DNA of 64,000 nucleotides from Candidatus Sungiibacteriota bacterium (GTDB lineage Bacteria > Patescibacteriota > Minisyncoccia > Sungbacterales > HO2-52-23). The notes beneath the pieces were generated by a model. The model ran no database searches, was not told where the DNA came from, and saw only the letters and a list, made by a program, of their open reading frames with translations. The position numbers and the translations under genes are program-made. The DNA is taken from NCBI GenBank assembly GCA_016196115.1, contig JACPYI010000023.1, positions 1,348 through 65,347 of the forward strand. The letters run 5' to 3'. This document shows positions 1 through 64,000 of the stretch, in pieces (positions within the stretch are counted from its first letter, which is position 1; each line of letters opens with the position of its first letter).

Positions 1-218
1 CCGAACATATCGGAATCCCTGGCAAGCCGCACGTTCACGTTAAAATTCTCAAAGCAGGGCACACTGTCGTGGTAGACATGCGGGTCGTAGGCGGCCCTGA
101 GATACGGGCTTGTATCAACGATCAGATCGGTTTTCAAGCGCGAAGCAACCCCGCGCCCGAACGCGTACTGAAACAACTGATTGCCTAAGCCCCCATGTAC
201 TCTCACGATGATTGACAT
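1..218 (-). CDS. Glycosyltransferase family 11 (alpha-1,2-fucosyltransferase-like), N-terminal part; gene continues beyond the window start
   Basis: Reverse-strand translation from ATG (rc of 216-218) gives MSIIVRVHGGLGNQLFQYAFGRG..., the hallmark GT11 N-terminal motif (GGLGNQ[LM]FQYA). Not in the ORF track because it is truncated by the window edge. Confidence 0.6.
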   Translation of the reverse strand, partial: MSIIVRVHGGLGNQLFQYAFGRGVASRLKTDLIVDTSPYLRAAYDPHVYHDSVPCFENFNVNVRLARDSDMF

Positions 219-242
219 ACGTGTGCTGCGCTTGATGCGGCA

Positions 243-857
243 TCAGGCGCGTTTGGGATACAGCCGAAAGTTGTCTTTTTTCATTTCAAACAAATAATTA
301 TGGGTTCGCGCCAATTCCTGTATTCGTGCAGCCGAGGGATATCCTCCATGTCCGGTGAAGTCACGGGCATCGTCTATCAGGATCACGTGATTTTTTACCG
401 GGTGATTGAATATCTGTTCCAGTTCCTCCTCAATGGGAGTAATGGTTTTCCCTCTGACCGTGTCGCCGCGGGAATCGTGCGCATCAAGCCAAAAAATCAC
501 GGGCTCCCGTATGTGCGCCAAGATCCGCGAAAGCATCTCGCTGCTGTCGCCGTGCACGATTTCTATATGGTTTTCATCTTTGAATCTTTCCCGCGCTTTC
601 CGCCACAATTCGTCTCCCAATTCTATGGAATACGCCTTGCGAAAATGGCGCTTGACTGCATCAACCATATCTCCTTTATGGGTTCCGGTTTCAATAAATA
701 TGCCGTACGGGAAACGTTTTTGCCAGGACAAGACCGAGTTTGTGTTTTTGTTCCTGATATTTCTGACCTTTCGCGCGTCAATCCATGCCATCAGCGGGGC
801 ATGCAAGCCGAAAAACTTGAGTGTTATTTTTGCGATTGATCTGGCTGTGGCTTTCAT
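243..857 (-). CDS. Class I SAM-dependent methyltransferase (TylF/CmcI-like fold)
   Basis: ORF 243..977; motif GIFIETGTHKGD (MTase motif I-like) and WLDAHDS. The ATG at 977 overlaps the divergent + gene start, so the internal start MKATARS at 857 is preferred. Start uncertain. Confidence 0.55.
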   Translation of the reverse strand: MKATARSIAKITLKFFGLHAPLMAWIDARKVRNIRNKNTNSVLSWQKRFPYGIFIETGTHKGDMVDAVKRHFRKAYSIELGDELWRKARERFKDENHIEIVHGDSSEMLSRILAHIREPVIFWLDAHDSRGDTVRGKTITPIEEELEQIFNHPVKNHVILIDDARDFTGHGGYPSAARIQELARTHNYLFEMKKDNFRLYPKRA

Positions 858-958
858 AATAATTTTGATAATAGAAACTTTTCCTCGGCGGAAGATGTCA
901 TCGGAAATAAGTAAAAAATGCCCCTTGCATTCTTTTTTAGAGAATATATCATATCTAT

Positions 959-1954
959 ATGGAAATGAAAAGAGCATTGGTATTGGGCGCGGGCGGATTT
1001 ATCGGAGGCCATCTGGTGAAACGGCTCAAAAAAGAGGGATATTGGGTGCGGGGGGTGGATCTCAAGCGCCACGAATACGAAGAAAGTCCGGCGGATGAAT
1101 TTGTGATCGGGGATTTGCGTGATCCGCGGGTTTGCGAAAAAGTTTTGGATCAGCCGTTCGACCGGGTATATCAGCTTGCCGCGGACATGGGAGGCGCCGG
1201 TTTTATTTTTACCGGGGACAACGACGCGGCCATCATGCACAATTCCGCCCTGATCAATTTGAATATCGCGGAGCTTGCCTCGCGCATGGGCGTGAAAAAG
1301 ATTTTTTACTCGTCCTCGGCATGCATCTATCCGGAGCGCAACCAGATGGACCCGGAGAAGCCCGTATGCGCCGAAGAGTCCGCATATCCGGCGGCTCCGG
1401 ACAGCGAGTACGGCTGGGAAAAGATTTTCAGCGAACGTTTCTATCTTGCATGCGCCCGCAACTGTAAACTTCCGGTCCGCATCGCCCGCTTTCACAACGT
1501 GTTCGGTCCGGAGGGCACCTGGACCGGCAGCAGGGAAAAAGCTCCGGCTGCCATTTGCAGGAAAGTTGCGGAGGCACCCGATGGAGGCGAAATTGAAATC
1601 TGGGGAGACGGCAAGCAGACCCGCTCGTTTTTGTATATTGATGAATGTCTTGATGGCGTAGAGCGCTTGATGCGGTCCGACTTTACGGGTCCGGTCAATA
1701 TCGGTTCCGAAGAGATGGTCACGATCAACGGCCTTGCCCACATGGCAATGGAGATCGCGGGCAAGAAACTCTCCATCAAGCATGTGCCCGGGCCCCTTGG
1801 CGTGCGCGGGAGGAATTCCGACAACCGCCTCATCCTTGAAAAGCTCGGCTGGGCTCCTTCGCTGCCGCTCAAAGAGGGACTTGCCAAGACCTACGCATGG
1901 ATTGCGGATCGGGTGCGGGACAATCTGGTATACGCGACCAACCCATATGGCTGA
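959..1954 (+). CDS. NAD-dependent epimerase/dehydratase (extended SDR; GDP-/UDP-sugar epimerase-like)
   Basis: N-terminal [14 protein letters not shown] Rossmann motif; typical WcaG-like length of 331 aa. Confidence 0.85.
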
Positions 1955-2738
1955 GACATTTCCCGCAACCATAGAGGGAGTCAAAGAGTATTGGAACGCC
2001 CGTCCCTGTAACATTCGCCACTCTCAGGCGCCGTTCGGAAGCAGGCAGTATTTTGACGAGGTGGAGAATCGGAAATATTTTGTGGAATATCATATTCCCG
2101 GGTTTGCAGAATTTGAAAAATGGAAAGGAAAAAATGTGTTGGAGATCGGATGCGGGATCGGCACCGATTCCATCAATTTCGCCCGGGCGGGCGCCAAACT
2201 TACTGCGACAGAACTTTCCGAAGAAAGTATCGGGGTATGCGAGAAGCGATTTGACGTGTATGGCCTTTCCGCGAAGTTTCTTACCGGAGACGCAGAAAAG
2301 TTGTCGTCGTTCGTCCCGGTCAAGCGCTACGACCTGGTGTATTCGTTTGGCGTGATCCACCACTCGCCGAATCCGGAGCTGATCGTAAAAGAGATCAAAA
2401 AATATATGGGGTCCGAATCCGAGTTGCGCATCATGCTTTATTCCAAGTATTCAACGAAAAATTTTTTGATCCGGCTCGGGCTCATGCAGCCCGAAGCGCA
2501 AACCGGGTGTCCTGTTGCCTATACCTACAGCGTGAAAGACATTAAAAAACTTCTCGACGGTTTTGACATAATCTCCATCCGCAAAGAGCATATTTTCCCC
2601 TATCGCATCGAACCCTACAAACGGTACGAATACCAAAAATCATTCCCGTGGAATATCCTCCCTCGCCCCGTATTCCGCTGGCTCGAACACCGCCTGGGCT
2701 GGCATACGCTTGTACGCGCGAAATTAAAATTGGCATAA
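1947..2738 (+). CDS. Class I SAM-dependent methyltransferase
   Basis: In-frame ATG at 1947 overlaps the upstream stop (ATGGCTGA). Motif [13 protein letters not shown]; acidic motif LTATELSEE. Confidence 0.8.
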
Positions 2739-2751
2739 CAAAAATCTCTCT

Positions 2752-3486
2752 ATGAAAATTGTCTGCCTCAACATTTGGAAGGGTAAGCTCTTGCCGGAAC
2801 TGGTCGCTTTTATCCAAAGCCATGCTCCCACAACGGACATTTTTTGTTTCCAGGAAATGGTTACCTCGCTTGATTCGTCTGGAGAGCGCGTTGATGTTTT
2901 CGGGATCATCGCGAAGTCGCTCCCCGGTTTTCAAGGATTTTTTGAAGCGGCCCAGGATTATGAAAGCGGGCTTGTTGAAGAAGGGCTTGCAATATTCGTA
3001 AAAAGGAGCGATCCCATCGACAAAGAAGGCGACTTCTTCGTGTATCGCACGAGAAATGCGATGATCAACGATGACGGGCGCACCTTGGGCAGAAATATCC
3101 AATTTATGCAGTTTTCCAAATCCGGAAAAGAGTTTGCGATCATCAACTTTCACGGCCTGTGGACCGGAGACGGCAGGGGCGATACGCCCGAGCGCATCGG
3201 CCAGTCGCAAAAACTGAAAGCATTTCTTAATCTGATCCAGTCGGCCAAAATCGTATGCGGCGATTTCAATTTGTCGCGCGATACCCAAAGCATGGCGATC
3301 ATTGAGGCGGGCATGAAAAATCTGATCAAAGAACACCACATCACCTCCACCCGCAACCGCTTCTTTGAGTATCCGGATAAATTCGCCGGCTACATCCTGG
3401 TTGATCCTGACGTGAACATAACAAACTTCCAAGTAATCCAAAACGAGGTCTCGGACCATCTGCCTCTGGTGCTTGAGTTTGAATAA
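2752..3486 (+). CDS. Endonuclease/exonuclease/phosphatase (EEP) family protein
   Basis: Conserved EEP catalytic motifs FCFQEM, CGDFN, SDHLPLVLEF. Confidence 0.75.
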   Translation: MKIVCLNIWKGKLLPELVAFIQSHAPTTDIFCFQEMVTSLDSSGERVDVFGIIAKSLPGFQGFFEAAQDYESGLVEEGLAIFVKRSDPIDKEGDFFVYRTRNAMINDDGRTLGRNIQFMQFSKSGKEFAIINFHGLWTGDGRGDTPERIGQSQKLKAFLNLIQSAKIVCGDFNLSRDTQSMAIIEAGMKNLIKEHHITSTRNRFFEYPDKFAGYILVDPDVNITNFQVIQNEVSDHLPLVLEFE

Positions 3487-3523
3487 AAATTATGGGTTCG
3501 TCTGTACGTATGTACCCGCGCGT

Positions 3524-3560
3524 TTCCGTATGGGGTGCGCGGATTTTGATTTGACTGGGC
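3524..3560 (+). terminator. Weak hairpin (CCGCGC...GCGCGG) followed by T-rich tract after the EEP gene
   Basis: 6-bp GC stem with long loop, then ATTTTGATTT. Marginal. Confidence 0.3.
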
Positions 3561-3628
3561 TTTACAAGATTAGTTTTGGGTGATAGGCTTCTTTCAAGAA
3601 GTAGCTTTACAAAAGAAGGAGGAAGGCA

Positions 3629-4399
3629 ATGATGACTGTCACGAGCAACGCTTTTCACGCGTATTTAGCGAATCTGACGGCAACTCTGATTTCCCACTAC
3701 ACGCCGCCCAATACCGGGGTGGGGTATGATTACAATCACATCTACGAGATGCTGATGTGGGGGCCCAAAATCAAGGCACTTGAACCGTACCGACACCTTG
3801 ATCTGAACGAATTCGTAATTGCGGTGTGGCTCCACAACACCGATCGGCCGGCTTTACTCAAAAAGGAAATCGGTTTTGTAGCGGATAGAAGAATGTCCGC
3901 CGGGGAATTCGCAACTGTATGGGCTGCATATCTGCACAAACTTCTTGTTGACAGTCCTTTTGACGAAGCAACCCGGGATCGGATCGTGGATGCCGTGATC
4001 CAGCATCCGAAAAAGTTCGATGAGCCCGGTGATTCAGTCCTTCTGACTACTTTGCGGATTGCGGACAAGATCGTGAGATTTGGTCCCTTGGGCATGATTG
4101 GACAACCGGCCAATAATCGCGGACATATGTTTTATGACCCGAAGAAACCTTTCGGATTCGGCTCAACGCGAGAGAGCGATCTGCAAACGGTCTATGACGA
4201 CTTTATGCGCGTTTTGGAATGGTACGGCATTCTGCCTTCCGACGAGGCGCGTTCACTTGTTCCCATATCCTGGATAAAAGCCGTGCTGGCTTTCTTGCGG
4301 GTCATGGGGGAGCAGATCGCCATGTACACCGGTAAAGAAAATTTGATTGAGTTGGATCTTAAAAAAGCACTCGGTGCCTATTACGAAAAGTTCGCATAA
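3629..4399 (+). CDS. Hypothetical protein, no confident family assignment
   Basis: 256-aa ORF preceded by strong RBS AAGGAGGAAGG (3616-3626). Confidence 0.55.
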   Translation: MMTVTSNAFHAYLANLTATLISHYTPPNTGVGYDYNHIYEMLMWGPKIKALEPYRHLDLNEFVIAVWLHNTDRPALLKKEIGFVADRRMSAGEFATVWAAYLHKLLVDSPFDEATRDRIVDAVIQHPKKFDEPGDSVLLTTLRIADKIVRFGPLGMIGQPANNRGHMFYDPKKPFGFGSTRESDLQTVYDDFMRVLEWYGILPSDEARSLVPISWIKAVLAFLRVMGEQIAMYTGKENLIELDLKKALGAYYEKFA

Positions 4400-4413
4400 C
4401 AAATCTAAAGCTC

Positions 4414-4452
4414 CATCTCCGGATGGGGCTGTTCTAATTTTTGCTTTTTTAT
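4414..4452 (+). terminator. Putative rho-independent terminator (short CCATC-tccg-GATGG hairpin plus long T-rich tail) between convergent genes
   Basis: Hairpin 4414-4427 followed by tgttctaatttttgctttttta. Confidence 0.4.
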
Positions 4453-5808
4453 TTAGGTTAGTCGGGGATCGTTCTTCAGTGGTGTTCTGCCGAGTGAAAT
4501 ATAAGTAACGTGTTTGGGAAATTGATCTTGGCGGAACATGCCCCAGGGGTCTATGATGGTTTTTTTGGCTGTACTTTTGTTGAAAGCATGGGGCAGGCGG
4601 GCGAACAAGGGATCCGGGTTTGAGACGAGCATGACGTGGCTTTTGTCGAGCAAATCCTGAAAGGACGCGGCGTAGGTTACGGTGTTGTGCAGGATTTCTT
4701 TGGCGTGGTCGTGTCCCATGTGCTCAAAGAGCGTGACACGGTAATTTTTTTTGAGCAACTGCTGCGTTATTTTTAGTGCCTGCGATTCCTCGAAGTGCGT
4801 TGTTTTCGGTTTATAGCTTATGCCAAGGATGCCGATCCGGTGTTTCTTGCGTTGCGAGACCGAAGCGATAAACCTGCTCACTTTTGCCGGGATCAATTCG
4901 TTGAGCGTATGCGTGGCAAGGGCAAGAGGGGTTTTGATGCCGCGCCGCATCGCCATATTGGCAAATGCGAAGTTGTCCCGCGGAAAGCATGGTCCGCCGT
5001 ATCCGAGGCCGCTCCGGAAGTATCTCTGGCCGATGCGTTTGTCTTTGCCCAGAGCGCCGGTAATGTCGTCTACGTTTGCGTGGGGAAGGCGCGAACATAT
5101 CTCGCCCAAAATATTGGCAAACGTGATTTTCATGGTGACATAGGAATTCAAACTGATCTTTGCAAGCTCGGCGCTCTCAACGCTCATGCGCTCGATCGGC
5201 GCCGCGCCGCCATAGATGTCTTGATATATCTCCTCAAGCATATTGCCGGATTTTTTGTCATACGCGCCGAGAAAGAGAAAGTCAGGATTGCGCAAATTGC
5301 CGATGATGTCGCCAATGGCGATCAAGCTCGGGCTGTAGCAGTATCCGAAATCAACCCCGCATTTTTTCCCGGAATATTTTTCCAGCGCCGGAATAATTGC
5401 GTTTCGCGAATCTTCGGGCAGGACCGTGCTGACCAGCACCAGCAGGTGATAGCCCTTCTTTGTGCGAAGCGCCGGCCCTATCTTTTTTGCAACGTCAACG
5501 ACATAGGCGGTGGAAAACGATCCGTCTTTTTTGCTTGGTGTAGGCACGACGATAAAGGTGACGTCGCTCATGCCGATCAATTTTTCTGGATCGCTGGCCG
5601 CGGAGATCCGCTTCCGGTTGGCCGCAATAAGTTCGGCAAGTTCCGGCTCTTGCACCGGCGCTCGGCCCTCGTTGACGGCCTGAACGTGCTCCTCTTTGAC
5701 ATCAAAGCCGATGATCTGATATCCCTTGCTTGCATAAAAGGCAGCGTAGCAGGCCCCGAGCTTGCCCAGGCCCATGACCGATAGTTTTGCCTTAGTAATT
5801 TTTTTCAT
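4453..5808 (-). CDS. Nucleotide-sugar dehydrogenase (UDP-glucose/GDP-mannose 6-dehydrogenase family)
   Basis: N-terminal VMGLGKLGA NAD-binding motif and catalytic GGPCFPRD motif (GGxCxxKD type). Confidence 0.85.
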   Translation of the reverse strand: MKKITKAKLSVMGLGKLGACYAAFYASKGYQIIGFDVKEEHVQAVNEGRAPVQEPELAELIAANRKRISAASDPEKLIGMSDVTFIVVPTPSKKDGSFSTAYVVDVAKKIGPALRTKKGYHLLVLVSTVLPEDSRNAIIPALEKYSGKKCGVDFGYCYSPSLIAIGDIIGNLRNPDFLFLGAYDKKSGNMLEEIYQDIYGGAAPIERMSVESAELAKISLNSYVTMKITFANILGEICSRLPHANVDDITGALGKDKRIGQRYFRSGLGYGGPCFPRDNFAFANMAMRRGIKTPLALATHTLNELIPAKVSRFIASVSQRKKHRIGILGISYKPKTTHFEESQALKITQQLLKKNYRVTLFEHMGHDHAKEILHNTVTYAASFQDLLDKSHVMLVSNPDPLFARLPHAFNKSTAKKTIIDPWGMFRQDQFPKHVTYISLGRTPLKNDPRLT

Positions 5809-5814
5809 GTGGAC

Positions 5815-6822
5815 TTAAGTTAAGTATTTTAAGTACTTTTCGAAAAACCGCTGCGTCGTGTACTCGGCCATAAATTTTTTATGCGCGTTTTCGATCACGG
5901 GCTCATATTTCTTGAAGTCGGATAAAATTTCCCGCACCTTTTCCTCCAATTTGCCCGGCTCGTAGTAGATGAATTCCTTGCCCGGCTCAAAAAAGCGCTC
6001 AATGAGATTCCACGGATCGCGCCGGCACAAGATCAGCGAACGGCAGAGCGCCGCCTCAAAAGCTCTGGTCTTTAACTGCGGCGCCGTGAATGTCTTGCCG
6101 CGGATGCGGTCGAAGAAATTTGTGATGATTCCACGCGCGCTTGGTCGCGGAAATAAGGCGAATGCCCCGTTATCTTCCCACCCCTTGGTCCGCCAGACGT
6201 TCGTAACGCCCGCGGCATTGCAGGGAACGGTGTTTTGGAGAAGCGTGATTTTGGTCTGCGCCATGATCTTCCATTTTTCAAGATGCGGGATGTTTTGCTC
6301 GGTGATATAGCGCGCTCCGGCCTCCAGGAATTTCATACTGGGGAACAGGTGTCTCATCTTTCGTACGATTCGGAGATTGGGGATCGTTTTGTAGGTGAGG
6401 ATACCATTGTGGGCGATAAACCTATAATTGAATCGTGATATTGTTTTGACATCCTCAAATATCTCCTTGCTGTGCAGGCCGCCGCTGTAGATGATGTCAT
6501 ATATTTTTTCCATTTTGGGCGGTCCCAGTTCCGGATCAATCGGATAAAAAACAGGAATGCGCCGTTGAGCGCCTTGTTGCTTGTTCAGCCACGCGGCCGT
6601 GAACGGACAGATGGTCAGAATTTTATAAAAATAGTACTCGTACTCGTCCCGTCTGAAAACAGGATCGCTCAAGAAAAATCGGTTTGGCTCCTCAAGCTCG
6701 GCATACACTATTTTCCTGCCCTTGAGCGCCGGGCCCAGCAGCCCTTTGAAATTGATTCGCACCTCCAGATAGACAAAGTCCCCGGCCAGATGGGCGAATT
6801 TGTCCATATTGGTAAACGACAT
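5815..6822 (-). CDS. CgeB-like / GT1-related glycosyltransferase-like protein
   Basis: C-terminal region FEAALCRSLILCRRDP...GKEFIYYEPGKLEEKV resembles the glycosyltransferase group-1 C-terminal (CgeB/DUF3880-type). Start chosen at MSFTN (6822) because of the upstream GAGGAG RBS. Confidence 0.5.
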   Translation of the reverse strand: MSFTNMDKFAHLAGDFVYLEVRINFKGLLGPALKGRKIVYAELEEPNRFFLSDPVFRRDEYEYYFYKILTICPFTAAWLNKQQGAQRRIPVFYPIDPELGPPKMEKIYDIIYSGGLHSKEIFEDVKTISRFNYRFIAHNGILTYKTIPNLRIVRKMRHLFPSMKFLEAGARYITEQNIPHLEKWKIMAQTKITLLQNTVPCNAAGVTNVWRTKGWEDNGAFALFPRPSARGIITNFFDRIRGKTFTAPQLKTRAFEAALCRSLILCRRDPWNLIERFFEPGKEFIYYEPGKLEEKVREILSDFKKYEPVIENAHKKFMAEYTTQRFFEKYLKYLT

Positions 6823-6870
6823 GATCCACTCCTCTGGATATTTTCTTCCCCCGGTGTGCACTTCCATATA

Positions 6871-7716
6871 TTATGAGCGTTGATGTGCCGGTTTTTCTTT
6901 GATCTTTTGCCCGTTTTCCTCAAGACCGGGAGGCAGCGGTTTATAGCGGAGCAATTTTACCACGCTTCCGGTGTTCATATGAAATTCGGTTATCGGGATG
7001 ATTCGGCGCGACCATTCCGCATCTTCCCCTTCGCCCCAGCGCAGGTTTTCGTCCAGTGGATTTTCCGCATAGAAATTTCTTTTCACCGCAAAGTACGTGC
7101 CGCTTATGTATTGATGTTCGGTATGCTTCGCGTCATAGGGGATCAGAGCAAACTTCATGGTGGAAACATCAAACTTGATCCAGTCCTTCCATCTGGCGCC
7201 GTCGGTGTTTATGATCCTGTTCATACACACGTCAAAATCGGATCCGAATTCGTCAAATCCCTTTTTCCATCCGGGTTCAAGGGCAAGATAATCGTGCGTG
7301 AGTACGACTTTGTCGTAGCGCGCGAGTGCCACCCCCATGTTTTTTTTCTTGGTGATCCAGCCGGATGCGAGGTTTAGCTCGCGGTAGGGGACATGCCGCA
7401 CCCCAGCCATAAACGCCTCGCGTGCGAGCCGAGGCGGTCCCACGACAATGATCTCAAACGGAGTTCCCTTAAGTTCGCGCGTCATGGATTGGATGGCCTG
7501 TTGCAGCAGATTGTTTGACTTGCCGTCGGTGATAATCACGATTGACCATCCGACTTTCACATCTATAGGCAGGAGGTTTGTTTTTGGGTTTATGATGTTT
7601 TCATACCTCTGGGAAACAAAGCGCAACAAAGATGCGCGAAGCCGCACCAAAAAAACTCTTCCCATGCCCAGCTTTTCGTACAAGCCGGGATACTTTTTTT
7701 TCAGCGCGCGTTTCAT
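6871..7716 (-). CDS. Putative GT-A-fold glycosyltransferase-like protein
   Basis: GT2-like N-terminal pattern SIVIITDGKSNNLLQQAIQSM...FEIIVVG. Weak assignment. Confidence 0.4.
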   Translation of the reverse strand: MKRALKKKYPGLYEKLGMGRVFLVRLRASLLRFVSQRYENIINPKTNLLPIDVKVGWSIVIITDGKSNNLLQQAIQSMTRELKGTPFEIIVVGPPRLAREAFMAGVRHVPYRELNLASGWITKKKNMGVALARYDKVVLTHDYLALEPGWKKGFDEFGSDFDVCMNRIINTDGARWKDWIKFDVSTMKFALIPYDAKHTEHQYISGTYFAVKRNFYAENPLDENLRWGEGEDAEWSRRIIPITEFHMNTGSVVKLLRYKPLPPGLEENGQKIKEKPAHQRS

Positions 7717-8468
7717 ACCGTTATCTTCTTGTCCTCAAGCCCCCTGATAAAAAGCTCCAAGTCCTCGGGCGTGCCGAGACCATGCATCTTTTCTGCGGCA
7801 GTAGTGCGCGCATAGATATTTTTATTTCCCAAAATAAGCTCGTTGTATACGGGACAGACATAAAACTCGTTATTGTGCCGGATGTTTTTGCGGATCATGG
7901 ATTGCGCCGCCTCGACAAAATCACTGCCTTTCTGAAAATAGTAAATCCCGGCGGTTGCGTTATTGGAAATAACCCTTTTCTCCGCGGTTTCAAGAACCTT
8001 TCCGGAAGAATCAACCCGCGCATAGCTCCATTTCGGATGGCTGGCATGAAAGGTCAGGATCAGCCCGTCTTTTTCGTGCTCGCGGGCACTGGCGATGAAA
8101 TCATTGATGTCAAACTCGATATATTGATCCGAGTTCGCAATGATCAGTTCCTCGCCGGTGTTGATGTGGTGGCTGGCGCATAGAACCGTGCATGCCGCTC
8201 CTTCAGTGATGCCGCCAATAGGCACGATCTCAAATTTATTGTTGGTCGCGTTTTTCAGAATATTGTAGAGATCGTATTTTTCCTGAAGCTCTTTCCTGCA
8301 TACAAAAATAAATTTGTGATCCGTCTGCGGGCGCAGATTATTGACCACGACCTCGATCATGGTCTTTCCTTTGATATCAATGAGGGGCTTGGGAAATGCA
8401 TAGCCCGCATCCTTAAACGGAGCGCCTTGTCCGGCCATGGGGATCACGATGTTGAGCATTTTTTCCAT
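7713..8468 (-). CDS. Sugar-phosphate nucleotidyltransferase (LicC/MobA-like GT-A NTP-transferase)
   Basis: N-terminal IVIPMAGQGAPF; C-terminal GLGTPEDL. Start at MEKML (8468); the upstream in-frame stretch looks non-coding. Confidence 0.65.
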   Translation of the reverse strand: MEKMLNIVIPMAGQGAPFKDAGYAFPKPLIDIKGKTMIEVVVNNLRPQTDHKFIFVCRKELQEKYDLYNILKNATNNKFEIVPIGGITEGAACTVLCASHHINTGEELIIANSDQYIEFDINDFIASAREHEKDGLILTFHASHPKWSYARVDSSGKVLETAEKRVISNNATAGIYYFQKGSDFVEAAQSMIRKNIRHNNEFYVCPVYNELILGNKNIYARTTAAEKMHGLGTPEDLELFIRGLEDKKITV

Positions 8469-8478
8469 ACATGTATGC

Positions 8479-9300
8479 TTAGGGGAGTTTTGTGTCGCAA
8501 TGCTGCAAGAAATATTCCAAGTCCGCGGGCGTGCCAAGTCCCCACACGATCGGCGTGATTGCGGCCTGTATTTTCATGCCCTTGGAGATGAGTTCCTGAT
8601 AAATGGGCGCCACGTAAAATTCTTTTTTCCCTTCGTCGCCGGTGGTGCGGTTGGCCGCGATCGCCTCTTCCACCGCATCAAAAAAATAATGCGCTTTGGT
8701 AAAACAGTATGCGCCGATATTTGCGTACGCGCCCCGCTCCATAAGCGCGCGATCTTTTTCGCCGACTTGCTCGATCACGGTTGAGCCGGATTTTACCAGC
8801 GCATAACTCCAGCGCGGGATACGGTCGTCGGGCGCCGAGAACACCGGAATCATGCCGGCGGTGTCCGGGTCTTTATGTTCAAGCATGGCGGCAAGATAGC
8901 TGCCGTCAAAAAAGTGATCCGAGTCCGAGATAATTATTTGCTCGTCCGGATCAACAAACGGCCGTGTCTGATACGCGGTCTCGGCCGCTCCGCGCGTAAC
9001 CGCATCAAGCGAGATCACGTGGATGTCGTTTGAATATATTTTTTTCAGTTCGCTCGTGATCGCGTGGCTCTTGTCGTGTTCTTTGAGTACGATGAAAATC
9101 ATATCTTTGGGCGTGACCCGCAACGGCGATACCACGTGCTGTCCCGGATGCTCCAAAAACGGCAGCGAGCCGGTTGCCCAGCGCACCATAGGAAAGCCCC
9201 GCACCGAAATAAGCGGCTTTGGTTTGGTATATTCGGGATTTTGGTCCGCGACCTTCTGAAACCGCGTCCCCAGCCCCGCCATAGGCACGATAATTTTCAT
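8479..9300 (-). CDS. Sugar-phosphate nucleotidyltransferase, paralog of 7713..8468
   Basis: KIIVPMAGLGTRF and GLGTPADLEYF; aligns along its length with the neighbouring gene. ATG at 9300; the ORF-track M at 9309 is a TTG. Confidence 0.65.
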   Translation of the reverse strand: MKIIVPMAGLGTRFQKVADQNPEYTKPKPLISVRGFPMVRWATGSLPFLEHPGQHVVSPLRVTPKDMIFIVLKEHDKSHAITSELKKIYSNDIHVISLDAVTRGAAETAYQTRPFVDPDEQIIISDSDHFFDGSYLAAMLEHKDPDTAGMIPVFSAPDDRIPRWSYALVKSGSTVIEQVGEKDRALMERGAYANIGAYCFTKAHYFFDAVEEAIAANRTTGDEGKKEFYVAPIYQELISKGMKIQAAITPIVWGLGTPADLEYFLQHCDTKLP

Positions 9301-9420
9301 GTGTCCCAATCTTATGATCTATAACGTAGCACACATCATAAAAAGTTTCCACTTGTTTTCTCGCCGTAAAAATAAGAGCGATCTTTCGCGTATTCGCAAA
9401 AGTCGCTCATGTCATGATGC

Positions 9421-10086
9421 CTACCGTGCCGACAACGTCAGCAGTTGGTAGGCGGTTCCGCAGAATAGCCGTTTAATGTTTAGATCTACAGGAGTCGCGA
9501 GGATGGCCTCACGCACCTCGAGAATGTGGTTGATATATTTCTTTGGCCGGAAACGTTTCGGAAGCGTCCGGATTCGGGCGAGCGTACAGTGCAAAATGTC
9601 TTCCATGGGCAATGGTCGGATACCGCGCTGCTCGTAGTATGCCGACAGTTGTTGCCGGGCATTGATAATCTCATCCGGCACATACGCTGCGTTTAGGAGC
9701 ACATTGCCGCAGTCAATGAGAAGCTGAGAATAAACGATTGTGGTAGCAGACAAAACTTGCTCGATCCTGCGGACAAGCTCCACACCCTCGGCATCAAAGA
9801 AAAGATCCGGCTCCGCCGCAACTCCTTCCTGAAGCGTACAGTGCCAAGGATAATCTCGCCCCACAAGGAAAAATTTCACACCCGTATCTTGTTCAATGTT
9901 ATCAAAGATAAGGGTTAGGGTAACTGGTGCCAACGAGTCATTCATGAAGCCGATGGACGTATTGAGCCGCATCCGCAATTCTTCCGGCACGGATGGGAAC
10001 AAAGGAATGTTGCCGCTTCTTACCGCCGCCATTCCCGCCTCGTGAATCCGATTACATTTTTCAAGAACTGGGTTTGGATTGCTCAC
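9421..10086 (-). CDS. 2H phosphoesterase superfamily protein (LigT / 2'-5' RNA ligase-like)
   Basis: Two H-x-T-x motifs (WHCTL near residue 82 and LHCTL near residue 167) about 85 aa apart, the defining 2H signature. Confidence 0.5.
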   Translation of the reverse strand: MSNPNPVLEKCNRIHEAGMAAVRSGNIPLFPSVPEELRMRLNTSIGFMNDSLAPVTLTLIFDNIEQDTGVKFFLVGRDYPWHCTLQEGVAAEPDLFFDAEGVELVRRIEQVLSATTIVYSQLLIDCGNVLLNAAYVPDEIINARQQLSAYYEQRGIRPLPMEDILHCTLARIRTLPKRFRPKKYINHILEVREAILATPVDLNIKRLFCGTAYQLLTLSAR

Positions 10087-10214
10087 TGTGCACCCCTTTC
10101 ATTGGTTGTTTGTGAAGCAATATGTAGGAGAAGCGTATACTTTATTTGCGATTTTGTCAAAAGGTATGCGTTAAGGTTGTAAAAGATGTCCTTTTAGAAT
10201 ATAAAGGAGAATAT

Positions 10215-11027
10215 ATGCTTATCTTCAGCCATCGGGGACTAAAATTGGAACAACCCGAAAACACACTTGAAGCATTTTGCGCTGCGGCCGCAGCGGGTTT
10301 TGGCGTTGAACTGGATATCCGGCTTACCAAAGACGGGGATCTGGTCTGTATTCATGATCGAAATCCGGCGCGAGTGGCCGGGACTTCTGCGGTTCAGGAT
10401 GTTCGCGAACATACCGTGGTTGAGCTCCAAGCGCTCGATGTGGCAAATAGTTTCTGGCAGTGGCGCGATGCCAGCCGCATACCGAGATTTTTTGATGTTG
10501 CCCAGCAGGTGATTGCGAAGTTTGGTCCAGACCGGCGTGCCGCAGTGCACGTGAAGGCCGAAGAACAAGGGGATCAGCAGATCGGCCTGCTTGTATCCAC
10601 GTTTCAGAAATATAATCTCTACGCGCAAGCTTTTTTGTTTGACCTGACCTTGGAGACGGCCGCACAGGTTCGCGCTATGGATCCTAACATACAGATATTT
10701 ATATCAGTGGGTGAAGAGCGCTACGGCCCCTCGATCTATCTGTGGGAAGACCTGAAAGATCACGGAGCCATCTATGACGGCGTGTGGTGGGATGAATGGA
10801 AAATTCTTGGAGGCGAGTATACGCAAGAGCGTGCCGCCCAAATCAAAGCAGCCGGAAAATTGAATTATGCGATCTCGCCCGAGCTGCATCTTGATCACGC
10901 GAATCCGCACGCGCTCGTCGGCTACTACCAGGAGTGGGAGCGCTTCATCGCATGGAACATTGACGGCGTGTGCACCGCATTCCCACGTGCATTTCAGGAG
11001 TTTTTAGCAGCGCGTAAGATAGCATAA
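10215..11027 (+). CDS. Glycerophosphodiester phosphodiesterase (GDPD) family protein
   Basis: Classic GDPD N-terminal motifs FSHRG...ENTLEAF...GVELDIRLTKDGDLVCIHD. ATG 10215 with AAGGAG RBS 5 nt upstream. Confidence 0.85.
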   Translation: MLIFSHRGLKLEQPENTLEAFCAAAAAGFGVELDIRLTKDGDLVCIHDRNPARVAGTSAVQDVREHTVVELQALDVANSFWQWRDASRIPRFFDVAQQVIAKFGPDRRAAVHVKAEEQGDQQIGLLVSTFQKYNLYAQAFLFDLTLETAAQVRAMDPNIQIFISVGEERYGPSIYLWEDLKDHGAIYDGVWWDEWKILGGEYTQERAAQIKAAGKLNYAISPELHLDHANPHALVGYYQEWERFIAWNIDGVCTAFPRAFQEFLAARKIA

Positions 11028-11048
11028 TACATTCAAAAATCATATCTC

Positions 11049-11078
11049 AAGGCCTCACCCAAAGGCCTTGACTTTTTT
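11049..11078 (+). terminator. Rho-independent terminator after the GDPD gene
   Basis: AAGGCCT-cacccaa-AGGCCTT 7-bp stem-loop followed by gaCTTTTTT. Confidence 0.6.
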
Positions 11079-11137
11079 GCTGCAAAGCATAGGATTGTAC
11101 CATTCTTGTTTCTTTGACAGAACAGAGGAGGAAAGAA

Positions 11138-12028
11138 ATGGATCAGCACGATAATGACATTCTCCCTATTTTATTGGATGCATTAGAGGCTTCAATGGAG
11201 GTGGTGGGCACATATCAGGGTGGTCATCTACCGAGTGACATCGAGCATAAAGCGGATAATACTATTGTCACAGTTGCGGACAAAGCAAGTGAATCGGCGG
11301 CTGCCGCTATTCTGCAGGAACGATTAACGGGATTTGATTTCCATTTTGAAGAGCGCGGACAAGTCGGCAATGCAGAATCCAGATACAGCGTATGGGTGGA
11401 TCCGCTTGACGGCACTGCTCCGTTTGCCAATGGGGCAAACACCTCAACGGTTATTATTGCGGTCAATGATAATGAAAGAAAACGCGTTACGCACTGCTTG
11501 GTTGGAGAGCCGGGGGTAACTGGTAAAATCTGGTATGCGATTGAAGGTCAAGGAACAGAGATAATTGATCGGTTGGATTTTTCCGACCAGGATCATCCTG
11601 CAAGAGTTTGGGATGGCACGCTCAATCCAAAATCCGGCGTTCTGCTTGATCTCTACCCCGACTTTCGCGGAAAAGGGTATGAGGCGCTCTCAAACGAAGA
11701 ACAGCATAAACTTTTCAGTTTGCTTTTTGGAAAAGCGCAAATCAGGATGTTGGGGTCTAACGGCTATCACCACGCCTTGGTTGCAAACGGCGGCGAAGGC
11801 ATGGCTGGAGCCATTACGGTTGCCTACGGCGGTCCGTGGGATTGCGCCCCGGTGCTTTTAGTGCTTGAGGCAGGAGGCGCTGCTCGGGCTTTTTCAACAG
11901 ACGGCCAATATTTTATCGAACAACATCCGCTTGATGTGATGAGCTATCGTTTTCTCGTAACAGGTAATAATCAGGAAACCGTGGACACACTCTCGACTGC
12001 TCTTTTCGAGCTTCGGCCATTGAAATAA
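11138..12028 (+). CDS. Inositol monophosphatase family protein (IMPase/FBPase fold)
   Basis: Signature WVDPLDGT; second motif region ALVANGGEGMAG. ATG 11138 with GAGGAGG RBS. Confidence 0.8.
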   Translation: MDQHDNDILPILLDALEASMEVVGTYQGGHLPSDIEHKADNTIVTVADKASESAAAAILQERLTGFDFHFEERGQVGNAESRYSVWVDPLDGTAPFANGANTSTVIIAVNDNERKRVTHCLVGEPGVTGKIWYAIEGQGTEIIDRLDFSDQDHPARVWDGTLNPKSGVLLDLYPDFRGKGYEALSNEEQHKLFSLLFGKAQIRMLGSNGYHHALVANGGEGMAGAITVAYGGPWDCAPVLLVLEAGGAARAFSTDGQYFIEQHPLDVMSYRFLVTGNNQETVDTLSTALFELRPLK

Positions 12029-12039
12029 GGAGGAGTGTT

Positions 12040-12258
12040 ATGAGATTCAGACAGAGAAAACTTAGAAAGTTGTTGAGCGATATACGAACAAGCAGATGGT
12101 TTTGGAATGTCGTGACTGGTGCGCAGGCGTGCGCTCTGATCCTCATAATTTTTGTGCCAAAGCCATGGAACAATGCTCTCGTGTTAGGCATCGCTGCTAT
12201 TTTGCTTACTGGCATGGTGTGCTCGATCTGTCAAATTCCCCAAAAGAAATCGTCCTAA
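12040..12258 (+). CDS. Small hydrophobic protein (72 aa, one or two predicted TM segments)
   Basis: Strong GGAGGAG RBS 6 nt upstream and hydrophobic core ALILIIFVPKPWNNALVLGIAAILLTGMV. No homology assignable. Confidence 0.45.
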   Translation: MRFRQRKLRKLLSDIRTSRWFWNVVTGAQACALILIIFVPKPWNNALVLGIAAILLTGMVCSICQIPQKKSS

Positions 12259-12273
12259 AATGGATCACGGCAG

Positions 12274-12310
12274 GCCCTTCTCTCACAAGAAAGAAGGGCT
12301 GTTCTATTTA
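12274..12310 (+). terminator. Putative terminator hairpin GCCCTTCT...AGAAGGGC followed by T-rich tract
   Basis: 8-bp stem, then tgttctattt. Confidence 0.4.
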
Positions 12311-12576
12311 CCCCACCAAATACTTGTCTCCTTTTGCCGAGGGGATTTTTATGACGGCGCTGTAGCCGTCCTCAATGCACGTGAAGCGGGAGACCTCGTT
12401 GGGGTGGAGGCGGACAAAATCTTTTGGCATGTCAAAGTCAAACACAAATTTATATCACTATCTTGTTCGATCGGTCAGAACAGTGTTACAAAAATTGACC
12501 TTATTTTTCTTGACCAATCAAAGATGTTTTGTTACCGTTTAGTCAGGTTGCTGTGTTTCTGATAAGGAGAAGAGAT

Positions 12577-12858
12577 ATGATCAACACGGTTATATTCGAT
12601 CTAGACGGGGTTATCTGCGATACGGAGCGTTCCCGCTTTGATTTGTCTGCGCTGCATCAGTTGAACATGCCCGTTGAAGAATGTATTGCGATTGAAGATA
12701 CTCCACTGGGAATTCAATCGGCACAATCTGCGGGATTGATCTGTATCGCAGTGACCCATACTCACTCTCGGGATGAACTGGCTGGTGCGGATGCTATCAT
12801 TGACGGTCTCCCTGAATTCACCGGTGAATTTATCAGTCGCTTACAGATAAGAGAATAG
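12577..12858 (+). pseudogene. Internally deleted HAD-superfamily hydrolase remnant (93 codons)
   Basis: Has HAD motif I (VIFDLDGVI) and motif IV-like EDTPLGIQSAQSAGL, but the cap domain and motifs II/III are absent. RBS AAGGAGAAG is present. Confidence 0.5.
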
Positions 12859-12915
12859 CTCGCATCGCGCGAGCTTTTTGTTGCACTTTTATTGCCCTCT
12901 TTTTGTCATGGACAA

Positions 12916-13542
12916 TTATACCAAGATCGGATCAAACAGCGCCAGGTGCACGTCTTCGCAGCCGCGCACCGGGATTACGCTCGCGCCGCTGGCGCGGGCC
13001 GCGGCAATGCCGTGCGGGGCGTCTTCCACGATCACGGCCTCATGCGGCTCAATCCCGAGTTTTTTGAACGCGGTGAGGTAGATTTCCGGATGAGGCTTTG
13101 GGTTTTCTATCTCGTCGTTGCCCAGGATCACATCAAAGTAGTCAAAGAGGTGCGCGGATTTGAGCATGAGGTGAAGGGTCTCGCGGATGGAATTTGAGCA
13201 GCAGGCAAGTTTGTAGCCGCGGTCTTTGAGATGGCGCATGAGAATGATTTTTGAATAATCCGGCGCGCAGTATTTCGGGATGATGTCTTTGGTATGCTGC
13301 TGCTTGACGTCGTTGATAAATTCGCGCAATCCCGGCGGCAGCCGCTCGAGCCGCTCGAGCTCCTCGAGTTTTTTTCTCGTGGGCAGGCCGTTGAAATGTC
13401 CGAAGTGCTCGTCCTCTTCAATGCGCGCGCCAAAAAGCGCCAAGGCGCGGTTGAGCGCCTCAAAATGGCCCTTGGGCATGTCCACCAGCACGCCGTCGAG
13501 GTCAAACAAGATCGCTTTATAACTTGGTTTTTGTTCAGTCAT
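12916..13542 (-). CDS. HAD-superfamily hydrolase (beta-phosphoglucomutase-like subfamily IA)
   Basis: ILFDLDGVLVD (motif I), CSNS (motif II), KPHPE (K motif), VEDAPHGIAAARASG (motif IV). Start MTEQKPS at 13542. Confidence 0.8.
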   Translation of the reverse strand: MTEQKPSYKAILFDLDGVLVDMPKGHFEALNRALALFGARIEEDEHFGHFNGLPTRKKLEELERLERLPPGLREFINDVKQQHTKDIIPKYCAPDYSKIILMRHLKDRGYKLACCSNSIRETLHLMLKSAHLFDYFDVILGNDEIENPKPHPEIYLTAFKKLGIEPHEAVIVEDAPHGIAAARASGASVIPVRGCEDVHLALFDPILV

Positions 13543-14806
13543 GCTGTTGTTCCTGCGCCCACGCGGGCCTAAAAAAACTTGAACGGCCTTTTCCGTGCGG
13601 AAGAGGAAAGCGCAAGCCAAGTCCGGCTATCTGCTCCACCGTAAACACAAGCTGTCCCTCATCCTGCACGATGCGTTTTACTTCGTGTATGCCGATATCC
13701 GGCTCGATGCGGTACGTTCCGTGGCTGAGCGTGTTGGCGGGAATAATAAATTTTTTGATAAACGGTCCCTGTTCAACGGTCGGCGGCAAAGAATTTTCGG
13801 CATCGTCATAGAGCGTGTATGCAAGTTCGTAACCGAATTCGGAAAACAAGGTAAAGCCGAAAATCAGGCCGCGCACGGGCTGAAGAATGTCCGCAGTGAT
13901 CTCGATTTCAATGGGCGCTGCGGTGTGGAATCTTCCGGCCGGCTCCATGCTTCTCACCCGCGTATGCGTGAGCCGCACGTGCTCGTCGCCGGCCAGTCCC
14001 TCCCACTCCACTTTTTCGGTTTCGACATAATCGTACAGGTACGCGCGCACGACTTTTTCGGTCGGGCCGATCATTTTGATCTTACCCCGCTCGAGCAGAA
14101 TCGTTTGCTTGCACAGTTGCTGAACCGCCACCATATTGTGACTCACGAACAGAATCGTGCGGCCGTCTTTTTTCGTAACCTCTTCCATTTTGCCCAGGCA
14201 TTTTTTTTGGAACTCGGCGTCGCCCACCGCAAGCACCTCATCAACCAAAAGGATGTCCGGCTCCAGATGCGCGGCGACGGAAAAGGCAAGCCGCACATAC
14301 ATGCCGCTGGAGTAGTATTTGACCGGCGTGTCAAGAAACTGCTCCACGCCGGCAAATTCGACAATGGCGTCAAAATTTTTCGCCATGTCGGCCCGGGACA
14401 TGCCCAGGATCGCGCCGTTGAGGAAAATGTTTTCGCGGCCGGTAAGTTCCGGATGAAACCCGGTGCCGACCTCCAAAAGGGACGAGACCCGGCCAGCCAT
14501 GACAGCCTCGCCCGCCGTAGGAGGGGTAATGCCGGTAAGAATTTTTAACAGGGTAGATTTGCCGGCGCCGTTCCTTCCGATGATGCCTACCACGTCTCCG
14601 GCGTTGACACGAAAGCTGATATCCTTGAGCGCCCAAAATTCTTCTTTAGTCACAGTGCCGATGGCGGTTTTCATTTTGGCTTTGGCGAATCGGAGCGGGC
14701 GTCTGGCAATGGTGGCAATCACGTCGCGCAACGCAACATAGCCGCCCCGCTGGTGGGCAATATCGTATTTTTTGCTCAAGTTTTTGACTTGGATGATTGG
14801 GGGCAT
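13535..14806 (-). CDS. wzt: Polysaccharide ABC transporter ATP-binding protein with C-terminal extension (Wzt-like)
   Basis: Walker A GRNGAGKST, signature YSSGM, Walker B LLVDEVLAVGD, plus about 180 extra C-terminal residues as in Wzt carbohydrate-binding domains. Start at ATG 14806. Confidence 0.8.
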   Translation of the reverse strand: MPPIIQVKNLSKKYDIAHQRGGYVALRDVIATIARRPLRFAKAKMKTAIGTVTKEEFWALKDISFRVNAGDVVGIIGRNGAGKSTLLKILTGITPPTAGEAVMAGRVSSLLEVGTGFHPELTGRENIFLNGAILGMSRADMAKNFDAIVEFAGVEQFLDTPVKYYSSGMYVRLAFSVAAHLEPDILLVDEVLAVGDAEFQKKCLGKMEEVTKKDGRTILFVSHNMVAVQQLCKQTILLERGKIKMIGPTEKVVRAYLYDYVETEKVEWEGLAGDEHVRLTHTRVRSMEPAGRFHTAAPIEIEITADILQPVRGLIFGFTLFSEFGYELAYTLYDDAENSLPPTVEQGPFIKKFIIPANTLSHGTYRIEPDIGIHEVKRIVQDEGQLVFTVEQIAGLGLRFPLPHGKGRSSFFRPAWAQEQQHD

Positions 14807-14810
14807 ACGG

Positions 14811-15629
14811 TCAAATAATGTCGGCGAAATAACGTTCAACGGTTTTGAAATAAGCGGTGCCGATGACCAGCGCCGCGAGGCACGCGAACGACGAGATCGC
14901 AAGCAGCGTCCAATTGATGGGCGTGGTGCCCAGGATCGCTGCCCGGGCTGCCTGGATCACGCCAGTCATGGGGTTGAGCGCGAGGAGCCGCGAGTACTTG
15001 CCGGCGATGCTCGCCGGGTAGATCACGGGGGTGAGAAAGAGCATGATCTGTATGAAAAACGGAAGCACGTACCGCACATCGCGGTATCTTACGTTGAGGG
15101 CGGCAAGAAACAGACCCATTCCCACGGCTGCCATAAAGGTAATAAGCAGCAGCAACGGGAGGATGGCAAGCCCCATAAGGCGCGGCACGTATCCATAATA
15201 GATCATCATGCCGATTAAAATAAGTGATGCGACGGCAAAGTCAATGAATTTGGTCATGACTGCCGAGAGCGGCAGGATCAGGCGCGGAAAATATACTTTA
15301 GTGATAATCGCCTGATTGCCGATCAGGGTTGAACTCGTCTCGGAAAGCGCTCCGGAAAAGAATTGCCAGAAAAGCAGGCCCACGTACACAAAAATAGGAT
15401 AGGGGACGCTGTCCGATGGGATATGCGCGAGTTTGCCGAAAAACACGCTGAAGACGATCATCGTGACAAACGGCTGGAAAAGGGCCCACCCGACCCCGAT
15501 CACGGTCTGCTTGTAGCGCACTTTGAGATCGCGCCACGTAAAAAAATAAAGCAGCTCGCGATAACGCCACAATTCCCGCGCGTCTTCAATGCTTATTTTT
15601 TTCTTGGGCCTGATAATGATTGATTGCAT
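14811..15629 (-). CDS. wzm: ABC-2 type polysaccharide export permease (Wzm-like)
   Basis: Six predicted TM segments and ABC-2 family pattern; adjacent to and co-oriented with the ATPase. Start MQSIII at 15629. Confidence 0.8.
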   Translation of the reverse strand: MQSIIIRPKKKISIEDARELWRYRELLYFFTWRDLKVRYKQTVIGVGWALFQPFVTMIVFSVFFGKLAHIPSDSVPYPIFVYVGLLFWQFFSGALSETSSTLIGNQAIITKVYFPRLILPLSAVMTKFIDFAVASLILIGMMIYYGYVPRLMGLAILPLLLLITFMAAVGMGLFLAALNVRYRDVRYVLPFFIQIMLFLTPVIYPASIAGKYSRLLALNPMTGVIQAARAAILGTTPINWTLLAISSFACLAALVIGTAYFKTVERYFADII

Positions 15630-15636
15630 ACCATAG

Positions 15637-16542
15637 TTATGATAGAGTTGCCCGAAAGGGATTTCGCCGGTATGTGTGGAGCGACCACACACCGTCCGCA
15701 AATGAATCGAATTCGACGGTTCGGTGATAAAAAGAGTTTAAGAGGGGGATTTGCAGATAGAGTTTATTCGGGATGTTGCGCAGCAAGGGTTTTCCCAGAC
15801 GGAGGATTCGGTATGCCATGGCCAGAGTCCGATCCCTGGAGGAAACCGAGTCATAGAGTTCTTTGAGCGCCTTCTCGGTATGCTCTTCAAATACCGCACG
15901 GTCCCGCACGCTTTGGCCGGACGGAACTTTGCGGTATGTGCCTACAAGAGTCGTGAGATGGTATAATTCCGCTTCCTGAAAAAATTTTATCCATAAGCCG
16001 GTGTCGAAACTCCATGGGTATTTCTCGGACAGCGCACCGCCGGTCCGCTCCCAGAGCGAGCGTCGGAAGAACGTTGATTCCTGCTGAATGGTGCGCCAAT
16101 CGCGGATCAGAAAATCATATTTATTTTTTCGCAACGAAGATACTTTTACTACTCTTCCATAATCATCCAAGACGCTCGCAAGGCCGGTCAGCCATTCGAT
16201 TTCAGGAAATGATCCGAACGCGTCGGCGACGCTAAAAAGACTTTTCGGCAGGAGCGTATTTTTCGTGTTCAGCCAGCCCAATATCTCGCCGCCTGCAAAA
16301 GAAAAGCCGCGGTTGATTGCCGGAACCGGCGTGGTGCGCATACCGGGAAATTGCTCACAGCGCGCGAGATCATGCGCATAGCGCTGAATGATTTCCCAGC
16401 TCTTATCGGTGGAACCGTCATCGATCACGATGTACTCGAGATTCGGATATTGCTGCGAGAGCACGGATTCGATGGTCTGGGCAATATAGCGTTCCCGATT
16501 GAATACTTGGGTAACGAGAGAAATTTTTGGGTAGGCGTTCAT
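15637..16542 (-). CDS. Glycosyltransferase family 2
   Basis: ISLVTQVFNRERYIAQTIESVLSQQYPNLEYIVIDDGSTD (GT2 N-terminal DXD region). Confidence 0.8.
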   Translation of the reverse strand: MNAYPKISLVTQVFNRERYIAQTIESVLSQQYPNLEYIVIDDGSTDKSWEIIQRYAHDLARCEQFPGMRTTPVPAINRGFSFAGGEILGWLNTKNTLLPKSLFSVADAFGSFPEIEWLTGLASVLDDYGRVVKVSSLRKNKYDFLIRDWRTIQQESTFFRRSLWERTGGALSEKYPWSFDTGLWIKFFQEAELYHLTTLVGTYRKVPSGQSVRDRAVFEEHTEKALKELYDSVSSRDRTLAMAYRILRLGKPLLRNIPNKLYLQIPLLNSFYHRTVEFDSFADGVWSLHTYRRNPFRATLS

Positions 16543-17390
16543 TCTGTTTGGTTATGCCCGTCTCCGATACAAGCTAATCGCCTGCGCCGCTCGCGCACGA
16601 ATTTTGCATTCTGTCGCTCGCGCTGTTCCGGGGCGGCATAGGCATCAGATATGCGGAATATGCCGGTCTCGCGGACAAAGGCGACGTCTGCCTGACAGAG
16701 TGCCCCATCCAAAGGACGGTACGATATGCCCGCAATATCGTATGCCACAAACCCCGTGTCCTTCATGAACGCCGTAACTTCATGGAACAGGGGGGCGGTA
16801 CGGATCGCGCGAAAAAACGAAACTTCAAGAATGACCATGTCAGTCCTTGCGAGCGTGCGTTTACCGCCCCGAAGCGCTTCAAGTTCCGCGCCCTGGAGAT
16901 CCAGCTTGAGCAAAAAAGGCGGCAGCTCATCCGCGCAGAGATCATCAAGCGTGTATGCCGGAACCACGCGCTTTTCCTGCACGAGGGTCTCTTCGTCCTC
17001 GACCTCTTCAAAGATTGAAGAGCCGACCAGATCTTTATGGACATTGATGGCAATTTGGCTGGTGTCCGGTCCTGCTGCGGCGCCGGATATCAGTCGGGAA
17101 GATTTGAGGGATTGGCATACCGCCTCAAGGACCGGCCGGTATTCGGTCAGGGGCTCTATGAGCACATATCGCGCGTCGGGAAATACGGAGTGGGCGCATG
17201 CGGTCCAATCGCCGAATGCGGCGCCTGCGTCAACGAGCGTGGCAGGCGAGAAACCGATTCTTTTTGCGTGCCGCAAAACGCTGCGCATAGACATGCGCTG
17301 CCACTCGCCTTTCTTGCGGATTTCCAGGCCGAAACAGGCGAACGATATGGCAATAATTCTTTTCACCCAGTTGGAAAATCTCATAAACAT
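16539..17390 (-). CDS. FkbM-family methyltransferase
   Basis: VDAGAAFGDWT (motif I) and LLKLDLQGAELEAL (FkbM signature, compare IKIDVEGAE). Confidence 0.7.
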   Translation of the reverse strand: MFMRFSNWVKRIIAISFACFGLEIRKKGEWQRMSMRSVLRHAKRIGFSPATLVDAGAAFGDWTACAHSVFPDARYVLIEPLTEYRPVLEAVCQSLKSSRLISGAAAGPDTSQIAINVHKDLVGSSIFEEVEDEETLVQEKRVVPAYTLDDLCADELPPFLLKLDLQGAELEALRGGKRTLARTDMVILEVSFFRAIRTAPLFHEVTAFMKDTGFVAYDIAGISYRPLDGALCQADVAFVRETGIFRISDAYAAPEQRERQNAKFVRERRRRLACIGDGHNQTE

Positions 17391-17400
17391 TGTCGCTGCG

Positions 17401-18378
17401 TCACGCGAATTCGCGGTTATGCTGCTGCTCCGTGAAAGTCGGCGGCCGCCTGCCCCGATACCACGCTATAGTTTTTTCCAAGCCGGTCTCGAAATCGGTT
17501 GACGCGTGAAAGCCGAATTCTTTTTTTGCGCGGCTCACGTCAAGCATACGGCGCGGCTGGCCGTCGGGCTTGGAGGGGTCCCAGCGTATGCCGCCACTGA
17601 AATCCATAAGTCGGCATATCATCTCCACCAGATTTTTTATGGAAATCTCTGTGCCTGATCCTAGGTTTACCGGCTCCGGCTTGTCGTAGTTCTCGGCGGC
17701 CGCGATAATCCCTTTGGCGCCGTCCTCGACGTAAAAAAACTCCCGTGTAGCAGAGCCGCTTCCCCATACGTCAATAAAGGTCTTGCCGGAACGCTTGGCA
17801 TCATCGACTTTTTTGATCAAAGCAGGGATCACGTGCGATGCGGACGGATCAAAATTATCTCCCGGACCGTAGAGATTTACCGGAATCACGTAAATACTGT
17901 TCATGCCGTACTGCCGACGGTATGCCTGCGCCTGCACCAGCATCATCCGCTTTGCCAGGCCGTACGGCGCATTAGTCTCTTCCGGGTAGCCGTTCCAGAG
18001 GTCTTGTTCTTTGAACGGCATCGGCGCGAATTTCGGATACGCGCATACCGTGCCGACGCCGACGAATTTTTGAACTCCTTCCTGCCGCGCCGCCTCCATC
18101 ATCTGTATGCCCATCATGGCGTTATCGTAAAAAATTTCCCCGGGCTTCTCGCGGTTGAATCCGATGCCGCCGACTTTCGCCGCCAGATGGATAACAATAT
18201 CTTGCCCCGCCGCAACCCGCATGCAGTTTTCCCAGACGCGGAGATCGCATTCGCTTGAGTGCGGAACAGTGATCTGCGATTCGGGAACTCCGCGTTCGCG
18301 CAGTTTTTTCACCACAAAACCGCCCAGGAATCCGGCGCCCCCGGTGACCAGTATTTTTTTATCGGCAAGGTTGATCAT
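17401..18378 (-). CDS. fcl: GDP-L-fucose synthase (GDP-4-keto-6-deoxy-D-mannose 3,5-epimerase/4-reductase)
   Basis: [18 protein letters not shown] (YxxxK) and high overall similarity to the WcaG/Fcl pattern. ATGA overlap with gmd. Confidence 0.85.
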
Positions 18379-19364
18379 CTCAAAGGTTTTAAGTCCTCGT
18401 CAACCATGATTTTCACGAGTTCGGAAAAAGTGGTTTTCGGCGCCCAGCCCAGCTTCTCGCGCGCTTTGGCGGTATCCGCCATCAAATGTTCCACTTCGGC
18501 CGGCCGGAAGTAGCGCGGGTCGATCTCGACGTAGTCCCGCCAGTTTTCAATGTCGGCATGGCGGAATGCGGTCTCCAGAAATTCCCGCACCGAATGGCTT
18601 ATCCCCGTGCCGATCACGTAGTCCTCCGCCTCATTCTGCTGCATCATCCGCCATGCGGCCTCCATGTATTCGGGCGCGTAGCCCCAGTCGCGCCGCGCGT
18701 CAAGATTGCCCAGATAAATTTTCTTGTCGAGTCCCGCGATGATCCGCGCGATGCCCCGCGTGATCTTTTTGGTCACGAACGTGCCGCCGCGCCGGGGGCT
18801 CTCGTGGTTAAACAAAATGCCGTTGACCGCGAACATGCCGTGCGCTTCGCGATAATTTACGGTCGCGTGGTACGCGAATACTTTCGCGATCGCATACGGG
18901 CTCCGGGGATGGAACGGCGTTGACTCGTTCTGCGGCGGGGGCGCCGCGCCGAACATCTCCGACGAGGACGCCTGGTAATATTTTATTTTCTTGCCCGTGT
19001 GCTCTTCAAAGTCCTTGATTGCCTCGAGAATTCGCAGGGTACCCATGCCTGTGGTGTCGGCCGTGTATTCAGGAATGTCAAACGACACGCGCACATGCGA
19101 CTGCGCCGCCAGATTGTATATTTCGTCCGGCTTGATTTTATAGATGAGTTTGCGAAGAATGCCCGCGTCAGACAGGTCGCCATAGTGGAGGTGCAGGCGC
19201 GAGCCGCTCGCGTGCGGGTCCTGGTACAGATGCTCGATCCGCGCCGTATTGAACGTAGACGCGCGGCGGATCATGCCGTGCACCTCGTATCCTTTTTCAA
19301 GCAAAAGCTCCGCCAGGTACGAACCGTCTTGTCCGGTGATGCCGGTGATGAGCGCTTTTTTCAT
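18375..19364 (-). CDS. gmd: GDP-mannose 4,6-dehydratase
   Basis: [30 protein letters not shown]..., [16 protein letters not shown]; canonical Gmd. Start at ATG 19364; the upstream in-frame stretch is not protein-like. Confidence 0.9.
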
Positions 19365-19470
19365 AGTGGTCGTTTCGCGATCATTATGCACGAAAACAGG
19401 AAAAAAAGCAAGATATGGCGCGTGCGACAAAATAGTACTAAGATGCGTTTGATAGGTATAGGCCATCGGC

Positions 19471-21234
19471 ATGTGCGGCATAATTGCTCTTGCAGGTAAA
19501 AAAATTGCGGACATCTCGCCGAATCGTATTGACGCGATGCTGGATTCGCTTGCGCGCCGCGGACCCGACGATCGCGGGGTTTTGTCTTTCCCCTCCTGCG
19601 TGCTCGGCCAGACACGGCTTTCCATTCTTGACCTTTCCGGCGGACACCAGCCAATGCGAGACAACCAAAAAAACATCGCGGTCACGTTCAACGGCGAGAT
19701 TTACAACTACCGGGAATTAAAAAAAGATCTCGAACGGAAGGGGCACGTCTTCTCGACAAAATCTGACACTGAGGCGATCCTCAAGTGCTATCGCGAATAC
19801 GGCGCCGACTGCCCGAAATATCTTGACGGCATGTTTGCATTTATCGTCTGGGACGACGAAAAGCAGATGCTTTTTGCGGCGCGCGACCGGTTTGGCAAGA
19901 AACCGCTCTACTATGGGTTTGACGGCCATGGCACGCTCTTCATGGCATCGGAAATCAAAGCGCTTGCGCGGGCAGGCATTCGCGGAGTCATTGATCCTGA
20001 AGCGATCGACAATTACCTCACGCTCATGTACATACCGCCGTGGAAAAGCGTGTACGCAAATATCCATGTGATTCCGCCCGCATACAGCGCTTCGTTCAAG
20101 ATCGGCTGGAACACGCCGGCTTTTTCCCGCTACTGGCGGCTCGAATCCAATCCCCTTTCGGTCTCGTACGCTGATGCGAAAAAAGAAATCAAGCGGCTTT
20201 TTCTGGATTCAGTGCGCAAACGCATGATCGCGGATGTCGAGATAGGCGCATTGCTCTCGGGAGGCGTTGATTCCACGCTGGTATGCGCGTACGCGCAAAA
20301 GTTTTCCCGCCATCCGTTAAAGACATTCACTGTCGGCTATGAGCATTATATCAATGAGCTGCCCTATGCCCGCGAGGCATCCGAGACGATCGGCACGGAT
20401 CATTATACCCTGCAGGCAACAAGCGATCTGACGCATGAACTTACCAGCGTAATCGGCTACATGGATGAACCGCATGCCGATTCGTCCAACTTTCCCCAGC
20501 ATCTTGTCTCAAGGCTCGCTGCATCAAAAGTAAAGGTTGCGCTTTCCGGCGACGGCGCGGACGAATTGTTCATGGGCTACGGGTGGTACTGGAAATATCG
20601 GAATGTGCGCAAGGTCACGCAGATCAAAAACGCGCTGATTTCAAATCCATTTCAGGAGCACCTGAAGCTCATATCCGTTTTCCAGCCGCATGAACGCCGC
20701 AAACTCTGGAAAAACCCGGATGCGGTGAACGGCGACATTGTCGGAGAACAGGCGGAAGCATGCAAAAAAAATAATACGCAAAAGATCAATTTATTCGATC
20801 TGACCGCCTATCTTCCCGGACGGCTTTTAACTAAAGTGGACCGCACCAGTATGATGCATTCCCTGGAGGTGCGCTGCCCGTTTCTTGACTACCGGCTTGC
20901 CGAGTATGTATACAACTTGCCAGAAAAGTATAAAATGGACGGGGCGAGCGGAAAAATCATTTTGAAGGACATGCTCCGCGAGATCATGCCCGAAGAATTC
21001 GTGTACCGGCGCAAGCAGGGTTTTGGCGCGCCCGTAAGCGACTGGCTGAAAACCGATGCCATGAAAAAACTGGTGCATGAAAAACTCGGCGGCGCTGCGA
21101 TGATCTATGAATTTCTTAATAAAGAAGCAGTTACGGATTATCTGCGCGATTTCTACAGCCGTGACCATGTCAAAACGCATTACAAGATTTGGGTGCTGCT
21201 CTGTCTGGAGCTTTGGCTGGAGACCAGGCAATAA
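19471..21234 (+). CDS. asnB: Asparagine synthase (glutamine-hydrolysing) family amidotransferase
   Basis: N-terminal MCGIIAL (Cys2 nucleophile) and PP-loop SGGVDST. Within a polysaccharide locus it is probably a sugar-acid amidotransferase (WbpS-like) rather than housekeeping AsnB. Confidence 0.85.
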
Positions 21235-21336
21235 AACAAAAACGGAGGCATATGAGAAATTCTCGCCGTTGACAAGCGGCGACCCGTACGATATCGTCGA
21301 AGACAGCATGAACAGTTAAGAGGATAAAACAATCAT

Positions 21337-22332
21337 ATGAAAATACTCGTTACCGGCGGCGCCGGATTCATCGGTCATCATATCGTTCAATATTTTCTCG
21401 AAAAAACTGACTGGGACATCATCGTGCTTGACCGGCTTGATATTTCGGGAAATCTGAATCGCCTGGCCGACCTACCAAATTGGGAATCAGGCAAAACCAG
21501 GGTACAATTCGTCTATCACGATTTCAAAGCTCCCATCACTGAATTTATCAGCAGGCAAATCGGCGATGTGGAGTATATTCTTCATCTCGGCGGGTCAACC
21601 CATGTCGATCGCAGTATTGAGGATCCTGCCTCTTTCGCGATGGACAATGTGCTTGGCACGACCAACATGCTTAATTATGCGAGGACGCTCAAGAATCTCA
21701 AACGATTTATAAATTTTTCAACCGATGAGGTATTCGGACCGGCGCCAGAGGGCTATGCGCATAAGGAAAGCGACCCTTATCGTCCGTCAAATCCCTATTC
21801 GGCATCAAAAGCCGGAGCGTCTGCAATGGGGTACGCCTTTTTCATTACCTACGGCCTGCCGGTCGTTACTACGTATGCGATGAATAACTTCGGCGAGCGG
21901 CAACATCCGGAGAAACTCATACCCAAAATAATCCGCGCCGTCATGGAGCAAAAACCGATGCCGATTTTTGCAGCCGTGGATCCGGCAACCGGCCGCATGA
22001 CTTCTATCGGAAGCAGATGCTGGCTTCATTGCCGCAATACCGCCTCGGCGCTCTATTTGCTTTTGGAACACGGCGTACCGGGAGAATCGTATGCTATTAT
22101 CGGTTTTGATGAACTTTCGAATCTTGAGATTGCCCAAAAGATCGCGGCATATGCCGGTAAGCCCCTTATCCCGCATCTTATTGATTTTCATGCCATACGG
22201 CCCGGTCATGACGCGCGCTACGCTCTTGACGGATCAAAGATGAAAAAAATGGGGTGGGTTCCCGAAATTGACTTTGACACCTCGCTCAAACAGACGGTTG
22301 AGTTCGCCCTGCACAATCCCCAATGGAGCTAA
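21337..22332 (+). CDS. dTDP-glucose 4,6-dehydratase-like NAD-dependent epimerase/dehydratase
   Basis: [30 protein letters not shown] (YxxxK). RBS AAGAGGA. Confidence 0.8.
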   Translation: MKILVTGGAGFIGHHIVQYFLEKTDWDIIVLDRLDISGNLNRLADLPNWESGKTRVQFVYHDFKAPITEFISRQIGDVEYILHLGGSTHVDRSIEDPASFAMDNVLGTTNMLNYARTLKNLKRFINFSTDEVFGPAPEGYAHKESDPYRPSNPYSASKAGASAMGYAFFITYGLPVVTTYAMNNFGERQHPEKLIPKIIRAVMEQKPMPIFAAVDPATGRMTSIGSRCWLHCRNTASALYLLLEHGVPGESYAIIGFDELSNLEIAQKIAAYAGKPLIPHLIDFHAIRPGHDARYALDGSKMKKMGWVPEIDFDTSLKQTVEFALHNPQWS

Positions 22333-23048
22333 AAGGAATCATTCTTGCGGGAGGAAAAGGAACGCGGCTTATGCCGGCGACTTTGGTTATGAATAAGCAC
22401 CTTATTCCCGTCCTGAATAAACCGATGATCCTGTATCCGCTGGAAACGCTTACCAAAGTATTCGGCATAAAAGAGATTATGCTTATTTCATCCGGCGAGC
22501 ATATCGGCCAATTTGCGAATTTTCTCGGTGATGGATCGGCATATGGATGTTCGCTTACCTATAGAGTACAAAAAGATGCGGGCGGTATTGCCCAAGCGCT
22601 TGGTCTCGCGCGCAATTTCGCGGATACGAGCAGATCCATTGTCATTTTAGGCGACAATATTTTTGATAATGGGCAACTTGCAAAAGATGCAGGTGATTTC
22701 AGTCCGAAAGATGATGCGTGCGTATTTTTAAAAGAAGTTGAAGATGCTCACCAATTCGGCGTGCCTACTTTTTCGTCCGATATGGCCATAGACCTCATCA
22801 CCGAAAAGCCGGCTCATCCCAGTTGCAATGTTGCGGTTGTCGGTCTGTATTCCTTTCCGCCGGATGTTTTTGAGATTATTAAAACTTTGAAACCTTCTCA
22901 ACGCGGCGAGCTTGAAATAACGGAAGTCAATAACTCGTATGCAAAAAGGGGAAAACTTACTCATAAAATCCTGACCGGATTTTGGTCTGATGCCGGCACG
23001 CAAGAATCTCTTGCACGCACCACCAAGTGGGCTTTTTCAAACTTATAA
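22323..23048 (+). CDS. Sugar-1-phosphate nucleotidyltransferase (short RmlA-like)
   Basis: GIILAGGKGTRLMPAT and VILGDNIFD motifs; overlaps the upstream gene stop. Confidence 0.8.
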   Translation: MELKGIILAGGKGTRLMPATLVMNKHLIPVLNKPMILYPLETLTKVFGIKEIMLISSGEHIGQFANFLGDGSAYGCSLTYRVQKDAGGIAQALGLARNFADTSRSIVILGDNIFDNGQLAKDAGDFSPKDDACVFLKEVEDAHQFGVPTFSSDMAIDLITEKPAHPSCNVAVVGLYSFPPDVFEIIKTLKPSQRGELEITEVNNSYAKRGKLTHKILTGFWSDAGTQESLARTTKWAFSNL

Positions 23049-23081
23049 CGGGCTGCGCGCAAAACGCGTGGAAAGAAAAAT

Positions 23082-24098
23082 ATGAGTACGAAAAATCAAA
23101 AGCTTTTCATAAGCGGCGGATCCGGGTTTATAGGGCACCACGTCATTGATTATGCGCTAAAAAACACTGCATGGGATATTGTTTCCATCGACATGCCGAT
23201 GCGAGCAAGGAATCCTGCTCGGCTGGCTGAAATACTTACCGGCAAAAACAAAAAACGAGTATCTATTATCTACTACGACCTTCAAAAACCTCTGGAAGAA
23301 AATCTGCGGAAAAAGATAGGAAATCCCGACTACATGTTACACCTCGCGGCTTCTTCCAGCGTACCTCAAAGCATCGGGAATCCGCTGCCTTTCGTCATGA
23401 ACAACGTGCTGGCGACGATGAATATTCTTGAATACGCACGAGCGCTGACAAAAAACCATACATTAAAAAAGTTCATCAATTTTTCTACGGTCGAGGTTTT
23501 CGGTCCGGCAAGAAACGGTTACTCGCATAAAGAAGAAGACGCATATAACCCATCAAACCCGTATGCCGCATCAAAAGCAAGCCAGGCGTCTCTTGGCCGC
23601 GCCTATGCGACCAGCTTTGAACTGCCCGTCATAACAACCTTTACCATGAATACCTTCGGAGAACGCCAATACCCGGAGAAATTCATACCGACAGTAATCC
23701 GCTCCGTAAGAGAAGGCAAAGCCGTCCCCATCTTTGCCGAACTGGATGATAGAGGCAAACTCAAAACTATCGGTTCGCGCTATTGGATATATGCCCAAAA
23801 TACCGCCTCGGCGCTTTTATTTTTACTCAAAAAAGGGAAAAACGGCGAATCTTACAATATCGTCGGATTTGACGAATACAATAATCTTGAAATCGCCCAA
23901 AAAATATCCGGCATTATCGGCATGCCGCTCCGTCATGAATTCGTGGACTACCGGAAGCATAACCCGGGCCATGAAAACAGGTATGCGCTTGACGGGACAA
24001 AAATCAAAAATATGGGGTGGTCCCCGGAAATCACTTTTGACAAGGCCATGGAGCGGGTTGTAACATTTACGCTTCACAATCCCGAATGGCTTGCATAA
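23082..24098 (+). CDS. dTDP-glucose 4,6-dehydratase-like NAD-dependent epimerase/dehydratase, paralog of 21337..22332
   Basis: LFISGGSGFIGHH, STVEVFG, YAASKASQAS. Roughly 50-55% identity by eye to the gene two positions upstream. Confidence 0.8.
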   Translation: MSTKNQKLFISGGSGFIGHHVIDYALKNTAWDIVSIDMPMRARNPARLAEILTGKNKKRVSIIYYDLQKPLEENLRKKIGNPDYMLHLAASSSVPQSIGNPLPFVMNNVLATMNILEYARALTKNHTLKKFINFSTVEVFGPARNGYSHKEEDAYNPSNPYAASKASQASLGRAYATSFELPVITTFTMNTFGERQYPEKFIPTVIRSVREGKAVPIFAELDDRGKLKTIGSRYWIYAQNTASALLFLLKKGKNGESYNIVGFDEYNNLEIAQKISGIIGMPLRHEFVDYRKHNPGHENRYALDGTKIKNMGWSPEITFDKAMERVVTFTLHNPEWLA

Positions 24099-24102
24099 CA
24101 TC

Positions 24103-25248
24103 ATGTTAAAAAAAATATATTGGGCATACAAAAATAAGATAGCGAATAAACTTTTTGGAGTTGTGCGCATGCCGGCACAAGGAAAAAAGAAGGGGGATGT
24201 CCTGCTATCCTATATTACCGAGCCCTTCACTCATGCTCCGTGGGAACCGCTTTCAAACTTCCACACCATGTATTGGGAGTGTTATGAGACCGCCCGTCTT
24301 TTGAGCGAAAAAGGATACGGTTGCGATATTGTCAATGCATTAGATAACAGTTTTATACCGAGGAAACCATACCGGGTATGCATAGATTCCGAAAATAATC
24401 TGGAAAGATTCTTGCCCCATCTTCCCAAAAACTGCATCAAGGTATTTTTCATCTTTATTTCCCATTGGGAAGCATACAATACAGCCGAGGAATCGAGGCT
24501 CGCAGACCTGGAAAAAAGGCGCGGCGTCCGTCTTGTGCCGAGACGAAAAGTAAAATCGTCGCGAAATGCGGAAATCGCCGATTGTATCATCGGATTCGGG
24601 AATAAAACGGTCTTCAATACATTTCATAAATTTAAAAAAACTATTTTTTATATTCCGATTTCCTCCGTAATCCAATTTGATTCTCCGGAAAAAAAGGATT
24701 TCGCCTCTGCGCGCAACCATTTTACGTGGATGGGAGGAGGCGGGGCAGTATTGAAAGGCCTGGACATCACGCTTGAGGCATTCAGCAAGATGCCGGATTT
24801 CCATTTGCACGTATGCGGACCGGTATCCGCTGAAAAGGATTTTGTCCGGGAATATAAAAAGGAGCTTGAGGAAACTCCGAATATCCATGTCTATGGGCGG
24901 ATTGATGTCACCGGCAGCAAATTTTCCGCAATACTGAACAGGTGTTCGGCGGTCGTCTATCCGTCAGCCGGAGAAGGTTCATCCGGAACCATAGTGCTTG
25001 CCATGCATGCCGGACTTATACCGATTATCTCCCACGAAACCGGCATACAGGAAGATTCCGGATATATCCCGCTGGTAAACTCGACTCCCGAATCAATCAT
25101 AAAAACAGTAACGGAATTTTCCAAGATGCCGGAAGAAAGTATGCGCCAATTCTCAAAAAAAATATGGGCGTACGCGCGAACGCATTATACAAAAAAGCAA
25201 TACACGGCCGCTTGCACGCGCTTCATTGAAGACGTATTACACCTATGA
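24103..25248 (+). CDS. Glycosyltransferase family 4 (GT-B, group 1)
   Basis: C-terminal region SAVVYPSAGEGSSGTIVLAMHAGLIPII (E-x7-E type motif). ATG 24103 is 5 nt after the upstream stop; the ORF-track start at 24091 is a TTG. Confidence 0.75.
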   Translation: MLKKIYWAYKNKIANKLFGVVRMPAQGKKKGDVLLSYITEPFTHAPWEPLSNFHTMYWECYETARLLSEKGYGCDIVNALDNSFIPRKPYRVCIDSENNLERFLPHLPKNCIKVFFIFISHWEAYNTAEESRLADLEKRRGVRLVPRRKVKSSRNAEIADCIIGFGNKTVFNTFHKFKKTIFYIPISSVIQFDSPEKKDFASARNHFTWMGGGGAVLKGLDITLEAFSKMPDFHLHVCGPVSAEKDFVREYKKELEETPNIHVYGRIDVTGSKFSAILNRCSAVVYPSAGEGSSGTIVLAMHAGLIPIISHETGIQEDSGYIPLVNSTPESIIKTVTEFSKMPEESMRQFSKKIWAYARTHYTKKQYTAACTRFIEDVLHL

Positions 25249-26084
25249 CACGTCCTCTCATCAGTGTCGTGATTCCGGTCTATAACTGTGAAAAAACCGT
25301 TGCTGCGGCTATTCGCTCAATCTTGGATCAAACATACGGAAATATTGAAATTATCGTCGTGAACGACAACAGCACCGACACCACTAGGCATATCATGGAA
25401 CACGTCGCAGCCACAGATAGCCGCATCACATTGGTAGACGCGCCGGACGATCCGTATCGCTTTGATGCCAGCATCAACCGCAATGTAAACGCCGGATGGT
25501 CGGCCCGCAATACCGGCTTCGCGCACGTTCAAGGAGAACTTATCACGTTTCAGGATGCGGATGACGCGTCGCTTCCCAACCGCATCGAGGTCCAATATAA
25601 TCTCCTGACCAGATACAACGCAACGCACGCGACCATTGACTGGGTGCAATTTGATGAAAAATATCTTGGCACACAATTGGATGTCACGTCCTATCTGAAG
25701 AATTTAAAAATGCTCGGCCCCAAAGAATTGTACGCCATGTCCCAACGGTCAAAAGGCCTGGTCGCAAAAATATCGCCGGCACTGAATCGCGCGATCCCCT
25801 TTCATCTGAAACGAAAACGGATCATCAATAAACTTTTTTTTGGCTCGCTTGAAAATTATCCCGGCCAGGGAAACTGCCCCCTGTTCCGCCGCGAAGTTAT
25901 CGAAAAAGTCCGATTCCGCAACCTCCGCGACCGCGTCTGGCCATCTTTCATGGGCCGCGGCGCGGACAAGGACTTCAATTTCCAAGTCGCCGAGACATTC
26001 AAACAGAGCTATGTATTCTTCATCCCGCTCTACATGTGGCGCGTACAAGACCAGAATCCGCGCTATCCGGACGGCATTGATTGA
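25245..26084 (+). CDS. Glycosyltransferase family 2
   Basis: ISVVIPVYNCEKTVAAAIRSILDQTYGNIEIIVVNDNSTD and FQDADD (DXD). ATGA overlap with the upstream gene. Confidence 0.8.
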   Translation: MTRPLISVVIPVYNCEKTVAAAIRSILDQTYGNIEIIVVNDNSTDTTRHIMEHVAATDSRITLVDAPDDPYRFDASINRNVNAGWSARNTGFAHVQGELITFQDADDASLPNRIEVQYNLLTRYNATHATIDWVQFDEKYLGTQLDVTSYLKNLKMLGPKELYAMSQRSKGLVAKISPALNRAIPFHLKRKRIINKLFFGSLENYPGQGNCPLFRREVIEKVRFRNLRDRVWPSFMGRGADKDFNFQVAETFKQSYVFFIPLYMWRVQDQNPRYPDGID

Positions 26085-26100
26085 TTCGTTGTATGAATAC

Positions 26101-27198
26101 TTAAAATGGCTCTTTAAGGATTTGTTTTTTGAGCTCCGCAATATCCGCGTAGGGGGCCAGGGCGGGTTCGCGGGCCGTCAGATAGAGGAGGAGGCGGAGC
26201 GTGCCTTTTTCGGTCAGATGGCCGGCATCGTATAATTCCGCGTCTGATGAGCCAATGGTTTCGAGATTGCGCAGATCATGGAAATGATACTGGTATCGCT
26301 CAAAGAGCGCGGCAAGTGTGGCGGGCGCTGCGCGGAATTCTTCTCCATGCAAATCGCGCAAGGACCAAATGGCGCGATAAATTTCCAGAGCATAGGGCGA
26401 GAAATATCCGATCACAACTATGTTTCTTTCGCGGGCGAGCGCAAGGAACTTTTTAACTTCCGCAAGATTGCGCAGCGATACGGCAGAGAATTTGTCGATC
26501 TCGGGAATATTGTCCGCAACCTGCAGAGCCATGGGGAGCGCGTTTTTTCTCATATCCAGAATTTCCGGAAGAGTCCCCCGGCTTAAACTGCCGTCCGCGC
26601 GGAATCCGGCGTGGTGCATGAGTGCGACAAGACCGATGGACTCCGTGGTTTTTCTTTCGCGCATCAGCCCACGAACGGAAAATTTTCCTGCCGCATAATC
26701 AAGATATGCGGCCCGCCACCCGGAAGAAAGGAACGCGCGGAGCATATCAGAAGCGCTTGCCTGCTGGTGCTCATCTTGGACAGCGGCATCATAGAGCAGA
26801 TTCGTAGCGTCAAAAAGAATTACGGCCAGGTTGTTGTCATGCGGCAGCGCGTTGAGGTAATGGGACAGATCTGCGGCGCTATACACTCCCCTGCCCGCAT
26901 TGTAAAACGCATCTTCGCGTCTGAAAAAACGGGCGCGGAATGTCAGCGATTGAGACAATCCCAGCGCTACGATCTGCGGGTTTCTCGCGATGGTTGAAAG
27001 AAGTTTATACGGCTTTTCGGTATACGAGGTAAATGCGGATTGGTACAAGATGTCTTGTCCCGGGTTTTGCTGCTGGCGGCTGACTATCGCGGATACGGGC
27101 AGCAATTCGCGCCCCAATATAAATACGGCGAGCGGAAATATAAAAATCCCGAGCACCGGAATACTGAATAGGGCGCATTTGAGGAGAAATCGTGCCAT
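26101..27198 (-). CDS. AlgJ/AlgX/DltD-like extracytoplasmic O-acyltransferase partner protein (N-terminal membrane anchor)
   Basis: N-terminal TM helix (FSIPVLGIFIFPLAVFIL). Size and genomic context (immediately downstream of an MBOAT) are typical of the AlgJ/AlgX/DltD family. ATG 27198 is 6 nt after the MBOAT stop. Confidence 0.6.
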   Translation of the reverse strand: MARFLLKCALFSIPVLGIFIFPLAVFILGRELLPVSAIVSRQQQNPGQDILYQSAFTSYTEKPYKLLSTIARNPQIVALGLSQSLTFRARFFRREDAFYNAGRGVYSAADLSHYLNALPHDNNLAVILFDATNLLYDAAVQDEHQQASASDMLRAFLSSGWRAAYLDYAAGKFSVRGLMRERKTTESIGLVALMHHAGFRADGSLSRGTLPEILDMRKNALPMALQVADNIPEIDKFSAVSLRNLAEVKKFLALARERNIVVIGYFSPYALEIYRAIWSLRDLHGEEFRAAPATLAALFERYQYHFHDLRNLETIGSSDAELYDAGHLTEKGTLRLLLYLTAREPALAPYADIAELKKQILKEPF

Positions 27199-27204
27199 GG
27201 CCAA

Positions 27205-28680
27205 TTAAAATTTAAAATAGATGAACGGCTGCGCGCCAAAATATCCCAAAAAAAGCGTACCGAAAATAAGCGCGTAGTACCAACTCCAGCGAACGGCGCG
27301 GCTCTTCTTTTCAAAAATAAATACTGTATTGAGTTTGGCCTGCGCGTATTGGACACACTCGAGAAAACATATCCCGATTACGATAGCCCCCGCCGATCTG
27401 AAGCCGAAATTGCCGGATGCAAACAGAGATTGCCAGCGCGTGAGCGCTGTGGGCAGATGCAGGAACGCGGATTTTGTTTTCGCCAATACATACAGCGCTT
27501 GCGCGACAGTCGCTGCCCGAAAAAATACAAAACTTACGCAAACCAGCGCAAAAACGGCAAGGGTCTGCCATGTTTTGAGCAAGGCCGGGTAAGCGGAAAA
27601 TCCAATGAACGCCGCCGTGCGCTTTCGCGCATCCGCAGTCCAGAGCGCAAGCACCAGATAGCCGCCATGCAACGAGCCGAACACCACATATGTCCAGTTT
27701 GCGCCATGCCACAACCCGATCAGTATAAAGGTGATGAAAAGACCGGCGTAGAGGCGCGTCTTCGTTACCTTTTTTCCGGCGAACGCAAGCGGATAATAGA
27801 GATAATCGCGCAGCCAGCTTGAAAGCGAGATATGCCACCGCCGCCAGAATTCCGCGATGGAGCGAGACGCATACGGACGATTAAAATTATTCGTTACATC
27901 ATAGCCGAACACGAGAGCCGATCCGACCGCAATATCGGAGTACCCGGAAAAATCACAATAGATCTGGTAGGAAAACAGTATGGCCGCAAGAAAAATCGCA
28001 AGGTCGCTTGATGCGCCTAAATTTCCATACACATGGTTTACCAGCAAAGCAATCCGGTCGGCTATGACCAGTTTTTTAAAAAATCCCCAGAGCATCAGTT
28101 CAAGTCCCTGCCGCACCCGCACTGCGTCAAAGACGTGCGGCTCGTGGAATTGATGCAGCATGTGCTGCGGACGCTCTATAGGTCCGGCAACGAGCTGGGG
28201 AAAAAACATCACGTAGAGGGCATAGACACCGAAGTGGCGCTCGGGCTTTTGTTTGCCGCGGTATGCTTCGATCACATAACTCAAACTCTGAAACACGTGG
28301 AATGACAGGCCAAGCGGCAGCAGAATATGCAGCAGCGCCGGGGAATAATTCCAATGGATCGCGCGTGCAAGAACCGCGATGTTCTCATTGAAGAAGTTGA
28401 AATATTTAAAAAAGAAAAGCGTGCCGAGATTGGCGATGACGCTCCCGACAAGAAACATTTTTCGCCGCACGCCCCTTGAGCGCGCGATAGAGAGCCCCAG
28501 AAAATAGTCGACCGTAATGAGAAAAAATAAAACAAGAATGAACGCCGGCACAAATGCCATGTAAAAATAGCAGCTCCCGGCAAGCAATAATATCCAGCGG
28601 TATCGGTCCGGAACGACCGCGTAATACGCGAGAAAAACCGCGGCGAAGAAGATGAGAAATTGCAGCGAGTTGAATAGCAT
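27205..28680 (-). CDS. MBOAT-family membrane-bound O-acyltransferase (AlgI/DltB-like)
   Basis: Multi-pass membrane protein with the conserved MBOAT core ...WRRWHISLSSWLRDYLYYPL...GLWHGANW (invariant His). Confidence 0.85.
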   Translation of the reverse strand: MLFNSLQFLIFFAAVFLAYYAVVPDRYRWILLLAGSCYFYMAFVPAFILVLFFLITVDYFLGLSIARSRGVRRKMFLVGSVIANLGTLFFFKYFNFFNENIAVLARAIHWNYSPALLHILLPLGLSFHVFQSLSYVIEAYRGKQKPERHFGVYALYVMFFPQLVAGPIERPQHMLHQFHEPHVFDAVRVRQGLELMLWGFFKKLVIADRIALLVNHVYGNLGASSDLAIFLAAILFSYQIYCDFSGYSDIAVGSALVFGYDVTNNFNRPYASRSIAEFWRRWHISLSSWLRDYLYYPLAFAGKKVTKTRLYAGLFITFILIGLWHGANWTYVVFGSLHGGYLVLALWTADARKRTAAFIGFSAYPALLKTWQTLAVFALVCVSFVFFRAATVAQALYVLAKTKSAFLHLPTALTRWQSLFASGNFGFRSAGAIVIGICFLECVQYAQAKLNTVFIFEKKSRAVRWSWYYALIFGTLFLGYFGAQPFIYFKF

Positions 28681-29447
28681 TACGATAACGCGCCGGATTC
28701 CGGGGCGACGAGCAGCGTAAGATTGCTCACATGAACCGCATGATCAGAACAGAGAAACGACACTGCATCTGCCACGTCATCGGCCGAAGCGAATTTTTTA
28801 GCCGGACTTTTTTCGCGCGCCATATCCACGAATGCCTGCGGTATATCGAGGTTCATGCCGCCAGACATAAAGCCGGGAGCCACAGAGTACACGCGCACGT
28901 GATGCGGGGCAAGCTCTTGGCGGAGCATGGCAAGCATGCCCTGCAGCGCATATTTTGCCGGCACATATGCGCCGAGACCTTGCCCCGCTTCCGAGATCAG
29001 CACGGCCGATGTGGTAATGCCGATAATGACGCCTGCCGTGCGTTCTTTCATGGCAAGGGCGCAGGCCGAGAGAAAATGAAAACCGCCGGAGACGGTTACG
29101 CTCAACTGATCGCGCAGGTCTTGGGACGAGGAGCGGAGCAACGACCCGCGGTGCGGTCCGATCCCTGCCGCATGCACGGATATGCCGATCTGCCCCATGT
29201 CGCGTTCGATTTTTGCAATCGTTTCGGCAACTTGTCCGGCATCTTCAAGATCGCATTGGTATGCGCAGTGTCCCGATCCCGGCAGCAGAGTTATCATATC
29301 GTTTACGGTTTTTTCCGGAGTACGATGATAGAGCAGAGCCACGCGCATCCCGTCGGCCGCGAGTTTTCGGGCGATAGCCGAGCCGACATATCCGGACCCG
29401 CCTGAGATCGCCGCAACTTTTCCATTTTCTGTTTGTGCGTCAGTCAT
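28680..29447 (-). CDS. SDR-family oxidoreductase (3-oxoacyl-ACP reductase-like)
   Basis: AAISGGSGYVGSAIARKL (TGxxxGxG-like), YVPAKYAL (YxxxK). Confidence 0.8.
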   Translation of the reverse strand: MTDAQTENGKVAAISGGSGYVGSAIARKLAADGMRVALLYHRTPEKTVNDMITLLPGSGHCAYQCDLEDAGQVAETIAKIERDMGQIGISVHAAGIGPHRGSLLRSSSQDLRDQLSVTVSGGFHFLSACALAMKERTAGVIIGITTSAVLISEAGQGLGAYVPAKYALQGMLAMLRQELAPHHVRVYSVAPGFMSGGMNLDIPQAFVDMAREKSPAKKFASADDVADAVSFLCSDHAVHVSNLTLLVAPESGALS

Positions 29448-29460
29448 GGTCTATGCATCG

Positions 29461-29883
29461 TCATATAAGCACCTGCACCGTTGCGATGCCCGTGAGAACT
29501 TCCTCATCATCTTTGGTGATCGAGACCCCGATCTCAAGCACTCCGGTTGATTCGCTCTTGGCCCGTACCACGCCCTGAACTACGACCGTATCGCCGATAA
29601 AAACCGGTTTGCGGAAGAAAAGCGTCTGCGAAAGATATAGGCATCTTTTCCCCGGCAGATACATGCCTACCAGCGTAGAGCATAAAGAACCCACGAGCAT
29701 ACCGTGCGCCAGCCGGCGTCCGAATCGCGTTGTCCGGGCATACGCCTCATCAAGATGAAGCGGGTTTTGATCCCCGCTCAATCGGGCGAACGCCAGCACG
29801 TCATTCCGGGTAAATATCCGGGAAAAGGACGCGGTATCGCCGACCGAGATGTCTTTGAGGAGCAGATCCTTGGGGTTAACCAT
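29461..29883 (-). CDS. MaoC-like (R)-specific enoyl/hydroxyacyl thioester dehydratase, hotdog fold
   Basis: FARLSGDQNPLHLDEAYA (MaoC signature D-x-N-P-[LI]-H). Start ATG 29883 overlaps the carrier-protein stop. Confidence 0.75.
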   Translation of the reverse strand: MVNPKDLLLKDISVGDTASFSRIFTRNDVLAFARLSGDQNPLHLDEAYARTTRFGRRLAHGMLVGSLCSTLVGMYLPGKRCLYLSQTLFFRKPVFIGDTVVVQGVVRAKSESTGVLEIGVSITKDDEEVLTGIATVQVLI

Positions 29884-30109
29884 GTTTTTTCCCCCGCGCT
29901 TCAATGATCCCGCGGATATCGCCAAGGCATTGCGTGGTCATAACCTCATCCATGCTGAACGACAGATCGAATTCTTTTTCAAGCTCCGCGACAAAAAGCA
30001 GATAGTTCATCGAATCCCATTCAGGAATATCTTTCGAAGAAAGGCCATCGTGGATTTCCGCATCGGATATCTTGAAGACCTCGGCTACAATGTTATTGAA
30101 TGTCCTCAT
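29876..30109 (-). CDS. Stand-alone acyl/peptidyl carrier protein
   Basis: 78 aa; phosphopantetheine-attachment motif EWDSMNYLLFVAELE (D-S-[LM] with conserved Ser). ATGA overlap with the upstream FkbH-like gene. Confidence 0.75.
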   Translation of the reverse strand: MRTFNNIVAEVFKISDAEIHDGLSSKDIPEWDSMNYLLFVAELEKEFDLSFSMDEVMTTQCLGDIRGIIEARGKKHG

Positions 30110-31149
30110 AGTTCGCGCACCGTTATCCATGAAGGGAACTCGGGCGTTTTTGGCACGGGACGGGAGTGGTCGAAAAATCGCGTCTCGACAAACTCGCGGG
30201 CAGGTTCGTTTTTCAACGTCTCGTGAAATGCGATCGTCATGCGCCGGGCTCCGGCTTCATGCGCGCGCTTCAGCATCACGCCAAGCATCGCATCCTCCAC
30301 GCCGCGCCCGAATACGCGGCAGCTCATGAGCAAAGAACGGATATGCCATTGGTCTTTCTTTTTATCCACCAATGCGAACGCAATCACGCCATGATCCCCG
30401 AACTTATCCTGAAGCCGCGCATGGAAAACCGCGCTATCCGGACTGGCCATGGCCTTGGCAATTTCGGTTTCCGTAAAAGGCATCTTGTTGGTATTGAATT
30501 GATTCGTTTTTTCCGTCAGCTGCGCCAGACGCGGCATGCAGGATCCGTCGTCTTCATGCACGAAAAGCTCGAGTGCCAGGCCGTGCAAAAAATCTTCTTT
30601 GTTCCCGTGCTTCTTTTCCTCTTCTTTGCGGAGACGCTCGGTAACGTAAAAATTTCCGCGCATCGTATCCTCGTCGGTTATCGCATGAGACGCGAAACAG
30701 TTGAGTGAATTCAAAAAACTGGCGTATTGGGACGGATCATGCGGCATATCCGGCGTTTCAACCTCGGGCACCAGCGCGCGCGCAAGTTCACGGTTGGTCG
30801 GGTCGTCGTCGAGAAACACCATCGCATCAAGGCCGATGTTCAGTTCCCGAGCAAGCTCACGCAAATTTTCGGCTTTGTCGTTCCAATTAATGCGGGCAGC
30901 CGCAAAATGATTTTCTTTTAAAATCATGTTGGGATGCTTCCGAATGACTTCCCATGCCTCATCCGGATTATTCCTGCTATTGATGGCCAAAATAACGCCC
31001 CGATGATAATGATCGAGAATCGCCTGCTGAAAAGCGATAAAGCCGCTGCCCGGAGGATCAAGCGAGAGCGCGATGTTTTTCATCCCGTCTTCGCCGACCA
31101 CGCCTCCCCACAGCGTATTATCAAGATCCAACACGAGACATTTCTTCAT
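30106..31149 (-). CDS. FkbH-like HAD-IIIC phosphatase/acyltransferase (carrier-protein loading enzyme)
   Basis: HAD-IIIC motif I LVLDLDNTLWGG, VFLDDDPTN (motif IV), plus about 150-aa C-terminal domain as in FkbH/OzmB-type glyceryl-ACP-forming enzymes. Confidence 0.7.
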   Translation of the reverse strand: MKKCLVLDLDNTLWGGVVGEDGMKNIALSLDPPGSGFIAFQQAILDHYHRGVILAINSRNNPDEAWEVIRKHPNMILKENHFAAARINWNDKAENLRELARELNIGLDAMVFLDDDPTNRELARALVPEVETPDMPHDPSQYASFLNSLNCFASHAITDEDTMRGNFYVTERLRKEEEKKHGNKEDFLHGLALELFVHEDDGSCMPRLAQLTEKTNQFNTNKMPFTETEIAKAMASPDSAVFHARLQDKFGDHGVIAFALVDKKKDQWHIRSLLMSCRVFGRGVEDAMLGVMLKRAHEAGARRMTIAFHETLKNEPAREFVETRFFDHSRPVPKTPEFPSWITVREL

Positions 31150-31173
31150 GGCATTGTCATGGTAACGCACATG

Positions 31174-31539
31174 TTAGCGCATTGCAACAGCCGCAGCCAT
31201 GGTGCGAGTATGGGCGATTGAAACCCGCACGGGAAGCTTGCGGCCGTTTTTCCACACATGCGGCGTGCCGTCTTTCGCATGGCGAATTTCCAGCTCCGCA
31301 AAAGGAAAGCGCGCCGTACCCAGCGCCTTGCTTGCCGCTTCCTTTGCCGCAAAAATACCGGCCAGGTGGATGCTTGGTTTTTTATATTGAAAACAATAGA
31401 GAATTTCACGCGCGGAAAAGACTTTTTTTAAGAACGCATGCCGCGGATTGCGGCTGAACCGGCGGAATCGGGAAACATCCACCAGGTCAATCCCGATGTT
31501 GCATGTTCCTTGCGCGGTGCGGCCTGACTGTGTAGCCAT
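31174..31539 (-). CDS. acpS: Holo-[acyl-carrier-protein] synthase (4'-phosphopantetheinyl transferase, AcpS type)
   Basis: IGIDLVDVSRF and FAAKEAASKALG, canonical AcpS motifs; about 120 aa. Confidence 0.8.
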   Translation of the reverse strand: MATQSGRTAQGTCNIGIDLVDVSRFRRFSRNPRHAFLKKVFSAREILYCFQYKKPSIHLAGIFAAKEAASKALGTARFPFAELEIRHAKDGTPHVWKNGRKLPVRVSIAHTRTMAAAVAMR

Positions 31540-31543
31540 ACGA

Positions 31544-32569
31544 TCACCGATGAAAACTTTTCTGCCACTCAATGGTACGCGAGAGGCCTTCCGAAAACGG
31601 CGTAAAGGTCATTGTTTTCATTTCCCGCTTTATTTTGGTGAGGTTGAGTTTTACAAACCCCGGGTCTTTTCCGATGTGGATCAAGGAGGAGGAGCGGGAA
31701 GGGACACGATAGGGCACCCTGCATTGTTGTGCAATTTTTTTTGCAAGATTACGCACAGAGATGCTCTCTTGGCCTCCCACATTGTACACCATATCGCGGC
31801 CGTGCAATGCCACAAAAAGGATCATGGCAACGCTGTCGGCAACATAGCCGTATGTCTTGACTGATTTTCCCGCATCAAGCAGCGTGATATTTTTTTCGGT
31901 CAGGGCTTTGTGTATAAACTCGCTCATCACGCGCTTGTCTCCGGGCGGAAGCCCGGGGCCGTAGCTATGCGAGATGCGGACGATCTTGACATCCGCACCT
32001 TTGTCTCGCGTGTATGCCGCGCACAGCGCCTCGCCAAGCCGTTTTGATTCCGCATAGACGGACCGGGGCTTGTGCAGGGGGCAGTTACCGTTGAAATCCT
32101 CGCGAGTCGGGCGAAACTGCGCAGGGATATCGCCGTAGATTTCCGCAGAGCTGAAAAATAGAAATGTGGCGCGAGGCGATCCGTCCAATAATCTTTGCAC
32201 CGCGTCGGTGTTGACCGCGATCGTTGACCCTGGATCCGCAATGAACCGCGCGGGCTGACCATAGCCGGCAGCGTGAAAAATATAATCGTACCCGCTCAGA
32301 CGAAAAGGGCGCGACATGTCAATGCGCCGGTAGGAAATGCGCGGATCATCGGCGAGCAAATCCTTGAGGATTGATTTTGGCGCATGCAGGCCAACAGCAT
32401 GGATGGTGCAGTGCAGCTCCATTTCACGGTTGGCAAGCGAGAGTGTACTTACGATATGCTGCCCGAGAAATCCGCTTGCGCCGGTAATGAGAATCTTTTT
32501 ATTCCGAATTTTTTTGACATCCACCCGGCGCAAAATGTCGCGGCAATCGCGCTCAATAATGCTATTCAT
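31544..32569 (-). CDS. NAD-dependent epimerase/dehydratase (UDP-sugar decarboxylase/dehydratase-like SDR)
   Basis: KILITGASGFLGQHIV, YAESKRLGE (YxxxK). 8-bp overlap with the upstream TPP-enzyme gene. Confidence 0.8.
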   Translation of the reverse strand: MNSIIERDCRDILRRVDVKKIRNKKILITGASGFLGQHIVSTLSLANREMELHCTIHAVGLHAPKSILKDLLADDPRISYRRIDMSRPFRLSGYDYIFHAAGYGQPARFIADPGSTIAVNTDAVQRLLDGSPRATFLFFSSAEIYGDIPAQFRPTREDFNGNCPLHKPRSVYAESKRLGEALCAAYTRDKGADVKIVRISHSYGPGLPPGDKRVMSEFIHKALTEKNITLLDAGKSVKTYGYVADSVAMILFVALHGRDMVYNVGGQESISVRNLAKKIAQQCRVPYRVPSRSSSLIHIGKDPGFVKLNLTKIKREMKTMTFTPFSEGLSRTIEWQKSFHR

Positions 32570-34403
32570 GCGTTTCGGTTTTTTCGATTTTTGCATCGCC
32601 GCCCGGAAGCGGAGGGTTTTCCCATCCCTCGACCGGCTCTATGATCATATTTGTGCGAAATTCATCGCGGGGCAGGTACGGATACATGTCTTCAATGGGG
32701 GTGGCCCATCCGAACACGCGTGGCTCATAGGCATACCAGTCGCCGCAGTCAACATCGCAGATCAGAGGGCCGTCATAGGCAAGCGCTTCCTGGATCATCT
32801 TTCGCGCTTCATCGTTTCCGGTGAGCCGCCGGGCGGAAATGCCATATGCATCAACGATTTTTACAAAATCCGGAGTAACGTATCCTTTGGGGCCGGATGC
32901 CTCATAACGCCCCTCCACATTTGTTTCCTGAAACGCCCTGATGATGCCGTACATATGGTTATTCATGATAAACGTCTTCACCTTGATGCCGTAGGTACGC
33001 AGGGTCTGCACCTCCTGAATGTTCATGGTAAAACCGCCGTCTCCGATAATGCAGACGACATTTTGTTTTTTATCGGACGCAAACCACGCGCCCATGGCCC
33101 CACAGAAAGAAAAACCCATCGGTGAATTACCGTTGTTGGTGATATAGCGCTGCCCGTTTTTCGTCTCAAACGCATGATTGCCTGTTACGATATTTCCGCC
33201 GCAATCGGCAACAAGAATATCCCGTGCCTGCATCTCCTGCGACAAGATCCTCATGAACGCGTACGGATTCACGTGCTCATGAGACGCAAAAAATTCAGGA
33301 CGCACCGGATCATACTTGTCCTTCCATTCCAAGACCCGATTCGTCCACGACGATACGTCAGGCAGGGCAATACCGGTAAGTTTCTTTTCAAGGCGCTCAA
33401 GAAAAATTCTTGCATCGCATAAGATGCTCACGTCAAAAGGCACTTGCTGGAGTTTTTTCTGCACAAGTGCGGGATCAACATCCACCACGTATTTTTTTGC
33501 CGCGCGCGCAAATGTCTTTAGATTTCCTCCGGTGATGCGCCCCGATATCCGGCTACCCACCGCAAGCAGAAGATCGCTGTTTTGAAGGCCGAAATTACGC
33601 CCCCGTCCGCCGTATGTACCCACGCGCCCGCCGTAATACTCATAATCGGAAGGTACGACATCAAGCGCGTTCCATGTCGGAAACACGGGAATTTTGAGCA
33701 TGCGCCCCACCCGCTGCAGAAGCGCTTGGGCATGCGCAATGCCCACTCCTCCGCCGATCAGCATAACCGGACGTTTTGATTGCTGCAGATCGCTCAACAA
33801 CTCGTCTATCTTTTTATCAACCATCGCGATATCGTATGCTCCGCGGACTGCCTCGGCGTCAAATCCGACCATTTTTTCAGGATCCACCTCCACTTTCTGG
33901 AAATTCTGGGGAATATCAAGCAGCACCGGGCCGGGCCGGCCGTTGGTTGCAAAAAACATGGCTTTTTCGAGCTCATATTTTATGTCCTCTGGTCTGGCGA
34001 TAAGTTTTGCATACTTGGTGATGGGAGAGACGATTGCGACAATATCCGTCTCCTGGAATCCCACCTGGCGGATGGACGGATCCGAGCGCAGAAATTCCGA
34101 GTTGATCTGACCGGTTATGAAAATTGCCGGAACCGAGTCGTAGTAACAATTGCCGATGGGAGTTACCAAGTTCATGCCGCCGGGTCCGCTTGTTGCAATC
34201 GCAACTCCGGGCAGACCCTTGATCTTGGCATACCCTTCGGCCGCAAATCCGGCTGCCTGCTCGTGCATCGTTGCCACATATTGGGTTTTGTCCGTGCGCG
34301 TGAACGCGTCAATAAGGTACGCGTTGGCCGCGCCCGATACGACAAACATTTTGTCTATTCCGGCCTCTGCCAAATAGGTAATGACAAAATCGGCAAGTTT
34401 CAT
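32562..34403 (-). CDS. Thiamine-diphosphate-dependent enzyme, acetolactate-synthase-like (IlvB/YerE-like)
   Basis: 613 aa with all three TPP-enzyme domains; GDGGF TPP-binding motif (IGDGGFTMNIQE) and N-terminal Pyr domain. Confidence 0.8.
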   Translation of the reverse strand: MKLADFVITYLAEAGIDKMFVVSGAANAYLIDAFTRTDKTQYVATMHEQAAGFAAEGYAKIKGLPGVAIATSGPGGMNLVTPIGNCYYDSVPAIFITGQINSEFLRSDPSIRQVGFQETDIVAIVSPITKYAKLIARPEDIKYELEKAMFFATNGRPGPVLLDIPQNFQKVEVDPEKMVGFDAEAVRGAYDIAMVDKKIDELLSDLQQSKRPVMLIGGGVGIAHAQALLQRVGRMLKIPVFPTWNALDVVPSDYEYYGGRVGTYGGRGRNFGLQNSDLLLAVGSRISGRITGGNLKTFARAAKKYVVDVDPALVQKKLQQVPFDVSILCDARIFLERLEKKLTGIALPDVSSWTNRVLEWKDKYDPVRPEFFASHEHVNPYAFMRILSQEMQARDILVADCGGNIVTGNHAFETKNGQRYITNNGNSPMGFSFCGAMGAWFASDKKQNVVCIIGDGGFTMNIQEVQTLRTYGIKVKTFIMNNHMYGIIRAFQETNVEGRYEASGPKGYVTPDFVKIVDAYGISARRLTGNDEARKMIQEALAYDGPLICDVDCGDWYAYEPRVFGWATPIEDMYPYLPRDEFRTNMIIEPVEGWENPPLPGGDAKIEKTETHE

Positions 34404-34407
34404 ATGA

Positions 34408-35622
34408 TCATACTATGCTACCGCACAATGCGGCTTTGCGCAATCTCTGGCATCCTTCGCGGAGATTTTTTTCGGTGTTTGCGTAGCAGATCCGAACATA
34501 ATTTTTTCCGCAGGGACCGAATCCGGAACCCGGACATACGACCACGCCGTGTTCCTCCATGGCGTATTCCGTAAATGTATCTCCGTCCATGCCGGTCTTG
34601 GATACGTTGATCATCAGATAAAAAGCTCCGGCCGGTTTTGAAAATTCAAATTGCTTGATTTCTTCCAGCTCACCACAGGCAATATCGCGCAGCTTTTTAT
34701 ATTCCGCAAGGTACCGTCGGCTGAACTCGCGGCGGCGCTCAAGCGCGATCACGCATGCATCCTGCAAAAAAGGCGGGACGCACGAGACAATGGTCTGGGA
34801 GAGCAGAATTATTTTCTCAATCACCCGCTCCGGCCCCACGGCATATCCCACGCGCCATCCGGTCATGGCAAAGGGCTTTGAAAAACCATTGGTCACAATC
34901 ACGCGCTCGGCGCACGCATCAAGCACGCCGGGAGAAAAATGCGCGCCCTCGTATACCAGGCGCGAGTAGATCTCATCACTCAATATAAAAAGGTTATGAT
35001 CTTTGGCAAGCGCATATACTTTCGCAATGTCGCTTTTGGCGTATACGGCGCCGGTCGGATTTGCCGGAGAATTAAGCACGATCAGGCGCGTGTTGGGCGT
35101 GATACGTTTCTCAATCTCGGCCGGATCAAAGCGAAAATTATTTGTGTGCGTGACAGGCACGCGCACACCCTTGATCTTGAGCATCGCAAGCACGGCATTG
35201 TACGTGACAAACGCGGGATCGGTCAAAATCACCTCCTCTCCCGGATTCACGAGCACGGCAAGCGCATAATAAATCAAGGGGTTTGCGCCGGAGGTCACCA
35301 CGATTTGCGAAAGGGACGGGGTGAATTTAAAGTCCTCCTTCACTGCCTTTTGTATTGCCAGGCGCAGCGCGTATTCTCCGGACGAATCGCCGTAGTGAGT
35401 GCGCCCGGCTTTGAGCGCCGCAATCGCGCTTTTTTTCACTTCCGGCGGCATTTCAAGATGCGTGTCGCCTATTTCAAAATGGATCAGGTCTTTCCCCTGC
35501 CGCTCCAGATCCTTTGCCATTGCCAAAATCCGAAACATGGACTGTCCCGAAATCCTTTGCGCAAACCGTGAGAGCGGTATGGGTTCGTTTCTTTTCCGGA
35601 GATGCTTCATTGCCGATAGCAT
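34408..35622 (-). CDS. PLP-dependent aminotransferase, class I/II (aspartate-aminotransferase fold)
   Basis: SKPFAMTGWRVGY (PLP-lysine region SK..TGWR[VI]GY) and NPTG substrate loop. Start uncertain: ATG at 35622 or 35610; the ORF-track start is a TTG. Confidence 0.75.
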   Translation of the reverse strand: MLSAMKHLRKRNEPIPLSRFAQRISGQSMFRILAMAKDLERQGKDLIHFEIGDTHLEMPPEVKKSAIAALKAGRTHYGDSSGEYALRLAIQKAVKEDFKFTPSLSQIVVTSGANPLIYYALAVLVNPGEEVILTDPAFVTYNAVLAMLKIKGVRVPVTHTNNFRFDPAEIEKRITPNTRLIVLNSPANPTGAVYAKSDIAKVYALAKDHNLFILSDEIYSRLVYEGAHFSPGVLDACAERVIVTNGFSKPFAMTGWRVGYAVGPERVIEKIILLSQTIVSCVPPFLQDACVIALERRREFSRRYLAEYKKLRDIACGELEEIKQFEFSKPAGAFYLMINVSKTGMDGDTFTEYAMEEHGVVVCPGSGFGPCGKNYVRICYANTEKNLREGCQRLRKAALCGSIV

Positions 35623-35770
35623 ACTATGATTCCCGTCAATAATCAAACGATCAAAAAACCGGAAAAGTTACTTTTCCGGCATATCCTCTCCCAAAAAATA
35701 ACATAGAATCGCGGAAAAGGCAAATGACTCGAATCTTGTCACACTCGGCAGGTTGCGATACAATTGTCTG

Positions 35771-36544
35771 ATGTGGTATGCATTTTCAGTGCGGATGCGC
35801 AACAATTCATTTTTCAAACGGGTCATACGCAAGGGCAGAAAGTTAGCCGGGCTCAAATATGACGATGCCGATAACGCAGAATTGGTAAAGAGATATGCGC
35901 CCGGAAAATCGTTTGCCGATATCGGCTGCATGTGGGGAGTGGACGGATTTTTTTCCTTTCTTGCCCAAGATCACGGCGCGGTAAGAGTGGTGGCGGTGGA
36001 TGTCTATCCGGAAAGCACGAAGTTTGCGGAAGAGCGGGCCAAGCGAAACTCCCGGATACGGTTCGTGCGGGGCGATATCAATCTCCCCGAGATAACGGAC
36101 GCGATAGGCGTATGCGACGTGGTGTTTTGTTCGGGCGTGTTATACCATACGCCGGATCCGGTTCATCTGCTCACGCGCCTGCGCGCAATATGCAGCCAGA
36201 CCCTTATCCTTAATACCGCCTCTATTCCGGAAATGCCGGGCATCAGAAACGGGGCTGTCTTTTACCCATTTGTTGATGAGAGACAGAGAAAAATGTGGAA
36301 TAAAGGCATCGGCAGCCAAAAAGCCATTACCGGACCGTACGAGCCGGAAAGCGGTTACGGAAATTGGTTTTGGGGCATGACGCCAAGCGCCATTGAGTCA
36401 ATGCTCCGGTGCGCCGGATTTGAAGCAGTGGAGCGTTATGTCTCTCCGTTCCACTGCGTATTGGTCTGCCGGACAACTCCGATCAAATTCGTCGCCGCAT
36501 CCGGAGAGTGGACCACCCCAAAAAGCGGCAACTCCCTGAGATAA
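35771..36544 (+). CDS. Class I SAM-dependent methyltransferase
   Basis: FADIGCMWGVDG (motif I) and LILNTASIPE. Start uncertain: ATG 35771 or 35795; the ORF-track start is a TTG. Confidence 0.6.
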   Translation: MWYAFSVRMRNNSFFKRVIRKGRKLAGLKYDDADNAELVKRYAPGKSFADIGCMWGVDGFFSFLAQDHGAVRVVAVDVYPESTKFAEERAKRNSRIRFVRGDINLPEITDAIGVCDVVFCSGVLYHTPDPVHLLTRLRAICSQTLILNTASIPEMPGIRNGAVFYPFVDERQRKMWNKGIGSQKAITGPYEPESGYGNWFWGMTPSAIESMLRCAGFEAVERYVSPFHCVLVCRTTPIKFVAASGEWTTPKSGNSLR

Positions 36545-37371
36545 TGAGACAATTGATAAAAAATATTACCCCGCCAGTCGTCTACGCGTTTTTAAGGCGT
36601 ATGTTGCTCAAGCCAAAAGAATTCTCGCCCGTATGGAATACCCTCGCGTATGCGCCGATGGAAGGTATCCGGATCTTTTTTGATCCTGCCGGCCCATGGC
36701 AAAAAAAGATTATCGATAATACGTACGACTCGTTTCTTTTCGAACGATTGCATGCCGAGAATCTGCAGGGAAAGGTCATCTTTGACATCGGGGCGCACGT
36801 GGGGTTTCACTCTCTTTATTTTAGCCGGCTCGTCGGGCCCGAAGGAAAGGTCTGCGCATTTGAGCCCAATCCAAAAAATGTTGAACGGCTGAAATTGATC
36901 CGAGACGCGAATGAAGACGTAAAAAATATCATTTCCATCTTTGACGTTGCCGTGTCAGACTTCCCGGGTACCGAAAAGTTCAGTATGAACGAAGAGGTGG
37001 AAAGCGGGAGAAGTTCCGGGGGATTTATTGACACGGCTGATACTATATGGCCCAGACAGACATTTACACAAAGAGGGTTCACCGAGACAAACGTAAGAAC
37101 CGTCCCCATTGATCTTTTGAAAGAGGAGCTTGGAATTCCGGAAGCTCCGGACATTATCAAAATAGACGTTGAAGGCGCCGAACACCTTGTCCTCTCCGGC
37201 GCAAAGCATACGCTCGCAACAAAAAAACCGATTCTTTTTTTAGAAATTCACTCCATGCTCAATATGTTTTATGTCGTGTCGCTGCTCTCTTCACTTTCGT
37301 ACGAATTAAAAATCCTGAAACAGGAAAGCGATGGACGATGCTTTTTGGAAGCCCGCCCGAGAAACATATGA
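36544..37371 (+). CDS. FkbM-family methyltransferase
   Basis: IFDIGAHVGFHS (motif I) and IIKIDVEGAEHLVL (FkbM signature). TAATG overlap with the upstream gene. Confidence 0.75.
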   Translation: MRQLIKNITPPVVYAFLRRMLLKPKEFSPVWNTLAYAPMEGIRIFFDPAGPWQKKIIDNTYDSFLFERLHAENLQGKVIFDIGAHVGFHSLYFSRLVGPEGKVCAFEPNPKNVERLKLIRDANEDVKNIISIFDVAVSDFPGTEKFSMNEEVESGRSSGGFIDTADTIWPRQTFTQRGFTETNVRTVPIDLLKEELGIPEAPDIIKIDVEGAEHLVLSGAKHTLATKKPILFLEIHSMLNMFYVVSLLSSLSYELKILKQESDGRCFLEARPRNI

Positions 37372-38300
37372 GAAAAGCAGTAATTCTGAACGCCTCCGGC
37401 AATGAGCTTGCCAACCAACTGTGGAACTACGCAAGCATATACGCCTATACGCTTGAGCGCGGTCTTGTGCTTGAAAACCCCTCTTTTTTCGAATACGGCA
37501 ATTATTTTACTATGCCCCCGCCGAATATTTTTTTCAAATTGGCTTTTTTTCTTCCATTCACCGATTACACGAAACGCAAGCAATCTTTCAAACGGCGGCT
37601 CTGGAGAAAGTTCTACCGTTGGTATTCAAAAGCAATTACCTACGCACACAAAACAGCAGTCATCACTTCCGACAATAAGGACAAACTTCCGTTCTATCTC
37701 GCTCCGACACGCGAGAACGAAAAACTTTCACGCCTTGAACAGTCCGCCGACACCATTTATTTTGACGGGTGGCTCTTCAGAAATCCCGTTGGCCTGCAGA
37801 AATACAGAAAAGAAATAACGGAATACTTCAAACCGCGCACAGACATTGAAAAAGCGGCGGAAACCACGATAAAAAATCTGCGAGAAACATTTAAGAATAT
37901 CATTGGTGTTCATATCCGCCAAGGCGACTATGCCACATGGCGGGGAGGCACCTATTTTATTCCCCAGACACGAGTACGGGAAATTATGGACGAATATCTC
38001 GCGATAACCGATAAAAACGCATCAGAAGCATGCTTTGTCATCACATCAGACGGAATCATTGATACTTCCTTATTCAATAGATTACATATTTCAGTAAGCA
38101 GGAAAAACGCCGCGCATGATCTGTTGCTCCTTTCCAAAACCGACATCATTATCGGATCAAACAGCACATTCGGCGCTTTTGCCTCCTACTACGGAAATAG
38201 AGCATACGCAGTAATGCAGAAAGGGCCGATGGACTGGAATTATTATAAGGATAAAAAGAACTATTTTGAGAATAAATATGCGACTTTCGTCTATTATTGA
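37368..38300 (+). CDS. GT11-like fucosyltransferase family glycosyltransferase
   Basis: N-terminal GNELANQLWNYASIYAYTLERG (compare GNQMFQYAF) and HIRQGDY (compare the GT11/FUT HxRRGDY motif). ATGA overlap with the upstream gene. Confidence 0.6.
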   Translation: MRKAVILNASGNELANQLWNYASIYAYTLERGLVLENPSFFEYGNYFTMPPPNIFFKLAFFLPFTDYTKRKQSFKRRLWRKFYRWYSKAITYAHKTAVITSDNKDKLPFYLAPTRENEKLSRLEQSADTIYFDGWLFRNPVGLQKYRKEITEYFKPRTDIEKAAETTIKNLRETFKNIIGVHIRQGDYATWRGGTYFIPQTRVREIMDEYLAITDKNASEACFVITSDGIIDTSLFNRLHISVSRKNAAHDLLLLSKTDIIIGSNSTFGAFASYYGNRAYAVMQKGPMDWNYYKDKKNYFENKYATFVYY

Positions 38301-38411
38301 TTTTGTGGCATGGCTGGCACCTTTATCTTCTCATAAGCAGACAAAAAAATCAAAAAAACGGCCTTGCCATGCGGTCGCGGCAAGGATATACTGAGAGACA
38401 AGCATACATTC

Positions 38412-40676
38412 ATGCTCACGAGAATCCGCGTATACGGCCATTCCCATGCATATTACCCTCTTCTTGGGGGAGCCGCATTGTGTTTCTTTCTGATGGCATG
38501 GATACTGGTGTCATTCGGCGCCTCCCGGCTTCACGCATTCGGGCCAACAGCAACAATTTATTTTGATGCTCTCAAAAACGGGCTGATCATTGCAACGGCG
38601 TTTCTCACGGCATCGCTTGTTTTTTTTATATCCCTTGACAAACGTCTGGAGAGCATGGGTTTGCGTTTGCGCGATGCGTATGCGTCTCTCGGGAGCCGTG
38701 GGCAAAACATGTGTATGCTTGCCGTGTGCGCAGTTTTCTCTTTTGCGAGCCATGCGAACAACATCTTGCGCGGTTATTTTTATCTCGATGATTTCGAAGT
38801 CATGGAGGTAGCCCGCGCCAATTCGTTTCTGCGCTCTCTCCTGATACCTCATGGCGAAGACCACATATTGCCGCTTTTCAGAATTGAAATGAAAATACTT
38901 GATACGTTCTTTGGAACCAATCCAACGCCCTATAACATTTTTGTTTTTATTATTTTCGCGCTGACTTCATTTTTTACCTATCTTGCATTCAAGCGACTGA
39001 AGCTGCCCGTGGGGAGCTTTATAATATTTTTGGTTCTCTTTAGCGGAACTCCGGCCTGGTCGGAAATACTTACCGGCTACTATACGATCTCCATATATCT
39101 GCAGATATCTTTCTTCTTTGCCGTCATGCTATGGGCATACGCGGCATGGATGCACGTGAACCGGCGGCGGTACCTGGCGATATTTGCCATCGCGCTGGCA
39201 GGCGCCGTTACGGTTGATAATACGGGAGTGTGGGTGGTACCGGCCATCATCATAGCCATGGCGGCCACATACCGACGATTCGATCGCGCGCCAACCGCGC
39301 CGCAAAGAAGATTGCGACATTTTTTTCTTCAGAACCGCTATCCCCTGTCCATCGTCGTCATCGTCGGAACGCTCTATGCGGCATTCTTTGCGATTTCATT
39401 TTTGGTGCTGCAGCCCGGCACGTTTCTATCCTCGTCGCACACGAACATACCGCACATGGCAAAGGACGGCATCTCCGTCATATCCTCCGGGCTGACTCTC
39501 GCGGCTTTTGCTCCCCATACGCCAAAACTCCTTGCCCATCCCGTATTAATAACCTCCATAGGTCGGCTATGGCCATCCTTTGAATACGCGCTGTTTTTCC
39601 TTAATCTGCTGTTCTTTTGGTGCGCCCGCAGAAATGCCGCCCGACACGAAAGAACTTTTTTAATGGGTTGTGCGGGAATCTTGTTGCTCACTATTTTTAT
39701 GGTAGTGCGCGCACGACCCGGAGCCGGCTTGATTCCTGACTTCAATTTTAAGCATGTCGGCATGTTGTTTTATTTTTATTGCGCAGTACTCGCGATTGGT
39801 ATCAACAGTATCGTAACATCAAAACGACTGAGTTGGGTCAAAACCGCCTTGCCTTTTCTCATCGTGACCGTTGCGGCGCAGCAGGCCTTCAGCTTTCATG
39901 CAATTCGATTACGCGAAGAGGCAATAAGCAGAAGAACGGCGACTGAACTGGTTCAGACACGCCTCATCTCTGAACTCAAAAAACTTTCCCAAACCGACGG
40001 CACGGCTCTTCGCGTGCCAAATCTTAGCGGTTCGTACATATACGAACCGCAAGCAGGAATCAGTCTGACCGATTATGTGCAATTTTTTAATGCGCCGATC
40101 CCGATTGCATTCCTCCAAAACGGTGCAATGCCGCCGCATGTGAAAACTCATACGGTTACCACCGTACCGAGTTTGCGCGCCGCGACGAGCCGCGAGTTTA
40201 AAGACGCGCTGAAAACTTCCGCGCGCCTGCAGCAATACTATACGGCGCCGACTCTGGTGGGCTACCAAGCCGAACTTATTTCGCGCGATTCGGCCCCTGC
40301 GCCCCATTCCCCGCAAGACCGCATCATGGCAAGACGCGGCGGTGACGCCGCCCATGCTTCCATTCTCATTGATAGCCGCGCATCCTTTGACCCTGAAAAA
40401 TTCCATCGGCTTTCTCTGGAATTGGTAACCGATGATATCCCCGGCAATATTGAGCTCCCGCTCGCCTTCACCAATGACTTCGTAAAAAAGAGCGCCGCGC
40501 GCGTGCGGATTGACGACTTTACGCCATACGTGCTGGCGGAAAATAAACGGCGTTATGCCCTTACGGCCGACTTGCTGCAGATCTATATCTATGCGCTTTC
40601 GGAACGTGTCGGGAATCTCATGCTTGAATTCCCGCCCAGAAAAAACATCAAACTCACATCCATGAGCTTTGAGTGA
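38412..40676 (+). CDS. Large polytopic membrane protein, GT-C-fold glycosyltransferase-like (12 or more TM helices plus a roughly 300-aa C-terminal extracytoplasmic domain)
   Basis: Hydrophobic N-terminal two-thirds with a DD-containing first loop (YFYLDDFEV), as in ArnT/PMT/GtrC-type GT-C enzymes; it lies immediately upstream of a polyprenyl-phosphate GT2. Confidence 0.5.
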   Translation: MLTRIRVYGHSHAYYPLLGGAALCFFLMAWILVSFGASRLHAFGPTATIYFDALKNGLIIATAFLTASLVFFISLDKRLESMGLRLRDAYASLGSRGQNMCMLAVCAVFSFASHANNILRGYFYLDDFEVMEVARANSFLRSLLIPHGEDHILPLFRIEMKILDTFFGTNPTPYNIFVFIIFALTSFFTYLAFKRLKLPVGSFIIFLVLFSGTPAWSEILTGYYTISIYLQISFFFAVMLWAYAAWMHVNRRRYLAIFAIALAGAVTVDNTGVWVVPAIIIAMAATYRRFDRAPTAPQRRLRHFFLQNRYPLSIVVIVGTLYAAFFAISFLVLQPGTFLSSSHTNIPHMAKDGISVISSGLTLAAFAPHTPKLLAHPVLITSIGRLWPSFEYALFFLNLLFFWCARRNAARHERTFLMGCAGILLLTIFMVVRARPGAGLIPDFNFKHVGMLFYFYCAVLAIGINSIVTSKRLSWVKTALPFLIVTVAAQQAFSFHAIRLREEAISRRTATELVQTRLISELKKLSQTDGTALRVPNLSGSYIYEPQAGISLTDYVQFFNAPIPIAFLQNGAMPPHVKTHTVTTVPSLRAATSREFKDALKTSARLQQYYTAPTLVGYQAELISRDSAPAPHSPQDRIMARRGGDAAHASILIDSRASFDPEKFHRLSLELVTDDIPGNIELPLAFTNDFVKKSAARVRIDDFTPYVLAENKRRYALTADLLQIYIYALSERVGNLMLEFPPRKNIKLTSMSFE

Positions 40677-40694
40677 TCACGAAAACATACTATC

Positions 40695-41642
40695 ATGATT
40701 CCTATGCCCGAACTATCCATAATCATACCTGTATATAACGAACACGAGACAATTCCCGAACTCGTCGGACGGCTGTTGAAAACGGCTGTCCTGCTCAACA
40801 TCTCATGCGAGATGCTTTTTGTGGACGACGGCTCCACAGATCAGACACCCGCACTGCTTTATGAATACGCCGCCAAAGACATGCGGATCAAAATTATCAG
40901 TTTTTCAAGGAACTTCGGACACCAAGCGGCGGTTTCAGCAGGCCTTACCTACGCCCGGGGAAATGCGATCGCGGTTATGGACGGCGATCTCCAGGATCCG
41001 CCGGAGTTCCTCCCATCTCTTTACGCTCTCTATAAAGAAGGAAACGATGTCGTCTATGCGGTACGAACGTCGCGTAAAGAAGGGTTTATCAAACGCTGCG
41101 CCTATTTCTTATTTTATCGGATTGCGCGCGCAACCGGTGACGGCATTGCCCTTCCCCTCCATGCCGGAGATTTTTCACTCATGTCCCGCCGCGTCGTTGA
41201 CCACATCAATCGTTTTCCCGAACGAGGCCGCTATGTCCGCGGCTTGCGCTCGTGGGTCGGCTTCCGGCAAGTTGGCCTGTCTTATGAGCGCGACGAGCGG
41301 CACGACGGCGTATCAAAATACAGTATCTTCAAGCTCTTTCGGCTCGCCTACGACTGTTTCTTCGGCTTTACCCGGCTGCCGCTTTTGATCATCAACGTGC
41401 TTGCCTTTGTATTTTCCCTGCTGTCCTGCTTGGGCATAGCAGTCATATTTGGCTTGCGCTTATTTACGCATGCGTATATTCCCGGGTTCGCGTCAACGGC
41501 GATTTTGATACTTTTTACCGGCGGCATACAGCTTTTTATGCTGGGCATTGTCGGCGAATACATGAAGCGTCTCTACGATGAAGTGCGGCAGCGGCCTTTG
41601 TACCTTGTGGACAAAAAAATAAACTTTGACCGTGAGAGCTGA
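40695..41642 (+). CDS. Polyprenyl-phosphate glycosyltransferase, GT2 (ArnC/GtrB/DPM1-like) with C-terminal 2-TM anchor
   Basis: LSIIIPVYNEHETI, LFVDDGSTD, VMDGDLQDPPE and C-terminal TM pair. Classic GtrB/ArnC architecture. Confidence 0.85.
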   Translation: MIPMPELSIIIPVYNEHETIPELVGRLLKTAVLLNISCEMLFVDDGSTDQTPALLYEYAAKDMRIKIISFSRNFGHQAAVSAGLTYARGNAIAVMDGDLQDPPEFLPSLYALYKEGNDVVYAVRTSRKEGFIKRCAYFLFYRIARATGDGIALPLHAGDFSLMSRRVVDHINRFPERGRYVRGLRSWVGFRQVGLSYERDERHDGVSKYSIFKLFRLAYDCFFGFTRLPLLIINVLAFVFSLLSCLGIAVIFGLRLFTHAYIPGFASTAILILFTGGIQLFMLGIVGEYMKRLYDEVRQRPLYLVDKKINFDRES

Positions 41643-42363
41643 CCTCTACGAAACATTTTGCGCAAAGGAAACAACGCACTGGTGGTTTGTGGCACGCCGG
41701 AATATATTGCAGAGTTTGATCGGCCGATATATCCCGATGAAAGTCCAGACAGCGCTGGATATCGGAAGCGGGCCCGGCATCAATATACCGCTCATCCGGA
41801 CATACGCAAAAAAAATAACATGTCTTGAGGCATCCGATACGGCGGTCGCCATGGCCCAACGCAAGTTTCCCGATCTTACGATCGTGTCCGGCTCGTTTCC
41901 ACAAACCGTTCCCGGCGGAAATTTCGATCTCATCACCATGTTCGATGTCTTGGAGCATATTGAGGAACACGCCGAAGCCCTTCAAACCGTCCGGTCTTTA
42001 CTCAAGACCGGAGGATATCTTATGCTTACGGTTCCCGCTTTTATGTTTCTTTGGTCGGCGCACGATGACCACGTCCACCATAAACGGCGTTACACCCGCA
42101 GACAGATTTGTTCCCTGCTCGCCGATGCCGGCTTCCGCATTGAGCGGGCAACATACTTTAATACCTTATTATTCCCGGCCATTGCCGGAGTGCGGCTATT
42201 CCAGCGCACACTCAAGATACGAACGACAAAAACTGATTTTGACATGGAGCCGCCCCGGTGGCTGAACTCCGTTCTGACCCGCATCTTCGGGAGTGAACGC
42301 TTTATGTTGCACTACGGAAATTTGCCGGTTGGGGTATCAATTTTTTGTGTCGCAAAAAAATAA
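41626..42363 (+). CDS. Class I SAM-dependent methyltransferase (type 11/12)
   Basis: LDIGSGPGIN (motif I), MFDVLEHI. No ATG before motif I; it probably starts at TTG 41626 or GTG 41632, overlapping the upstream gene end. First ATG is at 41734. Confidence 0.6.
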   Translation: MTVRADLYETFCAKETTHWWFVARRNILQSLIGRYIPMKVQTALDIGSGPGINIPLIRTYAKKITCLEASDTAVAMAQRKFPDLTIVSGSFPQTVPGGNFDLITMFDVLEHIEEHAEALQTVRSLLKTGGYLMLTVPAFMFLWSAHDDHVHHKRRYTRRQICSLLADAGFRIERATYFNTLLFPAIAGVRLFQRTLKIRTTKTDFDMEPPRWLNSVLTRIFGSERFMLHYGNLPVGVSIFCVAKK

Positions 42364-42369
42364 GACACT

Positions 42370-43068
42370 TCAGCCGGTAGTACGAAATATGCATAGTCGT
42401 ATGATGGTCTTGAGGCCATGCCGATATTTCATTTTCTTGCCGTCATCTCCTTTCCGGGGATGATATGATACCGGCACTTCCGCAATGCGGTAACCTTCTT
42501 TGAGCAGTCGCGCGATGAAAAGCACTTCCGACTCAAAACCGCCGGCGTCAAAATAGCTGAACGCGGCTTTGGGAAAAAGCTTATAGCACATAAGCACGTC
42601 AGTAAGAGAAGATCCGTACAGAAGATTGACCAGTTTCGTTATCGACAATGCTCCAATTCTGGACAAGAGCAATTTTTTTGGGTTTTTTTCGTATGATTCC
42701 CGTGACCCCATAACAGCGATTTTTGTCCCCGGGGCAATATCACGAAGCGGTTCCAACAATCTTGGCACCTCTTCGGGTTCACACTCAAGGTCCGCATCTT
42801 GAATGATGGCAAAGTCTCCGGCTGCCGACTCGAGACCCCTTTTCACCGCGCTACCCTTGCCGCTGTTTTGAGGAAGATGGATTACGGTGACCCGGGAAGC
42901 AAAATTATCCAACACGGAAGCGGTGCCGTCCGTTGAGCCGTCGTTCACCACAATGACCTCAACAGTCCATCCGGAGAAAGGGACGGCGAGTACCCGACGC
43001 ATGACCTCCCCGACAGTTTTTTCTTCATTAAACACCGGAACAATAAGGGATAATTTGGGAACGTTCAT
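42370..43068 (-). CDS. Glycosyltransferase family 2 (polyprenyl-phosphate sugar synthase-like, soluble)
   Basis: LSLIVPVFNEEKTV, VVNDGSTDGT, IQDADLECEPEE. Confidence 0.8.
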   Translation of the reverse strand: MNVPKLSLIVPVFNEEKTVGEVMRRVLAVPFSGWTVEVIVVNDGSTDGTASVLDNFASRVTVIHLPQNSGKGSAVKRGLESAAGDFAIIQDADLECEPEEVPRLLEPLRDIAPGTKIAVMGSRESYEKNPKKLLLSRIGALSITKLVNLLYGSSLTDVLMCYKLFPKAAFSYFDAGGFESEVLFIARLLKEGYRIAEVPVSYHPRKGDDGKKMKYRHGLKTIIRLCIFRTTG

Positions 43069-43069
43069 C

Positions 43070-43675
43070 TTATTTTTCCAATATAAAATATCTGGTCCAC
43101 GCGCTCTCATTTGGAATAAAGCTGCTGGCGATTTTCAAGCCGCTTTTTTCTATCTCTTTGGCAACTTTCCGAAACGGGAAATCAATATTTCCCATTTCCC
43201 AAAAATGTCCGCAGGGAGTCCAATATTTTTTATTATTCACGGCCGGAATCCGTATCTGTATGCCTTTTTCTTTCATCCAAGGAATCTTGAAGGTTACGCG
43301 CAGCAATGATTTGGCGTGATCGGGAACGGAAATGAACACATTTTTTTTTGCCACCCGTTTCATTTCCCCCAATGCCGCGGCGAACGACGAAAACGGCAGA
43401 TGTTCCAATATTTCAAAACCGGCAACCACGTCAAAGGCGTCGTCTTCAAAAGGAAGATGCAACACATCCCCCACCACATCGGGATTGGTTTCTGGGTTGT
43501 TATCAAGAGTGATAACTTTTACGTTATTGTCTCTGAGCACCTTGGTAGCAAGCCCGTTTCCGATCCCAACCTCAAGAACGCTTTGGGCATTGAGATTAAA
43601 AATACTCTGGTACTGATAATAATAACTAACCCACCGAGGTCTGTGATTATACTCTTTTGAGCTGTATGGATTCAT
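43070..43675 (-). CDS. Class I SAM-dependent methyltransferase
   Basis: VLEVGIGNGLAT (motif I), FEILEHL. ATGA overlap with the upstream GT-C gene. Confidence 0.75.
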   Translation of the reverse strand: MNPYSSKEYNHRPRWVSYYYQYQSIFNLNAQSVLEVGIGNGLATKVLRDNNVKVITLDNNPETNPDVVGDVLHLPFEDDAFDVVAGFEILEHLPFSSFAAALGEMKRVAKKNVFISVPDHAKSLLRVTFKIPWMKEKGIQIRIPAVNNKKYWTPCGHFWEMGNIDFPFRKVAKEIEKSGLKIASSFIPNESAWTRYFILEK

Positions 43676-45057
43676 ACGTGTATATTTCCGTCAATCTTAA
43701 GATTTTTTCTAAAATGGCGAATGGAAAAGTACCCTGCATACGCTACCCCAAATATAATCGGTTCAACAGGCATGCGAAATCTGGCATTCACGGTTAATCC
43801 GTTGATCATCGTCGTCAGCATAAAATAAACGACTACAATCATGCAAAACAGCACCTGGGCAGAAAAAAGACCTGAGCGCCAAAGATGATACAAGCCCGAT
43901 CCAAACAATACAGTCACGGCAATCCAGAAAAGGCGTCCTAAAAATACGGATGCCATGATCGTATGCATATACAACCGCGCAATCTTTAAAAACGACAGCG
44001 GCGCGGTCAAAAACAGCACGAGCGCGGGCTTCCCGATATATGCGCCCCGTTGAACCCCGGCAGCTTGCAAAAACGTCAGCATGCCGTCATGCGTGAAAAA
44101 AGTAACGGCATTCAGCGCTGAAAGTTTAACCAAGGCAACGGGGTGACGGGATATTTCAGTTATTGCCATACGCGAAATTGATCTTGGCGCATTGACATAA
44201 AGATCCGCAGATTGAACCGGTAATTTCTGCTGCTCCGCCGCAAAGCTCGTTTGATTCTCTATGGCAAGAACCGACGGCAATAAAACTTCATAGAGATTAA
44301 AAGGCATCTGTGAGCCCAGATTAATCATATTGAAAGTCCGGTAATTGCGGTATACCCACGGCGATAAGACCGTCAGAAAGAGCAAGAAGAAACATCCCGC
44401 TTTGAGCAGGATATCCCTTGGTACCTCACTACGAAGACGCCACCATGCAAACACAACCGCCAGTATCGCCAGATATTGAACAGTCGGCTTGGTAAGCGTG
44501 GCCAATCCAAGAAATAATCCGGCCAAGACCGCAAACCGAATTGACGGAGTTTTCAGAAAATTCAGAAATAGGATGAGAAATATTCCAAAAAGAGCAGTAA
44601 ACAAAACTTCCGTATAGAAAATAAAAGAGAAAAGAATCTGATAGGGCGCAAGGGCAAGCAGGATGCCGACCGCAAGCGGGGCACGATCGTATGTCGGCAC
44701 GATGAGCCGGCTAAGATACATGCCCAAGACGGGAATGAACGCCCCGAGTACCAGCTGGATCATGGCCGTCGCGGCATAGCTCCCGGTCGCCCACAACAGG
44801 AAAAATAAAAAGAACGGGTAGCCGGGAACTCCGTATGAATAGGGAGAAAACGGCGGGGTCTGATTTATGCTGAAACCGTTGCCTAAAAGCAGATTCCTGC
44901 TTATGTCAAAATAGCCGTCCTGCCCATGGATTGTATTTTCCACGTTTCCTCCATTGGCGTACAAACAGACAAAGAAGAAAGCCATCCTTGCCAATATTGC
45001 AAGAAAAAAAACAATGAGTTCTGTCTTATGCCGTTCAATGAATCTCATCATGCGCAA
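43672..45057 (-). CDS. GT-C-fold membrane glycosyltransferase (PMT_2 / ArnT-like, GT39/GT83 type)
   Basis: About 11 TM helices; N-terminal loop HGQDGYFDISRNLLLGNGF (DE/DG loop of PMT-like enzymes). Typical length of 461 aa. Confidence 0.65.
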   Translation of the reverse strand: MRMMRFIERHKTELIVFFLAILARMAFFFVCLYANGGNVENTIHGQDGYFDISRNLLLGNGFSINQTPPFSPYSYGVPGYPFFLFFLLWATGSYAATAMIQLVLGAFIPVLGMYLSRLIVPTYDRAPLAVGILLALAPYQILFSFIFYTEVLFTALFGIFLILFLNFLKTPSIRFAVLAGLFLGLATLTKPTVQYLAILAVVFAWWRLRSEVPRDILLKAGCFFLLFLTVLSPWVYRNYRTFNMINLGSQMPFNLYEVLLPSVLAIENQTSFAAEQQKLPVQSADLYVNAPRSISRMAITEISRHPVALVKLSALNAVTFFTHDGMLTFLQAAGVQRGAYIGKPALVLFLTAPLSFLKIARLYMHTIMASVFLGRLFWIAVTVLFGSGLYHLWRSGLFSAQVLFCMIVVVYFMLTTMINGLTVNARFRMPVEPIIFGVAYAGYFSIRHFRKNLKIDGNIHV

Positions 45058-46615
45058 ATATGATAAAACGATATGCTGCCAAGCTCCAGAGAGCTATGAT
45101 GGCGGCGGAAAATATTTGCGATACCATATAGGAAATATGCAGCAGCCCAACGAAAGAATACATGAATACTCCGTTTGCGCCCATATTCATTAAAGCAAGA
45201 ATAATACATAAGGTCAACTGGTACGGCATGCGGGCCCGCGACCTATCGCGGAATGTGATAAATTTCTGGGCGAGAAAACTGATCACAACCGATATGATAA
45301 AAGCATCCGTTGAGGCGTAGAGATACCATACCCGGAAGTACTCTGTAAGTATAAAGAGTACCAGCAGGTTTACCGCAAACGCCAAAATGCCGGAAAGCAG
45401 ATAACGAGCCAGAAACAAAAATCTCGCCGCGCCGAAGACAGACACAGAAGGAAAACCAACGCGATCCATAAAAGAAACGACGCGTTGCGCCCGCATAGTC
45501 CACGTGAATTCCATGACTTTCGCGCGGCCGCGTCGCGCCCGCATCGCGCCTTCGTCCCCATCCGTCGCTGCTTTCTGTATCGCTTCGGCAAATGACCGGG
45601 CATGATCGGCTTCGGCAAAAAAAACTTCTTGCTCCGTAACAATCTCCTCGATTGAAGGAACTCGCGAAGCGACTATCGGGACGCCGCTTGCCATATATTC
45701 GAAAAGTTTCATGGGTGAAGTGTAATATTTGGAAATATCCTCTTTTGCCGTATTCGGAAGAACTAAAATGTCAGCCGCTTTTTGCCAGAGAGCAATTTCG
45801 GTATGAGGCCTCCATCCTACTATTGAAATATTTGAGATATGCCCATACGACCCCTTAAATCTTTTCAGATCTTCCGGTGTACCACCCACAAAAACCACAA
45901 GATAATCCCCAGGAAGCTTCCGTGCCGATTCCGCCAGTGTATCTACGCCTTTCCATGAGTATAAATGACCCGTGTAGATGATTATTTTTTTGTCAGAGGG
46001 CAGGGAGAGTCGGGCGCGCGCCTCGGCCTTTGACTGCGCGATGCTGAACTCATCAACATCAACGGCATTTGGCTCGGTAATAATCTTATTTCTTGAAACA
46101 CCAAACCGTTTTACCGCGTGTTCGGTTTTCCAATAATTATGAATGATGAGTCCCCTCATCCGCCGGAGAAAGATGCCAAAAAGAATAAATTTGCTCTCCG
46201 GAAAATCATGCATCTCATAAAACGTTGCCGGAAAAAAGAAAGAAGCCAGCAAAAGAGGCAGGATCTCGTTGGAATATATAATATCAGACCGGCAAGCAAC
46301 AACTGCCAGATAACAAAAACAACTTATGGAGAATGAGACGGAACTTAACCAAAATGTTAATTTCTTACCGAATGGAACGAAATTTAAGTCAATAACCGGC
46401 AGATATACGACTCGAAAATTATTTTTGATGTGATAAAATGCGTAGGGATCCGTTCTTATTCTGCCGATTCTGCGCGGCACGGTCAAAACCACTTCCATGC
46501 TTGTACCGGCAAACGCTTCCGCATTTTTAGCCGCGAAGATTGATGCCGCTTTTTCGCTTGGAAAACGCCCATGGAAAATGATGAAAAAACTTTTAGACGG
46601 CATGGGTACCACCAT
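45035..46615 (-). CDS. Fusion protein: N-terminal GT4 glycosyltransferase plus C-terminal GtrA-like 4-TM domain
   Basis: GT4 core (IIYTGHLYSWKG...PMKLFEYMASGVPIVAS) followed by about 130 C-terminal residues with four TM helices (LLSGILAFAVNLLVLFIL...FLAQKFITF) matching the GtrA family. Confidence 0.7.
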   Translation of the reverse strand: MVVPMPSKSFFIIFHGRFPSEKAASIFAAKNAEAFAGTSMEVVLTVPRRIGRIRTDPYAFYHIKNNFRVVYLPVIDLNFVPFGKKLTFWLSSVSFSISCFCYLAVVACRSDIIYSNEILPLLLASFFFPATFYEMHDFPESKFILFGIFLRRMRGLIIHNYWKTEHAVKRFGVSRNKIITEPNAVDVDEFSIAQSKAEARARLSLPSDKKIIIYTGHLYSWKGVDTLAESARKLPGDYLVVFVGGTPEDLKRFKGSYGHISNISIVGWRPHTEIALWQKAADILVLPNTAKEDISKYYTSPMKLFEYMASGVPIVASRVPSIEEIVTEQEVFFAEADHARSFAEAIQKAATDGDEGAMRARRGRAKVMEFTWTMRAQRVVSFMDRVGFPSVSVFGAARFLFLARYLLSGILAFAVNLLVLFILTEYFRVWYLYASTDAFIISVVISFLAQKFITFRDRSRARMPYQLTLCIILALMNMGANGVFMYSFVGLLHISYMVSQIFSAAIIALWSLAAYRFIIFAHDEIH

Positions 46616-46620
46616 ATCTT

Positions 46621-46690
46621 TGATATAATTGCGTCACTCGGGAAAAGTGCGAGCAAGCTCTCACTTTCTCCCTCGCTCGCAATTATAACA
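46621..46690. promoter_or_regulatory. About 64-bp imperfect palindrome in a divergent intergenic region, carrying TATAAT boxes on both strands
   Basis: TATAATTGCGtcactcGGGAAAAGTGcGAG-caag-CTCtCACTTTcTCCCtcgctCGCAATTATA. TATAAT at 46624-46629 (+) and at 46682-46687 (-). Confidence 0.5.
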
Positions 46691-46716
46691 CATGTTGTGC
46701 TATACTGGAAGACAAG

Positions 46717-47757
46717 ATGAAATTCTTCCTCATACGCACCGAGAATAGCTATGCCTCGGACAAACATCTCATAGACGGACTGAAAGAAAATGGGCATGAT
46801 GTTTTTGAATTGGTTGAAAAGGACCAAAATTCCGGAAAATATATTCGTTTTGCAACACGTTTCCGGAAAGAACGGCGTACATATGATGCCGTGATTGTAG
46901 GTTTTGCATTGCCGATTTTGGTGCCTATCGTCCGATGCGTATCGTTGAAGAAAGTCATTTTTAACGCAGTATACTCGCAGTATGAGGCGAATATCGTGTC
47001 CAGAAATATCAACAGCCCGCGGTCTCTGGCGGCTCTGAAATGGTGGTGCATAGATTTCCTTTCGTTCCATTGCTCATCGTGGGTGCTTGTCGAGAGCAAC
47101 GCCCAAATCAACTTCATACGCAGTTTTTTTCTTGTCCCGAAAAGGAAACTGATAAGATCGTGGATGGGGGTTGACGAAAAAGTCTTTTTTCGCGATCCTG
47201 CGATACGAAAAAACAGAAAGTTTACCATACTTTTCCGGGGCAGATTCCTCCCGGAGTCGGGAATACTGACGGTTATAGAAACGGCGAAAAAACTTGAGCG
47301 CAAGAATATACAATTCCTTATTATCGGCCATGGTTTCCTGTACCGGGAAGTGAACGCCTGCATGGAAAAACTAAAACCGAAAAATATCGAAATGATAGCC
47401 GAAAAAATGCCTGAAAAAGAATTGAGAAATCGCATGCTTTCATGCCATATCAGCCTGGGCCAGCTTGCAAGCCATCCACGACTCCTCCGCACTCTTCCTG
47501 CTAAGCTTTTTGAGAGTCTGGCGCTCGGCCTCCCCTACCTTACGGCCCGAAACGCCGGCGTATTTGAACTCCTCACGGAAGACGAGAATTGCATGGCGAT
47601 AACTCCCGGAGATTCGAACGACCTCGCCCAAAAAATAACGTATCTCAAAGAACACCCTGAAATTCTTGAGAGAATCGCGCAGGCCGGACATGATCTCTAT
47701 AGAAAAAAACTTACGTCAAAAATACTTGCAAAGGAAGTCATATCGGCTCTATGTTAA
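46717..47757 (+). CDS. Glycosyltransferase family 4
   Basis: C-terminal AKLFESLALGLPYLTARNAGVFELL (E-x7-E region) and GT-B length. Confidence 0.7.
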   Translation: MKFFLIRTENSYASDKHLIDGLKENGHDVFELVEKDQNSGKYIRFATRFRKERRTYDAVIVGFALPILVPIVRCVSLKKVIFNAVYSQYEANIVSRNINSPRSLAALKWWCIDFLSFHCSSWVLVESNAQINFIRSFFLVPKRKLIRSWMGVDEKVFFRDPAIRKNRKFTILFRGRFLPESGILTVIETAKKLERKNIQFLIIGHGFLYREVNACMEKLKPKNIEMIAEKMPEKELRNRMLSCHISLGQLASHPRLLRTLPAKLFESLALGLPYLTARNAGVFELLTEDENCMAITPGDSNDLAQKITYLKEHPEILERIAQAGHDLYRKKLTSKILAKEVISALC

Positions 47758-47767
47758 TCAAAAACTC

Positions 47768-48715
47768 ATGAAATGCGATTTCTGCACATTAACCGATAAA
47801 AACTACGTATATAAATGGCTGGCGCTTTGTAATTCCATCGAAACACATATCTCAAGGTATACAATATGGGTACTGTGCCTTGACGATGAGTCGGAAATAC
47901 TCATACGAAGGTTGGATAAAAAGAACGTGGAGATCGTGAATCTGTCGCATCTCCGCGACACGGAACTGGAAAGGGTCAGATCCTCCAGAACAAAACAGGA
48001 GTTTGCGTGGACATGCAAACCCTCGATCATGAGCTATATTCTGGGAGAAAAGAACGTGGCAGCGATGATATTTGTAGACGCCGATATGCTTTTTTATTCC
48101 TCGCCCGAACCTCTGTTTCAAAAATATACGGACGCGTCAATCATGATCACTTCGCATAAATTCTCGGAGAAAAAACAGTACATCGCGGACATCGTCGGCT
48201 ACTACAATTCAGGATTCATCATATTCAGAAACGACGGGACGAGCAGGGCATGCGTCCGAAGATGGAAAAATCAATGCATAGAGTGGTGCTACAATTTTCA
48301 CGACAAAGGCAGGCATGGCGATCAATCCTACCTGAAAAGCTGGCCGCAGGATTTTAAAAATGTAGAGGAGATATCAGAAAAAGGGGCGAACCTTGGCACA
48401 TGGAACCTTGAACGGTATACCGTAAGGAAAAAACGGGGCGAATTTTACATTGACGATGAAAAACTTATCTGCTACCATTTCCACGGACTGGTTGTATATC
48501 TGGAGAAACACGGTATTCTAAAACCATATCCCGCCACTGTCCACCAAAAAGAAATATACAAAATCTATCTCAAAGAACTCCAAAAAGCGTATAATGAAAT
48601 TATTGCCGTAGATCCTTCGTGGCATTATGGTTTTGCGGGAAAGCTTTCTCTTCTACGCAGGATTAAACAGCAACTTACCCAAAACACCAGAATCGTATGG
48701 CAATACATCCACTAA
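47768..48715 (+). CDS. Putative GT-A-fold nucleotide-diphospho-sugar transferase (DxD motif)
   Basis: IFVDADMLF (DXD) and YNSGFIIF, reminiscent of GT8/GT-A transferases. Start at ATG 47768. Confidence 0.45.
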   Translation: MKCDFCTLTDKNYVYKWLALCNSIETHISRYTIWVLCLDDESEILIRRLDKKNVEIVNLSHLRDTELERVRSSRTKQEFAWTCKPSIMSYILGEKNVAAMIFVDADMLFYSSPEPLFQKYTDASIMITSHKFSEKKQYIADIVGYYNSGFIIFRNDGTSRACVRRWKNQCIEWCYNFHDKGRHGDQSYLKSWPQDFKNVEEISEKGANLGTWNLERYTVRKKRGEFYIDDEKLICYHFHGLVVYLEKHGILKPYPATVHQKEIYKIYLKELQKAYNEIIAVDPSWHYGFAGKLSLLRRIKQQLTQNTRIVWQYIH

Positions 48716-49410
48716 GAAAACTGCTGTGGAAAACCGGCTTTGACGTTCGCCGCTACAGGCCGGAGCCGGATCAGCTTTTATGGCTCAAAGAAATCGGCAT
48801 ACAGACGATTGTTGACGTCGGTGCCAATATCGGGCAGTTTGCTCAAGACATCCGCTCTGCTCTCCCGGATGCGTATATCTATTCTTTTGAGCCGCTCAAA
48901 GATTGTTACGATGATCTTTTAATTGCGATGAAAAATGATAAAAAATTCAAAGCATTTAATGTGGCGCTTGGCGCTTTGAGCGAAGAGGTCACCATGCACC
49001 GCAATGATTACTCGGCCAGTTCGTCAATATTGGATATGGCGCAATCCCATAAAGACTTATATCCTTACACAAAAAATACTCATGACGAAAAAATCGTCGT
49101 GCGGCGGCTTGACGATATGCGCGAGCTGCATCCGGACAATCTTAAAAAAGAAATACTGATCAAGATAGATACCCAGGGTTATGAAGATCGGGTGATCAGG
49201 GGCGGAATCGAGTTTTTGAAAAATACGAAAGTAATCATTATCGAGACCTCTTTTATTACTCTCTATGAAGAACAACTATTATTTGCCGAAATATACAAAA
49301 TGCTTACTCTTCTCGGTTTCGTGTATAAGGGTTCCCTGCGCCGAAAATTTAATTTGAAAAATGGCGGGAATTTATACGAAGATTCCATTTTCGTGCACAA
49401 GTCAGAATGA
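48697..49410 (+). CDS. FkbM-family methyltransferase
   Basis: IVDVGANIGQF (motif I) and ILIKIDTQGYEDRV (FkbM signature). Confidence 0.75.
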   Translation: MAIHPLRKLLWKTGFDVRRYRPEPDQLLWLKEIGIQTIVDVGANIGQFAQDIRSALPDAYIYSFEPLKDCYDDLLIAMKNDKKFKAFNVALGALSEEVTMHRNDYSASSSILDMAQSHKDLYPYTKNTHDEKIVVRRLDDMRELHPDNLKKEILIKIDTQGYEDRVIRGGIEFLKNTKVIIIETSFITLYEEQLLFAEIYKMLTLLGFVYKGSLRRKFNLKNGGNLYEDSIFVHKSE

Positions 49411-49442
49411 GTAATTTCATAAGGCATATGATGCGAAAACGC

Positions 49443-50138
49443 TTACTGATGAGAAAACCAATCTCCCAGCAACACAAGTAACGCCCATATGCCATCACGA
49501 TACCGGATTTTCTTTCCTTGAGAGCTCGAGCGCGGATGATGCGAAATGGGAATCTCACCAATTGACAAGCCCCGGCGCGCAAGCGCCGCGGTAAAGAGAA
49601 GCTCGGCCTCAAATCCCCCAATGGGAAAATCACCAGCCACGCCAATGGGAAAAAGTTTGTAGCATGTCCATGCGTCGGTCAGCGAAAGGCCATACAGCAG
49701 GTTGAGCAGTTTGGTAATTATCCACACCCCCAAACGAGGTATAAAAAGCTCTGTCAGCTTCCGTCTCTTTAACAGATTGCGTGAACCGTATATGACATCC
49801 CCTTTGCCTTGTTCCAGACCATGTATCAGCCCACCAATTTCGTTCGTATCATACTCGAGATCCGCATCCTGGATTAAACAATAATCCCCGGTTGCCTCCT
49901 GAAGCCCGCGTTGCACACTCCATCCCTTTCCTTGATTCTTCTCCTGCAAAATAACTCTGATGCGATAGGTACAGTTTTGGAGCAGTTCTTTGGTGCCGTC
50001 GTCTGATCCGTCATCAACCACGATGATTTCTTTCTCCCAGTATTCGGGCAGCCGCGCCTGCTCCACCCGGCGAAGCAGCTCTTGGACGGTTTCTCGTTCA
50101 TTAAAGACCGGAATAATAATAGAAAGTTTTCGGGGCAT
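49443..50138 (-). CDS. Glycosyltransferase family 2 (short, DPM1-like)
   Basis: LSIIIPVFNERETV, VVDDGSDDGT, IQDADLEYD. Confidence 0.8.
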   Translation of the reverse strand: MPRKLSIIIPVFNERETVQELLRRVEQARLPEYWEKEIIVVDDGSDDGTKELLQNCTYRIRVILQEKNQGKGWSVQRGLQEATGDYCLIQDADLEYDTNEIGGLIHGLEQGKGDVIYGSRNLLKRRKLTELFIPRLGVWIITKLLNLLYGLSLTDAWTCYKLFPIGVAGDFPIGGFEAELLFTAALARRGLSIGEIPISHHPRSSSQGKKIRYRDGIWALLVLLGDWFSHQ

Positions 50139-50167
50139 ACATATCCTGTCGAGCTCATGGCACTACG

Positions 50168-51010
50168 TTAAAGAGTTTGTACGAGTTTTGCAAGAGCTTT
50201 TTGATCGTTCACCGGAAGCCAGCATCGTCCCGGAATACCATAGGAATAGAGTTTTTGTTCTTCTGCCAAGAGAGGAAACAGCACGTTTTCAAAATCTATT
50301 TTTTTTGAGAGATCAAACAGCCGCGGGAAGTATTCATACGCCGCGGGTGAAAACACGGTCACGCCGACGTGCGCCGGAATCGGAACGTGGGGATACATCT
50401 CGGTTTGCGCAACCACTCCGTCTGCGATCTTCATGCCGGTAAACGCGTACGGGGTGCCGTCGGCCACCACCGCAGTCGCGATCATGCCGCGCTTCAAACC
50501 GGCAAGATGCGCGGCAACCGCATCGCGGGCAAAGTCCCCTTCATAGTTGATGATCTGATCATCGGGATTGTGCACGATGCAGCTTTTGTCCGCGGGGATC
50601 GATCCGTTCTCAAGGGCATTGCGCATGGCACCCCCCTTGCCGACCGGATGTTCCGGATCATGGCTATATGCGATATTGACGCCGAGCCGGCTGCCATCGC
50701 CCAGCAGATCCTTGATGGAACCGGCATTATGGAAAACGAGCGCGACAAAATTCTGAAAGCCGGCGTCATGATACATCCGGATTATGCGCTCGATCATGGT
50801 ATCGCCGTTCGGCAGCACAACGGAATTTTTTTGCAGATGGTGGGGATCGGAAATCGTCTTGAAACGCGATCCCTCTCCGCCAGCCATGAGCGCCACCACG
50901 CAATTTCGCGTGAACGCAGCCCATTGGGCATCATCGATTTTCTCCCGGCTTCCTTCGTTGTATATTTCCTTTTGTAATCTTTTGAGCGCGTCTTTCATAG
51001 AGATAACCAT
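50168..51010 (-). CDS. Sugar-phosphate nucleotidyltransferase
   Basis: VALMAGGEGSRF (G-x-G-[TS]-R nucleotidyltransferase motif) and GMKIADG. Alternative start at 50998. Confidence 0.65.
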   Translation of the reverse strand: MVISMKDALKRLQKEIYNEGSREKIDDAQWAAFTRNCVVALMAGGEGSRFKTISDPHHLQKNSVVLPNGDTMIERIIRMYHDAGFQNFVALVFHNAGSIKDLLGDGSRLGVNIAYSHDPEHPVGKGGAMRNALENGSIPADKSCIVHNPDDQIINYEGDFARDAVAAHLAGLKRGMIATAVVADGTPYAFTGMKIADGVVAQTEMYPHVPIPAHVGVTVFSPAAYEYFPRLFDLSKKIDFENVLFPLLAEEQKLYSYGIPGRCWLPVNDQKALAKLVQTL

Positions 51011-51051
51011 AAATCACTTATGTCAGAGATGCAAGCGAAATCATCGTATGC

Positions 51052-52101
51052 CTATGACGCGAGAATTGCAATAATTTTTTCAACCAGCCCCTCGATGCGG
51101 TGATGCTCCACTACGATCGCGCGCATGGATTGGCAAAGGCGGGTGCGGGATGGGGCGTCCATATGCAGCAAAACAGGAAGTTTTTTGGCGAGATCGGCCG
51201 GATTCTTTTTTTGAAACATCAACAGATCGCGATAATCACCGAGCACGCCGTCGTACGCTTCGTTGCACGTCAACATCGAAAGACCGGTCGCCATGGCTTC
51301 AAGCCCGGCCTTGTCTAAACTTCCGGTCAAGCCCGGGTTTACGAAAATATCGGCCTGCCGCAGATGTTTCAGAATCTCTCTATGCGGCACACCGCCGACA
51401 AATTTAATAAAGCTGCCTAGTTTTTTCTCCTCAACCATATGATAGAGCGACTCTGCGTACGATTTTTGCTCCGGCGTACCTGCGCTCCCGACAATATCGG
51501 CTTGAAATTTTTTGCCCTCATGCATTAGTATTTCGAGCGCTTGGATGAGCGTGGCCTGATCTTTTGCCGGAGAGAGCCTGCCGATCATGATGATTTTTGG
51601 CACAGGATTTTCCGGACGCGCACTAGGGGCAAAATAATCCGTATCGATCCCCTGCCCTACAATACGCACTTTCGGACTCTGAATTCTGAAGCCGCTAGCG
51701 GTCGAGGTGAATATAATGCCCGACATCTTCTCCGCGAGGCGCAATGATGCGCTCACGGCCCCATGCGCGTACCACAGCGATATTTTTTTTCCAAGCAATT
51801 GCCATACCGGCCATCCCAGCAACACATAAATCTGATTCATGTGCACGAATATGGCGTCATAGGCAACCCGTTCACGCCAAATAAAATACCAAAAGCGCAG
51901 CACATATAGGATGCGGGAACGCCTATGTTCTTTTCCCAAAGAAAATATCCGAACATTCGACGGCAAGTGATGAGCTCCTTCCTCAAGGCAAATAACCGTA
52001 ATCGCCTCGCAGTGCTTGGCGAATTCCTCGATCCATCGGTGCATAAACCCAAGCACCTCGTCTCGCTCATCAACTTTTTGTGTGATAATGAGAAGTTTCA
52101 T
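51052..52101 (-). CDS. Glycosyltransferase family 4
   Basis: MKLLIITQKV start; GRLSPAKDQATLIQALEIL...FVNPGLTGSLDKAGLEAMATG (GT4 C-domain). Confidence 0.75.
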   Translation of the reverse strand: MKLLIITQKVDERDEVLGFMHRWIEEFAKHCEAITVICLEEGAHHLPSNVRIFSLGKEHRRSRILYVLRFWYFIWRERVAYDAIFVHMNQIYVLLGWPVWQLLGKKISLWYAHGAVSASLRLAEKMSGIIFTSTASGFRIQSPKVRIVGQGIDTDYFAPSARPENPVPKIIMIGRLSPAKDQATLIQALEILMHEGKKFQADIVGSAGTPEQKSYAESLYHMVEEKKLGSFIKFVGGVPHREILKHLRQADIFVNPGLTGSLDKAGLEAMATGLSMLTCNEAYDGVLGDYRDLLMFQKKNPADLAKKLPVLLHMDAPSRTRLCQSMRAIVVEHHRIEGLVEKIIAILAS

Positions 52102-52228
52102 AATATGCAGGAAATGTACGTCTTTGATATGTAACAATCTGCTTTCATTGATCAAGAAGTAACTTATGTATGGCTTTTGAAAACTCTTTTGAAGATTTGA
52201 ATCGTACCATCACAGCTTCTTATAGTTT

Positions 52229-53401
52229 TTATATTATACACCGCTCAAAACCTTTACGGTACAGCTGGAGGTACTCGCTCTCGCTGTGCGGTTTCATTTC
52301 GGCAAGCGTGTGGCGCGCCGCGTCGGCAAACGCATGGCGTTTTTCCGGGTGCTCGTATAGATCCAGAACCCCAGCAAGAAAGGCATCGCGGTCTCCCATC
52401 GGCACCACGCGGCCATTCACGCCGTCCCGCACTATTTCTCCGGCCAAGCCAACGTCGGTCATCACAAGCGGGACTCCGGCAGCCATTGCTTCCATCGCAA
52501 CCAATCCCCACCCCTCGTAATTCGACGAGATCAGAGATACATCAAAGCACTTGTAGAAAGAGGCAAGATCATTGCGCCACGGTTCGATCACGACGTTTTT
52601 GTTCAGTCCAAACCGCACAACTTTCTTTTGATAATTCGCCTTGTCCGGCCCGTCACCGACCAGGAAAAGAACGGCTGTGGGTTCCTGTTTTACAAAATCA
52701 GCCATCATCTTGATCAACATACTGAAATTTTTCTCTTTATCCACGAATCGTCCCACCGCGATCATCCGAAACGCATATTTTTTGAGACGCGTCAAATCTT
52801 CCGGCTTGGGAAACGAATCGCGGAGCGGTTCGAGATCGGTGAATATCGGCAAGACAAAAATTTTTGATTCCGGAATCCGAAGTTCGGCAACCAATGAGCG
52901 TTTGATCCGCTCGCTTACGACGCGCATGCAATCCGCGCGCGGGAGCAGAAATTGCGCGAGCAGCGCACGAAGATATTCTTTCCGCGAGGCGCGCCCATAC
53001 CGCGGACTCAACACATCAGTATGCACTTGCAATTGCAGCTTTATATTGAAACGGCGGGCAATGCGGTACGCAATCAGCCCGACTTCATCCGGTGCTTGGC
53101 TGGTGATGACGTCGAAACGGACGCGGCTCACAAGCTTCCTTGCTATGCGATACATGCGCCACCGCTGCAGCAACGGATTGCCTGCAGCCGGATAAAGGAA
53201 GAGGCGGCCGTTTTGCTCGTCCGGCGAGCGTGGAGTTTCACCAGAGCAAAAAAGTGATTGGGGTTCTCGTGCTTTGAAACTGGCGGTCATGACTATGATA
53301 TGCAGCTCGTCAAAAAGCTCCGCATAGCGCTTCATGCGTTTGCGCGCGCTGCTTCCGACAACGCAGATATTCGGATCTTGGGCAAGCATTAAAATTTTCA
53401 T
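52229..53401 (-). CDS. Glycosyltransferase family 4
   Basis: MKILMLAQDP; VGRFVDKEKNFSMLI...LISSNYEGWGLVAMEAMAAGVPLVMTDVGLAGEIV. Confidence 0.8.
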   Translation of the reverse strand: MKILMLAQDPNICVVGSSARKRMKRYAELFDELHIIVMTASFKAREPQSLFCSGETPRSPDEQNGRLFLYPAAGNPLLQRWRMYRIARKLVSRVRFDVITSQAPDEVGLIAYRIARRFNIKLQLQVHTDVLSPRYGRASRKEYLRALLAQFLLPRADCMRVVSERIKRSLVAELRIPESKIFVLPIFTDLEPLRDSFPKPEDLTRLKKYAFRMIAVGRFVDKEKNFSMLIKMMADFVKQEPTAVLFLVGDGPDKANYQKKVVRFGLNKNVVIEPWRNDLASFYKCFDVSLISSNYEGWGLVAMEAMAAGVPLVMTDVGLAGEIVRDGVNGRVVPMGDRDAFLAGVLDLYEHPEKRHAFADAARHTLAEMKPHSESEYLQLYRKGFERCII

Positions 53402-55710
53402 GCGTTTTTGAGCAGTGCCGTGATCTCATTCAGCATTCGTTGGGCCGAGAATGATCCTGCTTTTTCCCGCGCGCGCTCTGATAATCTACGGGTAAAATCA
53501 TGATCGTTCAGAAGCCGCATAACTGCAGCTTGCATCTGATTAATATTGTTCCAATCGAAAAACAAACCGGTTTCTCCATCCTGAATGAGCTCGATATTTC
53601 CTCCCGCGCGCGTCGTACAGACCGGAATTCCCAGAGCCATGGCTTCCAGTATAGCATGAGAGAAACCTTCGTATTTTGTATTGAGTATAAATATGTCACC
53701 GGCAATCAGTGATGTGAGAACGTCTTCATGCGATAAACTACCCGCTAACTCAATGACGAAGCCCGGTTCAGGAGCGCGTATTACATCTTCAACATGAACG
53801 GGACCACTACCAATAATTCTTAAACGAATATCGCGATCCGGGACATCTGCTCTTAATTTTTGCACGAGTTCAATCACGGCCTCAAACCCTTTCCACGGCA
53901 CGAGCCGACCGACGGAAATGAGCACAGTTCCCGAAAAACCGAGTTTTTCTCGCGCTTCGTTTTTGGTTAACATCCTGATAGGCGGATCAAAAGCGTTATA
54001 GATTACGGTAATGCGATCCCGGGGAACACCCCACCGCGTCACGACGCCACGCAGATATTCGCTCGGAACCACGATGCTGTCGGCACGACATGCTACCCAT
54101 CGCTCAAGCCGGCGAAGCATTTCCACCTTCCAGTCATATTTTTTCTCCAGAAACTCATCGAGTGGATCCGCAACGCCGAATCGCTGGCTGCCCTGTTCCC
54201 ATGCATAGTCCCCCACGATCTTGAGCACGAATTTTTTGCGGGTCAGCATGGCGGCTAAGGCAGCCGGGGCCCCGACCGAAACGGGATCCTGCGCGAAAAT
54301 AACGTCGGCGGCCAGGCCTCTCCAAAATATGTTCCAGAAATACGCGCCGTGGCGGATCAATTTTGGAAGATGGCGCACGGAACGGAACGGCAACACCGTC
54401 ACGACAAACCCGGATTTGGGCAACTCATCCTGCAGCAGTTTGCTGTACGTCGCGGGACCTCCGATTTCAGGCGGGAAAAGGCCGGTGGCGACAAGAATCC
54501 GGCAAGATAAGACCCGGTCAAAAACTTCTTCGTATTGTCCGGCAATCGAATCCCAAAGAAAGCGCTCGCGGATCATTTTTTTGCCGTTCTCGACGATTGA
54601 CCGGCTTAATCCAGGATCCTGCAGAAGGCGCATGATTTTCTCCGCGGCATCGCCCGGATCGTCAACTTTCGCGAACAACCCTGTTACCCCGTCCGTGATA
54701 ATATCAGGAATCCCGCCGACCCGAGTCCCGATAATGGGAACGCCGGCGGCAAGCGCTTCAACAAAAGAAACCCCCATCCCCTCGGAACGCGAAAGACGGA
54801 TAAAGATTGTTGCCTGATGCAGATGCGCCGGGATTTTTTCGAACGGGACGCTCCCGAAAAATTTGATCTCATGTTCAACCCCAAGCTCTTTGGCAAGAAA
54901 TCCAAGAGCGGACCTGTCCGGCCCGTCTCCGAGAATATGACATTGGAGCGGCTTCCCTTTATTCTTGAGAACGGCTATGGCACGGACAAGGGTATCAATG
55001 CCATTCTTTTCCACCAAGCGCGAGGTAGTGATGATAATTGGGGCATGCTCTATGTCATTCCCGACTTGATCGGGAATCCAGTCAGTACTGATTCTTGATT
55101 CCCGCTTTCGCGGGAATGACAGCAGACCATTTGCGCTTTTGTCGCGAAGACCGAAAAGATCTGCGTTAACTCCATTATGAATAAGTACGCACCGGCCGTG
55201 ATACCCGTATGCAGCCGCAACTTCCCCGAGATACGATGAGATCACGGTTACCTCATCCGCAAGCCAGAGCATCAGCCGGAGCGCCGCGCCGATCATGCCG
55301 AGCCGACCCGATGCAAGGCGGCTATCTCCGTACCCATACTGGATGTTGAGGACAAACGGATGCCGGGGCCGCAGTATTTTACAAAAAAAGGCAGCTACGG
55401 AGCCCTGCGAAATATCAACTCCCCACAGTATCGCCCTACCTTCCCCGCCGATGTTCCGCAGCGCCACAATGCAACCGAAAAACGGCAGGAGCCATTTATC
55501 GAATCCCCGACCAATACCCACCCGAATCACTTTTCCTTCGGGACGGATCTCGCACTTCGGAAGACGCCGGGAGAACCGACTCGTCACGATACGGACGTCA
55601 AAACGCCGGTTCAGCCTCCGACCGATTTCTTGAATCGCGGTTTCCACCCCTCCGACAAACGGATAATACGAGGTCGTGAAAATAATAAGTCTTGTTTTTT
55701 CCATCATCAC
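53398..55710 (-). CDS. Tandem double GT4 glycosyltransferase (two complete GT-B units in one 770-aa polypeptide) with a palindromic-element insertion in the first unit
   Basis: Unit 1: RLIIFTTSYYPFVGGVE...FIRLSRSEGMGVSFVEALAAGVPIIGT. Unit 2: RILVATGLFPPEIGGPA...FILNTKYEGFSHAILEAMALGIPVCTT. Confidence 0.75.
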   Translation of the reverse strand: MMMEKTRLIIFTTSYYPFVGGVETAIQEIGRRLNRRFDVRIVTSRFSRRLPKCEIRPEGKVIRVGIGRGFDKWLLPFFGCIVALRNIGGEGRAILWGVDISQGSVAAFFCKILRPRHPFVLNIQYGYGDSRLASGRLGMIGAALRLMLWLADEVTVISSYLGEVAAAYGYHGRCVLIHNGVNADLFGLRDKSANGLLSFPRKRESRISTDWIPDQVGNDIEHAPIIITTSRLVEKNGIDTLVRAIAVLKNKGKPLQCHILGDGPDRSALGFLAKELGVEHEIKFFGSVPFEKIPAHLHQATIFIRLSRSEGMGVSFVEALAAGVPIIGTRVGGIPDIITDGVTGLFAKVDDPGDAAEKIMRLLQDPGLSRSIVENGKKMIRERFLWDSIAGQYEEVFDRVLSCRILVATGLFPPEIGGPATYSKLLQDELPKSGFVVTVLPFRSVRHLPKLIRHGAYFWNIFWRGLAADVIFAQDPVSVGAPAALAAMLTRKKFVLKIVGDYAWEQGSQRFGVADPLDEFLEKKYDWKVEMLRRLERWVACRADSIVVPSEYLRGVVTRWGVPRDRITVIYNAFDPPIRMLTKNEAREKLGFSGTVLISVGRLVPWKGFEAVIELVQKLRADVPDRDIRLRIIGSGPVHVEDVIRAPEPGFVIELAGSLSHEDVLTSLIAGDIFILNTKYEGFSHAILEAMALGIPVCTTRAGGNIELIQDGETGLFFDWNNINQMQAAVMRLLNDHDFTRRLSERAREKAGSFSAQRMLNEITALLKNA
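55054..55120. repeat. Composite palindromic repeat element (two ATTCCC-N8/9-GGGAAT inverted repeats) embedded in-frame in the GT4 coding sequence
   Basis: gtcATTCCCGActtgaTCGGGAATccag...ATTCCCGCtttcGCGGGAATgac. It is the reverse complement of the element at 63662..63738, with a different central spacer. It encodes ...SFPRKRESRISTDWIPDQVGND... in the gene. Confidence 0.8.
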
Positions 55711-57038
55711 GTCAAAAAATGTTTCAGCACGAAAAAACCCAGCGCCCCAAGCGCGCTTAATCCGACTGCGCCGGCAAAAAGAACCCGGGAAGAAATTGAA
55801 AGTTTTCCCGGCAGCGCCGCAAGATTTGTACGCAGCGAGTTCATATCTTCTTTTGTATTGCTTGAGCTGTGAGAACCGAAAGGCGGGTTTCTTTTTGAAA
55901 ATGAGCGCGCAGGTTTTGTTTTCCCTGCAAAACCTTGTTCCGGGTTCGAGACGGGCGATGACGAACCGACTTGCGCCGCGACCGGTACGGACACTGCCCG
56001 GGAACTTGACGTTCCCGCAGGAACATAGGTAAACGCAACCGTGCCATTCGGATATTGAACAGTAAGCGGATAGAGCGCATTATCCGTCTGCAAAAGCCCT
56101 GTTACTGCATTGGAAAATGAAATTTCAGCACCCGGCGCAACCTTTGTTTTCGACGGCACAAAAAATTTCTTCTCTGTTGCGTCCTGAATGACCCAATCCC
56201 CTATGTCGCTCTCTACTGGAAGAGGGTTCAAAAACCGCAGGTATCCCTCCCTTCCTTCTACAACGCTCACCACCCGCATTTGGTTCGCAAGCACATGCAC
56301 CGTTGCATAATCCGATGCCCCATATTCACCGGAGTTCATATGCAATCCCACGATATACGTGCCCGGGATACGAAAAACATGGGTAATAAATTTCCCTTCC
56401 TGCGTTTCGCCATCGCCGAAATTCCACCAAAAACGCCCATTTTCCAGCGGTTCTTTTTTGAGCCCGACGGCGCTTCCGTTGAAACCCGCTGTCGAACCCG
56501 CAGGTACTGTCTGATCCGGTCCTGCGTCAACATTGATATTCACACTCGAAGAACCTCCTGATGGCAGGGGCGGCGGCGAAGGCGGCGGTGGCAGTGCCGC
56601 AGGAACAGGAGTGTTGCTTGACGCAGAAACGCCGGAGACGTTGATCGTCTGGCTCGCAATCCATGATGTTCCCGAATCCCGACCCCGTGTTTTTATGTTG
56701 ATCGTGTGAAGCCCCGCGACAGAATCCAGATAGTAGAACGTAAAATTCGCCGTGCCTTTGTTCATCCATGTTCTGGCGGGACTTGAGCTCGCGTTTAAAA
56801 ATTTTCCAGTCAGGGATGTTGACGAAAACTCCACGTCAATGGTCTCCTCGGTTTTGATCTCCTTATTATTCGCGTCTTGCGCCTGAATTTTCAGAACGCC
56901 GGAGAGTTCTCCGGGACGTACGGTCTGCGGATCTGTCGTAAATACAAAACGAGCGATTCCCGAGGCAGCCAAGACACTTCCTGTAAAAAACAGGACGCCG
57001 ACAAAAAGGAGAACGAGATTATTTCGCATTACGTTCAT
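55707..57038 (-). CDS. Secreted or membrane-anchored protein with PKD-like domain and C-terminal TM anchor
   Basis: N-terminal signal-like LVLLFVGVLFFTGSVLA; PKD signature DAGPDQTV...F.GS...WNFGDG; Pro-rich linker PPPPSPPPLP; C-terminal hydrophobic anchor VLFAGAVGLSALGALGFFVL. Confidence 0.65.
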   Translation of the reverse strand: MNVMRNNLVLLFVGVLFFTGSVLAASGIARFVFTTDPQTVRPGELSGVLKIQAQDANNKEIKTEETIDVEFSSTSLTGKFLNASSSPARTWMNKGTANFTFYYLDSVAGLHTINIKTRGRDSGTSWIASQTINVSGVSASSNTPVPAALPPPPSPPPLPSGGSSSVNINVDAGPDQTVPAGSTAGFNGSAVGLKKEPLENGRFWWNFGDGETQEGKFITHVFRIPGTYIVGLHMNSGEYGASDYATVHVLANQMRVVSVVEGREGYLRFLNPLPVESDIGDWVIQDATEKKFFVPSKTKVAPGAEISFSNAVTGLLQTDNALYPLTVQYPNGTVAFTYVPAGTSSSRAVSVPVAAQVGSSSPVSNPEQGFAGKTKPARSFSKRNPPFGSHSSSNTKEDMNSLRTNLAALPGKLSISSRVLFAGAVGLSALGALGFFVLKHFLT

Positions 57039-57729
57039 ACAGACGGCTGAGTGCATGCGCAAGATTTACATCACCGGGATTGGCCGCAATGCCTTCCTTC
57101 AAGACACCCTCGGCCTGCGCTTTTTTCTCTTTCAAGAAAAAAACATACAGATCGGATAGCCCGAGATATCCCATGACGTTCTTGGGATCCGCCTTGATCG
57201 CACCCCCATAACTTGCTTCCGCTTTTGGATAATCTTTCACATAGTTGGTGTAAAGATCCCCCAGGTTGAGAAACGCGGTTGCCTCATGCGGATGTATGAC
57301 ACTTTTATACAGCCAAATATCGCGGCTGCCTTCGTAATCGCCGATCGCTTTTTTGAGAAGCGCCAACTCCAGCCACGCCGCGGTATATTCCGGAGTTTCC
57401 TTGACCATCTTGGCATATTTCCGGACGTTTGCGGAGAGTTTATCTTTGTGTTCTCCGCTCATTGTCTCGAGTATTTCCGGCCTGAATTTTATCTCATCAA
57501 GAGGCCGGCCATGGTACGCGGACAGAGGTTTGGCGGGCTGGTTTTGGTTTGGGGTAAGAAGGTTTTCCGGATTCTGCGCATGAGGCGGCGAAGATGTCGC
57601 TGCTTCATTGCCCACCGGCGCAGATTGCGGCATCTCCGGGACGGAATGGAAAATTTTTTCCCGAAAGGCAATGCCGACCACGACCAGAAGCGCAACAATG
57701 ATTCCCACTACGATTTCCTTGTATGGCAT
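57019..57729 (-). CDS. Tetratricopeptide-repeat protein with N-terminal TM helix
   Basis: N-terminal IVVGIIVALLVVVGIAF; TPR-like helices (AWLELALLKKAIGDYEGS..., AFLNLGDLYTN..., GYLGLSDLYVF...). Confidence 0.6.
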   Translation of the reverse strand: MPYKEIVVGIIVALLVVVGIAFREKIFHSVPEMPQSAPVGNEAATSSPPHAQNPENLLTPNQNQPAKPLSAYHGRPLDEIKFRPEILETMSGEHKDKLSANVRKYAKMVKETPEYTAAWLELALLKKAIGDYEGSRDIWLYKSVIHPHEATAFLNLGDLYTNYVKDYPKAEASYGGAIKADPKNVMGYLGLSDLYVFFLKEKKAQAEGVLKEGIAANPGDVNLAHALSRLYERNAK

Positions 57730-57776
57730 ATATCACCACCATAGCATAGTCAATCCGCGGTGGTCAACCATAAATC

Positions 57777-57801
57777 AAAACCCCCCTGATCGGGGGGTTT
57801 T
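57777..57801 (-). terminator. Strong bidirectional rho-independent terminator (10-bp stem AAAACCCCCC/GGGGGGTTTT, loop TGATC)
   Basis: Perfect hairpin flanked by A/T runs, located 32 nt after the stop of the large surface-protein gene. Confidence 0.8.
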
Positions 57802-57832
57802 GACACTCGCTACACAAGGAGATTACGAGACT

Positions 57833-60800
57833 TTACTGCGATGACAAGCTCTCCTGGGTTGTCCCAAGTGCGGGCAGACCCATAACCTGATACCCGTTGG
57901 TAAAGTCAAGATCCTGAATCGTGTTCTGCGTCGTGGTGGAGATCGGCGACCAGATGAACTGGTTGTTCGTATCCGCATCAACCGAACTCGTTACTGCCGC
58001 GCCGCTTGCCGCTCCGGGAGCCGGGGCTCCTGCCTTTGACATCAGCGTTGCCGTGTTCACCGGATATGCCGCGCTACCATTCAAGTTAACCGTAATGGTA
58101 TCCTTGCTGGTGGTAATCGTAGACACATTGGCCGCAGTTGCGCGAAGCTGGAAGTACCGGGTCAAGCCGTTGGGCACGATATAGGTCGTGGTTGCCGTGC
58201 TGTTGCACGAGGTCTTGTCAGGATAGATGGAGACCGTCTGCGGACCGGCTGCCGTTGAGGAACGTCCATTAAAGCACGTGCCTGCGTTGATCAAACCAGT
58301 CGAGGAGAATGTCGAATCAATGATCGAGAATCCGGAATCGGTGAAGGCATACAGCGCATACGCGGAGGTTGTTGCAACACTGCCAGAGAGCGTGGATGAA
58401 CCGATCGCAAACTGGAACTTATAAAACGCCACATCGCCGCTCTTTGCCTGAACGCTGAACTTGTAGAGAATATTGTTCGCCTTGCTGGTGAGAATTTTCT
58501 CCGTGGAAGTCAATGGAATGTAGGTGACAATCGGATATGACCTCATGATCCTCACGCCGGCTGAACTGTTGTTGGCGCTGCTGCCTGTCGGGGTGATCGT
58601 GGCGCCCGATGCGACTCCGGTGCCGTAGGTGCCGGTCAAGCCCGTGTTCACTGTGTCGTAGTCAACAATCAGGTTATCTCCGGATCTGGTCAGGTTTGCA
58701 GTCGGACCGATTGCGGACATATCGCCCTTGATGACCAAGGTCTTTGATCCACCCTTCGGTACGCGGAATGCGCCAGACGTAATCAAGGATGAAGTTGCAT
58801 TGCCCGTGGAGTTGATGACCGCGGTACCGACCGCTACCATAGTATCTGCGTCGTACAGCGTCACCATGTTGTTCACCAGGTCATTCTGGGTGTTGGAAGC
58901 CGTGCCGGTCAGTTTCAAGGCGATCTGCTTGACGTCAATGTCTTCGTTGAGCGCGCTGAATTTGGTCCGTCCAAGCTCAACCCCGGTGGTGCCTGCCGCA
59001 ACAATCACGTAGCCGGGACTGTTGGTGTCAAGTACTGCCGAGAGAGACCCGCCGGATGATGCCGTCATCTGCTGACCCGCTGCCGTAGTAACTGTTTCCG
59101 AAATGGTCTGTCCGCTGCCAAGACCGGTTACTCCGGTCCAGCTGTTGGAAGATCCGCCTTGGAGGTTGTCAATACCCCACTGGTACACTCCGGTTGATCC
59201 GCTTCGCACATCGCACTTCATTGAGAGCGTCTTTGAGGCGCCTTTGGACAGCACCAAACCGGTTCCGTCAAAGGTAATGCTCGTTGAAGATGCAGTATCC
59301 GTGGACGCCGGATTTTTCTTGGTGTTGGTATTGAGCGACGTTGCCCCGTCGTACAACTGGCAGTTGGTCAGATCGTTTCTGTTACCCGATACCGCGTTGA
59401 AGTAGAGCGGGACAGATGATACACGCACATCTTCTCCGGATGCGGTCGTGTCAAAGTTGTACCTGGCAAACTCAAACTGAAGCGCTCCTGCGATTACGGT
59501 CTGCGCAACCGGTACGCTTTGCACGCTTACCGTGAGCGCACCCGTCTTTACCGTCATGGTGTTCATCGAGATTGCCGCTGCCGGTGATGGGGTAATGGAA
59601 TTGCCGCTGTTCTGACCTTTTGCTGATGCAAAGTCAGCGCTCGGCGTGGTTGATGCCTGGATTGTCGTGTTGTTGAGCAGATCAGATCCTACCCTGCCCT
59701 TGAGGGTATAGGTATGAAGACCAACCGGAAACGTAATACTCGTTGAGAAGACGAATACACCATTGGACGCTCCAGTTGTGTCGGTGGTATCTACTGCGCC
59801 TCCGTCAACCGGACCCGCAATCACGCTGCCATTCTCATCAACCAAGGTTACGTTGGTAAGGTCATTGACGCACGGGTTACTTGCAACCGCATCGCTGGCC
59901 ACACAACTATAGGCAGCGCCAGCGGGACGAACCAAAGCAACATTGAATGCTACTTTGTTTACGGTGATGGGCTCACCCCTTACATCAGCGGTAAATGCTC
60001 CCAATGGTACGTTTGGCACGTTGACCGCAATATTCTGTGCCGCCACCGAATTTGAGGAGCTGATGCTGATCGTGCCTGCCGATACGGTTACGGTACCGCC
60101 GGCATACCACGGATCCTCGCTTGAGGTGAAGTTCGGGCTGGTATGATCGGCAGCAGCCGTACCGGTTTGCGGAGGCAAGATGCCGAATCCGTAGGTCTGG
60201 CCATTTACGCCAATGTCAATTTTCTTTGCGATGTCAAAGATAACGGTACGGCCTGATCCGCCGGTAATATCGCCTTTAATCGATAGCTCCTTTGAGAATC
60301 CTTTATCAACCAGAATCCCCTGGCCGCTGTTATCGGTGAAGGTCGTGACATAATACTTGCCGTCCGAGCTGACAACCGTATCATAGGCGGTTCCGTCTAC
60401 ATATGTCTTGATATTTGCGAGGTCACCCGAGGCAACCGATCCGGTCTGATTCCAGCGGATGTACTTCAGATATACCTTTTCTGCAGATCCTGCAGTTAAG
60501 CGGATTGCCGAAAATGTATAGCCAAGCTGGCCGATGTTTTTCGTTACTGCCACGCCCGGATCAGTTGATCCGCGCTGCATGGTAACGGTGCCGATCGAAA
60601 CCGTGCTGTTATAGGTCTGGCCGTTGCCCACCAGCGGCGCTGTCGCAGAAACACCCGTTACTGCAGTGGTTCCTGCGTTCACGCCCACAAGAGCAAGCTG
60701 GATAACCTGACCGTTATAGGTACTGACTGCCGCGGTCATGTTGCCCGCAATGGTTAGTGTTCGTGTTGTTCCGGCCGCTACTTTCACCGGTTCATTCAAC

Positions 60801-61591
60801 AATACCTGATGAAGGGAGTTCAAGGTCTTGGAAAGACCGAGCTGCGCTCCGTTCTCATCCAGCAAGACCACGCTGTCAAGCGCCGCATCGTTGGACGGGC
60901 CCTTGCGTTCTGCCGTAAAACCGGTAATCATCACATCCCCGTCTGCCGATGCGGTAAACTTCACCCGCGTAAACGGTACACGGGCAGCTCCGCCCGGAGC
61001 AAGATTTGCCACTGGCTGATTCGCATCAAGCATAACCGTCAGCCCTGATGCTACCGGTGCCGCTGGTGTTGCTGGGGTGCCCGGCGTTGCCGGAGTTGCA
61101 GGTGTTACCGGAGTTGCTGGGGTGCCCGGCGTTGCCGGAGTTGCAGGTGTTGCAGCTACCTGCGAGCTGTATGCTGCGCGGGATTTTAGTCCGAAGTATC
61201 CGGATGTCGGGGAAACGCCGGCTGCTCTCTGCCATGCCACTACCCCGGCTTTGGTTAACGAGCCAAAATACCCGGTTGCAGTCACATTCAGGTATCCTCC
61301 TTCGATCAGAGCATTCTGAAGGCATGTGACATCATCCCCCCTTGACCCAACTTTGAGATTCCGGGCAAAGGTGCACCCGCCTGTTGCTGACGCTACGGCC
61401 GTTGAGCCGCCGTGCAGCGCATTGATCTGCGCCTGGAGCGCTGCGATCTGCGCCATCAACGAGTCAATGCTTGATGTCTGCGCGACTGCAGCCAACGGAA
61501 CAATGATCGCCGCTCCGGAAATCGTGATGGCTGTTGCCAGTGCCGCAACTTTCTTAAAACGACCGCCACCACTTAAGGGTAATATATTCAT
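57833..61591 (-). CDS. Large secreted cell-surface protein: signal peptide, peptidoglycan-binding domain, Thr-Pro-Ala repeat linker, then about 1000 aa of beta-rich (Ig-like) repeats
   Basis: Start MNILPLSGGG...; signal/anchor AALATAITISGAAIIVPLAAVA; PG_binding_1-like LKVGSRGDDVTCLQNALIEGGYL...GYFGSLTKAGVVAWQ; TPATPATPGTPATPVTPATPATPGTPATPAAP linker; Thr/Ser/Gly/Val-rich remainder. Confidence 0.8.
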   Translation of the reverse strand: MNILPLSGGGRFKKVAALATAITISGAAIIVPLAAVAQTSSIDSLMAQIAALQAQINALHGGSTAVASATGGCTFARNLKVGSRGDDVTCLQNALIEGGYLNVTATGYFGSLTKAGVVAWQRAAGVSPTSGYFGLKSRAAYSSQVAATPATPATPGTPATPVTPATPATPGTPATPAAPVASGLTVMLDANQPVANLAPGGAARVPFTRVKFTASADGDVMITGFTAERKGPSNDAALDSVVLLDENGAQLGLSKTLNSLHQVLLNEPVKVAAGTTRTLTIAGNMTAAVSTYNGQVIQLALVGVNAGTTAVTGVSATAPLVGNGQTYNSTVSIGTVTMQRGSTDPGVAVTKNIGQLGYTFSAIRLTAGSAEKVYLKYIRWNQTGSVASGDLANIKTYVDGTAYDTVVSSDGKYYVTTFTDNSGQGILVDKGFSKELSIKGDITGGSGRTVIFDIAKKIDIGVNGQTYGFGILPPQTGTAAADHTSPNFTSSEDPWYAGGTVTVSAGTISISSSNSVAAQNIAVNVPNVPLGAFTADVRGEPITVNKVAFNVALVRPAGAAYSCVASDAVASNPCVNDLTNVTLVDENGSVIAGPVDGGAVDTTDTTGASNGVFVFSTSITFPVGLHTYTLKGRVGSDLLNNTTIQASTTPSADFASAKGQNSGNSITPSPAAAISMNTMTVKTGALTVSVQSVPVAQTVIAGALQFEFARYNFDTTASGEDVRVSSVPLYFNAVSGNRNDLTNCQLYDGATSLNTNTKKNPASTDTASSTSITFDGTGLVLSKGASKTLSMKCDVRSGSTGVYQWGIDNLQGGSSNSWTGVTGLGSGQTISETVTTAAGQQMTASSGGSLSAVLDTNSPGYVIVAAGTTGVELGRTKFSALNEDIDVKQIALKLTGTASNTQNDLVNNMVTLYDADTMVAVGTAVINSTGNATSSLITSGAFRVPKGGSKTLVIKGDMSAIGPTANLTRSGDNLIVDYDTVNTGLTGTYGTGVASGATITPTGSSANNSSAGVRIMRSYPIVTYIPLTSTEKILTSKANNILYKFSVQAKSGDVAFYKFQFAIGSSTLSGSVATTSAYALYAFTDSGFSIIDSTFSSTGLINAGTCFNGRSSTAAGPQTVSIYPDKTSCNSTATTTYIVPNGLTRYFQLRATAANVSTITTSKDTITVNLNGSAAYPVNTATLMSKAGAPAPGAASGAAVTSSVDADTNNQFIWSPISTTTQNTIQDLDFTNGYQVMGLPALGTTQESLSSQ
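61060..61150. repeat. Tandem DNA repeats of about 39-45 bp encoding the (T-P-A/G) linker of the surface protein
   Basis: gttgctggggtgcccggcgttgccggagttgcaggtgtt occurs twice in tandem with partial flanking copies. Confidence 0.7.
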
Positions 61592-62098
61592 AATGTTTTT
61601 AATGTTTTTATTACTCACCGAAAATTTTCTGAACGCCTCACTTCTTACCCTTGTCGACGAACCGGGTAAGTAAAAGGCGTATTTTGATTTGAATAAATAA
61701 TGAAGAAGAATGCTTATGAAGCTCAAGTTCCCCTCATCCGTACCCCGCTTTCTGATATCTGACTTCTGATATCCGACATCAGAAAGCGGAGCACGGGCTT
61801 AAGGAGATCGACCGAATCTTGAAACTCCACGTGTAAAGAAACCTTCAAACTATGTTCAATATCGCACATCATTCTTTCAATTGTCAACGTCCTCTCCCAT
61901 CAGAAATAATCAGGGATCCCACATACGTTATAGCATAAGTATACTGTTCTCGCAAGAACACGCAAGTACACTTATCCACATCATGTATAGTATAGAACTG
62001 CCTGCACTGTTACACAAGTACCCCCCTGTGGATAACCGTGCCTAGTAACTAATACGCCAGCTTTTCAAGCATAGTTGCACAACATGGGCCAGCATACA

Positions 62099-62971
62099 CT
62101 ATATATCGAGTTTTTTCAAGTACCGCCGAAATTGTCGGCCAATCTCGCGATGCTTAAGCCCGACCCGCACCACTGCCTTGGCAAACCCGAGTTTTTCACC
62201 GCAGTCATAGAGCACTCCCTCATATTCATAGCCATACATCTCTCCTCCTTGTTTCAGATAGAGCTGGAAGGCGCCGGTCGCAAAAAGCTCTCCTCCGGGA
62301 CCCGGTTTCATAACGGCAAGGAGATCGAGCACCTCCGGAGTATAGATATATTTGCCGCGCGAGACAAGATTGGACGGGGCCTCCTCGATCTTTGGCTTCT
62401 CAATCATATCGGTCACCCTATATGTCCGATTGGAAATCTTCTGTACCCCCACAATACCATATCTTGAGACCATTTTTCTTGGAACCCGGTCAAGAGCAAG
62501 CACGGGTTTTTGATAGGTACCAAAAACATGCATCAATTGTTTCAGACACGGAACTTTAGCGTCAACCACGTCATCTTCGTATAGGACAGCGACCGGCTCG
62601 TCATGTCCGATAAGATGCCGCGCCTGCAACACGGCATGTCCTGGCCCGAGCGGTTCGCTTTCACGGACATACGTAAACCTGGCAAGCGACGAGATGGCGC
62701 GTATGCGGTCTGCAAGTTCGCTTCTCCCCCGATTGCGGAGAAAATACTCAAGCTCCGGAGAATAATCAAAATGGTCCTCTATGGCTCTTTTTCCCCGGCC
62801 TGTCACAAAAATTATGTCAGTGATACCGGAAGCAACCGCTTCTTCGACCAGAAACTGTATGACCGGCTTATCGATCAGAGGCAGCATGGCCTTTGGCTGC
62901 GCTTTGGTGGCAGGAAGGAATCGCGTGCCAAGGCCGGCAACCGGAATAATGACTTTGGTAAGAGGTCTCAT
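62099..62971 (-). CDS. galU: UTP--glucose-1-phosphate uridylyltransferase
   Basis: KVIIPVAGLGTRFLPATKAQPKAMLPLIDKPVIQFLVEEA and VEKP motifs; canonical GalU length. Confidence 0.85.
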   Translation of the reverse strand: MRPLTKVIIPVAGLGTRFLPATKAQPKAMLPLIDKPVIQFLVEEAVASGITDIIFVTGRGKRAIEDHFDYSPELEYFLRNRGRSELADRIRAISSLARFTYVRESEPLGPGHAVLQARHLIGHDEPVAVLYEDDVVDAKVPCLKQLMHVFGTYQKPVLALDRVPRKMVSRYGIVGVQKISNRTYRVTDMIEKPKIEEAPSNLVSRGKYIYTPEVLDLLAVMKPGPGGELFATGAFQLYLKQGGEMYGYEYEGVLYDCGEKLGFAKAVVRVGLKHREIGRQFRRYLKKLDI

Positions 62972-63558
62972 AGTAAGGAGTAACTGGTCCAGCGCTTTCG
63001 GCCGTCTTTTTTGAGAATATTCTTTTGCACCAGATCGTGCAAATCGCGCTGGATGGTTTTGGCGCTTACGCCGGTGAGTAAGGCGTAAAAATCGCTGATT
63101 TTCGCCTGTGACACTTTTTCCACAAACGTAAGTATCTTTTTCTGGCGATCCGTCATACGAGCATCTTCGCCGGCAATACGCAGTTTGGTTTTGTTTCCGG
63201 AAACATCCTGCTCTTGTTCATCATACGAAACATGATTCCCGGTAAGTTCCTGCCTGAAAAAATGTTCAAGAAATTCATACTCGCGCTCAAGAATCGTCAG
63301 ATTGATCGGCCGGACAAACCGCATGGAGCGGCTCACGCGCAAATACCCCTTGATGGTCTCAACCCTGCCAAGTAACGTGAGTGTCTCCTGCTCGTGGCGG
63401 TCGGTATATCCGTATTCAGTCACGCAACCAAAAATCTCATTGGCCTTCTCGCGCAGCTGGCGCTTGAGCGCCTCCCCCTGCGGAAAAAAATCAGTCACGC
63501 GATAGAGCGCCAAGGTCAGCTCAAATGTTTTTCGATGCAATTCTTGCGAGGTCTTCAT
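62968..63558 (-). CDS. Putative transcriptional regulator: N-terminal four-helix-bundle domain plus C-terminal DeoR-type HTH
   Basis: C-terminal ILTFVEKVSQAKISDFYALLTGVSAKTIQRDLHDLVQKNIL (DeoR-like HTH). ATGA overlap with galU. Confidence 0.55.
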   Translation of the reverse strand: MKTSQELHRKTFELTLALYRVTDFFPQGEALKRQLREKANEIFGCVTEYGYTDRHEQETLTLLGRVETIKGYLRVSRSMRFVRPINLTILEREYEFLEHFFRQELTGNHVSYDEQEQDVSGNKTKLRIAGEDARMTDRQKKILTFVEKVSQAKISDFYALLTGVSAKTIQRDLHDLVQKNILKKDGRKRWTSYSLL

Positions 63559-63646
63559 GGTATACTGCTTGTCATACCAATAACTTCCCCGACTGTCAAT
63601 TTTCGTTTTTGCGAATGAGATATAAATTTGTTAAAGTACCCATAAG

Positions 63647-63738
63647 ATTCCCGCTACTTTTGTCATTCCCGCGAAAGCGGGAATCCAGCATGCTCATGGG
63701 GTAGGCAATTCTGGATTCCCGATCAAGTCGGGAATGAC
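63647..63738. repeat. Intergenic composite palindromic repeat element (ATTCCCGC-GAAA-GCGGGAAT and ATTCCCGA-TCAAG-TCGGGAAT) plus an extra ATTCCCGC half-site
   Basis: gtcATTCCCGCgaaaGCGGGAATccag (63662-63688), ctggATTCCCGAtcaagTCGGGAATgac (63711-63738) and attcccgc at 63647-63654. Same element family as 55054..55120. Confidence 0.8.
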
Positions 63739-63750
63739 GGAAAACAAACT

Positions 63751-64000
63751 ATGAAAAAAGAAACTCTGCCGCAAAAACAAAACCGCGCTAAAAATATTTT
63801 TACTCGACTCAAGCGGATATACCCGCAGGCCGGCATGATTCTCCGATTTTCCAACCCGTGGGAGCTTTTGGTCGCCGTGATCCTCTCGGCACAGTGCACC
63901 GACAAAAAAGTGAATGAGGTCACGGAAAAACTTTTCAAAAAATACCGCATGCTCGACGATTACATCCGAGCGTCAGCCAGCGAACGCGCAGAAAAAGAAT
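63751..64000 (+). CDS. nth: Endonuclease III (Nth), N-terminal part; gene continues beyond the window end
   Basis: Translation from ATG 63751: MKKETLPQKQNRAKNIFTRLKRIYPQAGMILRFSNPWELLVAVILSAQCTDKKVNEVTEKLFKKY..., the canonical Nth N-terminus (NPFELL[IV]A.ILSAQ.TD). Confidence 0.7.
   Translation, partial: MKKETLPQKQNRAKNIFTRLKRIYPQAGMILRFSNPWELLVAVILSAQCTDKKVNEVTEKLFKKYRMLDDYIRASASERAEKE

Follow-up and report, generated by a model that had tools for sequence, protein, structure and literature searches.

The module is located on the minus strand of the window, the 64,000-nt stretch that was analysed of a contig from a Candidatus Sungbacteria MAG (JACPYI010000023.1), and consists of seven tightly packed genes at positions 26101-31539. 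The module and the genes preceding it are as follows.

31544..35646 (-), co-directional upstream genes: NAD epimerase/dehydratase 31544-32596, ThDP acetolactate-synthase-like enzyme 32562-34403 and class I/II aminotransferase 34408-35646
31174..31539 (-), holo-ACP synthase (AcpS, 121 aa), the dedicated phosphopantetheinyl transferase of the module
30106..31149 (-), FkbH-domain loader (347 aa), with an N-terminal HAD-IIIC phosphatase domain and a C-terminal Cys acyl-transfer domain; DLDNT 31114-31128, SRN 30970-30978, LDDD 30802-30813, SCRVFGRG 30301-30324
29876..30109 (-), acyl carrier protein (77 aa), with the phosphopantetheine-attachment Ser33 in WDSM (30008-30019)
29461..29883 (-), MaoC/hotdog dehydratase (140 aa), with the hydratase-2 motif GDQNPLH (29755-29775)
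28680..29447 (-), SDR/ketoreductase (255 aa), FabG-like, with GGSGYVG and YVPAK motifs
27205..28680 (-), MBOAT (491 aa), with catalytic His325 (WHGANW 27694-27711) and the C-terminal acyl-shuttle motif FIYFKF (Tyr488; 27208-27225)
26101..27198 (-), membrane-anchored extracytoplasmic SGNH-fold protein (365 aa), the putative terminal acyltransferase, with predicted catalytic residues Ser82 (GLSQS 26947-26961), Asn100 (YNAG 26893-26904) and Asp324-x-x-His327 (26218-26229)

The initial annotation had described seven consecutive, coupled minus-strand genes at this position, and this observation was confirmed, including all of the motifs on which it rested (IGIDLVDV, DLDNTLWGG, EWDSMNY, GDQNPLH and GLWHGANW); only the carrier protein, given there as 78 aa, is corrected to 77 aa from the ATGA-overlapping start (84 aa from the first ATG of the ORF). 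With gene starts taken from homologue lengths, the junctions within the module were +24, -4 (ATGA, the carrier protein start overlapping the FkbH stop), -8, +13, -1 and +6 nt. Promoter-like and terminator-like hits inside the block did not exceed the shuffle expectation (13 against 11.1±3.7 and 16 against 15.9±4.9, respectively). The upstream genes are joined by junctions of 4, -35 and 4 nt and were assigned by Pfam and NCBIfam models; they are probably co-transcribed with the module, but no homologues lie next to the module in any other locus, and they do not belong to the conserved set. The suggestion that the co-operonic aminotransferase converts the tethered group to alanyl or seryl is therefore not supported.

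Profile searches assigned the first five proteins of the module. AcpS matched PF01648 (2.7e-14) and TIGR00556 (62 bits, above the cut-off of 45). The loader matched the FkbH domain model TIGR01686 with 307 bits against a cut-off of 147, covering 8-331 of the ORF, and HAD-IIIC TIGR01681 with 73 bits; its HAD domain was alignable to B. fragilis BF1531 (3slr, 1.9e-41), the only solved relative, which has no assigned function. The HAD motifs (DLDNT, SRN, LDDD) and the C-terminal Cys (LMSCRVFGRG) are kept and are invariant in homologues, and more than 120 clusters share 62-76% identity with the loader, those that carry names being all Patescibacteria. The carrier protein matched PF00550 (24.9 bits against a cut-off of 20.8), and its best PDB relative was a putative ACP, 2lml, which has the same WDS motif, with no DltC hit; the Ser in WDS(M/L) was invariant in 10 homologues. 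The dehydratase matched PF01575 (6e-19) and PF13452 FAS1_DH_region (34 bits), and its motif is conserved in homologues. The reductase matched adh_short_C2 (3.4e-38), adh_short and the KR domain PF08659 (40 bits against a cut-off of 22.6), whereas the FabG models matched below their cut-offs.

The initial annotation had labelled the membrane acyltransferase AlgI/DltB-type and its partner AlgJ/AlgX/DltD-like. The MBOAT matched PF03062 (9e-23), and its only PDB sequence relatives are DltB (4e-28, His aligned); the AF2 model (pLDDT 82.5) also gave DltB as the best fold match (E 3.8e-13, TM 0.69). However, it is not DltB-like in architecture, as it scored 161 bits against the cut-off of 375 of the DltB model TIGR04091 and carries, after extra C-terminal helices, the fused FXYXXF acyl-shuttle motif typical of PatA/AlgI-type enzymes, so that no DltX is needed. 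H325 and F486/I487/Y488/F489/F491 were invariant in 24 homologues, and FxYxxF ends 85 of 88 related MBOATs; the function of this motif was shown for PatA and DltX (PMC12148441). The AlgJ/AlgX label for the partner is not supported, since it has a canonical Ser...Asp-x-x-His SGNH layout and no PF16822 hit. DltD is among its best fold matches, but the resemblance is at fold level only, without sequence-level similarity.

The arrangement is not a chance juxtaposition, because the same module recurs in at least 11 independent, diverged loci, whichever gene the sampling starts from; these are designated here L001, L005, L006, L007, L010, L084, L090, L091, L092 and L093, together with an ENA contig. 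Sampling from the SGNH gene gave L001 (36% identity), L005 (44%) and the ENA contig, and sampling from the MBOAT gave L006, L007, L010 and L090. Sampling from FkbH gave L091 (Jorgensenbacteria), L092 and L093, all three of which (3 of 3) carry AcpS-FkbH-ACP-MaoC-SDR-MBOAT followed by a membrane-anchored SGNH-like gene. AcpS is the first gene of the module in L001, L005, L006, L007, L090, L091, L092 and L093. Flanking genes differ between loci, and L090 has a rearranged order with the same gene set, in which the MaoC gene has moved behind the SGNH gene but stays in the cluster; both observations argue for selection on the set rather than inherited synteny. Module-linked MBOATs form a clade in an NJ tree. 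The set is not entirely uniform, as L007 lacks the SDR and has a long-form FkbH, and L092 inserts a methyltransferase.

Considering all the above results, we propose with moderate confidence that this is a self-contained, carrier-protein-dependent MBOAT-SGNH pathway, which most likely esterifies a cell-surface polymer with a C3 acyl group taken directly from glycolysis. The gene content, intact catalytic motifs, folds, tight coupling and conservation across many ultra-small bacteria of Parcubacteria-group (CPR) lineages were established in this analysis, whereas the FkbH substrate, the order and products of MaoC and SDR, the ACP as donor of the MBOAT, the identity of the acyl group and the acceptor are inferred, without biochemical evidence. 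In this model, AcpS would convert the dedicated apo-ACP to holo-ACP at Ser33, and the FkbH enzyme, by analogy with characterised FkbH/OzmB enzymes, would dephosphorylate 1,3-bisphosphoglycerate, hold glycerate as a thioester on Cys277 and pass it to the ACP as glyceryl-S-ACP. The MaoC dehydratase would then remove the C3 hydroxyl, the enol tautomerising to pyruvoyl-S-ACP, and the SDR/KR would reduce this to lactyl-S-ACP, the same chemical logic as was shown for the DH-KR pair of FR901464 and lankacidin biosynthesis (PMC4765723). The acyl-ACP would dock on the cytoplasmic face of the MBOAT, as DltC does on DltB, and His325 would catalyse transfer to Tyr488 of the shuttle motif on the outer face, a mechanism shown for PatA and for DltB/DltX; DltB uses acyl-DltC, and PatA-type MBOATs relay the acyl group through the Tyr of the C-terminal FXYXXF motif to an SGNH Ser (PMC12148441). 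Finally, the SGNH protein would take the acyl group on Ser82 and place it on a hydroxyl of an extracytoplasmic glycopolymer, in this genome probably the polysaccharide made by the surrounding 60-kb glycan island. A dedicated AcpS in the operon makes sense in a lineage generally reported to lack type II fatty-acid synthesis. No such cell-envelope decoration pathway turned up in the literature, as far as open-access text could be searched, and to our knowledge no O-lactyl ester has been reported on a bacterial polymer.

The interpretation given in the initial annotation was thus partly supported. Its core, a Dlt-like, carrier-protein-dependent polymer O-acylation pathway in which an FkbH loader replaces the adenylating ligase and MaoC plus SDR remodel the C3 unit, survived each condition set beforehand for its rejection: the FkbH catalytic residues and the carrier Ser are kept, the MBOAT is present in every homologous neighbourhood sampled from the FkbH side, and there is no sign of internal transcription signals above chance. 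Its DltB and AlgJ/AlgX labels and its aminotransferase proposal are the points corrected above.

Another possibility is that the MBOAT-SGNH pair is an ordinary acetyl-CoA-dependent O-acetyltransferase of the PatA/PatB or AlgI type, and that AcpS-FkbH-ACP-MaoC-SDR form a separate acyl-supply unit, for example for N-acylation of an amino sugar by a transferase encoded elsewhere, the two units merely travelling together in glycan islands. Enzymes with the fused FXYXXF motif are described as acyl-CoA users without carrier proteins (PMC12148441), and nothing in the MBOAT sequence marks it as ACP-dependent: it is 45-51% identical to dozens of metagenomic MBOATs with no ACP, FkbH or MaoC within about 9 kb and to that of a further locus, L089. 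The few clade-specific residues (L54, L61, L123, V136, F160, E194, I321) are absent from the second ACP-linked group (L084 and L037). The same SGNH family also occurs beside an MBOAT without the module (loci L011 and L068), and in loci L081 and L065 the FkbH genes lie 4-5 kb from an MBOAT rather than adjacent to it. In contrast, no alternative acyltransferase is conserved with the module, the MBOAT/SGNH pair being its only conserved candidate consumer of an acyl-ACP, and the window contains no KS, PKS, NRPS or other acyltransferase. In all 11 or more module loci the MBOAT directly follows the ACP-tailoring genes, often with overlapping or single-digit-nt junctions, and the linkage survives the rearrangement in L090 and complete turnover of flanking genes, including loci that are not glycan islands (L093, L006). 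We regard this alternative as unlikely.

It is also possible, although we consider it doubtful, that the pathway works as proposed but delivers unmodified glyceryl, pyruvoyl or another C3 derivative, with MaoC and SDR acting in a different order or on a different intermediate, or with the FkbH-like enzyme loading a substrate other than glycerate. FkbH substrates are known only for polyketide-associated family members, and members in glycan loci have not been characterised. The gene content of L007 and L092 suggests that the acyl group varies between lineages, and glycerate esters occur on polysaccharides such as gellan. However, MaoC and SDR are retained in nearly all loci and lie between the ACP and the MBOAT, and for a 2,3-dihydroxyacyl thioester, alpha-proton abstraction with beta-hydroxyl elimination followed by 2-keto reduction is the only simple route that uses both enzymes, and it has a biochemical precedent (PMC4765723).

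A third reading, that the module makes or modifies a small molecule or lipid, such as an acylated membrane lipid or a tetronate-like or glycerate-derived metabolite, with the MBOAT acting as a lipid acyltransferase, is very unlikely. Eukaryotic MBOATs, which acylate lipids and proteins, were the next-best fold matches after DltB, and FkbH chemistry is classically part of secondary metabolism. However, there was no ketosynthase, FabH-like, PKS or NRPS gene in the window or in any related locus, the MBOAT carries the bacterial polymer-acylation shuttle motif and is always paired with an extracytoplasmic SGNH protein, and most loci lie among glycosyltransferases and polysaccharide exporters.

The proposed system is therefore a hybrid, with a Dlt-like carrier-protein donor and a PatA-like relay. 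As in the Dlt pathway (DltA, DltC, DltB, DltX, DltD) for D-alanylation of teichoic acids in Firmicutes, a small phosphopantetheinylated carrier protein is encoded beside an MBOAT and a membrane-anchored SGNH-fold protein, and the predicted lactyl group is the hydroxy isostere of alanyl. It differs in having no adenylating ligase, the FkbH-type HAD phosphatase/acyltransferase loader needing in this view no ATP, in a carrier without specific similarity to DltC, in the absence of DltX, and in the presence of on-carrier tailoring enzymes and a private AcpS. With the PatA/PatB, AlgI/AlgJ/AlgX/AlgF and WssH/WssI-type O-acetylation systems it shares the invariant His, the C-terminal helices ending in FXYXXF and an extracytoplasmic SGNH partner with Ser/Asn/Asp-His blocks, and the His, Tyr, Ser, polymer relay is expected to be the same, but those systems are reported to use acetyl-CoA and to lack a carrier protein (PMC12148441), whereas here a dedicated ACP, its PPTase, a loader and two tailoring enzymes are part of the operon. 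With FkbH/OzmB-type loading in polyketide pathways and the conversion of glyceryl-ACP to lactyl-ACP in FR901464 and lankacidin biosynthesis it shares the FkbH domain, a dedicated ACP and an adjacent hotdog dehydratase and KR-type reductase, the enzyme set shown to turn glyceryl-S-ACP into lactyl-S-ACP (PMC4765723). In this case, however, no PKS, NRPS or ketosynthase consumes the product, the dehydratase and reductase are discrete MaoC and SDR proteins instead of PKS domains, the predicted consumer is a membrane acyltransferase, and the host is a genome-reduced CPR bacterium rather than a secondary-metabolite producer.

Seven consecutive minus-strand genes between 26101 and 31539 were confirmed by ORF listing and by HMM scans with Pfam and NCBIfam models, so the observation made in the initial annotation was correct. 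They encode AcpS (PF01648, with TIGR00556 above its cut-off), an FkbH-domain protein (TIGR01686 and TIGR01681), a PP-binding carrier protein (PF00550), a MaoC hotdog dehydratase, an SDR that also matches the PKS KR domain, an MBOAT, and a 365-aa protein with no family hit. Gene starts were taken from homologue lengths, and with those starts the junctions within the module were +24, -4, -8, +13, -1 and +6 nt. An exact-sequence look-up of the FkbH ORF from its GTG start gave no match, as the annotated start is the downstream ATG. Promoter-like and terminator-like matches inside the block were at the shuffle expectation. Three further co-directional genes lie immediately upstream, with gaps of 4, -35 and 4 nt. 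The 365-aa protein, the MBOAT and the FkbH protein are 100% identical to proteins of a Candidatus Sungbacteria MAG on a 74-kb contig, and the NCBI taxonomy places this taxon in the Parcubacteria group of the Patescibacteria. The whole 64-kb window (1-64000) is a glycan-biosynthesis island holding glycosyltransferases, NDP-sugar dehydratases, nucleotidyltransferases, methyltransferases and an ABC-transporter ATPase, and no ketosynthase, PKS or NRPS, no tRNA, and no riboswitch or other Rfam element was found in it. The features of this island are as follows.

26101-31539, minus strand: the seven-gene module
31544-35646, minus strand: an NAD epimerase/dehydratase, a ThDP-dependent acetolactate-synthase-like enzyme (613 aa) and a class I/II aminotransferase, coupled head-to-tail to the module
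13535-14902: ABC-transporter ATPase
19471-21234: asparagine-synthase-like gene
21337-24098: two paralogous NDP-sugar 4,6-dehydratase-like genes flanking a nucleotidyltransferase
38364-40676: 770-aa ORF with no Pfam hit
45035-46615: GT1 fused to a GtrA transmembrane domain
53398-55710: double-GT protein of 770 aa
57833-61726: 1297-aa protein with a PG_binding_1 domain

The FkbH protein matched TIGR01686 over its full length with 307 bits against a cut-off of 147. It keeps the HAD motifs DLDNT, SRN and LDDD and the C-terminal catalytic Cys in LMSCRVFGRG, all of which are conserved in homologues, including long-form relatives, and its HAD domain aligns with Bacteroides fragilis BF1531. The carrier protein has an invariant Ser in WDS(M/L), but it resembles generic ACPs rather than DltC: among NCBIfam models only generic ACP models matched, below their cut-offs, and the PDB search returned ACPs and no DltC. 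None of the ten co-directional gene products hit an AMP-binding or DltA model. A PKS, NRPS or FabH-like condensing enzyme, which would be expected to consume the product of an FkbH-family loader in polyketide pathways, was not found in the window or in related loci. Directly after the ACP lie a hotdog dehydratase (PF01575; PF13452 with 34 bits) with the hydratase-2 motif GDQNPLH, and a reductase with glycine-rich and YxxxK motifs that matches the KR domain (PF08659, 40 bits against a cut-off of 22.6). Set beside the DH-KR route of FR901464 and lankacidin biosynthesis, these are discrete proteins of different subfamilies, and their activities are inferred from sequence alone.

The MBOAT has an invariant His325 (WHG), which aligns with the catalytic His of DltB, and its confident AF2 model (pLDDT 82.5) is closest to DltB. 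However, it fails the DltB equivalog model (TIGR04091, 161 bits against a cut-off of 375), is about 65 residues longer after the His, and ends in FIYFKF. H325 is invariant in the MBOAT alignment, F486, I487, Y488, F489 and F491 are invariant in 24 homologues, and FxYxxF terminates 85 of 88 related MBOATs. This is the acyl-shuttle motif FXYXXF, whose Tyr in DltX and PatA carries the acyl group from the MBOAT His to the Ser of the SGNH partner (PMC12148441). The motif is fused at the MBOAT C-terminus, and junctions of 13 nt or less around this gene leave no room for a separate DltX gene. The MBOAT thus has the His and shuttle motif of PatA/AlgI-type polymer O-acyltransferases, and the DltB-type label given in the initial annotation needs correcting.

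The seventh protein has an N-terminal transmembrane anchor helix and an SGNH core, and the SGNH fold was confirmed by fold comparison. Across 42 family members, Gly80, Ser82, Asn100 and His327 are invariant and Asp324 is at least 90% conserved, corresponding to SGNH blocks I, III and V in canonical order, with a Ser nucleophile, a block III Asn and a block V Asp-x-x-His, as in the partners of PatA/AlgI-type systems. The family is large, with 2375 representatives of 50% clusters at E<=1e-3, and has no Pfam model. A sequence link to DltD, AlgJ or AlgX was sought but could not be made: Pfam and NCBIfam searches with the protein and seven relatives gave only one marginal DUF1574 hit, and phmmer and a 42-sequence profile against PDB sequences gave nothing meaningful, so that only fold comparison places it. 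The ALGX-type domain (PF16822), with the Asp-His pair upstream of the Ser, was not found. The AlgJ-like label of the initial annotation therefore also needs correcting, and the partner is better described as a DltD-like or generic SGNH protein.

The module was conserved whichever gene was used as the starting point. From the SGNH protein, the same order with different flanks was found in the diverged loci L001 (36% identity) and L005 (a Paceibacterota MAG, 44%) and in an ENA contig. A degenerate pattern used to locate the partner family in species-representative genomes was too narrow and found L005 only, and the wider partner alignment (A2) had no stretch conserved enough for a metagenome scan, so the MBOAT alignment was used instead. 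From the MBOAT, L006 has the module with two tandem SGNH paralogues after one MBOAT (9487-11707). L090 (9469-13724) has its MaoC gene relocated behind the first SGNH gene, and a second MBOAT, called as two ORFs of 204 and 292 aa and possibly frameshifted, with a second SGNH paralogue. L007 (5580-7304) has a 574-aa long-form FkbH, with an extra N-terminal domain as in BF1531, and no SDR. From FkbH, with three picks not chosen for MBOAT content, L091 (Candidatus Jorgensenbacteria, a different candidate phylum), L092 and L093 all carry AcpS-FkbH-ACP-MaoC-SDR-MBOAT followed by a membrane-anchored SGNH-like gene. L092 has a SAM methyltransferase inserted between FkbH and ACP (8103-8984), and this variant and that of L007 suggest that the acyl group differs between lineages. 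In the Jorgensenbacteria-type loci (L091 4381-6597 and 11014-11979; L093 10981-11937) the gene after the MBOAT belongs to a different membrane-anchored SGNH-like family (FGDSS block I; 318-321 aa), which is not matched by the A2 profile, and L091 has two further GDSL/AlgX-like genes directly before AcpS. Twenty-four contig sizes were shared between the best 120 MBOAT and the best 120 FkbH homologues, which is only a rough proxy for co-location. FkbH (62-76% identity) and the MBOAT (54-67%) are unusually conserved across candidate phyla, and far more so than the surface-exposed SGNH partner (26-46%).

The association has limits. A metagenome scan with the MBOAT alignment returned 80 loci at 45-56% identity, most of which have no ACP, FkbH or MaoC within about 9 kb, and locus L089 pairs a 51%-identical MBOAT with a DUF1574-like partner inside a nonulosonic-acid cluster. 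In an NJ tree the module-linked MBOATs, together with this SGNH family, form one clade, of which two basal members, L011 and L068, lack the module nearby. In L068 (4554-8579, minus strand) the MBOAT and the same SGNH family lie next to a D-2-hydroxyacid dehydrogenase, an NTP transferase, an Ldh_2-family dehydrogenase and a TylF-type methyltransferase on the opposite strand, which is curious given the lactyl hypothesis discussed below. A second, separate group of ACP-linked MBOATs, from another MBOAT clade, was found on AT-rich contigs: L084 (1-5098) has FkbH-ACP-MaoC-SDR-MBOAT-SGNH-like followed by a NeuB-like synthase, and L037 (1-4600) has an ACP fused to a hexapeptide-repeat acyltransferase, then an MBOAT, an SGNH-like gene and an LmbE-like deacetylase. 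ACP linkage is therefore real and recurrent, appearing more than once in the MBOAT tree, but it is not a property of all close MBOAT relatives. Seven MBOAT positions (54, 61, 123, 136, 160, 194 and 321) are fixed in the Parcubacteria module-linked clade and differ from unlinked relatives, for example Ser to Ile at 321, four residues before the catalytic His, Tyr to Phe at 160 and Lys/Arg to Glu at 194. As L084 and L037 do not share them, these were rejected as a donor signature, and no residue signature shared by both linked groups was found.

Considering the above results, we propose a plausible route for the pathway. The gene content, the intact motifs and the conservation of the module are shown by the analysis, whereas the substrate of FkbH, the activities of MaoC and SDR, the donor used by the MBOAT, the acyl group and the acceptor are inferred. 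The only conserved candidate consumer of an acyl-ACP in the module is the MBOAT/SGNH pair, and DltB provides the precedent for an MBOAT that takes its acyl group from a carrier protein (PMC12148441). FkbH enzymes turn 1,3-bisphosphoglycerate into glyceryl-S-ACP, as established for polyketide pathways and in line with the family model, although no member from a glycan or envelope locus is known to have been characterised. A beta-elimination by MaoC would give the enol of pyruvoyl-ACP, and a KR-type reduction would then give lactyl-ACP, which is the conversion shown for the DH-KR proteins of FR901464 and lankacidin biosynthesis (PMC4765723). The acyl group would then follow the relay His325, Tyr488, Ser82, polymer hydroxyl. 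A private AcpS would fit a lineage generally reported to lack fatty-acid synthesis. We consider it likely that the seven genes form one functional unit and slightly more likely than not that acyl-ACP feeds the MBOAT, while the identification of the group as lactyl remains tentative. Many loci sit in glycan islands, but L093 and L006 do not, so a conserved wall polymer cannot be excluded as the acceptor.

MBOAT-SGNH polymer acylation is already known, and is currently divided into Dlt, with a carrier-protein donor and a separate DltX shuttle, and all remaining systems, with an acyl-CoA donor, a fused shuttle and no carrier protein (PMC12148441). In the proposed model the present system would work like Dlt in its donor logic and like PatAB/AlgI-J in its relay architecture, with a supply arm that is an FkbH pathway lacking a downstream condensing enzyme. 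It does not belong to Dlt by the features examined, as no DltA, DltC or DltX was found and the DltB model scored below its cut-off. The ACP, AcpS and loader genes conserved beside the MBOAT conflict with the description of PatA/AlgI-type systems as lacking a carrier protein and argue against an acyl-CoA donor, on gene context alone. Full-text literature searches found no description of this combination, and public annotations call the MBOAT 'AlgI' or 'DltB' and the FkbH protein 'HAD-IIIC family phosphatase'. The operon, which is widespread in CPR bacteria, blurs the two-class scheme and bears directly on what determines donor choice in bacterial MBOATs. It also gives a concrete biochemical handle on the cell envelope of CPR/Patescibacteria, about which very little is known. 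If the chemistry is as predicted, activation would come from the acyl phosphate of 1,3-bisphosphoglycerate and would need neither ATP nor acetyl-CoA, an economical solution for organisms with minimal metabolism, and lactyl or other C3 esters would be added to the list of envelope substituents. It is possible, though this remains a tentative reading, that Parcubacteria-group CPR bacteria and some other lineages share a previously unrecognised envelope-modification pathway, in which the already activated group is tailored to lactyl on a private carrier protein and installed as an ester on a surface polymer by a PatA-type MBOAT taking acyl-ACP instead of acyl-CoA. This would be the second carrier-protein-dependent bacterial MBOAT pathway after Dlt, the first housekeeping use of FkbH chemistry, and a source of a new polymer substituent, the uncharged isostere of D-alanyl esters.

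The interpretation in the initial annotation was thus supported in part. Its central idea, a Dlt-like, carrier-protein-dependent polymer O-acylation pathway with an FkbH-type loader in place of the adenylating ligase, stands, and it withstood the conditions set beforehand for its refutation, in that the FkbH motifs and Cys, the carrier Ser and the neighbouring MBOAT were present and internal promoters or terminators did not exceed expectation. Its further suggestion, that the co-operonic aminotransferase might act on the tethered group to give an alanyl or seryl product, was not supported, because this gene is not conserved with the module. The aminotransferase, the epimerase/dehydratase and the ThDP enzyme are absent beside the module elsewhere, and a ThDP enzyme in a sugar island suggests two-carbon branching of a keto-sugar, possibly in the manner of YerE.

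Follow-up and report, generated by a model that had tools for sequence, protein, structure and literature searches.

The 64-kb stretch of DNA from an uncultured member of the Sungbacteria analysed here (the window) carries, inside the coding sequence of a glycosyltransferase, a short palindromic segment across which the reading frame stays open, and the questions raised by this locus are whether the segment was inserted, to which family of repeats it belongs and how it came to lie within a protein.

Two hairpin pairs and the gene that carries one of them

The segment at 55054..55120 (copy 1) reads GTCATTCCCGACTTGATCGGGAATCCAG-TCAGTACTGATT-CTTGATTCCCGCTTTCGCGGGAATGAC, 67 nt in all, and comprises two hairpins in mutually inverted orientation, each with a perfect 8-bp stem. 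Arm A (55054..55081, plus strand; GTCATTCCCGACTTGATCGGGAATCCAG) has a 5-nt loop and is a variant resembling the Neisseria Transformation Sequence (NTS), and arm B (55094..55120, minus strand), reading GTCATTCCCGCGAAAGCGGGAATCAAG on the minus strand, is an NTS-type hairpin that includes the dRS3 pattern ATTCCC-N8-GGGAAT; the 12-nt spacer between them (TCAGTACTGATT, 55082..55093) differs from that of the second copy. The two inverted repeats, 55057..55077 and 55098..55117, are both perfect and present as quoted in the preliminary description of this DNA, with the correction that the centre of the first ATTCCC...GGGAAT hairpin is 9 nt, not 8: NTS arms (arm B) have N8 centres and the arm-A copies N9. 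The ends of the element, GTCATTCCCG and CGGGAATGAC, form a perfect terminal inverted repeat of 10 nt. Hairpins of the form ATTCCCG-N-CGGGAAT occur four times in the window against 0.01 expected from shuffles, and all four fall in copy 1 and copy 2, where the spacing between cores is 20 nt and 30 nt. Single-strand folds of the element are predicted at -20 to -24 kcal/mol (z-scores -5 to -6), and the whole pair is predicted to be foldable as one long hairpin. An Rfam search with the element returned no family.

The same composite unit, reverse-complemented, had been reported in non-coding DNA at 63662..63738, and we find it there, 77 nt long and 8.5 kb from copy 1, between the divergent genes at 62968..63558 (minus strand) and 63751.. 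(plus strand, HhH-GPD). Its end modules are identical to those of copy 1 (28/28 and 24/24 nt). Arm B of copy 2 (TGTCATTCCCGCGAAAGCGGGAATCCAG, 63661..63688, plus strand) is followed by a 22-nt spacer (63689..63710) and by arm A (63711..63738, minus strand), whose minus-strand reading equals arm A of copy 1 and which stops 12 nt short of the HhH-GPD start codon (ATG), on its upstream side. Scans for promoters and terminators near copy 2 gave no match, and no direct repeat that could be a target-site duplication lies beside either copy. The two spacers resemble neither each other nor the ends of the ssn nuclease genes discussed below, so that an origin by internal deletion is not demonstrable from sequence.

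The host gene of copy 1 (53398..55710, minus strand) encodes a 770-aa fusion in which Pfam detects Glyco_transf_4 and Glycos_transf_1 twice each, i.e. two GT4 glycosyltransferase units, both with intact EX7E motifs. Translation agrees with the earlier claim of an open frame adding about 22 residues: the insert SFPRKRESRISTDWIPDQVGND forms residues 198-219, directly after IHNGVNADLF, within the linker that joins the Rossmann halves of GT4 unit 1. A small correction to the earlier account of a 67-bp in-frame element is that 67 cannot be divided by three: 66 nt supply the 22 codons and the one base left over serves as third position of the Leu197 codon. With 67 nt set against 22 codons, the limits of the insertion are not sharp. 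Two of the six reading frames of the element are open, and the host gene uses one of these. An AlphaFold2 model of the host protein (mean pLDDT 93.2) has residues 195-220 as its sole long stretch below 50, which agrees with the proposed surface loop and places the 22-residue insert in a predicted disordered inter-domain linker.

Comparison with orthologues and syntenic loci

The segment is missing from 19 close orthologues and from all 117 aligned orthologues; the linker is usually 10-17 aa long compared to 38 aa in the window protein. At the syntenic loci L240 and L241, 11 residues correspond to 37 in the window protein. L241 is informative also for copy 2, as its intergenic region there is 43 nt long; these 43 nt recur in the window together with about 150 additional nt, the element among them. 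The extra DNA beside copy 2 (63602..63661) contains a half-NTS fragment, GATTCCCGCT, at 63646..63655. The check by ortholog alignment suggested in the preliminary description is in this way answered, and sequence comparison identifies the 67-bp segment as a lineage-specific insertion. Its age is not datable because the nearest relatives are only 72-75% identical. Nor is the identity of the two copies to each other informative, since the arms hardly differ from phylum to phylum, and the earlier suggestion of an element active or recently active in this genome is unsupported, there being two copies in 64 kb and no nuclease gene in the window.

Hairpin family, nuclease genes and distribution

The small GIY-YIG nuclease SsnA targets the NTS, which includes dRS3, as ssDNA (Chenal et al. 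2025, Nat Commun, PMC11893778). Arm B matches the 28-nt oriented NTS consensus CGTCATTCCCGCGMAVGCGGGAATCYRG of these authors, so the proposed link to dRS3 is genuine and can be made more precise. Copy 2 arm B agrees at all consensus positions save the first base, T for C (63662..63688 match), while copy 1 arm B (55094..55120, minus strand) additionally carries A in place of Y close to its 3' end, beside the base that is reported to matter most for SsnA binding (PMC11893778). The published degenerate SRM pattern, HGTCWYN(0-2)YYVSBRHN(0-5)WNVSBRGN(0-2)RNCYNB, is matched by one of the four window hairpins (63661..63688; 0.2 expected by chance), which is the sole site in the window to fit both this pattern and, first base excepted, the NTS consensus; both arm-A copies and the NTS arm of copy 1 fall outside the pattern. 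Arm A is nevertheless a close NTS variant, with an ACTTGAT centre and a 5-nt loop and with head, stem and tail common to the NTS, and its oriented flanks across 120 sites have Y at -1 and Y-A at +1 and +2, as in the NTS. By these sequence features the two arms fall within the family of Ssn-related hairpins: the NTS itself forms arm B, each arm is oriented, with a GTCA head and a tail of C-Y-R-G type, and the family spans phyla. The window element is a clear example of this recently described and very widespread NTS/Ssn family and no new kind. It differs from the described cases in that arm A lies outside the SRM pattern, in being a tight gene-less pair placed in frame in a coding sequence, and in its host, a member of the CPR/Patescibacteria, a group unmentioned in Chenal et al. 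(PMC11893778).

The same arms accompany nuclease genes elsewhere. Loci L234 (UBP14) and L138 (Dehalococcoidaceae) have an NTS arm, then a GIY-YIG ORF, then arm A, with gaps of 2-18 nt and with arm order and orientation as in the window elements, and in L169 arm-A-type hairpins flank a GIY-YIG ORF on both sides. The flanked ORFs of these three loci, about 95 aa long, match Pfam PF01541 (single-domain GIY-YIG); NCBIfam has no Ssn-specific model and gave only a weak match to a group I intron endonuclease family. Three of the six ssn-like ORFs in the examined genome loci adjoin arm A (chance about 0.003). CPR genomes carry ssn-like nucleases, and a Paceibacterota contig has two such genes flanked by related hairpins; an ssn-like ORF (cd10448-type single-domain GIY-YIG) was not found in the 64-kb window. 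At the level of sequence the window elements share their architecture with the ssn units and, since the same arms bracket a GIY-YIG gene elsewhere, look like a gene-less miniature of that unit.

More than 119 genome stretches, drawn from many phyla, contain arm A as an exact 25-mer. An inverted partner hairpin accompanies it at 32 of 122 arm-A sites, in units of 54-113 nt that compare with 67 and 77 nt in the window, and at least seven of the 122 sites lie in frame in conserved genes (UvrA, LeuRS, TilS, MiaA, TatD, a PrmC-like methyltransferase and a PMT_2 transferase), a frequency estimated from DNA loci. A cultured Sphingopyxis isolate has the same hairpins in frame in IleRS, the CDS being annotated as intact. 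An excess of in-frame copies in CPR genomes, 4/30 sites compared to 3/92, is not significant (p = 0.06). BLAST against phage genomes gave only one match, of a single arm, in Microcystis phage MaAM05.

Origin of the element and its relation to known repeats

The best explanation, and in our view the probable one, is that a small non-autonomous hairpin-pair repeat of the Ssn family, a gene-less version of the ssn unit, was inserted in this lineage. The element consists of two oriented hairpins, inverted and facing inward around a short variable spacer, and the window copies would stand to the ssn unit as a MITE does to an insertion sequence. The arms would fold as hairpins in single-stranded DNA and serve as the recognition site of a matching Ssn nuclease, whose gene would lie in another part of the genome or have been available at an earlier time, and the element may have spread by nuclease-stimulated copying or repair; copy 1 would persist only because it fell into an open frame, within a loop tolerant of 22 extra residues. 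Several observations count against this explanation: the lack of an ssn-like ORF in the window, the misfit of arm A to the SRM pattern, the A for Y in arm B of copy 1, the missing target-site duplication and the unsharp limits of the insertion. SsnA, moreover, is described solely as a hydrolytic ssDNA nuclease that modulates transformation and is not known to transpose or copy DNA (PMC11893778). The inverted arms put the two predicted cuts on opposite strands, so simple IS200-like single-strand excision does not follow.

Copy 1 and copy 2 bracket a block of about 8.6 kb with genes for a giant PG_binding protein, a PKD protein, a TPR protein and a nucleotidyl transferase, adjoined by a run of glycosyltransferases. 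This bracketing of cell-envelope genes would be explained if the hairpin pairs were kept for a host function, marking Ssn cut sites on incoming ssDNA and tuning recombination near surface and glycan genes, a reading compatible with the insertion of an Ssn-family repeat. There is precedent in N. meningitidis, where surface genes have NTS clusters around them and an NTS-gene-NTS arrangement lowers transformation in an SsnA-dependent manner (PMC11893778). However, L241 has the same gene block in synteny with neither hairpin pair, the window has two copies only and no ssn gene, and a coding sequence is an odd spot for a selected recombination signal when only 2% of Neisseria NTS are intragenic (PMC11893778), and we regard a host function as unlikely. 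Very unlikely, to our minds, is a REPIN, i.e. an inverted REP pair mobilised by a RAYT (an IS200/IS605-type Y1 transposase), an analogy drawn by Chenal et al. themselves (PMC11893778) and consistent with short hairpins in an inverted pair, a variable spacer and a whole foldable as one long hairpin: the arms begin GTCA, unlike the usual REP head, they equal the NTS, whose partner is a GIY-YIG nuclease, and in L234, L138 and L169 they flank a GIY-YIG gene and no Y1 transposase gene.

More doubtful again is a Correia-like element, a conventional MITE descended from an insertion sequence with a DDE transposase. The terminal inverted repeats, the small size and the presence/absence differences among relatives would suit it, but target-site duplications are missing at both copies, a parent IS with these ends was not seen, and self-complementary arms with an orientation-specific flank are typical of ssDNA-recognised sites. 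That there is no element at all, the linker being ancestral and palindromic by chance or the segment an assembly artefact of a metagenome bin, could draw on the metagenome-assembled source and on the variability of the linker region. This reading is effectively refuted by the four perfect hairpins where 0.01 are expected, the identical second copy 8.5 kb away, the lack of the segment in every orthologue, and the presence of the same arms in hundreds of assemblies made independently of one another, as well as in an isolate genome whose CDS is annotated as intact; moreover 67 nt is shorter than a sequencing read. We also set aside three other identities on general grounds: a CRISPR repeat, as the copies are not regularly spaced, an integron attC site, as the ends are unlike attC, and a sequencing adapter, as the sequence is present in complete isolate genomes.

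The window element invites comparison with three further repeat classes. Like the Neisseria NIMEs (dRS3-RS-dRS3), it has two ATTCCC...GGGAAT inverted repeats around a short variable spacer, and the 20 and 30 nt between its cores are inside the 19-214 bp range of the RS spacers (Bentley et al. 2007, PMC1797815). The differences are that the window has two isolated single units, one of them intragenic, and no arrays, that the centre of one arm measures 9 nt and not 8, and that the host is a member of the Sungbacteria, not Neisseria, outside which NIME arrays are reported as unseen (PMC1797815). The analogy to Rickettsia palindromic elements (RPEs) made in the preliminary description holds descriptively: these too are palindromic repeats that entered genes of different kinds in frame, each contributing a peptide at a place where the fold can accommodate it, as copy 1 does in a predicted disordered surface linker. 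The same hairpins also lie in frame in other conserved genes elsewhere. RPEs, however, are about 150 bp long, with their own sequence families, and the window element is half that size. Rickettsia is among the SRM-rich genomes listed by Chenal et al. (PMC11893778), and RPEs and SRM hairpins may overlap. REPINs and BIMEs likewise are inverted hairpin pairs thought to be recognised as ssDNA by a small dedicated enzyme whose own gene is flanked by repeats, but the partner enzyme here is of the GIY-YIG and not the HUH/Y1 class and the sequence motifs are unrelated.

The finding joins three separate literatures, on Neisseria dRS3/NIME repeats, on the Ssn ssDNA nucleases (2025) and on in-frame palindromic insertions of Rickettsia type, and extends their themes to a genome of the candidate phyla radiation. 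For annotators of metagenomes it means that short insertions of this kind within conserved proteins are not to be taken for functional motifs or assembly errors. We would suggest, tentatively, that gene-less Ssn-type hairpin pairs could form a pan-bacterial, coding-compatible class of miniature elements repeatedly adding short disordered loops to conserved and even essential proteins, perhaps more often in CPR/Patescibacteria, of which RPEs would then be one local case of an Ssn-linked process. If Ssn does mobilise gene-less pairs, they would provide a natural set of matched hairpin and nuclease specificities, and a tractable case of selfish DNA adding loops to proteins.

Structure of the element and its insertion into the tandem GT4 gene

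The 67-bp element at 55054..55120 (copy 1; arm, spacer and arm: GTCATTCCCGACTTGATCGGGAATCCAG / TCAGTACTGATT / CTTGATTCCCGCTTTCGCGGGAATGAC) comprises a pair of perfect hairpins, each with an 8-bp stem; the loop is 5 nt in one (arm A, centre ACTTGAT) and 4 nt in the other (arm B). The 64-kb window contains the pattern ATTCCCG-N(4-8)-CGGGAAT four times (0.01 expected from shuffled sequence), and the two sites outside copy 1 lie in its reverse complement at 63662..63738 (copy 2), intergenic beside an HhH-GPD gene; a separate scan, covering perfect hairpins of every kind, found no further members of this type in the window. The end modules of the two copies are identical (28/28 and 24/24 nt), while the spacers of 12 nt (copy 1) and 22 nt (copy 2) are unrelated, which bears out both the paired ATTCCC...GGGAAT inverted repeats and the inverted non-coding copy reported in the preliminary description. 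The arms are oriented, the head reading GTCA and the tail C-A-G, and in both copies they face inward with the GTCA heads outermost. As single-stranded DNA each copy is predicted to fold with -20 to -24 kcal/mol (z-score -5 to -6) or, in an alternative predicted fold, to pair arm to arm as a single long hairpin. Elsewhere in the window, the gap that separates the 1297-aa PG_binding gene from the following gene contains a perfect G+C-rich hairpin with a 12-bp stem (57775-57803, TCAAAACCCCCC-TGATC-GGGGGGTTTTGA), which probably terminates transcription in both directions and is overlapped by weak sub-threshold Rfam matches (isrJ, rnk leader).

Copy 1 lies in a minus-strand gene (53398..55710) whose 770-aa product, in which Pfam identifies two complete, fused GT4 units, is 100% identical to the NCBI 'glycosyltransferase family 4 protein [Candidatus Sungbacteria bacterium]'. 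The frame remains open as originally proposed: codons 198-219 (SFPRKRESRISTDWIPDQVGND) account for 66 of the 67 bases, and the last base completes the codon of Leu197 as its third position; two of the six reading frames of the element are stop-free, both in the orientation used by the GT4 gene. In an AlphaFold2 model built from a 118-sequence alignment (mean pLDDT 93.2, pTM 0.86), residues 195-220 are the sole long stretch with pLDDT below 50, a modelled coil that links helix 189-192, at the end of the N-terminal Rossmann half of the first GT4 unit, to strand 225-229, which opens the C-terminal half. Both units have their EX7E motifs, and every family-invariant residue is present. Given this low-confidence coil between the Rossmann halves of an otherwise confident model, and the intact motifs, the insert is predicted to form a disordered loop within the linker that joins the two domains of the first GT4 unit, the position first suggested for it. 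The two-GT4 fusion (~750 aa) is conserved in Sungbacteria, Giovannonibacteria and other Patescibacteria (53398-55710 and orthologues P0002-P0120), and at this position a few orthologues (P0061, P0098 and P0060) also carry linkers that are unusually long but unrelated in sequence.

Comparison with relatives shows that the segment is an insertion. It is found in none of 19 aligned orthologues (49-75% identity), nor at two loci, L240 and L241, that share with the window the gene order PG_binding giant protein, TPR, PKD, tandem GT4, GT4, and in which the insert site spans 11 residues versus 37 in the window. Likewise the linker from the conserved F186 to the PIIITT strand is mostly 10-17 residues in the 118 sequences versus 38 in the window protein. 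The simplest reconstruction is a 66-nt in-frame insertion with one terminal base derived from the target; we infer these boundaries, since the variability of the linker prevents their exact placement. The intergenic copy 2 is also lineage-specific: a 43-nt region separates the HhH-GPD gene from its divergent neighbour in L241, and the window has these 43 nt as well as about 150 more, consisting of the 77-nt element together with a half-NTS fragment and AT-rich DNA. The orthologous GT4 gene of L241 (10677-10718; Sungbacteria-like MAG GCA_964371935.1) has a perfect in-frame palindrome of its own with a 19-bp stem (TCATTCCAGACTTAGTCTC-TAAG-GAGACTAAGTCTGGAATGA; 42 nt, 14 codons, IIPDLVSKETKSGM), and as it occupies a different site from the window insert it reflects a separate hairpin insertion event within this gene family.

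Relation to NTS/SRM hairpins and ssn genes

About half of Neisseria dRS3 repeats belong to a 28-nt oriented hairpin, the Neisseria Transformation Sequence (NTS, CGTCATTCCCGCGMAVGCGGGAATCYRG), which SsnA, a single-domain GIY-YIG nuclease of 94 aa, binds solely as single-stranded DNA, cleaving a few bases upstream of the hairpin (Chenal et al. 2025, PMC11893778). In many phyla ssn genes are flanked by NTS-like 'SRM' hairpins, and the NTS-ssn-NTS arrangement has been likened to an insertion sequence (PMC11893778). Judged by its sequence arm B is the NTS: in copy 2 (63661..63688) it fits the SRM pattern and matches the NTS consensus except at the first base, and in copy 1 it has one more mismatch. 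The dRS3 core (ATTCCC-N8) initially assigned to the element is present in arm B, and arm A has N9 instead. Arm A, with its 5-nt loop and ACTTGAT centre, falls outside the published SRM pattern. Arm A has head, stem and tail in common with the NTS, and its flanks at 120 sites in other genomes among the matches listed show Y at -1 and Y-A at +1/+2, as in the NTS. The element belongs to the NTS/SRM hairpin family. At retrieved loci L121-L239, hairpins with a GTCA head, an ATC tail and other stems (GTCATTCTGAAC...AGAATC, GTCATTGCGAGC...GCAATC, GGATCCCCGC...GCGGGGATGAC) stand beside the ATTCCCG type, which suggests that many specificity classes are co-resident.

Flanks read in other genomes show small GIY-YIG ORFs adjoining some related hairpin copies. 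A profile from GIY-YIG ORFs identified six ssn-like ORFs in the retrieved arm-A loci, three of which abut arm A (chance probability about 0.003), and none in the 64-kb window. At L234 (UBP14) the NTS (GTCATTCCCGCGAAAGCGGGAATCCAG) is followed by 4 nt, a 95-aa ORF running from ATG to stop, 2 nt and arm A reversed; L138 (Dehalococcoidaceae) has the same arms and order, with one in-frame stop in the enclosed ORF, and at L169 (Armatimonadota) the ORF is bracketed on both sides by arm-A-type hairpins. The ORFs match Pfam GIY-YIG over their full length. The window elements share this architecture, their arm order and orientation being exactly those of ssn units, with 12 or 22 nt replacing the gene. 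Among the matches listed, an inverted partner hairpin, most often the NTS sequence, lies near arm A at 32 of 122 sites, giving units of 54-113 nt. Close relatives of the L234 nuclease form a very large family (E <= 1e-10 in 7,983 of 8,000 scored candidates) that includes a protein of a Candidatus Paceibacterota genome, whose contig (L244:10001-12417, GCA_041661265.1) carries two ssn-like GIY-YIG genes 2 kb apart, each beside related hairpins whose type differs between the genes; CPR bacteria therefore do have such units.

Distribution and in-frame copies in other genes

An exact-match scan of one genome per species with the arm-A 25-mer matched at least 119 stretches, those listed including Campylobacterota, Chloroflexota, Bacteroidota, Verrucomicrobiota, Nitrospirota, Planctomycetota, Pseudomonadota and others, with about 30 loci from CPR/Patescibacteria. 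Fifteen of 122 arm-A sites among the matches listed lie in ORFs extending at least 50 codons either side, and seven of these ORFs are conserved genes by Pfam, with the hairpin in frame: UvrA (L198, Bacteroidia), LeuRS (L215, Saccharibacteria), a PMT_2 glycosyltransferase (L223, Saccharibacteria, in which a full two-arm unit reads VIPAQAGIQKRNTAWIPDQVGND), a TilS-type PP-loop protein (L178, Fibrobacter), a PrmC-like methyltransferase (L207, Caenarcanales), TatD (L175, Patescibacteria) and MiaA (L172, Collierbacteria). Several of the seven contain the full two-arm unit. In-frame copies occur at 4/30 CPR versus 3/92 other loci among the matches listed, a trend only (p = 0.06). Plasmid BLAST located an inverted NTS pair in-frame in ileS on plasmid pMC4 of Sphingopyxis indica MC4, a cultured isolate (L243:2501-2581), where RefSeq annotates an intact CDS and the insert is translated as RHPRESGNPERASADANMDSRFRGND (WP_317154105.1, isoleucyl-tRNA ligase). 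In N. meningitidis 2% of NTS are intragenic (PMC11893778). UvrA (L198) and LeuRS (L215) have more than one hairpin-derived insert apiece.

The generic pattern GTCATTCCCG-N(4-8)-CGGGAATC was present in at least 120 stretches of IMG/VR contigs (L001-L120, labelled 'viral' by IMG/VR only), one of which, L020, contains 13 copies within 13.5 kb; the sole match in curated phage genomes was a single arm in Microcystis phage MaAM05. In Peribacteria, Paceibacterota and Gammaproteobacteria (L131, L140, L147, L156, L219), full hairpins are adjoined by short tandem arrays in which half an arm (GGGAATGAC or GGAATGAC) alternates with about 8-12 variable bases; these resemble arms that have decayed or been copied in part.

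Possible route of spread

In single-stranded DNA the arms may extrude as hairpins that a cognate Ssn nuclease recognises, the hairpin pair then spreading through nuclease-stimulated copying or repair, and selection would keep only insertions in an open frame within a permissive loop of a needed gene. In the structural model copy 1 lies in a tolerant, predicted disordered linker. Against mobilisation, SsnA is known solely as a hydrolytic nuclease limiting transformation and is not known to copy or transpose DNA (PMC11893778), cuts at the inverted arms are predicted to fall on opposite strands, and no target duplication is visible at the insertions. Nor does the proposal of an element active or recently active in this genome find support: the window has no ssn-like ORF, and, since arms from different phyla are almost identical, the identity of copies 1 and 2 tells nothing of insertion time.

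The window element has the form of one isolated unit of the Neisseria dRS3-RS-dRS3 arrangement, and behaves like a Rickettsia palindromic element; the view of it as an RPE-like in-frame insertion into a protein loop is upheld by the open frame, the predicted linker and the in-frame copies elsewhere. The searchable literature yielded no description of the arm-A variant, of its fixed pairing with the NTS either around ssn or gene-less, of the NTS/SRM family in CPR genomes or of recurrent in-frame insertion of NTS/SRM hairpins in conserved genes, and Patescibacteria are not mentioned in the Ssn paper (PMC11893778). The element is thus a well-supported member of the NTS/SRM hairpin family.

Follow-up and report, generated by a model that had tools for sequence, protein, structure and literature searches.

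The window analysed here, a stretch of 64,000 nucleotides from a Candidatus Sungiibacteriota bacterium, harbours a gene for a giant surface protein (57833..61591, 1252 residues and a stop codon); this gene and the other features described below lie on the minus strand unless indicated otherwise. A homolog search returned, as 100% identical, the NCBI entry 'MAG: peptidoglycan-binding protein [Candidatus Sungbacteria bacterium]'. The open reading frame begins at an upstream TTG (57833..61726), and the ATG at 61591, which gives the 1252-residue product, is kept in three Sungbacteria relatives, among which the sequence 5' of this codon diverges, with indels. The protein starts with a Sec-type signal peptide (61478..61591, residues 1–38) made of a basic n-region, a hydrophobic core and an AxA site (MNILPLSGGGRFKKVAALATAITISGAAIIVPLAAVA, followed by QTSS), with predicted cleavage after AVA, and the P..A.A pattern of this region is kept in the family consensus.

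The signal peptide is followed by a PG_binding_1 domain (61193..61342, residues 84–133; Pfam E 3.3e-8, 34 bits for a cutoff of 23), just before which lies a short conserved helix (AQIxxLQAQ); the N-terminal helices of the AF2 model are H34-45, H59-72 and H83-93. Next comes a low-complexity Thr/Pro/Ala linker (61046..61156, residues 146–182) of the TPATPATPG... type (TPATPATPGTPATPVTPATPATPGTPATPAAP, at about residues 148–179), encoded by a tandem repeat of period 9/27 (61068..61153). It is disordered in the AF2 model (pLDDT <50 at model residues 95–128), and homologs carry a linker at the same position. Five beta-sandwich modules of about 160 residues (58556..61045, residues 183–1012, boundaries approximate) are not covered by any family in a Pfam search and are mutually homologous, with hhalign probabilities of 93–97.5%. 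The C-terminal 240 residues (57836..58555, residues 1013–1252) form a beta domain that is distinct from the modules according to hhalign and harbours the conserved Cys1106 and Cys1129 and an invariant W..SP.S.T...D..N motif. The AF2 model is all-beta, with a mean pLDDT of 84.9. The body of about 1070 residues (183–1252) has a pI of 5.2 and contains 13.4% Thr, 10.8% Ser, 10.7% Ala, 10.4% Gly and 9.0% Val, compared with 4.8% Thr and 6.1% Ser in the other proteins of the window. An earlier note on this DNA had described a signal sequence, a peptidoglycan-binding domain, a linker and some 1000 residues rich in Thr, Ser and Val arranged in Ig-like repeats; all of these are present, except that the C-terminal domain differs from the repeats. 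The data support a secreted, peptidoglycan-anchored and modular surface protein, S-layer-like in composition.

A total of 566 homologs were found, and the 120 matches listed are near full-length with 44–80% identity. Full-length members, 40–58% identical, occur in no fewer than 246 species genomes of Paceibacteria, a large group of uncultured bacteria of very small size; the mean column identity is 47%, and the conserved Cys pair is accompanied by numerous Gly, Asp, Asn and Trp residues that are invariant. The giant protein is the Sungbacteria member of an uncharacterised envelope protein family of about 1200 residues in Paceibacteria (Parcubacteria/OD1). A three-gene core is conserved around it. 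Among 84 loci surveyed, an HTH (DeoR-like) protein gene (62968..63558 in the window) is the upstream partner in 69, and the gene for a membrane-anchored TPR protein (57019..57729) is the downstream partner in 71, at position +1 in 50 of them; both share the strand of the giant gene in every locus having them. The HTH partner may act in regulation and the TPR partner in assembly of the giant protein. The PKD-domain protein encoded at 55707..57062, which has a linker rich in Pro and Ser and is anchored by a TM segment at its C-terminus, is specific to the Sungbacteria-type cluster, and some loci carry tandem giant paralogs downstream.

The giant gene forms a transcription unit of its own, as the earlier note had proposed on the basis of a strong terminator and about 500 bp of upstream non-coding DNA, both of which were recovered. 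The intrinsic terminator (57774..57804) lies 29 nt past the stop codon and has a 13-bp stem, 7 bp of which are GC, with a T-rich tail. A terminator is found 3' of the gene in 69 of 79 homolog loci versus 38 of 250 control windows. The 507-bp leader and promoter region (61592..62098) contains TTATCCACA at 62035..62027, then TTGTGT-N17-TATACT, as well as a second promoter-like site (TTGACA-N18-GATATT, 61887..61858), conserved blocks and a long hairpin (~61750-61800). The architecture of TTATCCACA, -35 and TATAAT elements is located 140–700 nt 5' of the giant gene in 54 of 67 loci; the same element also precedes rpoB. Such an arrangement, in which the gene has a promoter to itself, several hundred nucleotides of leader and a strong terminator, would fit very high, separately tuned expression.

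Gram-positive S-layer glycoproteins and their slg clusters, such as Geobacillus stearothermophilus SgsE with WsaA-F and Wzm/Wzt, were used as a comparison. Like these glycoproteins, the giant protein is a secreted, acidic product of about 120 kDa with much Thr, Ser, Ala and Val and little Cys, its wall anchor sits at the N-terminus, and it is encoded in its own strongly terminated unit with a long leader; as in slg clusters, its gene adjoins a glycan cluster including an ABC exporter. Unlike S-layer proteins, it is anchored by PG_binding_1 and not by SLH or CWB2, and its family is far more conserved than is typical; a lattice of the giant protein is putative. A Pfam search of the window identified no Wzy_C-type O-oligosaccharyltransferase, unlike slg clusters. 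Foldseek returned generic multi-Ig matches only, with low TM-scores, and an archaeal S-layer protein first appeared at rank 33; the best matches include Ig-like domains of the adhesin PrgB and of streptococcal antigen I/II. The latter matches, together with the tandem paralogs, suit a long wall-anchored adhesin by which episymbionts attach to their host, in the manner of Gram-positive Ig-fold adhesins and with no lattice coat. In methanogen-attached Paceibacteria, secreted proteins carrying peptidoglycan-binding domains also reach high expression, and a role in host attachment has been proposed for them (PMC10936435). We nevertheless regard this explanation as unlikely: many lineages, whose hosts presumably differ, share 40–58% identity over the full length and dozens of unchanging residues, which points to a structural housekeeping role, synteny, promoter and terminator are alike everywhere, and the one highly expressed gene of that study that was checked (2079 nt) is not clearly of the giant family. 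The giant protein is probably the main outer coat protein, S-layer-like in nature.

With regard to glycosylation, the window contains a glycan island of about 45 kb with a Wzm/Wzt-type ABC exporter harbouring a Wzt_C domain, FkbM methyltransferases, MBOAT and sugar-nucleotide enzymes. An NTP_transferase (280 residues) and a Dpm1/AglJ-like GT2 (231 residues) are encoded at 49443..51010. A Gtr-type module (42370..46615) comprises a GT4–GtrA fusion protein (45035-46615), a GT-C-fold protein of the PMT_2 family with 461 residues (43672..45057), a methyltransferase (43070-43675) and a Dpm1/AglJ-like GT2 (42370-43110). On the plus strand, a further group (38364..42363) associates a 770-residue polytopic membrane protein (38364..40676), a GtrB/PgfS/ArnC-type GT2 of 315 residues (40695..41642) and a methyltransferase. 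The earlier note had counted two GT-C enzymes with their donor synthases at this locus, which stands in part. The 461-residue protein falls under the Pfam cutoff (PMT_2 E 0.011), its homologs carry PMT_2, and the PDB matches of its AF2 model (pLDDT 93.7) are all GT-C enzymes; the 315-residue GT2 is a full-length homolog of PgfS/ArnC-type polyprenyl-phosphate sugar synthases (E 2e-68, under the equivalog cutoff). Neither Pfam nor the PDB yielded a match for the 770-residue protein, even when a profile of its family was used, and an invariant YDDFE loop motif is the one hint suggesting a candidate GT-C enzyme. Assignment of the two proteins to the giant-linked PMT clade described below was rejected (hhalign probability 17% and 6%).

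These genes resemble Gtr-type systems (GtrA/GtrB/GtrC, CsbB/GtcA/YfhO, and the streptococcal GtrB-PgtC2 and PgfS-PgfM1; PMC12041528) in combining a GtrB/PgfS/ArnC-type GT2, a GtrA domain and a GT-C-fold membrane enzyme, and differ from CsbB/GtcA/YfhO in that the GT-C protein is of a PMT_2-like family and not YfhO. Since O-antigen, teichoic acids and wall polysaccharides are modified by systems of the same build, finding one here does not mark a protein as the acceptor. Members of the 461-residue family occur in other genomes as fusions with GtrA, GT2 or methyltransferase, a signature of generic three-component glycosylation that acts on polysaccharides and teichoic acids as well, and its fold is no nearer PMT than OST, ArnT or Emb. 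The model of the earlier note, in which the 461- and 770-residue proteins and their GT2 donor synthases would attach O-glycans to the Thr-Pro-Ala linker, appears quite improbable to us. In its favour, streptococcal GT2 and GT-C pairs place O-glycans on disordered stretches of surface proteins that are rich in Ser and Thr (PMC12041528), the GT-C fold of one candidate is confirmed, a GtrB/PgfS-type GT2 adjoins the other, and the close relative L007 has an ortholog of the 461-residue protein 9 kb 3' of the giant gene on the same strand. In the window, however, distances of 12.8 and 17 kb separate the candidates from the giant gene, unrelated genes intervene, one candidate is encoded on the opposite strand, neither belongs to the giant-linked clade, the larger one has no detectable family, and the linker is not kept as a Ser/Thr tract in all homologs. 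These distant candidates are Gtr-type modules of an ABC-exporting glycan island and more likely decorate a wall glycopolymer.

Another GT-C clade, of about 550 residues, adjoins the giant genes of some relatives. In 9 of 84 species-level loci, it is found immediately 3' of the giant gene on the same strand, wedged between the giant and TPR genes and followed by a GT4 operon, with a strong terminator separating giant and PMT genes even where they are adjacent. Reverse look-ups from the PMT proteins landed in 4 of 4 cases beside a gene for 1211–1253 residues in the position of the giant gene, and alignment placed all four neighbours in the giant family (44–52% identical to the giant of the window); the linkage holds even though the giants concerned share just 45–59% identity with one another. 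The clade resembles GT39 enzymes (yeast Pmt1/2/4; actinobacterial Pmt with Ppm1) in passing the Pfam PMT and PMT_2 models, in an Asp-Glu pair after TM1 (invariant Asp38, then near-invariant Glu39) and in its presumed substrate, a Sec-exported protein with Thr-rich disordered regions. Its profile matches yeast Pmt1 (3e-8), Pmt4 and Pmt2 ahead of ArnT (6e-4), a remote relationship extending over about 140 residues. Unlike in actinobacterial Pmt systems, a separate conserved TPR protein and a GT4 operon stand beside these genes. The eukaryotic TMTC1-4 and TMEM260 O-mannosylate cadherin and IPT beta-sandwich domains, and thus offer an analogy, though no more than that, for a GT-C enzyme with TPR repeats acting on tandem Ig-like beta-sandwich modules; in eukaryotes, the TPR is fused to the GT-C, whereas the Paceibacteria encode it separately, as a small membrane protein.

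The 64-kb window lacks a gene of the PMT clade, and in about 80% of homolog loci the 10 kb around the giant gene are free of glycosyltransferases. The co-occurrence of giant homologs with PMT-like genes, a check proposed in the earlier note, holds in one sub-lineage. Downstream of the giant gene, the window does contain a GT4 operon (51052..55710) coding for a fused double GT4 (770 residues) and then two GT4 of 390 and 367 residues, orthologous to and collinear with those of the PMT-containing giant clusters. By this gene order, the operon would belong to a glycosylation module evolutionarily tied to the giant gene. The idea of a glycosylation locus is retained to that extent, with genuine if indirect backing from the gene order in relatives, even if the GT-C genes first named are not the PMT genes concerned. 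The combination of GT4 and GT-C is also typical of lipoglycan or wall-polymer synthesis. As for the acceptor, linkers are Thr-rich in most giant homologs, but those of the PMT-adjacent L089 and L013 consist of Pro, Gly and Val and are almost free of Ser and Thr; the Thr-Pro linker is therefore not a universal acceptor, and the role first assigned to it is not upheld, Thr being common there without being required.

In Clostridioides difficile and Bacillus anthracis, S-layer genes adjoin secondary-cell-wall-polymer loci. By this precedent, the glycosyltransferase neighbours might make a wall glycopolymer or lipoglycan and leave the giant protein unglycosylated, the proximity of the genes then reflecting a general clustering of envelope functions or a part played by the polymer in anchoring or assembling the protein. 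The content of the glycan island, the fusions and unspecific fold of the 461-residue family, the terminator parting the giant gene from downstream genes, the majority of loci devoid of glycosyltransferases and the Thr-free linkers of some PMT-linked giants are all in keeping with this explanation, which we consider possible but doubtful. It accounts less well for a PMT clade that always lies 3' of the giant gene, on its strand and before the TPR gene, for a profile closest to genuine protein O-mannosyltransferases, and for an anchor that binds peptidoglycan and is not an SLH or CWB2 polymer binder.

Because the GT4 operon is tied to the giant gene and, in relatives, the giant and TPR genes have PMT genes between them, O-glycosylation of the giant protein on Ser/Thr is plausible, though the linker need not be the site. 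We propose that it would be exported by Sec and its signal peptide then cleaved, that the N-terminal helix and PG_binding_1 would hold non-covalently to peptidoglycan, and that the disordered Thr/Pro spacer would cross the wall. The five modules and the C-terminal domain would be displayed outside, most likely forming the main proteinaceous layer of the cell surface. On balance, we favour, with some confidence, a conserved wall-bound envelope protein that probably constitutes the main outer coat of these bacteria and is plausibly O-glycosylated.

The gene at 57833..61591 (minus strand) encodes a surface protein, referred to here as the giant. Its open reading frame begins at an upstream TTG (57833..61726, minus strand), while the ATG at 61591, which yields 1252 residues, is kept together with the codons after it in three Sungbacteria relatives, the sequence 5' of it being divergent and interrupted by indels. 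The product is 100% identical to the NCBI entry 'MAG: peptidoglycan-binding protein [Candidatus Sungbacteria bacterium]'. It starts with a signal peptide (basic n-region, hydrophobic core and AVA↓Q site), followed by a short conserved helix, a PG_binding_1 domain (PF01471; residues 84-133, E 3.3e-8, 34 bits vs a Pfam gathering cutoff of 23), at which the AlphaFold2 model shows three helices, and the linker TPATPATPGTPATPVTPATPATPGTPATPAAP, encoded by a tandem DNA repeat of period 9/27 and disordered in the structure model. The signal sequence, peptidoglycan-binding domain and linker described in the earlier note are thus all present, as is the long segment rich in Thr, Ser and Val: the body of about 1070 residues contains 13.4% T, 10.8% S, 10.7% A, 10.4% G and 9.0% V, with eight Cys and a pI of 5.2, compared with 4.8% T and 6.1% S in the rest of the window's proteins. 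N-glycosylation sequons in this body occur at chance level (16 seen vs 16.3 expected).

The AlphaFold2 model (residues 53-1252, with 68 homologs as input; mean pLDDT 84.9) is all-beta past the linker. When segments of the alignment were compared with hhalign, five modules of about 160 residues proved mutually homologous (probabilities 93-97.5%), so that the Ig-like repeats proposed in the earlier note are real, and the C-terminal 240-residue domain was distinct from them. Pfam and NCBIfam searches with the giant returned nothing except PG_binding_1, and no Pfam model covers the modules. A Foldseek search of the PDB with the whole model of about 1200 residues gave generic multi-Ig matches only (TM 0.08-0.18), uninformative on function, among them PrgB Ig domains, alpha-2-macroglobulin/TEP MG domains and integrin legs; the Haloferax csg S-layer protein (7ptp) came at rank 33 (TM 0.14-0.18).

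A protein search with the giant retrieved 566 homologs. Among these, the 120 listed share 44-80% identity and are close to full length (1150-1280 aa in most, with a few truncated); they originate from Sung-, Giovannoni-, Yanofsky-, Harrison-, Niyogi- and Kerfeldbacteria as well as other Paceibacteria. When a single genome was scanned for each species, relatives were present in at least 246 genomes. An alignment of 68 sequences has a mean column identity of 47%, Gly, Asp, Asn and Trp being invariant at dozens of positions and one pair of Cys being conserved, and, judged from these sequences, conservation is unusually strong for a surface protein. ORFs were called and clustered in 84 non-redundant loci, revealing a conserved core of three co-directional genes in which the giant is preceded by a DeoR-like HTH gene (69/84 loci) and followed by a gene for a small TPR protein with an N-terminal membrane anchor (71/84, at position +1 in 50). 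In roughly half of the loci, FtsK and RecA are encoded farther upstream on the opposite strand. This high conservation and the fixed HTH and TPR partners favour a structural housekeeping role over that of a host-specific adhesin. Nineteen extra members of the family were also noticed, namely paralogs of 830-1300 aa and three C-terminal fragments from giant ORFs that are split; they lie on the strand of the main copy, one to five genes (1.5-6 kb) downstream of it (L018, L033, L036, L042, L051, L052, L058, L079, L082 and other homolog loci).

With regard to transcription, the earlier note had described a strong terminator, about 500 bp of upstream non-coding DNA and a monocistronic unit, and each of these points is borne out. 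A hairpin with a 13-bp stem (57804..57774) follows the gene, a non-coding gap of 507 bp precedes it, and an intrinsic terminator follows the end of the giant gene in 69/79 loci vs 38/250 control windows. Upstream, the exact 9-mer TTATCCACA occurs 140-700 nt 5' of the giant ATG in 54 of 67 loci; 6-9 nt further on come a -35-like TTTGCA/TTGxxx and, after it, TATAAT. Two copies are present in the window (62027..62035, minus strand, and 61972..61980, plus strand), and others in L002-L086. This conserved promoter architecture, together with the terminator, indicates that the giant is separately promoted and terminated and has a leader of several hundred nucleotides, an arrangement that fits high expression.

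The 9-mer is identical to the DnaA-box consensus. There are 137 copies in 1.52 Mb, against about 12 expected, and the motif also lies 5' of rpoB and several further genes. In Paceibacteria it therefore appears to be an upstream promoter element of general use; a literature search found no publication pairing this motif with Patescibacteria. An origin of replication at the two perfect DnaA boxes upstream of the giant was considered and rejected, since the cumulative GC skew does not turn at this position and the 9-mer is promoter-proximal before many genes in many genomes. The mRNA leader (61592..61890, minus strand) is conserved among Sungbacteria relatives, as seen in an alignment with the upstream regions of L001, L007 and L008, and comprises the invariant blocks TTCAAGATTCGGTCGATCTCC, GGATGAGGGGAACTTGAGC and GTTCGTCGACAAGGGTAAGAAGTGAGGCGTTCA, between which a long hairpin (window positions ~61750-61800) varies in sequence among genomes. 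No Rfam family matched in the window at gathering thresholds, so that the leader belongs to no known riboswitch or RNA family; it may act as a stabilising or regulatory 5' UTR.

The earlier note had further proposed that the linker is O-glycosylated by PMT-like GT-C enzymes encoded in the window, and had asked whether such genes co-occur with homologs of the giant. They do so in one sub-lineage. Genes for polytopic, GT39-like proteins of about 550 aa, hereafter the PMT clade, lie directly 3' of the giant in 9 of 84 loci, always downstream and on the same strand, often in two copies, usually after a gap of 94-250 bp, and between the giant and TPR genes. Reverse look-ups, begun with four proteins of the PMT clade whose contigs are long, led to the same cluster in all four cases, its order being ClpB, an unnamed gene, an HTH-like gene, the giant (1211-1253 aa), PMT, a mini protein, TPR, PMT, three or four GT4 and then a GT2, a methyltransferase or a further PMT_2. 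Pairwise identity among the giants of these clusters is only 45-59%, which indicates that the linkage is old. Members of the clade pass the Pfam models PMT_2 (PF13231; E 1e-19 to 1e-30) and PMT (PF02366; E 1e-11 to 1e-17) and are named 'glycosyltransferase family 39 protein' by NCBI. Against the PDB, their profile matched yeast Pmt1 (3e-8), Pmt4 (8e-8) and Pmt2 (1e-5) and a fungal Pmt4 (3e-4), then ArnT (6e-4). The catalytic motif of GT39 enzymes is an Asp-Glu in the first extracytoplasmic loop, D77/E78 in Pmt1; in the PMT clade, an invariant Asp38 and a near-invariant Glu39 follow TM1 and may correspond to this motif.

Two other features of these clusters were observed. The mini protein (about 320 aa; L087:10664-11617, L088:7164-8168, L089:10832-11788 and L090:10623-11594), encoded between the PMT and TPR genes, consists of a TM or signal sequence, PG_binding_1, a coiled helix, a linker that is either poly-Pro or Thr-rich, and a single beta-sandwich module. 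In L088, ParDE and HicAB toxin-antitoxin pairs (4122-4699 and 6607-7112) are inserted among the giant, PMT and mini-protein genes, whose order is intact.

In the window itself, an operon encoding a fused double GT4 of 770 aa and GT4s of 390 and 367 aa lies directly downstream of the giant. It is collinear and orthologous with the GT4 genes of the PMT clusters (34-48% identity over the full length), which indicates that the glycosylation module linked to the giant in those clusters is also present in the window, except for its PMT genes: the PMT-clade HMM found no member of the clade in the 64 kb, and no GT-C of the window passes Pfam PMT (PF02366). The two membrane proteins that the earlier note had taken for PMT/ArnT-type GT-C enzymes were compared with the clade as profiles and excluded from it, and the profiles of their own families matched nothing meaningful among PDB sequences.

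The first of these, a 461-aa protein encoded 12.8 kb from the giant, gives a sub-cutoff PMT_2 match (E 0.011) and none to PF02366; its homologs carry PMT_2, and G45 and D47 are invariant in the family. The GT-C part of the claim stands for this protein, its AlphaFold2 model (pLDDT 93.7, pTM 0.92) retrieving with Foldseek only GT-C-type membrane proteins among the top 31 matches, with AglB/STT3/PglB first, then ArnT, Pmt4/Pmt2, AftB and Emb; ALG9 and the GPI-transamidase subunit PIG-U also matched. The modelled structure thus confirms a GT-C fold with no specific affinity to protein O-mannosyltransferases. Relatives of this protein are fused to GtrA (P0252, P0253, P0255), GT2 (P0247, P0258, P0267, P0344) or a methyltransferase (P0348), indicating that three neighbouring genes of the window are functionally linked. 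Its gene (43672-45057, minus strand) is placed among those for a GT4-GtrA fusion (45035-46615), a methyltransferase and a Dpm1/AglJ-like GT2 (42370-43110), so that the setting, as read from domain content, is a generic Gtr-type three-component arrangement. Such arrangements also decorate O-antigens, teichoic acids and wall polysaccharides. Both the fold result and the Gtr-type setting weaken the proposal that this enzyme glycosylates the giant.

The second candidate, a polytopic membrane protein of 770 aa encoded on the opposite strand 17 kb from the giant (38364..40676, plus strand), has a small family, with 151 representatives in 1.84 billion proteins, in which an F-x-x-D-D loop motif is invariant (YDDFE; F139/D142/D143). 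None of 48 members has a Pfam match, the family profile has no PDB match, and hhalign gives a probability of 6% against the PMT clade. Only the YDDFE loop motif and the adjacent PgfS/ArnC-type GT2 suggest a GT-C, and the protein may represent an undescribed GT-C-like family. As for the donor synthases of the earlier note, predicted homologs of the polyprenyl-phosphate sugar synthases (GT2) that supply the donor in PMT-type systems are encoded in the window. The 315-aa GT2 adjoining the 770-aa gene matches PgfS (2e-68) and ArnC (1e-50) over its full length, and GT2s of 246 and 231 aa resemble AglJ, Dol-P-hexose and PpgS-like synthases; all three fall below equivalog cutoffs.

The main rival explanation is that the GT4 and GT-C genes make a wall polymer or lipoglycan and that the giant is merely encoded alongside. 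The window overall is a glycan island of about 45 kb with sugar-nucleotide enzymes, a Wzm/Wzt ABC exporter (ABC-2 and a Wzt with Wzt_C domain; 13535..15701, minus strand), three FkbM-type methyltransferases (16539..17390, 36508..37371 and 48697..49410) as well as an MBOAT and its partner, an unannotated protein of 367 aa (26101..28680). This gene content fits an ABC-dependent polysaccharide, methylation-capped and O-acylated, and the island would be compatible with the export of a wall glycopolymer. The exporter is shared with the slg-type S-layer glycosylation clusters of Firmicutes, whereas a WsaB-like Wzy_C O-oligosaccharyltransferase was not found, Wzy_C matching none of the window ORFs scanned with Pfam. 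Separate synthesis of a glycan would also accord with the Gtr-type setting of the 461-aa protein, with the lack of any glycosyltransferase within 10 kb in about 80% of homolog loci, and with the strong terminator that stands between the giant and the PMT genes even when they are adjacent. However, it leaves aside the recurrent position of the PMT clade directly downstream of the giant on the same strand, in the nine loci and the four reverse look-ups.

The earlier note's argument for the linker as acceptor holds only in part. A low-complexity spacer occupies its position in nearly all homologs, and most are Thr-rich, with TP, TTP, TTGG or TG repeats or runs of as many as 13 Thr. On the other hand, some consist purely of Pro, Gly and Val and are nearly free of Ser and Thr, including those of the PMT-adjacent loci L089 (CVPGAPSAGGPAPVVPPVVVGG) and L013; if a PMT acts on the giant, the linker is therefore not the universal acceptor. 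A Cys-bounded insert, GCTS(T/A)xG(F/Y)S(P)xTGQxC, was noticed in one or two copies in the Thr-rich linkers of L027, L052, L071, L077 and L085. Actinobacterial Pmt is one precedent for such a modification. A second is provided by the streptococcal GtrB-PgtC2 and PgfS-PgfM1 pairs, which glycosylate Ser/Thr-rich disordered regions (PMC12041528). On the strength of synteny and precedent, O-glycosylation of the giant by cluster-encoded enzymes is plausible, its chances falling a little short of even. A more far-reaching joint reading, in which the folded beta-sandwich modules, beyond the linker alone, would be O-glycosylated by a dedicated TPR-assisted GT39-like system acting on a single conserved coat protein, is considered unlikely.

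As to the role of the giant, we propose that it would be exported via Sec and tethered to peptidoglycan, PG_binding_1 binding the wall, while the disordered spacer would cross the wall and the five modules and C-terminal domain would be displayed outside. Its composition, separate unit, long leader, strong terminator and near-universal presence fit an S-layer-like role, and it is probably the cell's main protein layer. Like S-layer proteins, it has a secretion signal and a wall anchor, is acidic and rich in Thr, Ser, Ala and Val, and has few Cys (8); the anchor is PG_binding_1 and not the classical SLH or CWB2. S-layers have been seen microscopically in some members of the phylum, and our literature search found no S-layer structural protein named for Parcubacteria. 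A highly expressed gene with a peptidoglycan-binding domain (PGBD) has been reported in Paceibacteria metatranscriptomes (PMC10936435); the one looked up has 2079 nt and is not clearly a family member.

The giant is thus of a known kind, a wall-anchored modular surface protein and possibly a glycoprotein. Its family, none of whose members is characterised, is set apart by new modules without a Pfam model, the PG_binding_1 anchor in place of SLH or CWB2, and the conserved HTH/giant/TPR core, to which one lineage adds a dedicated GT39-like, TPR and GT4 cluster. The cell envelope of the candidate phyla radiation is largely undefined, and the family provides a concrete candidate envelope protein, full-length in hundreds of species, with a fixed neighbourhood and its own promoter and terminator. 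The giant and the linked GT39-like, TPR and GT4 genes are testable targets for metaproteomics, cryo-ET fitting with the high-confidence AlphaFold2 model, and assays of glycosylation in heterologous hosts. Should the link to glycosylation prove true, PMT-type protein O-glycosylation would reach well beyond Actinobacteria. Were the less likely modification of the folded modules to hold as well, it would be a bacterial counterpart of the eukaryotic O-mannosylation of cadherin and IPT domains by TMTC/TMEM260, and the giant/PMT/TPR/GT4 cluster would be the first module for envelope biogenesis to be defined in bacteria of the candidate phyla radiation.
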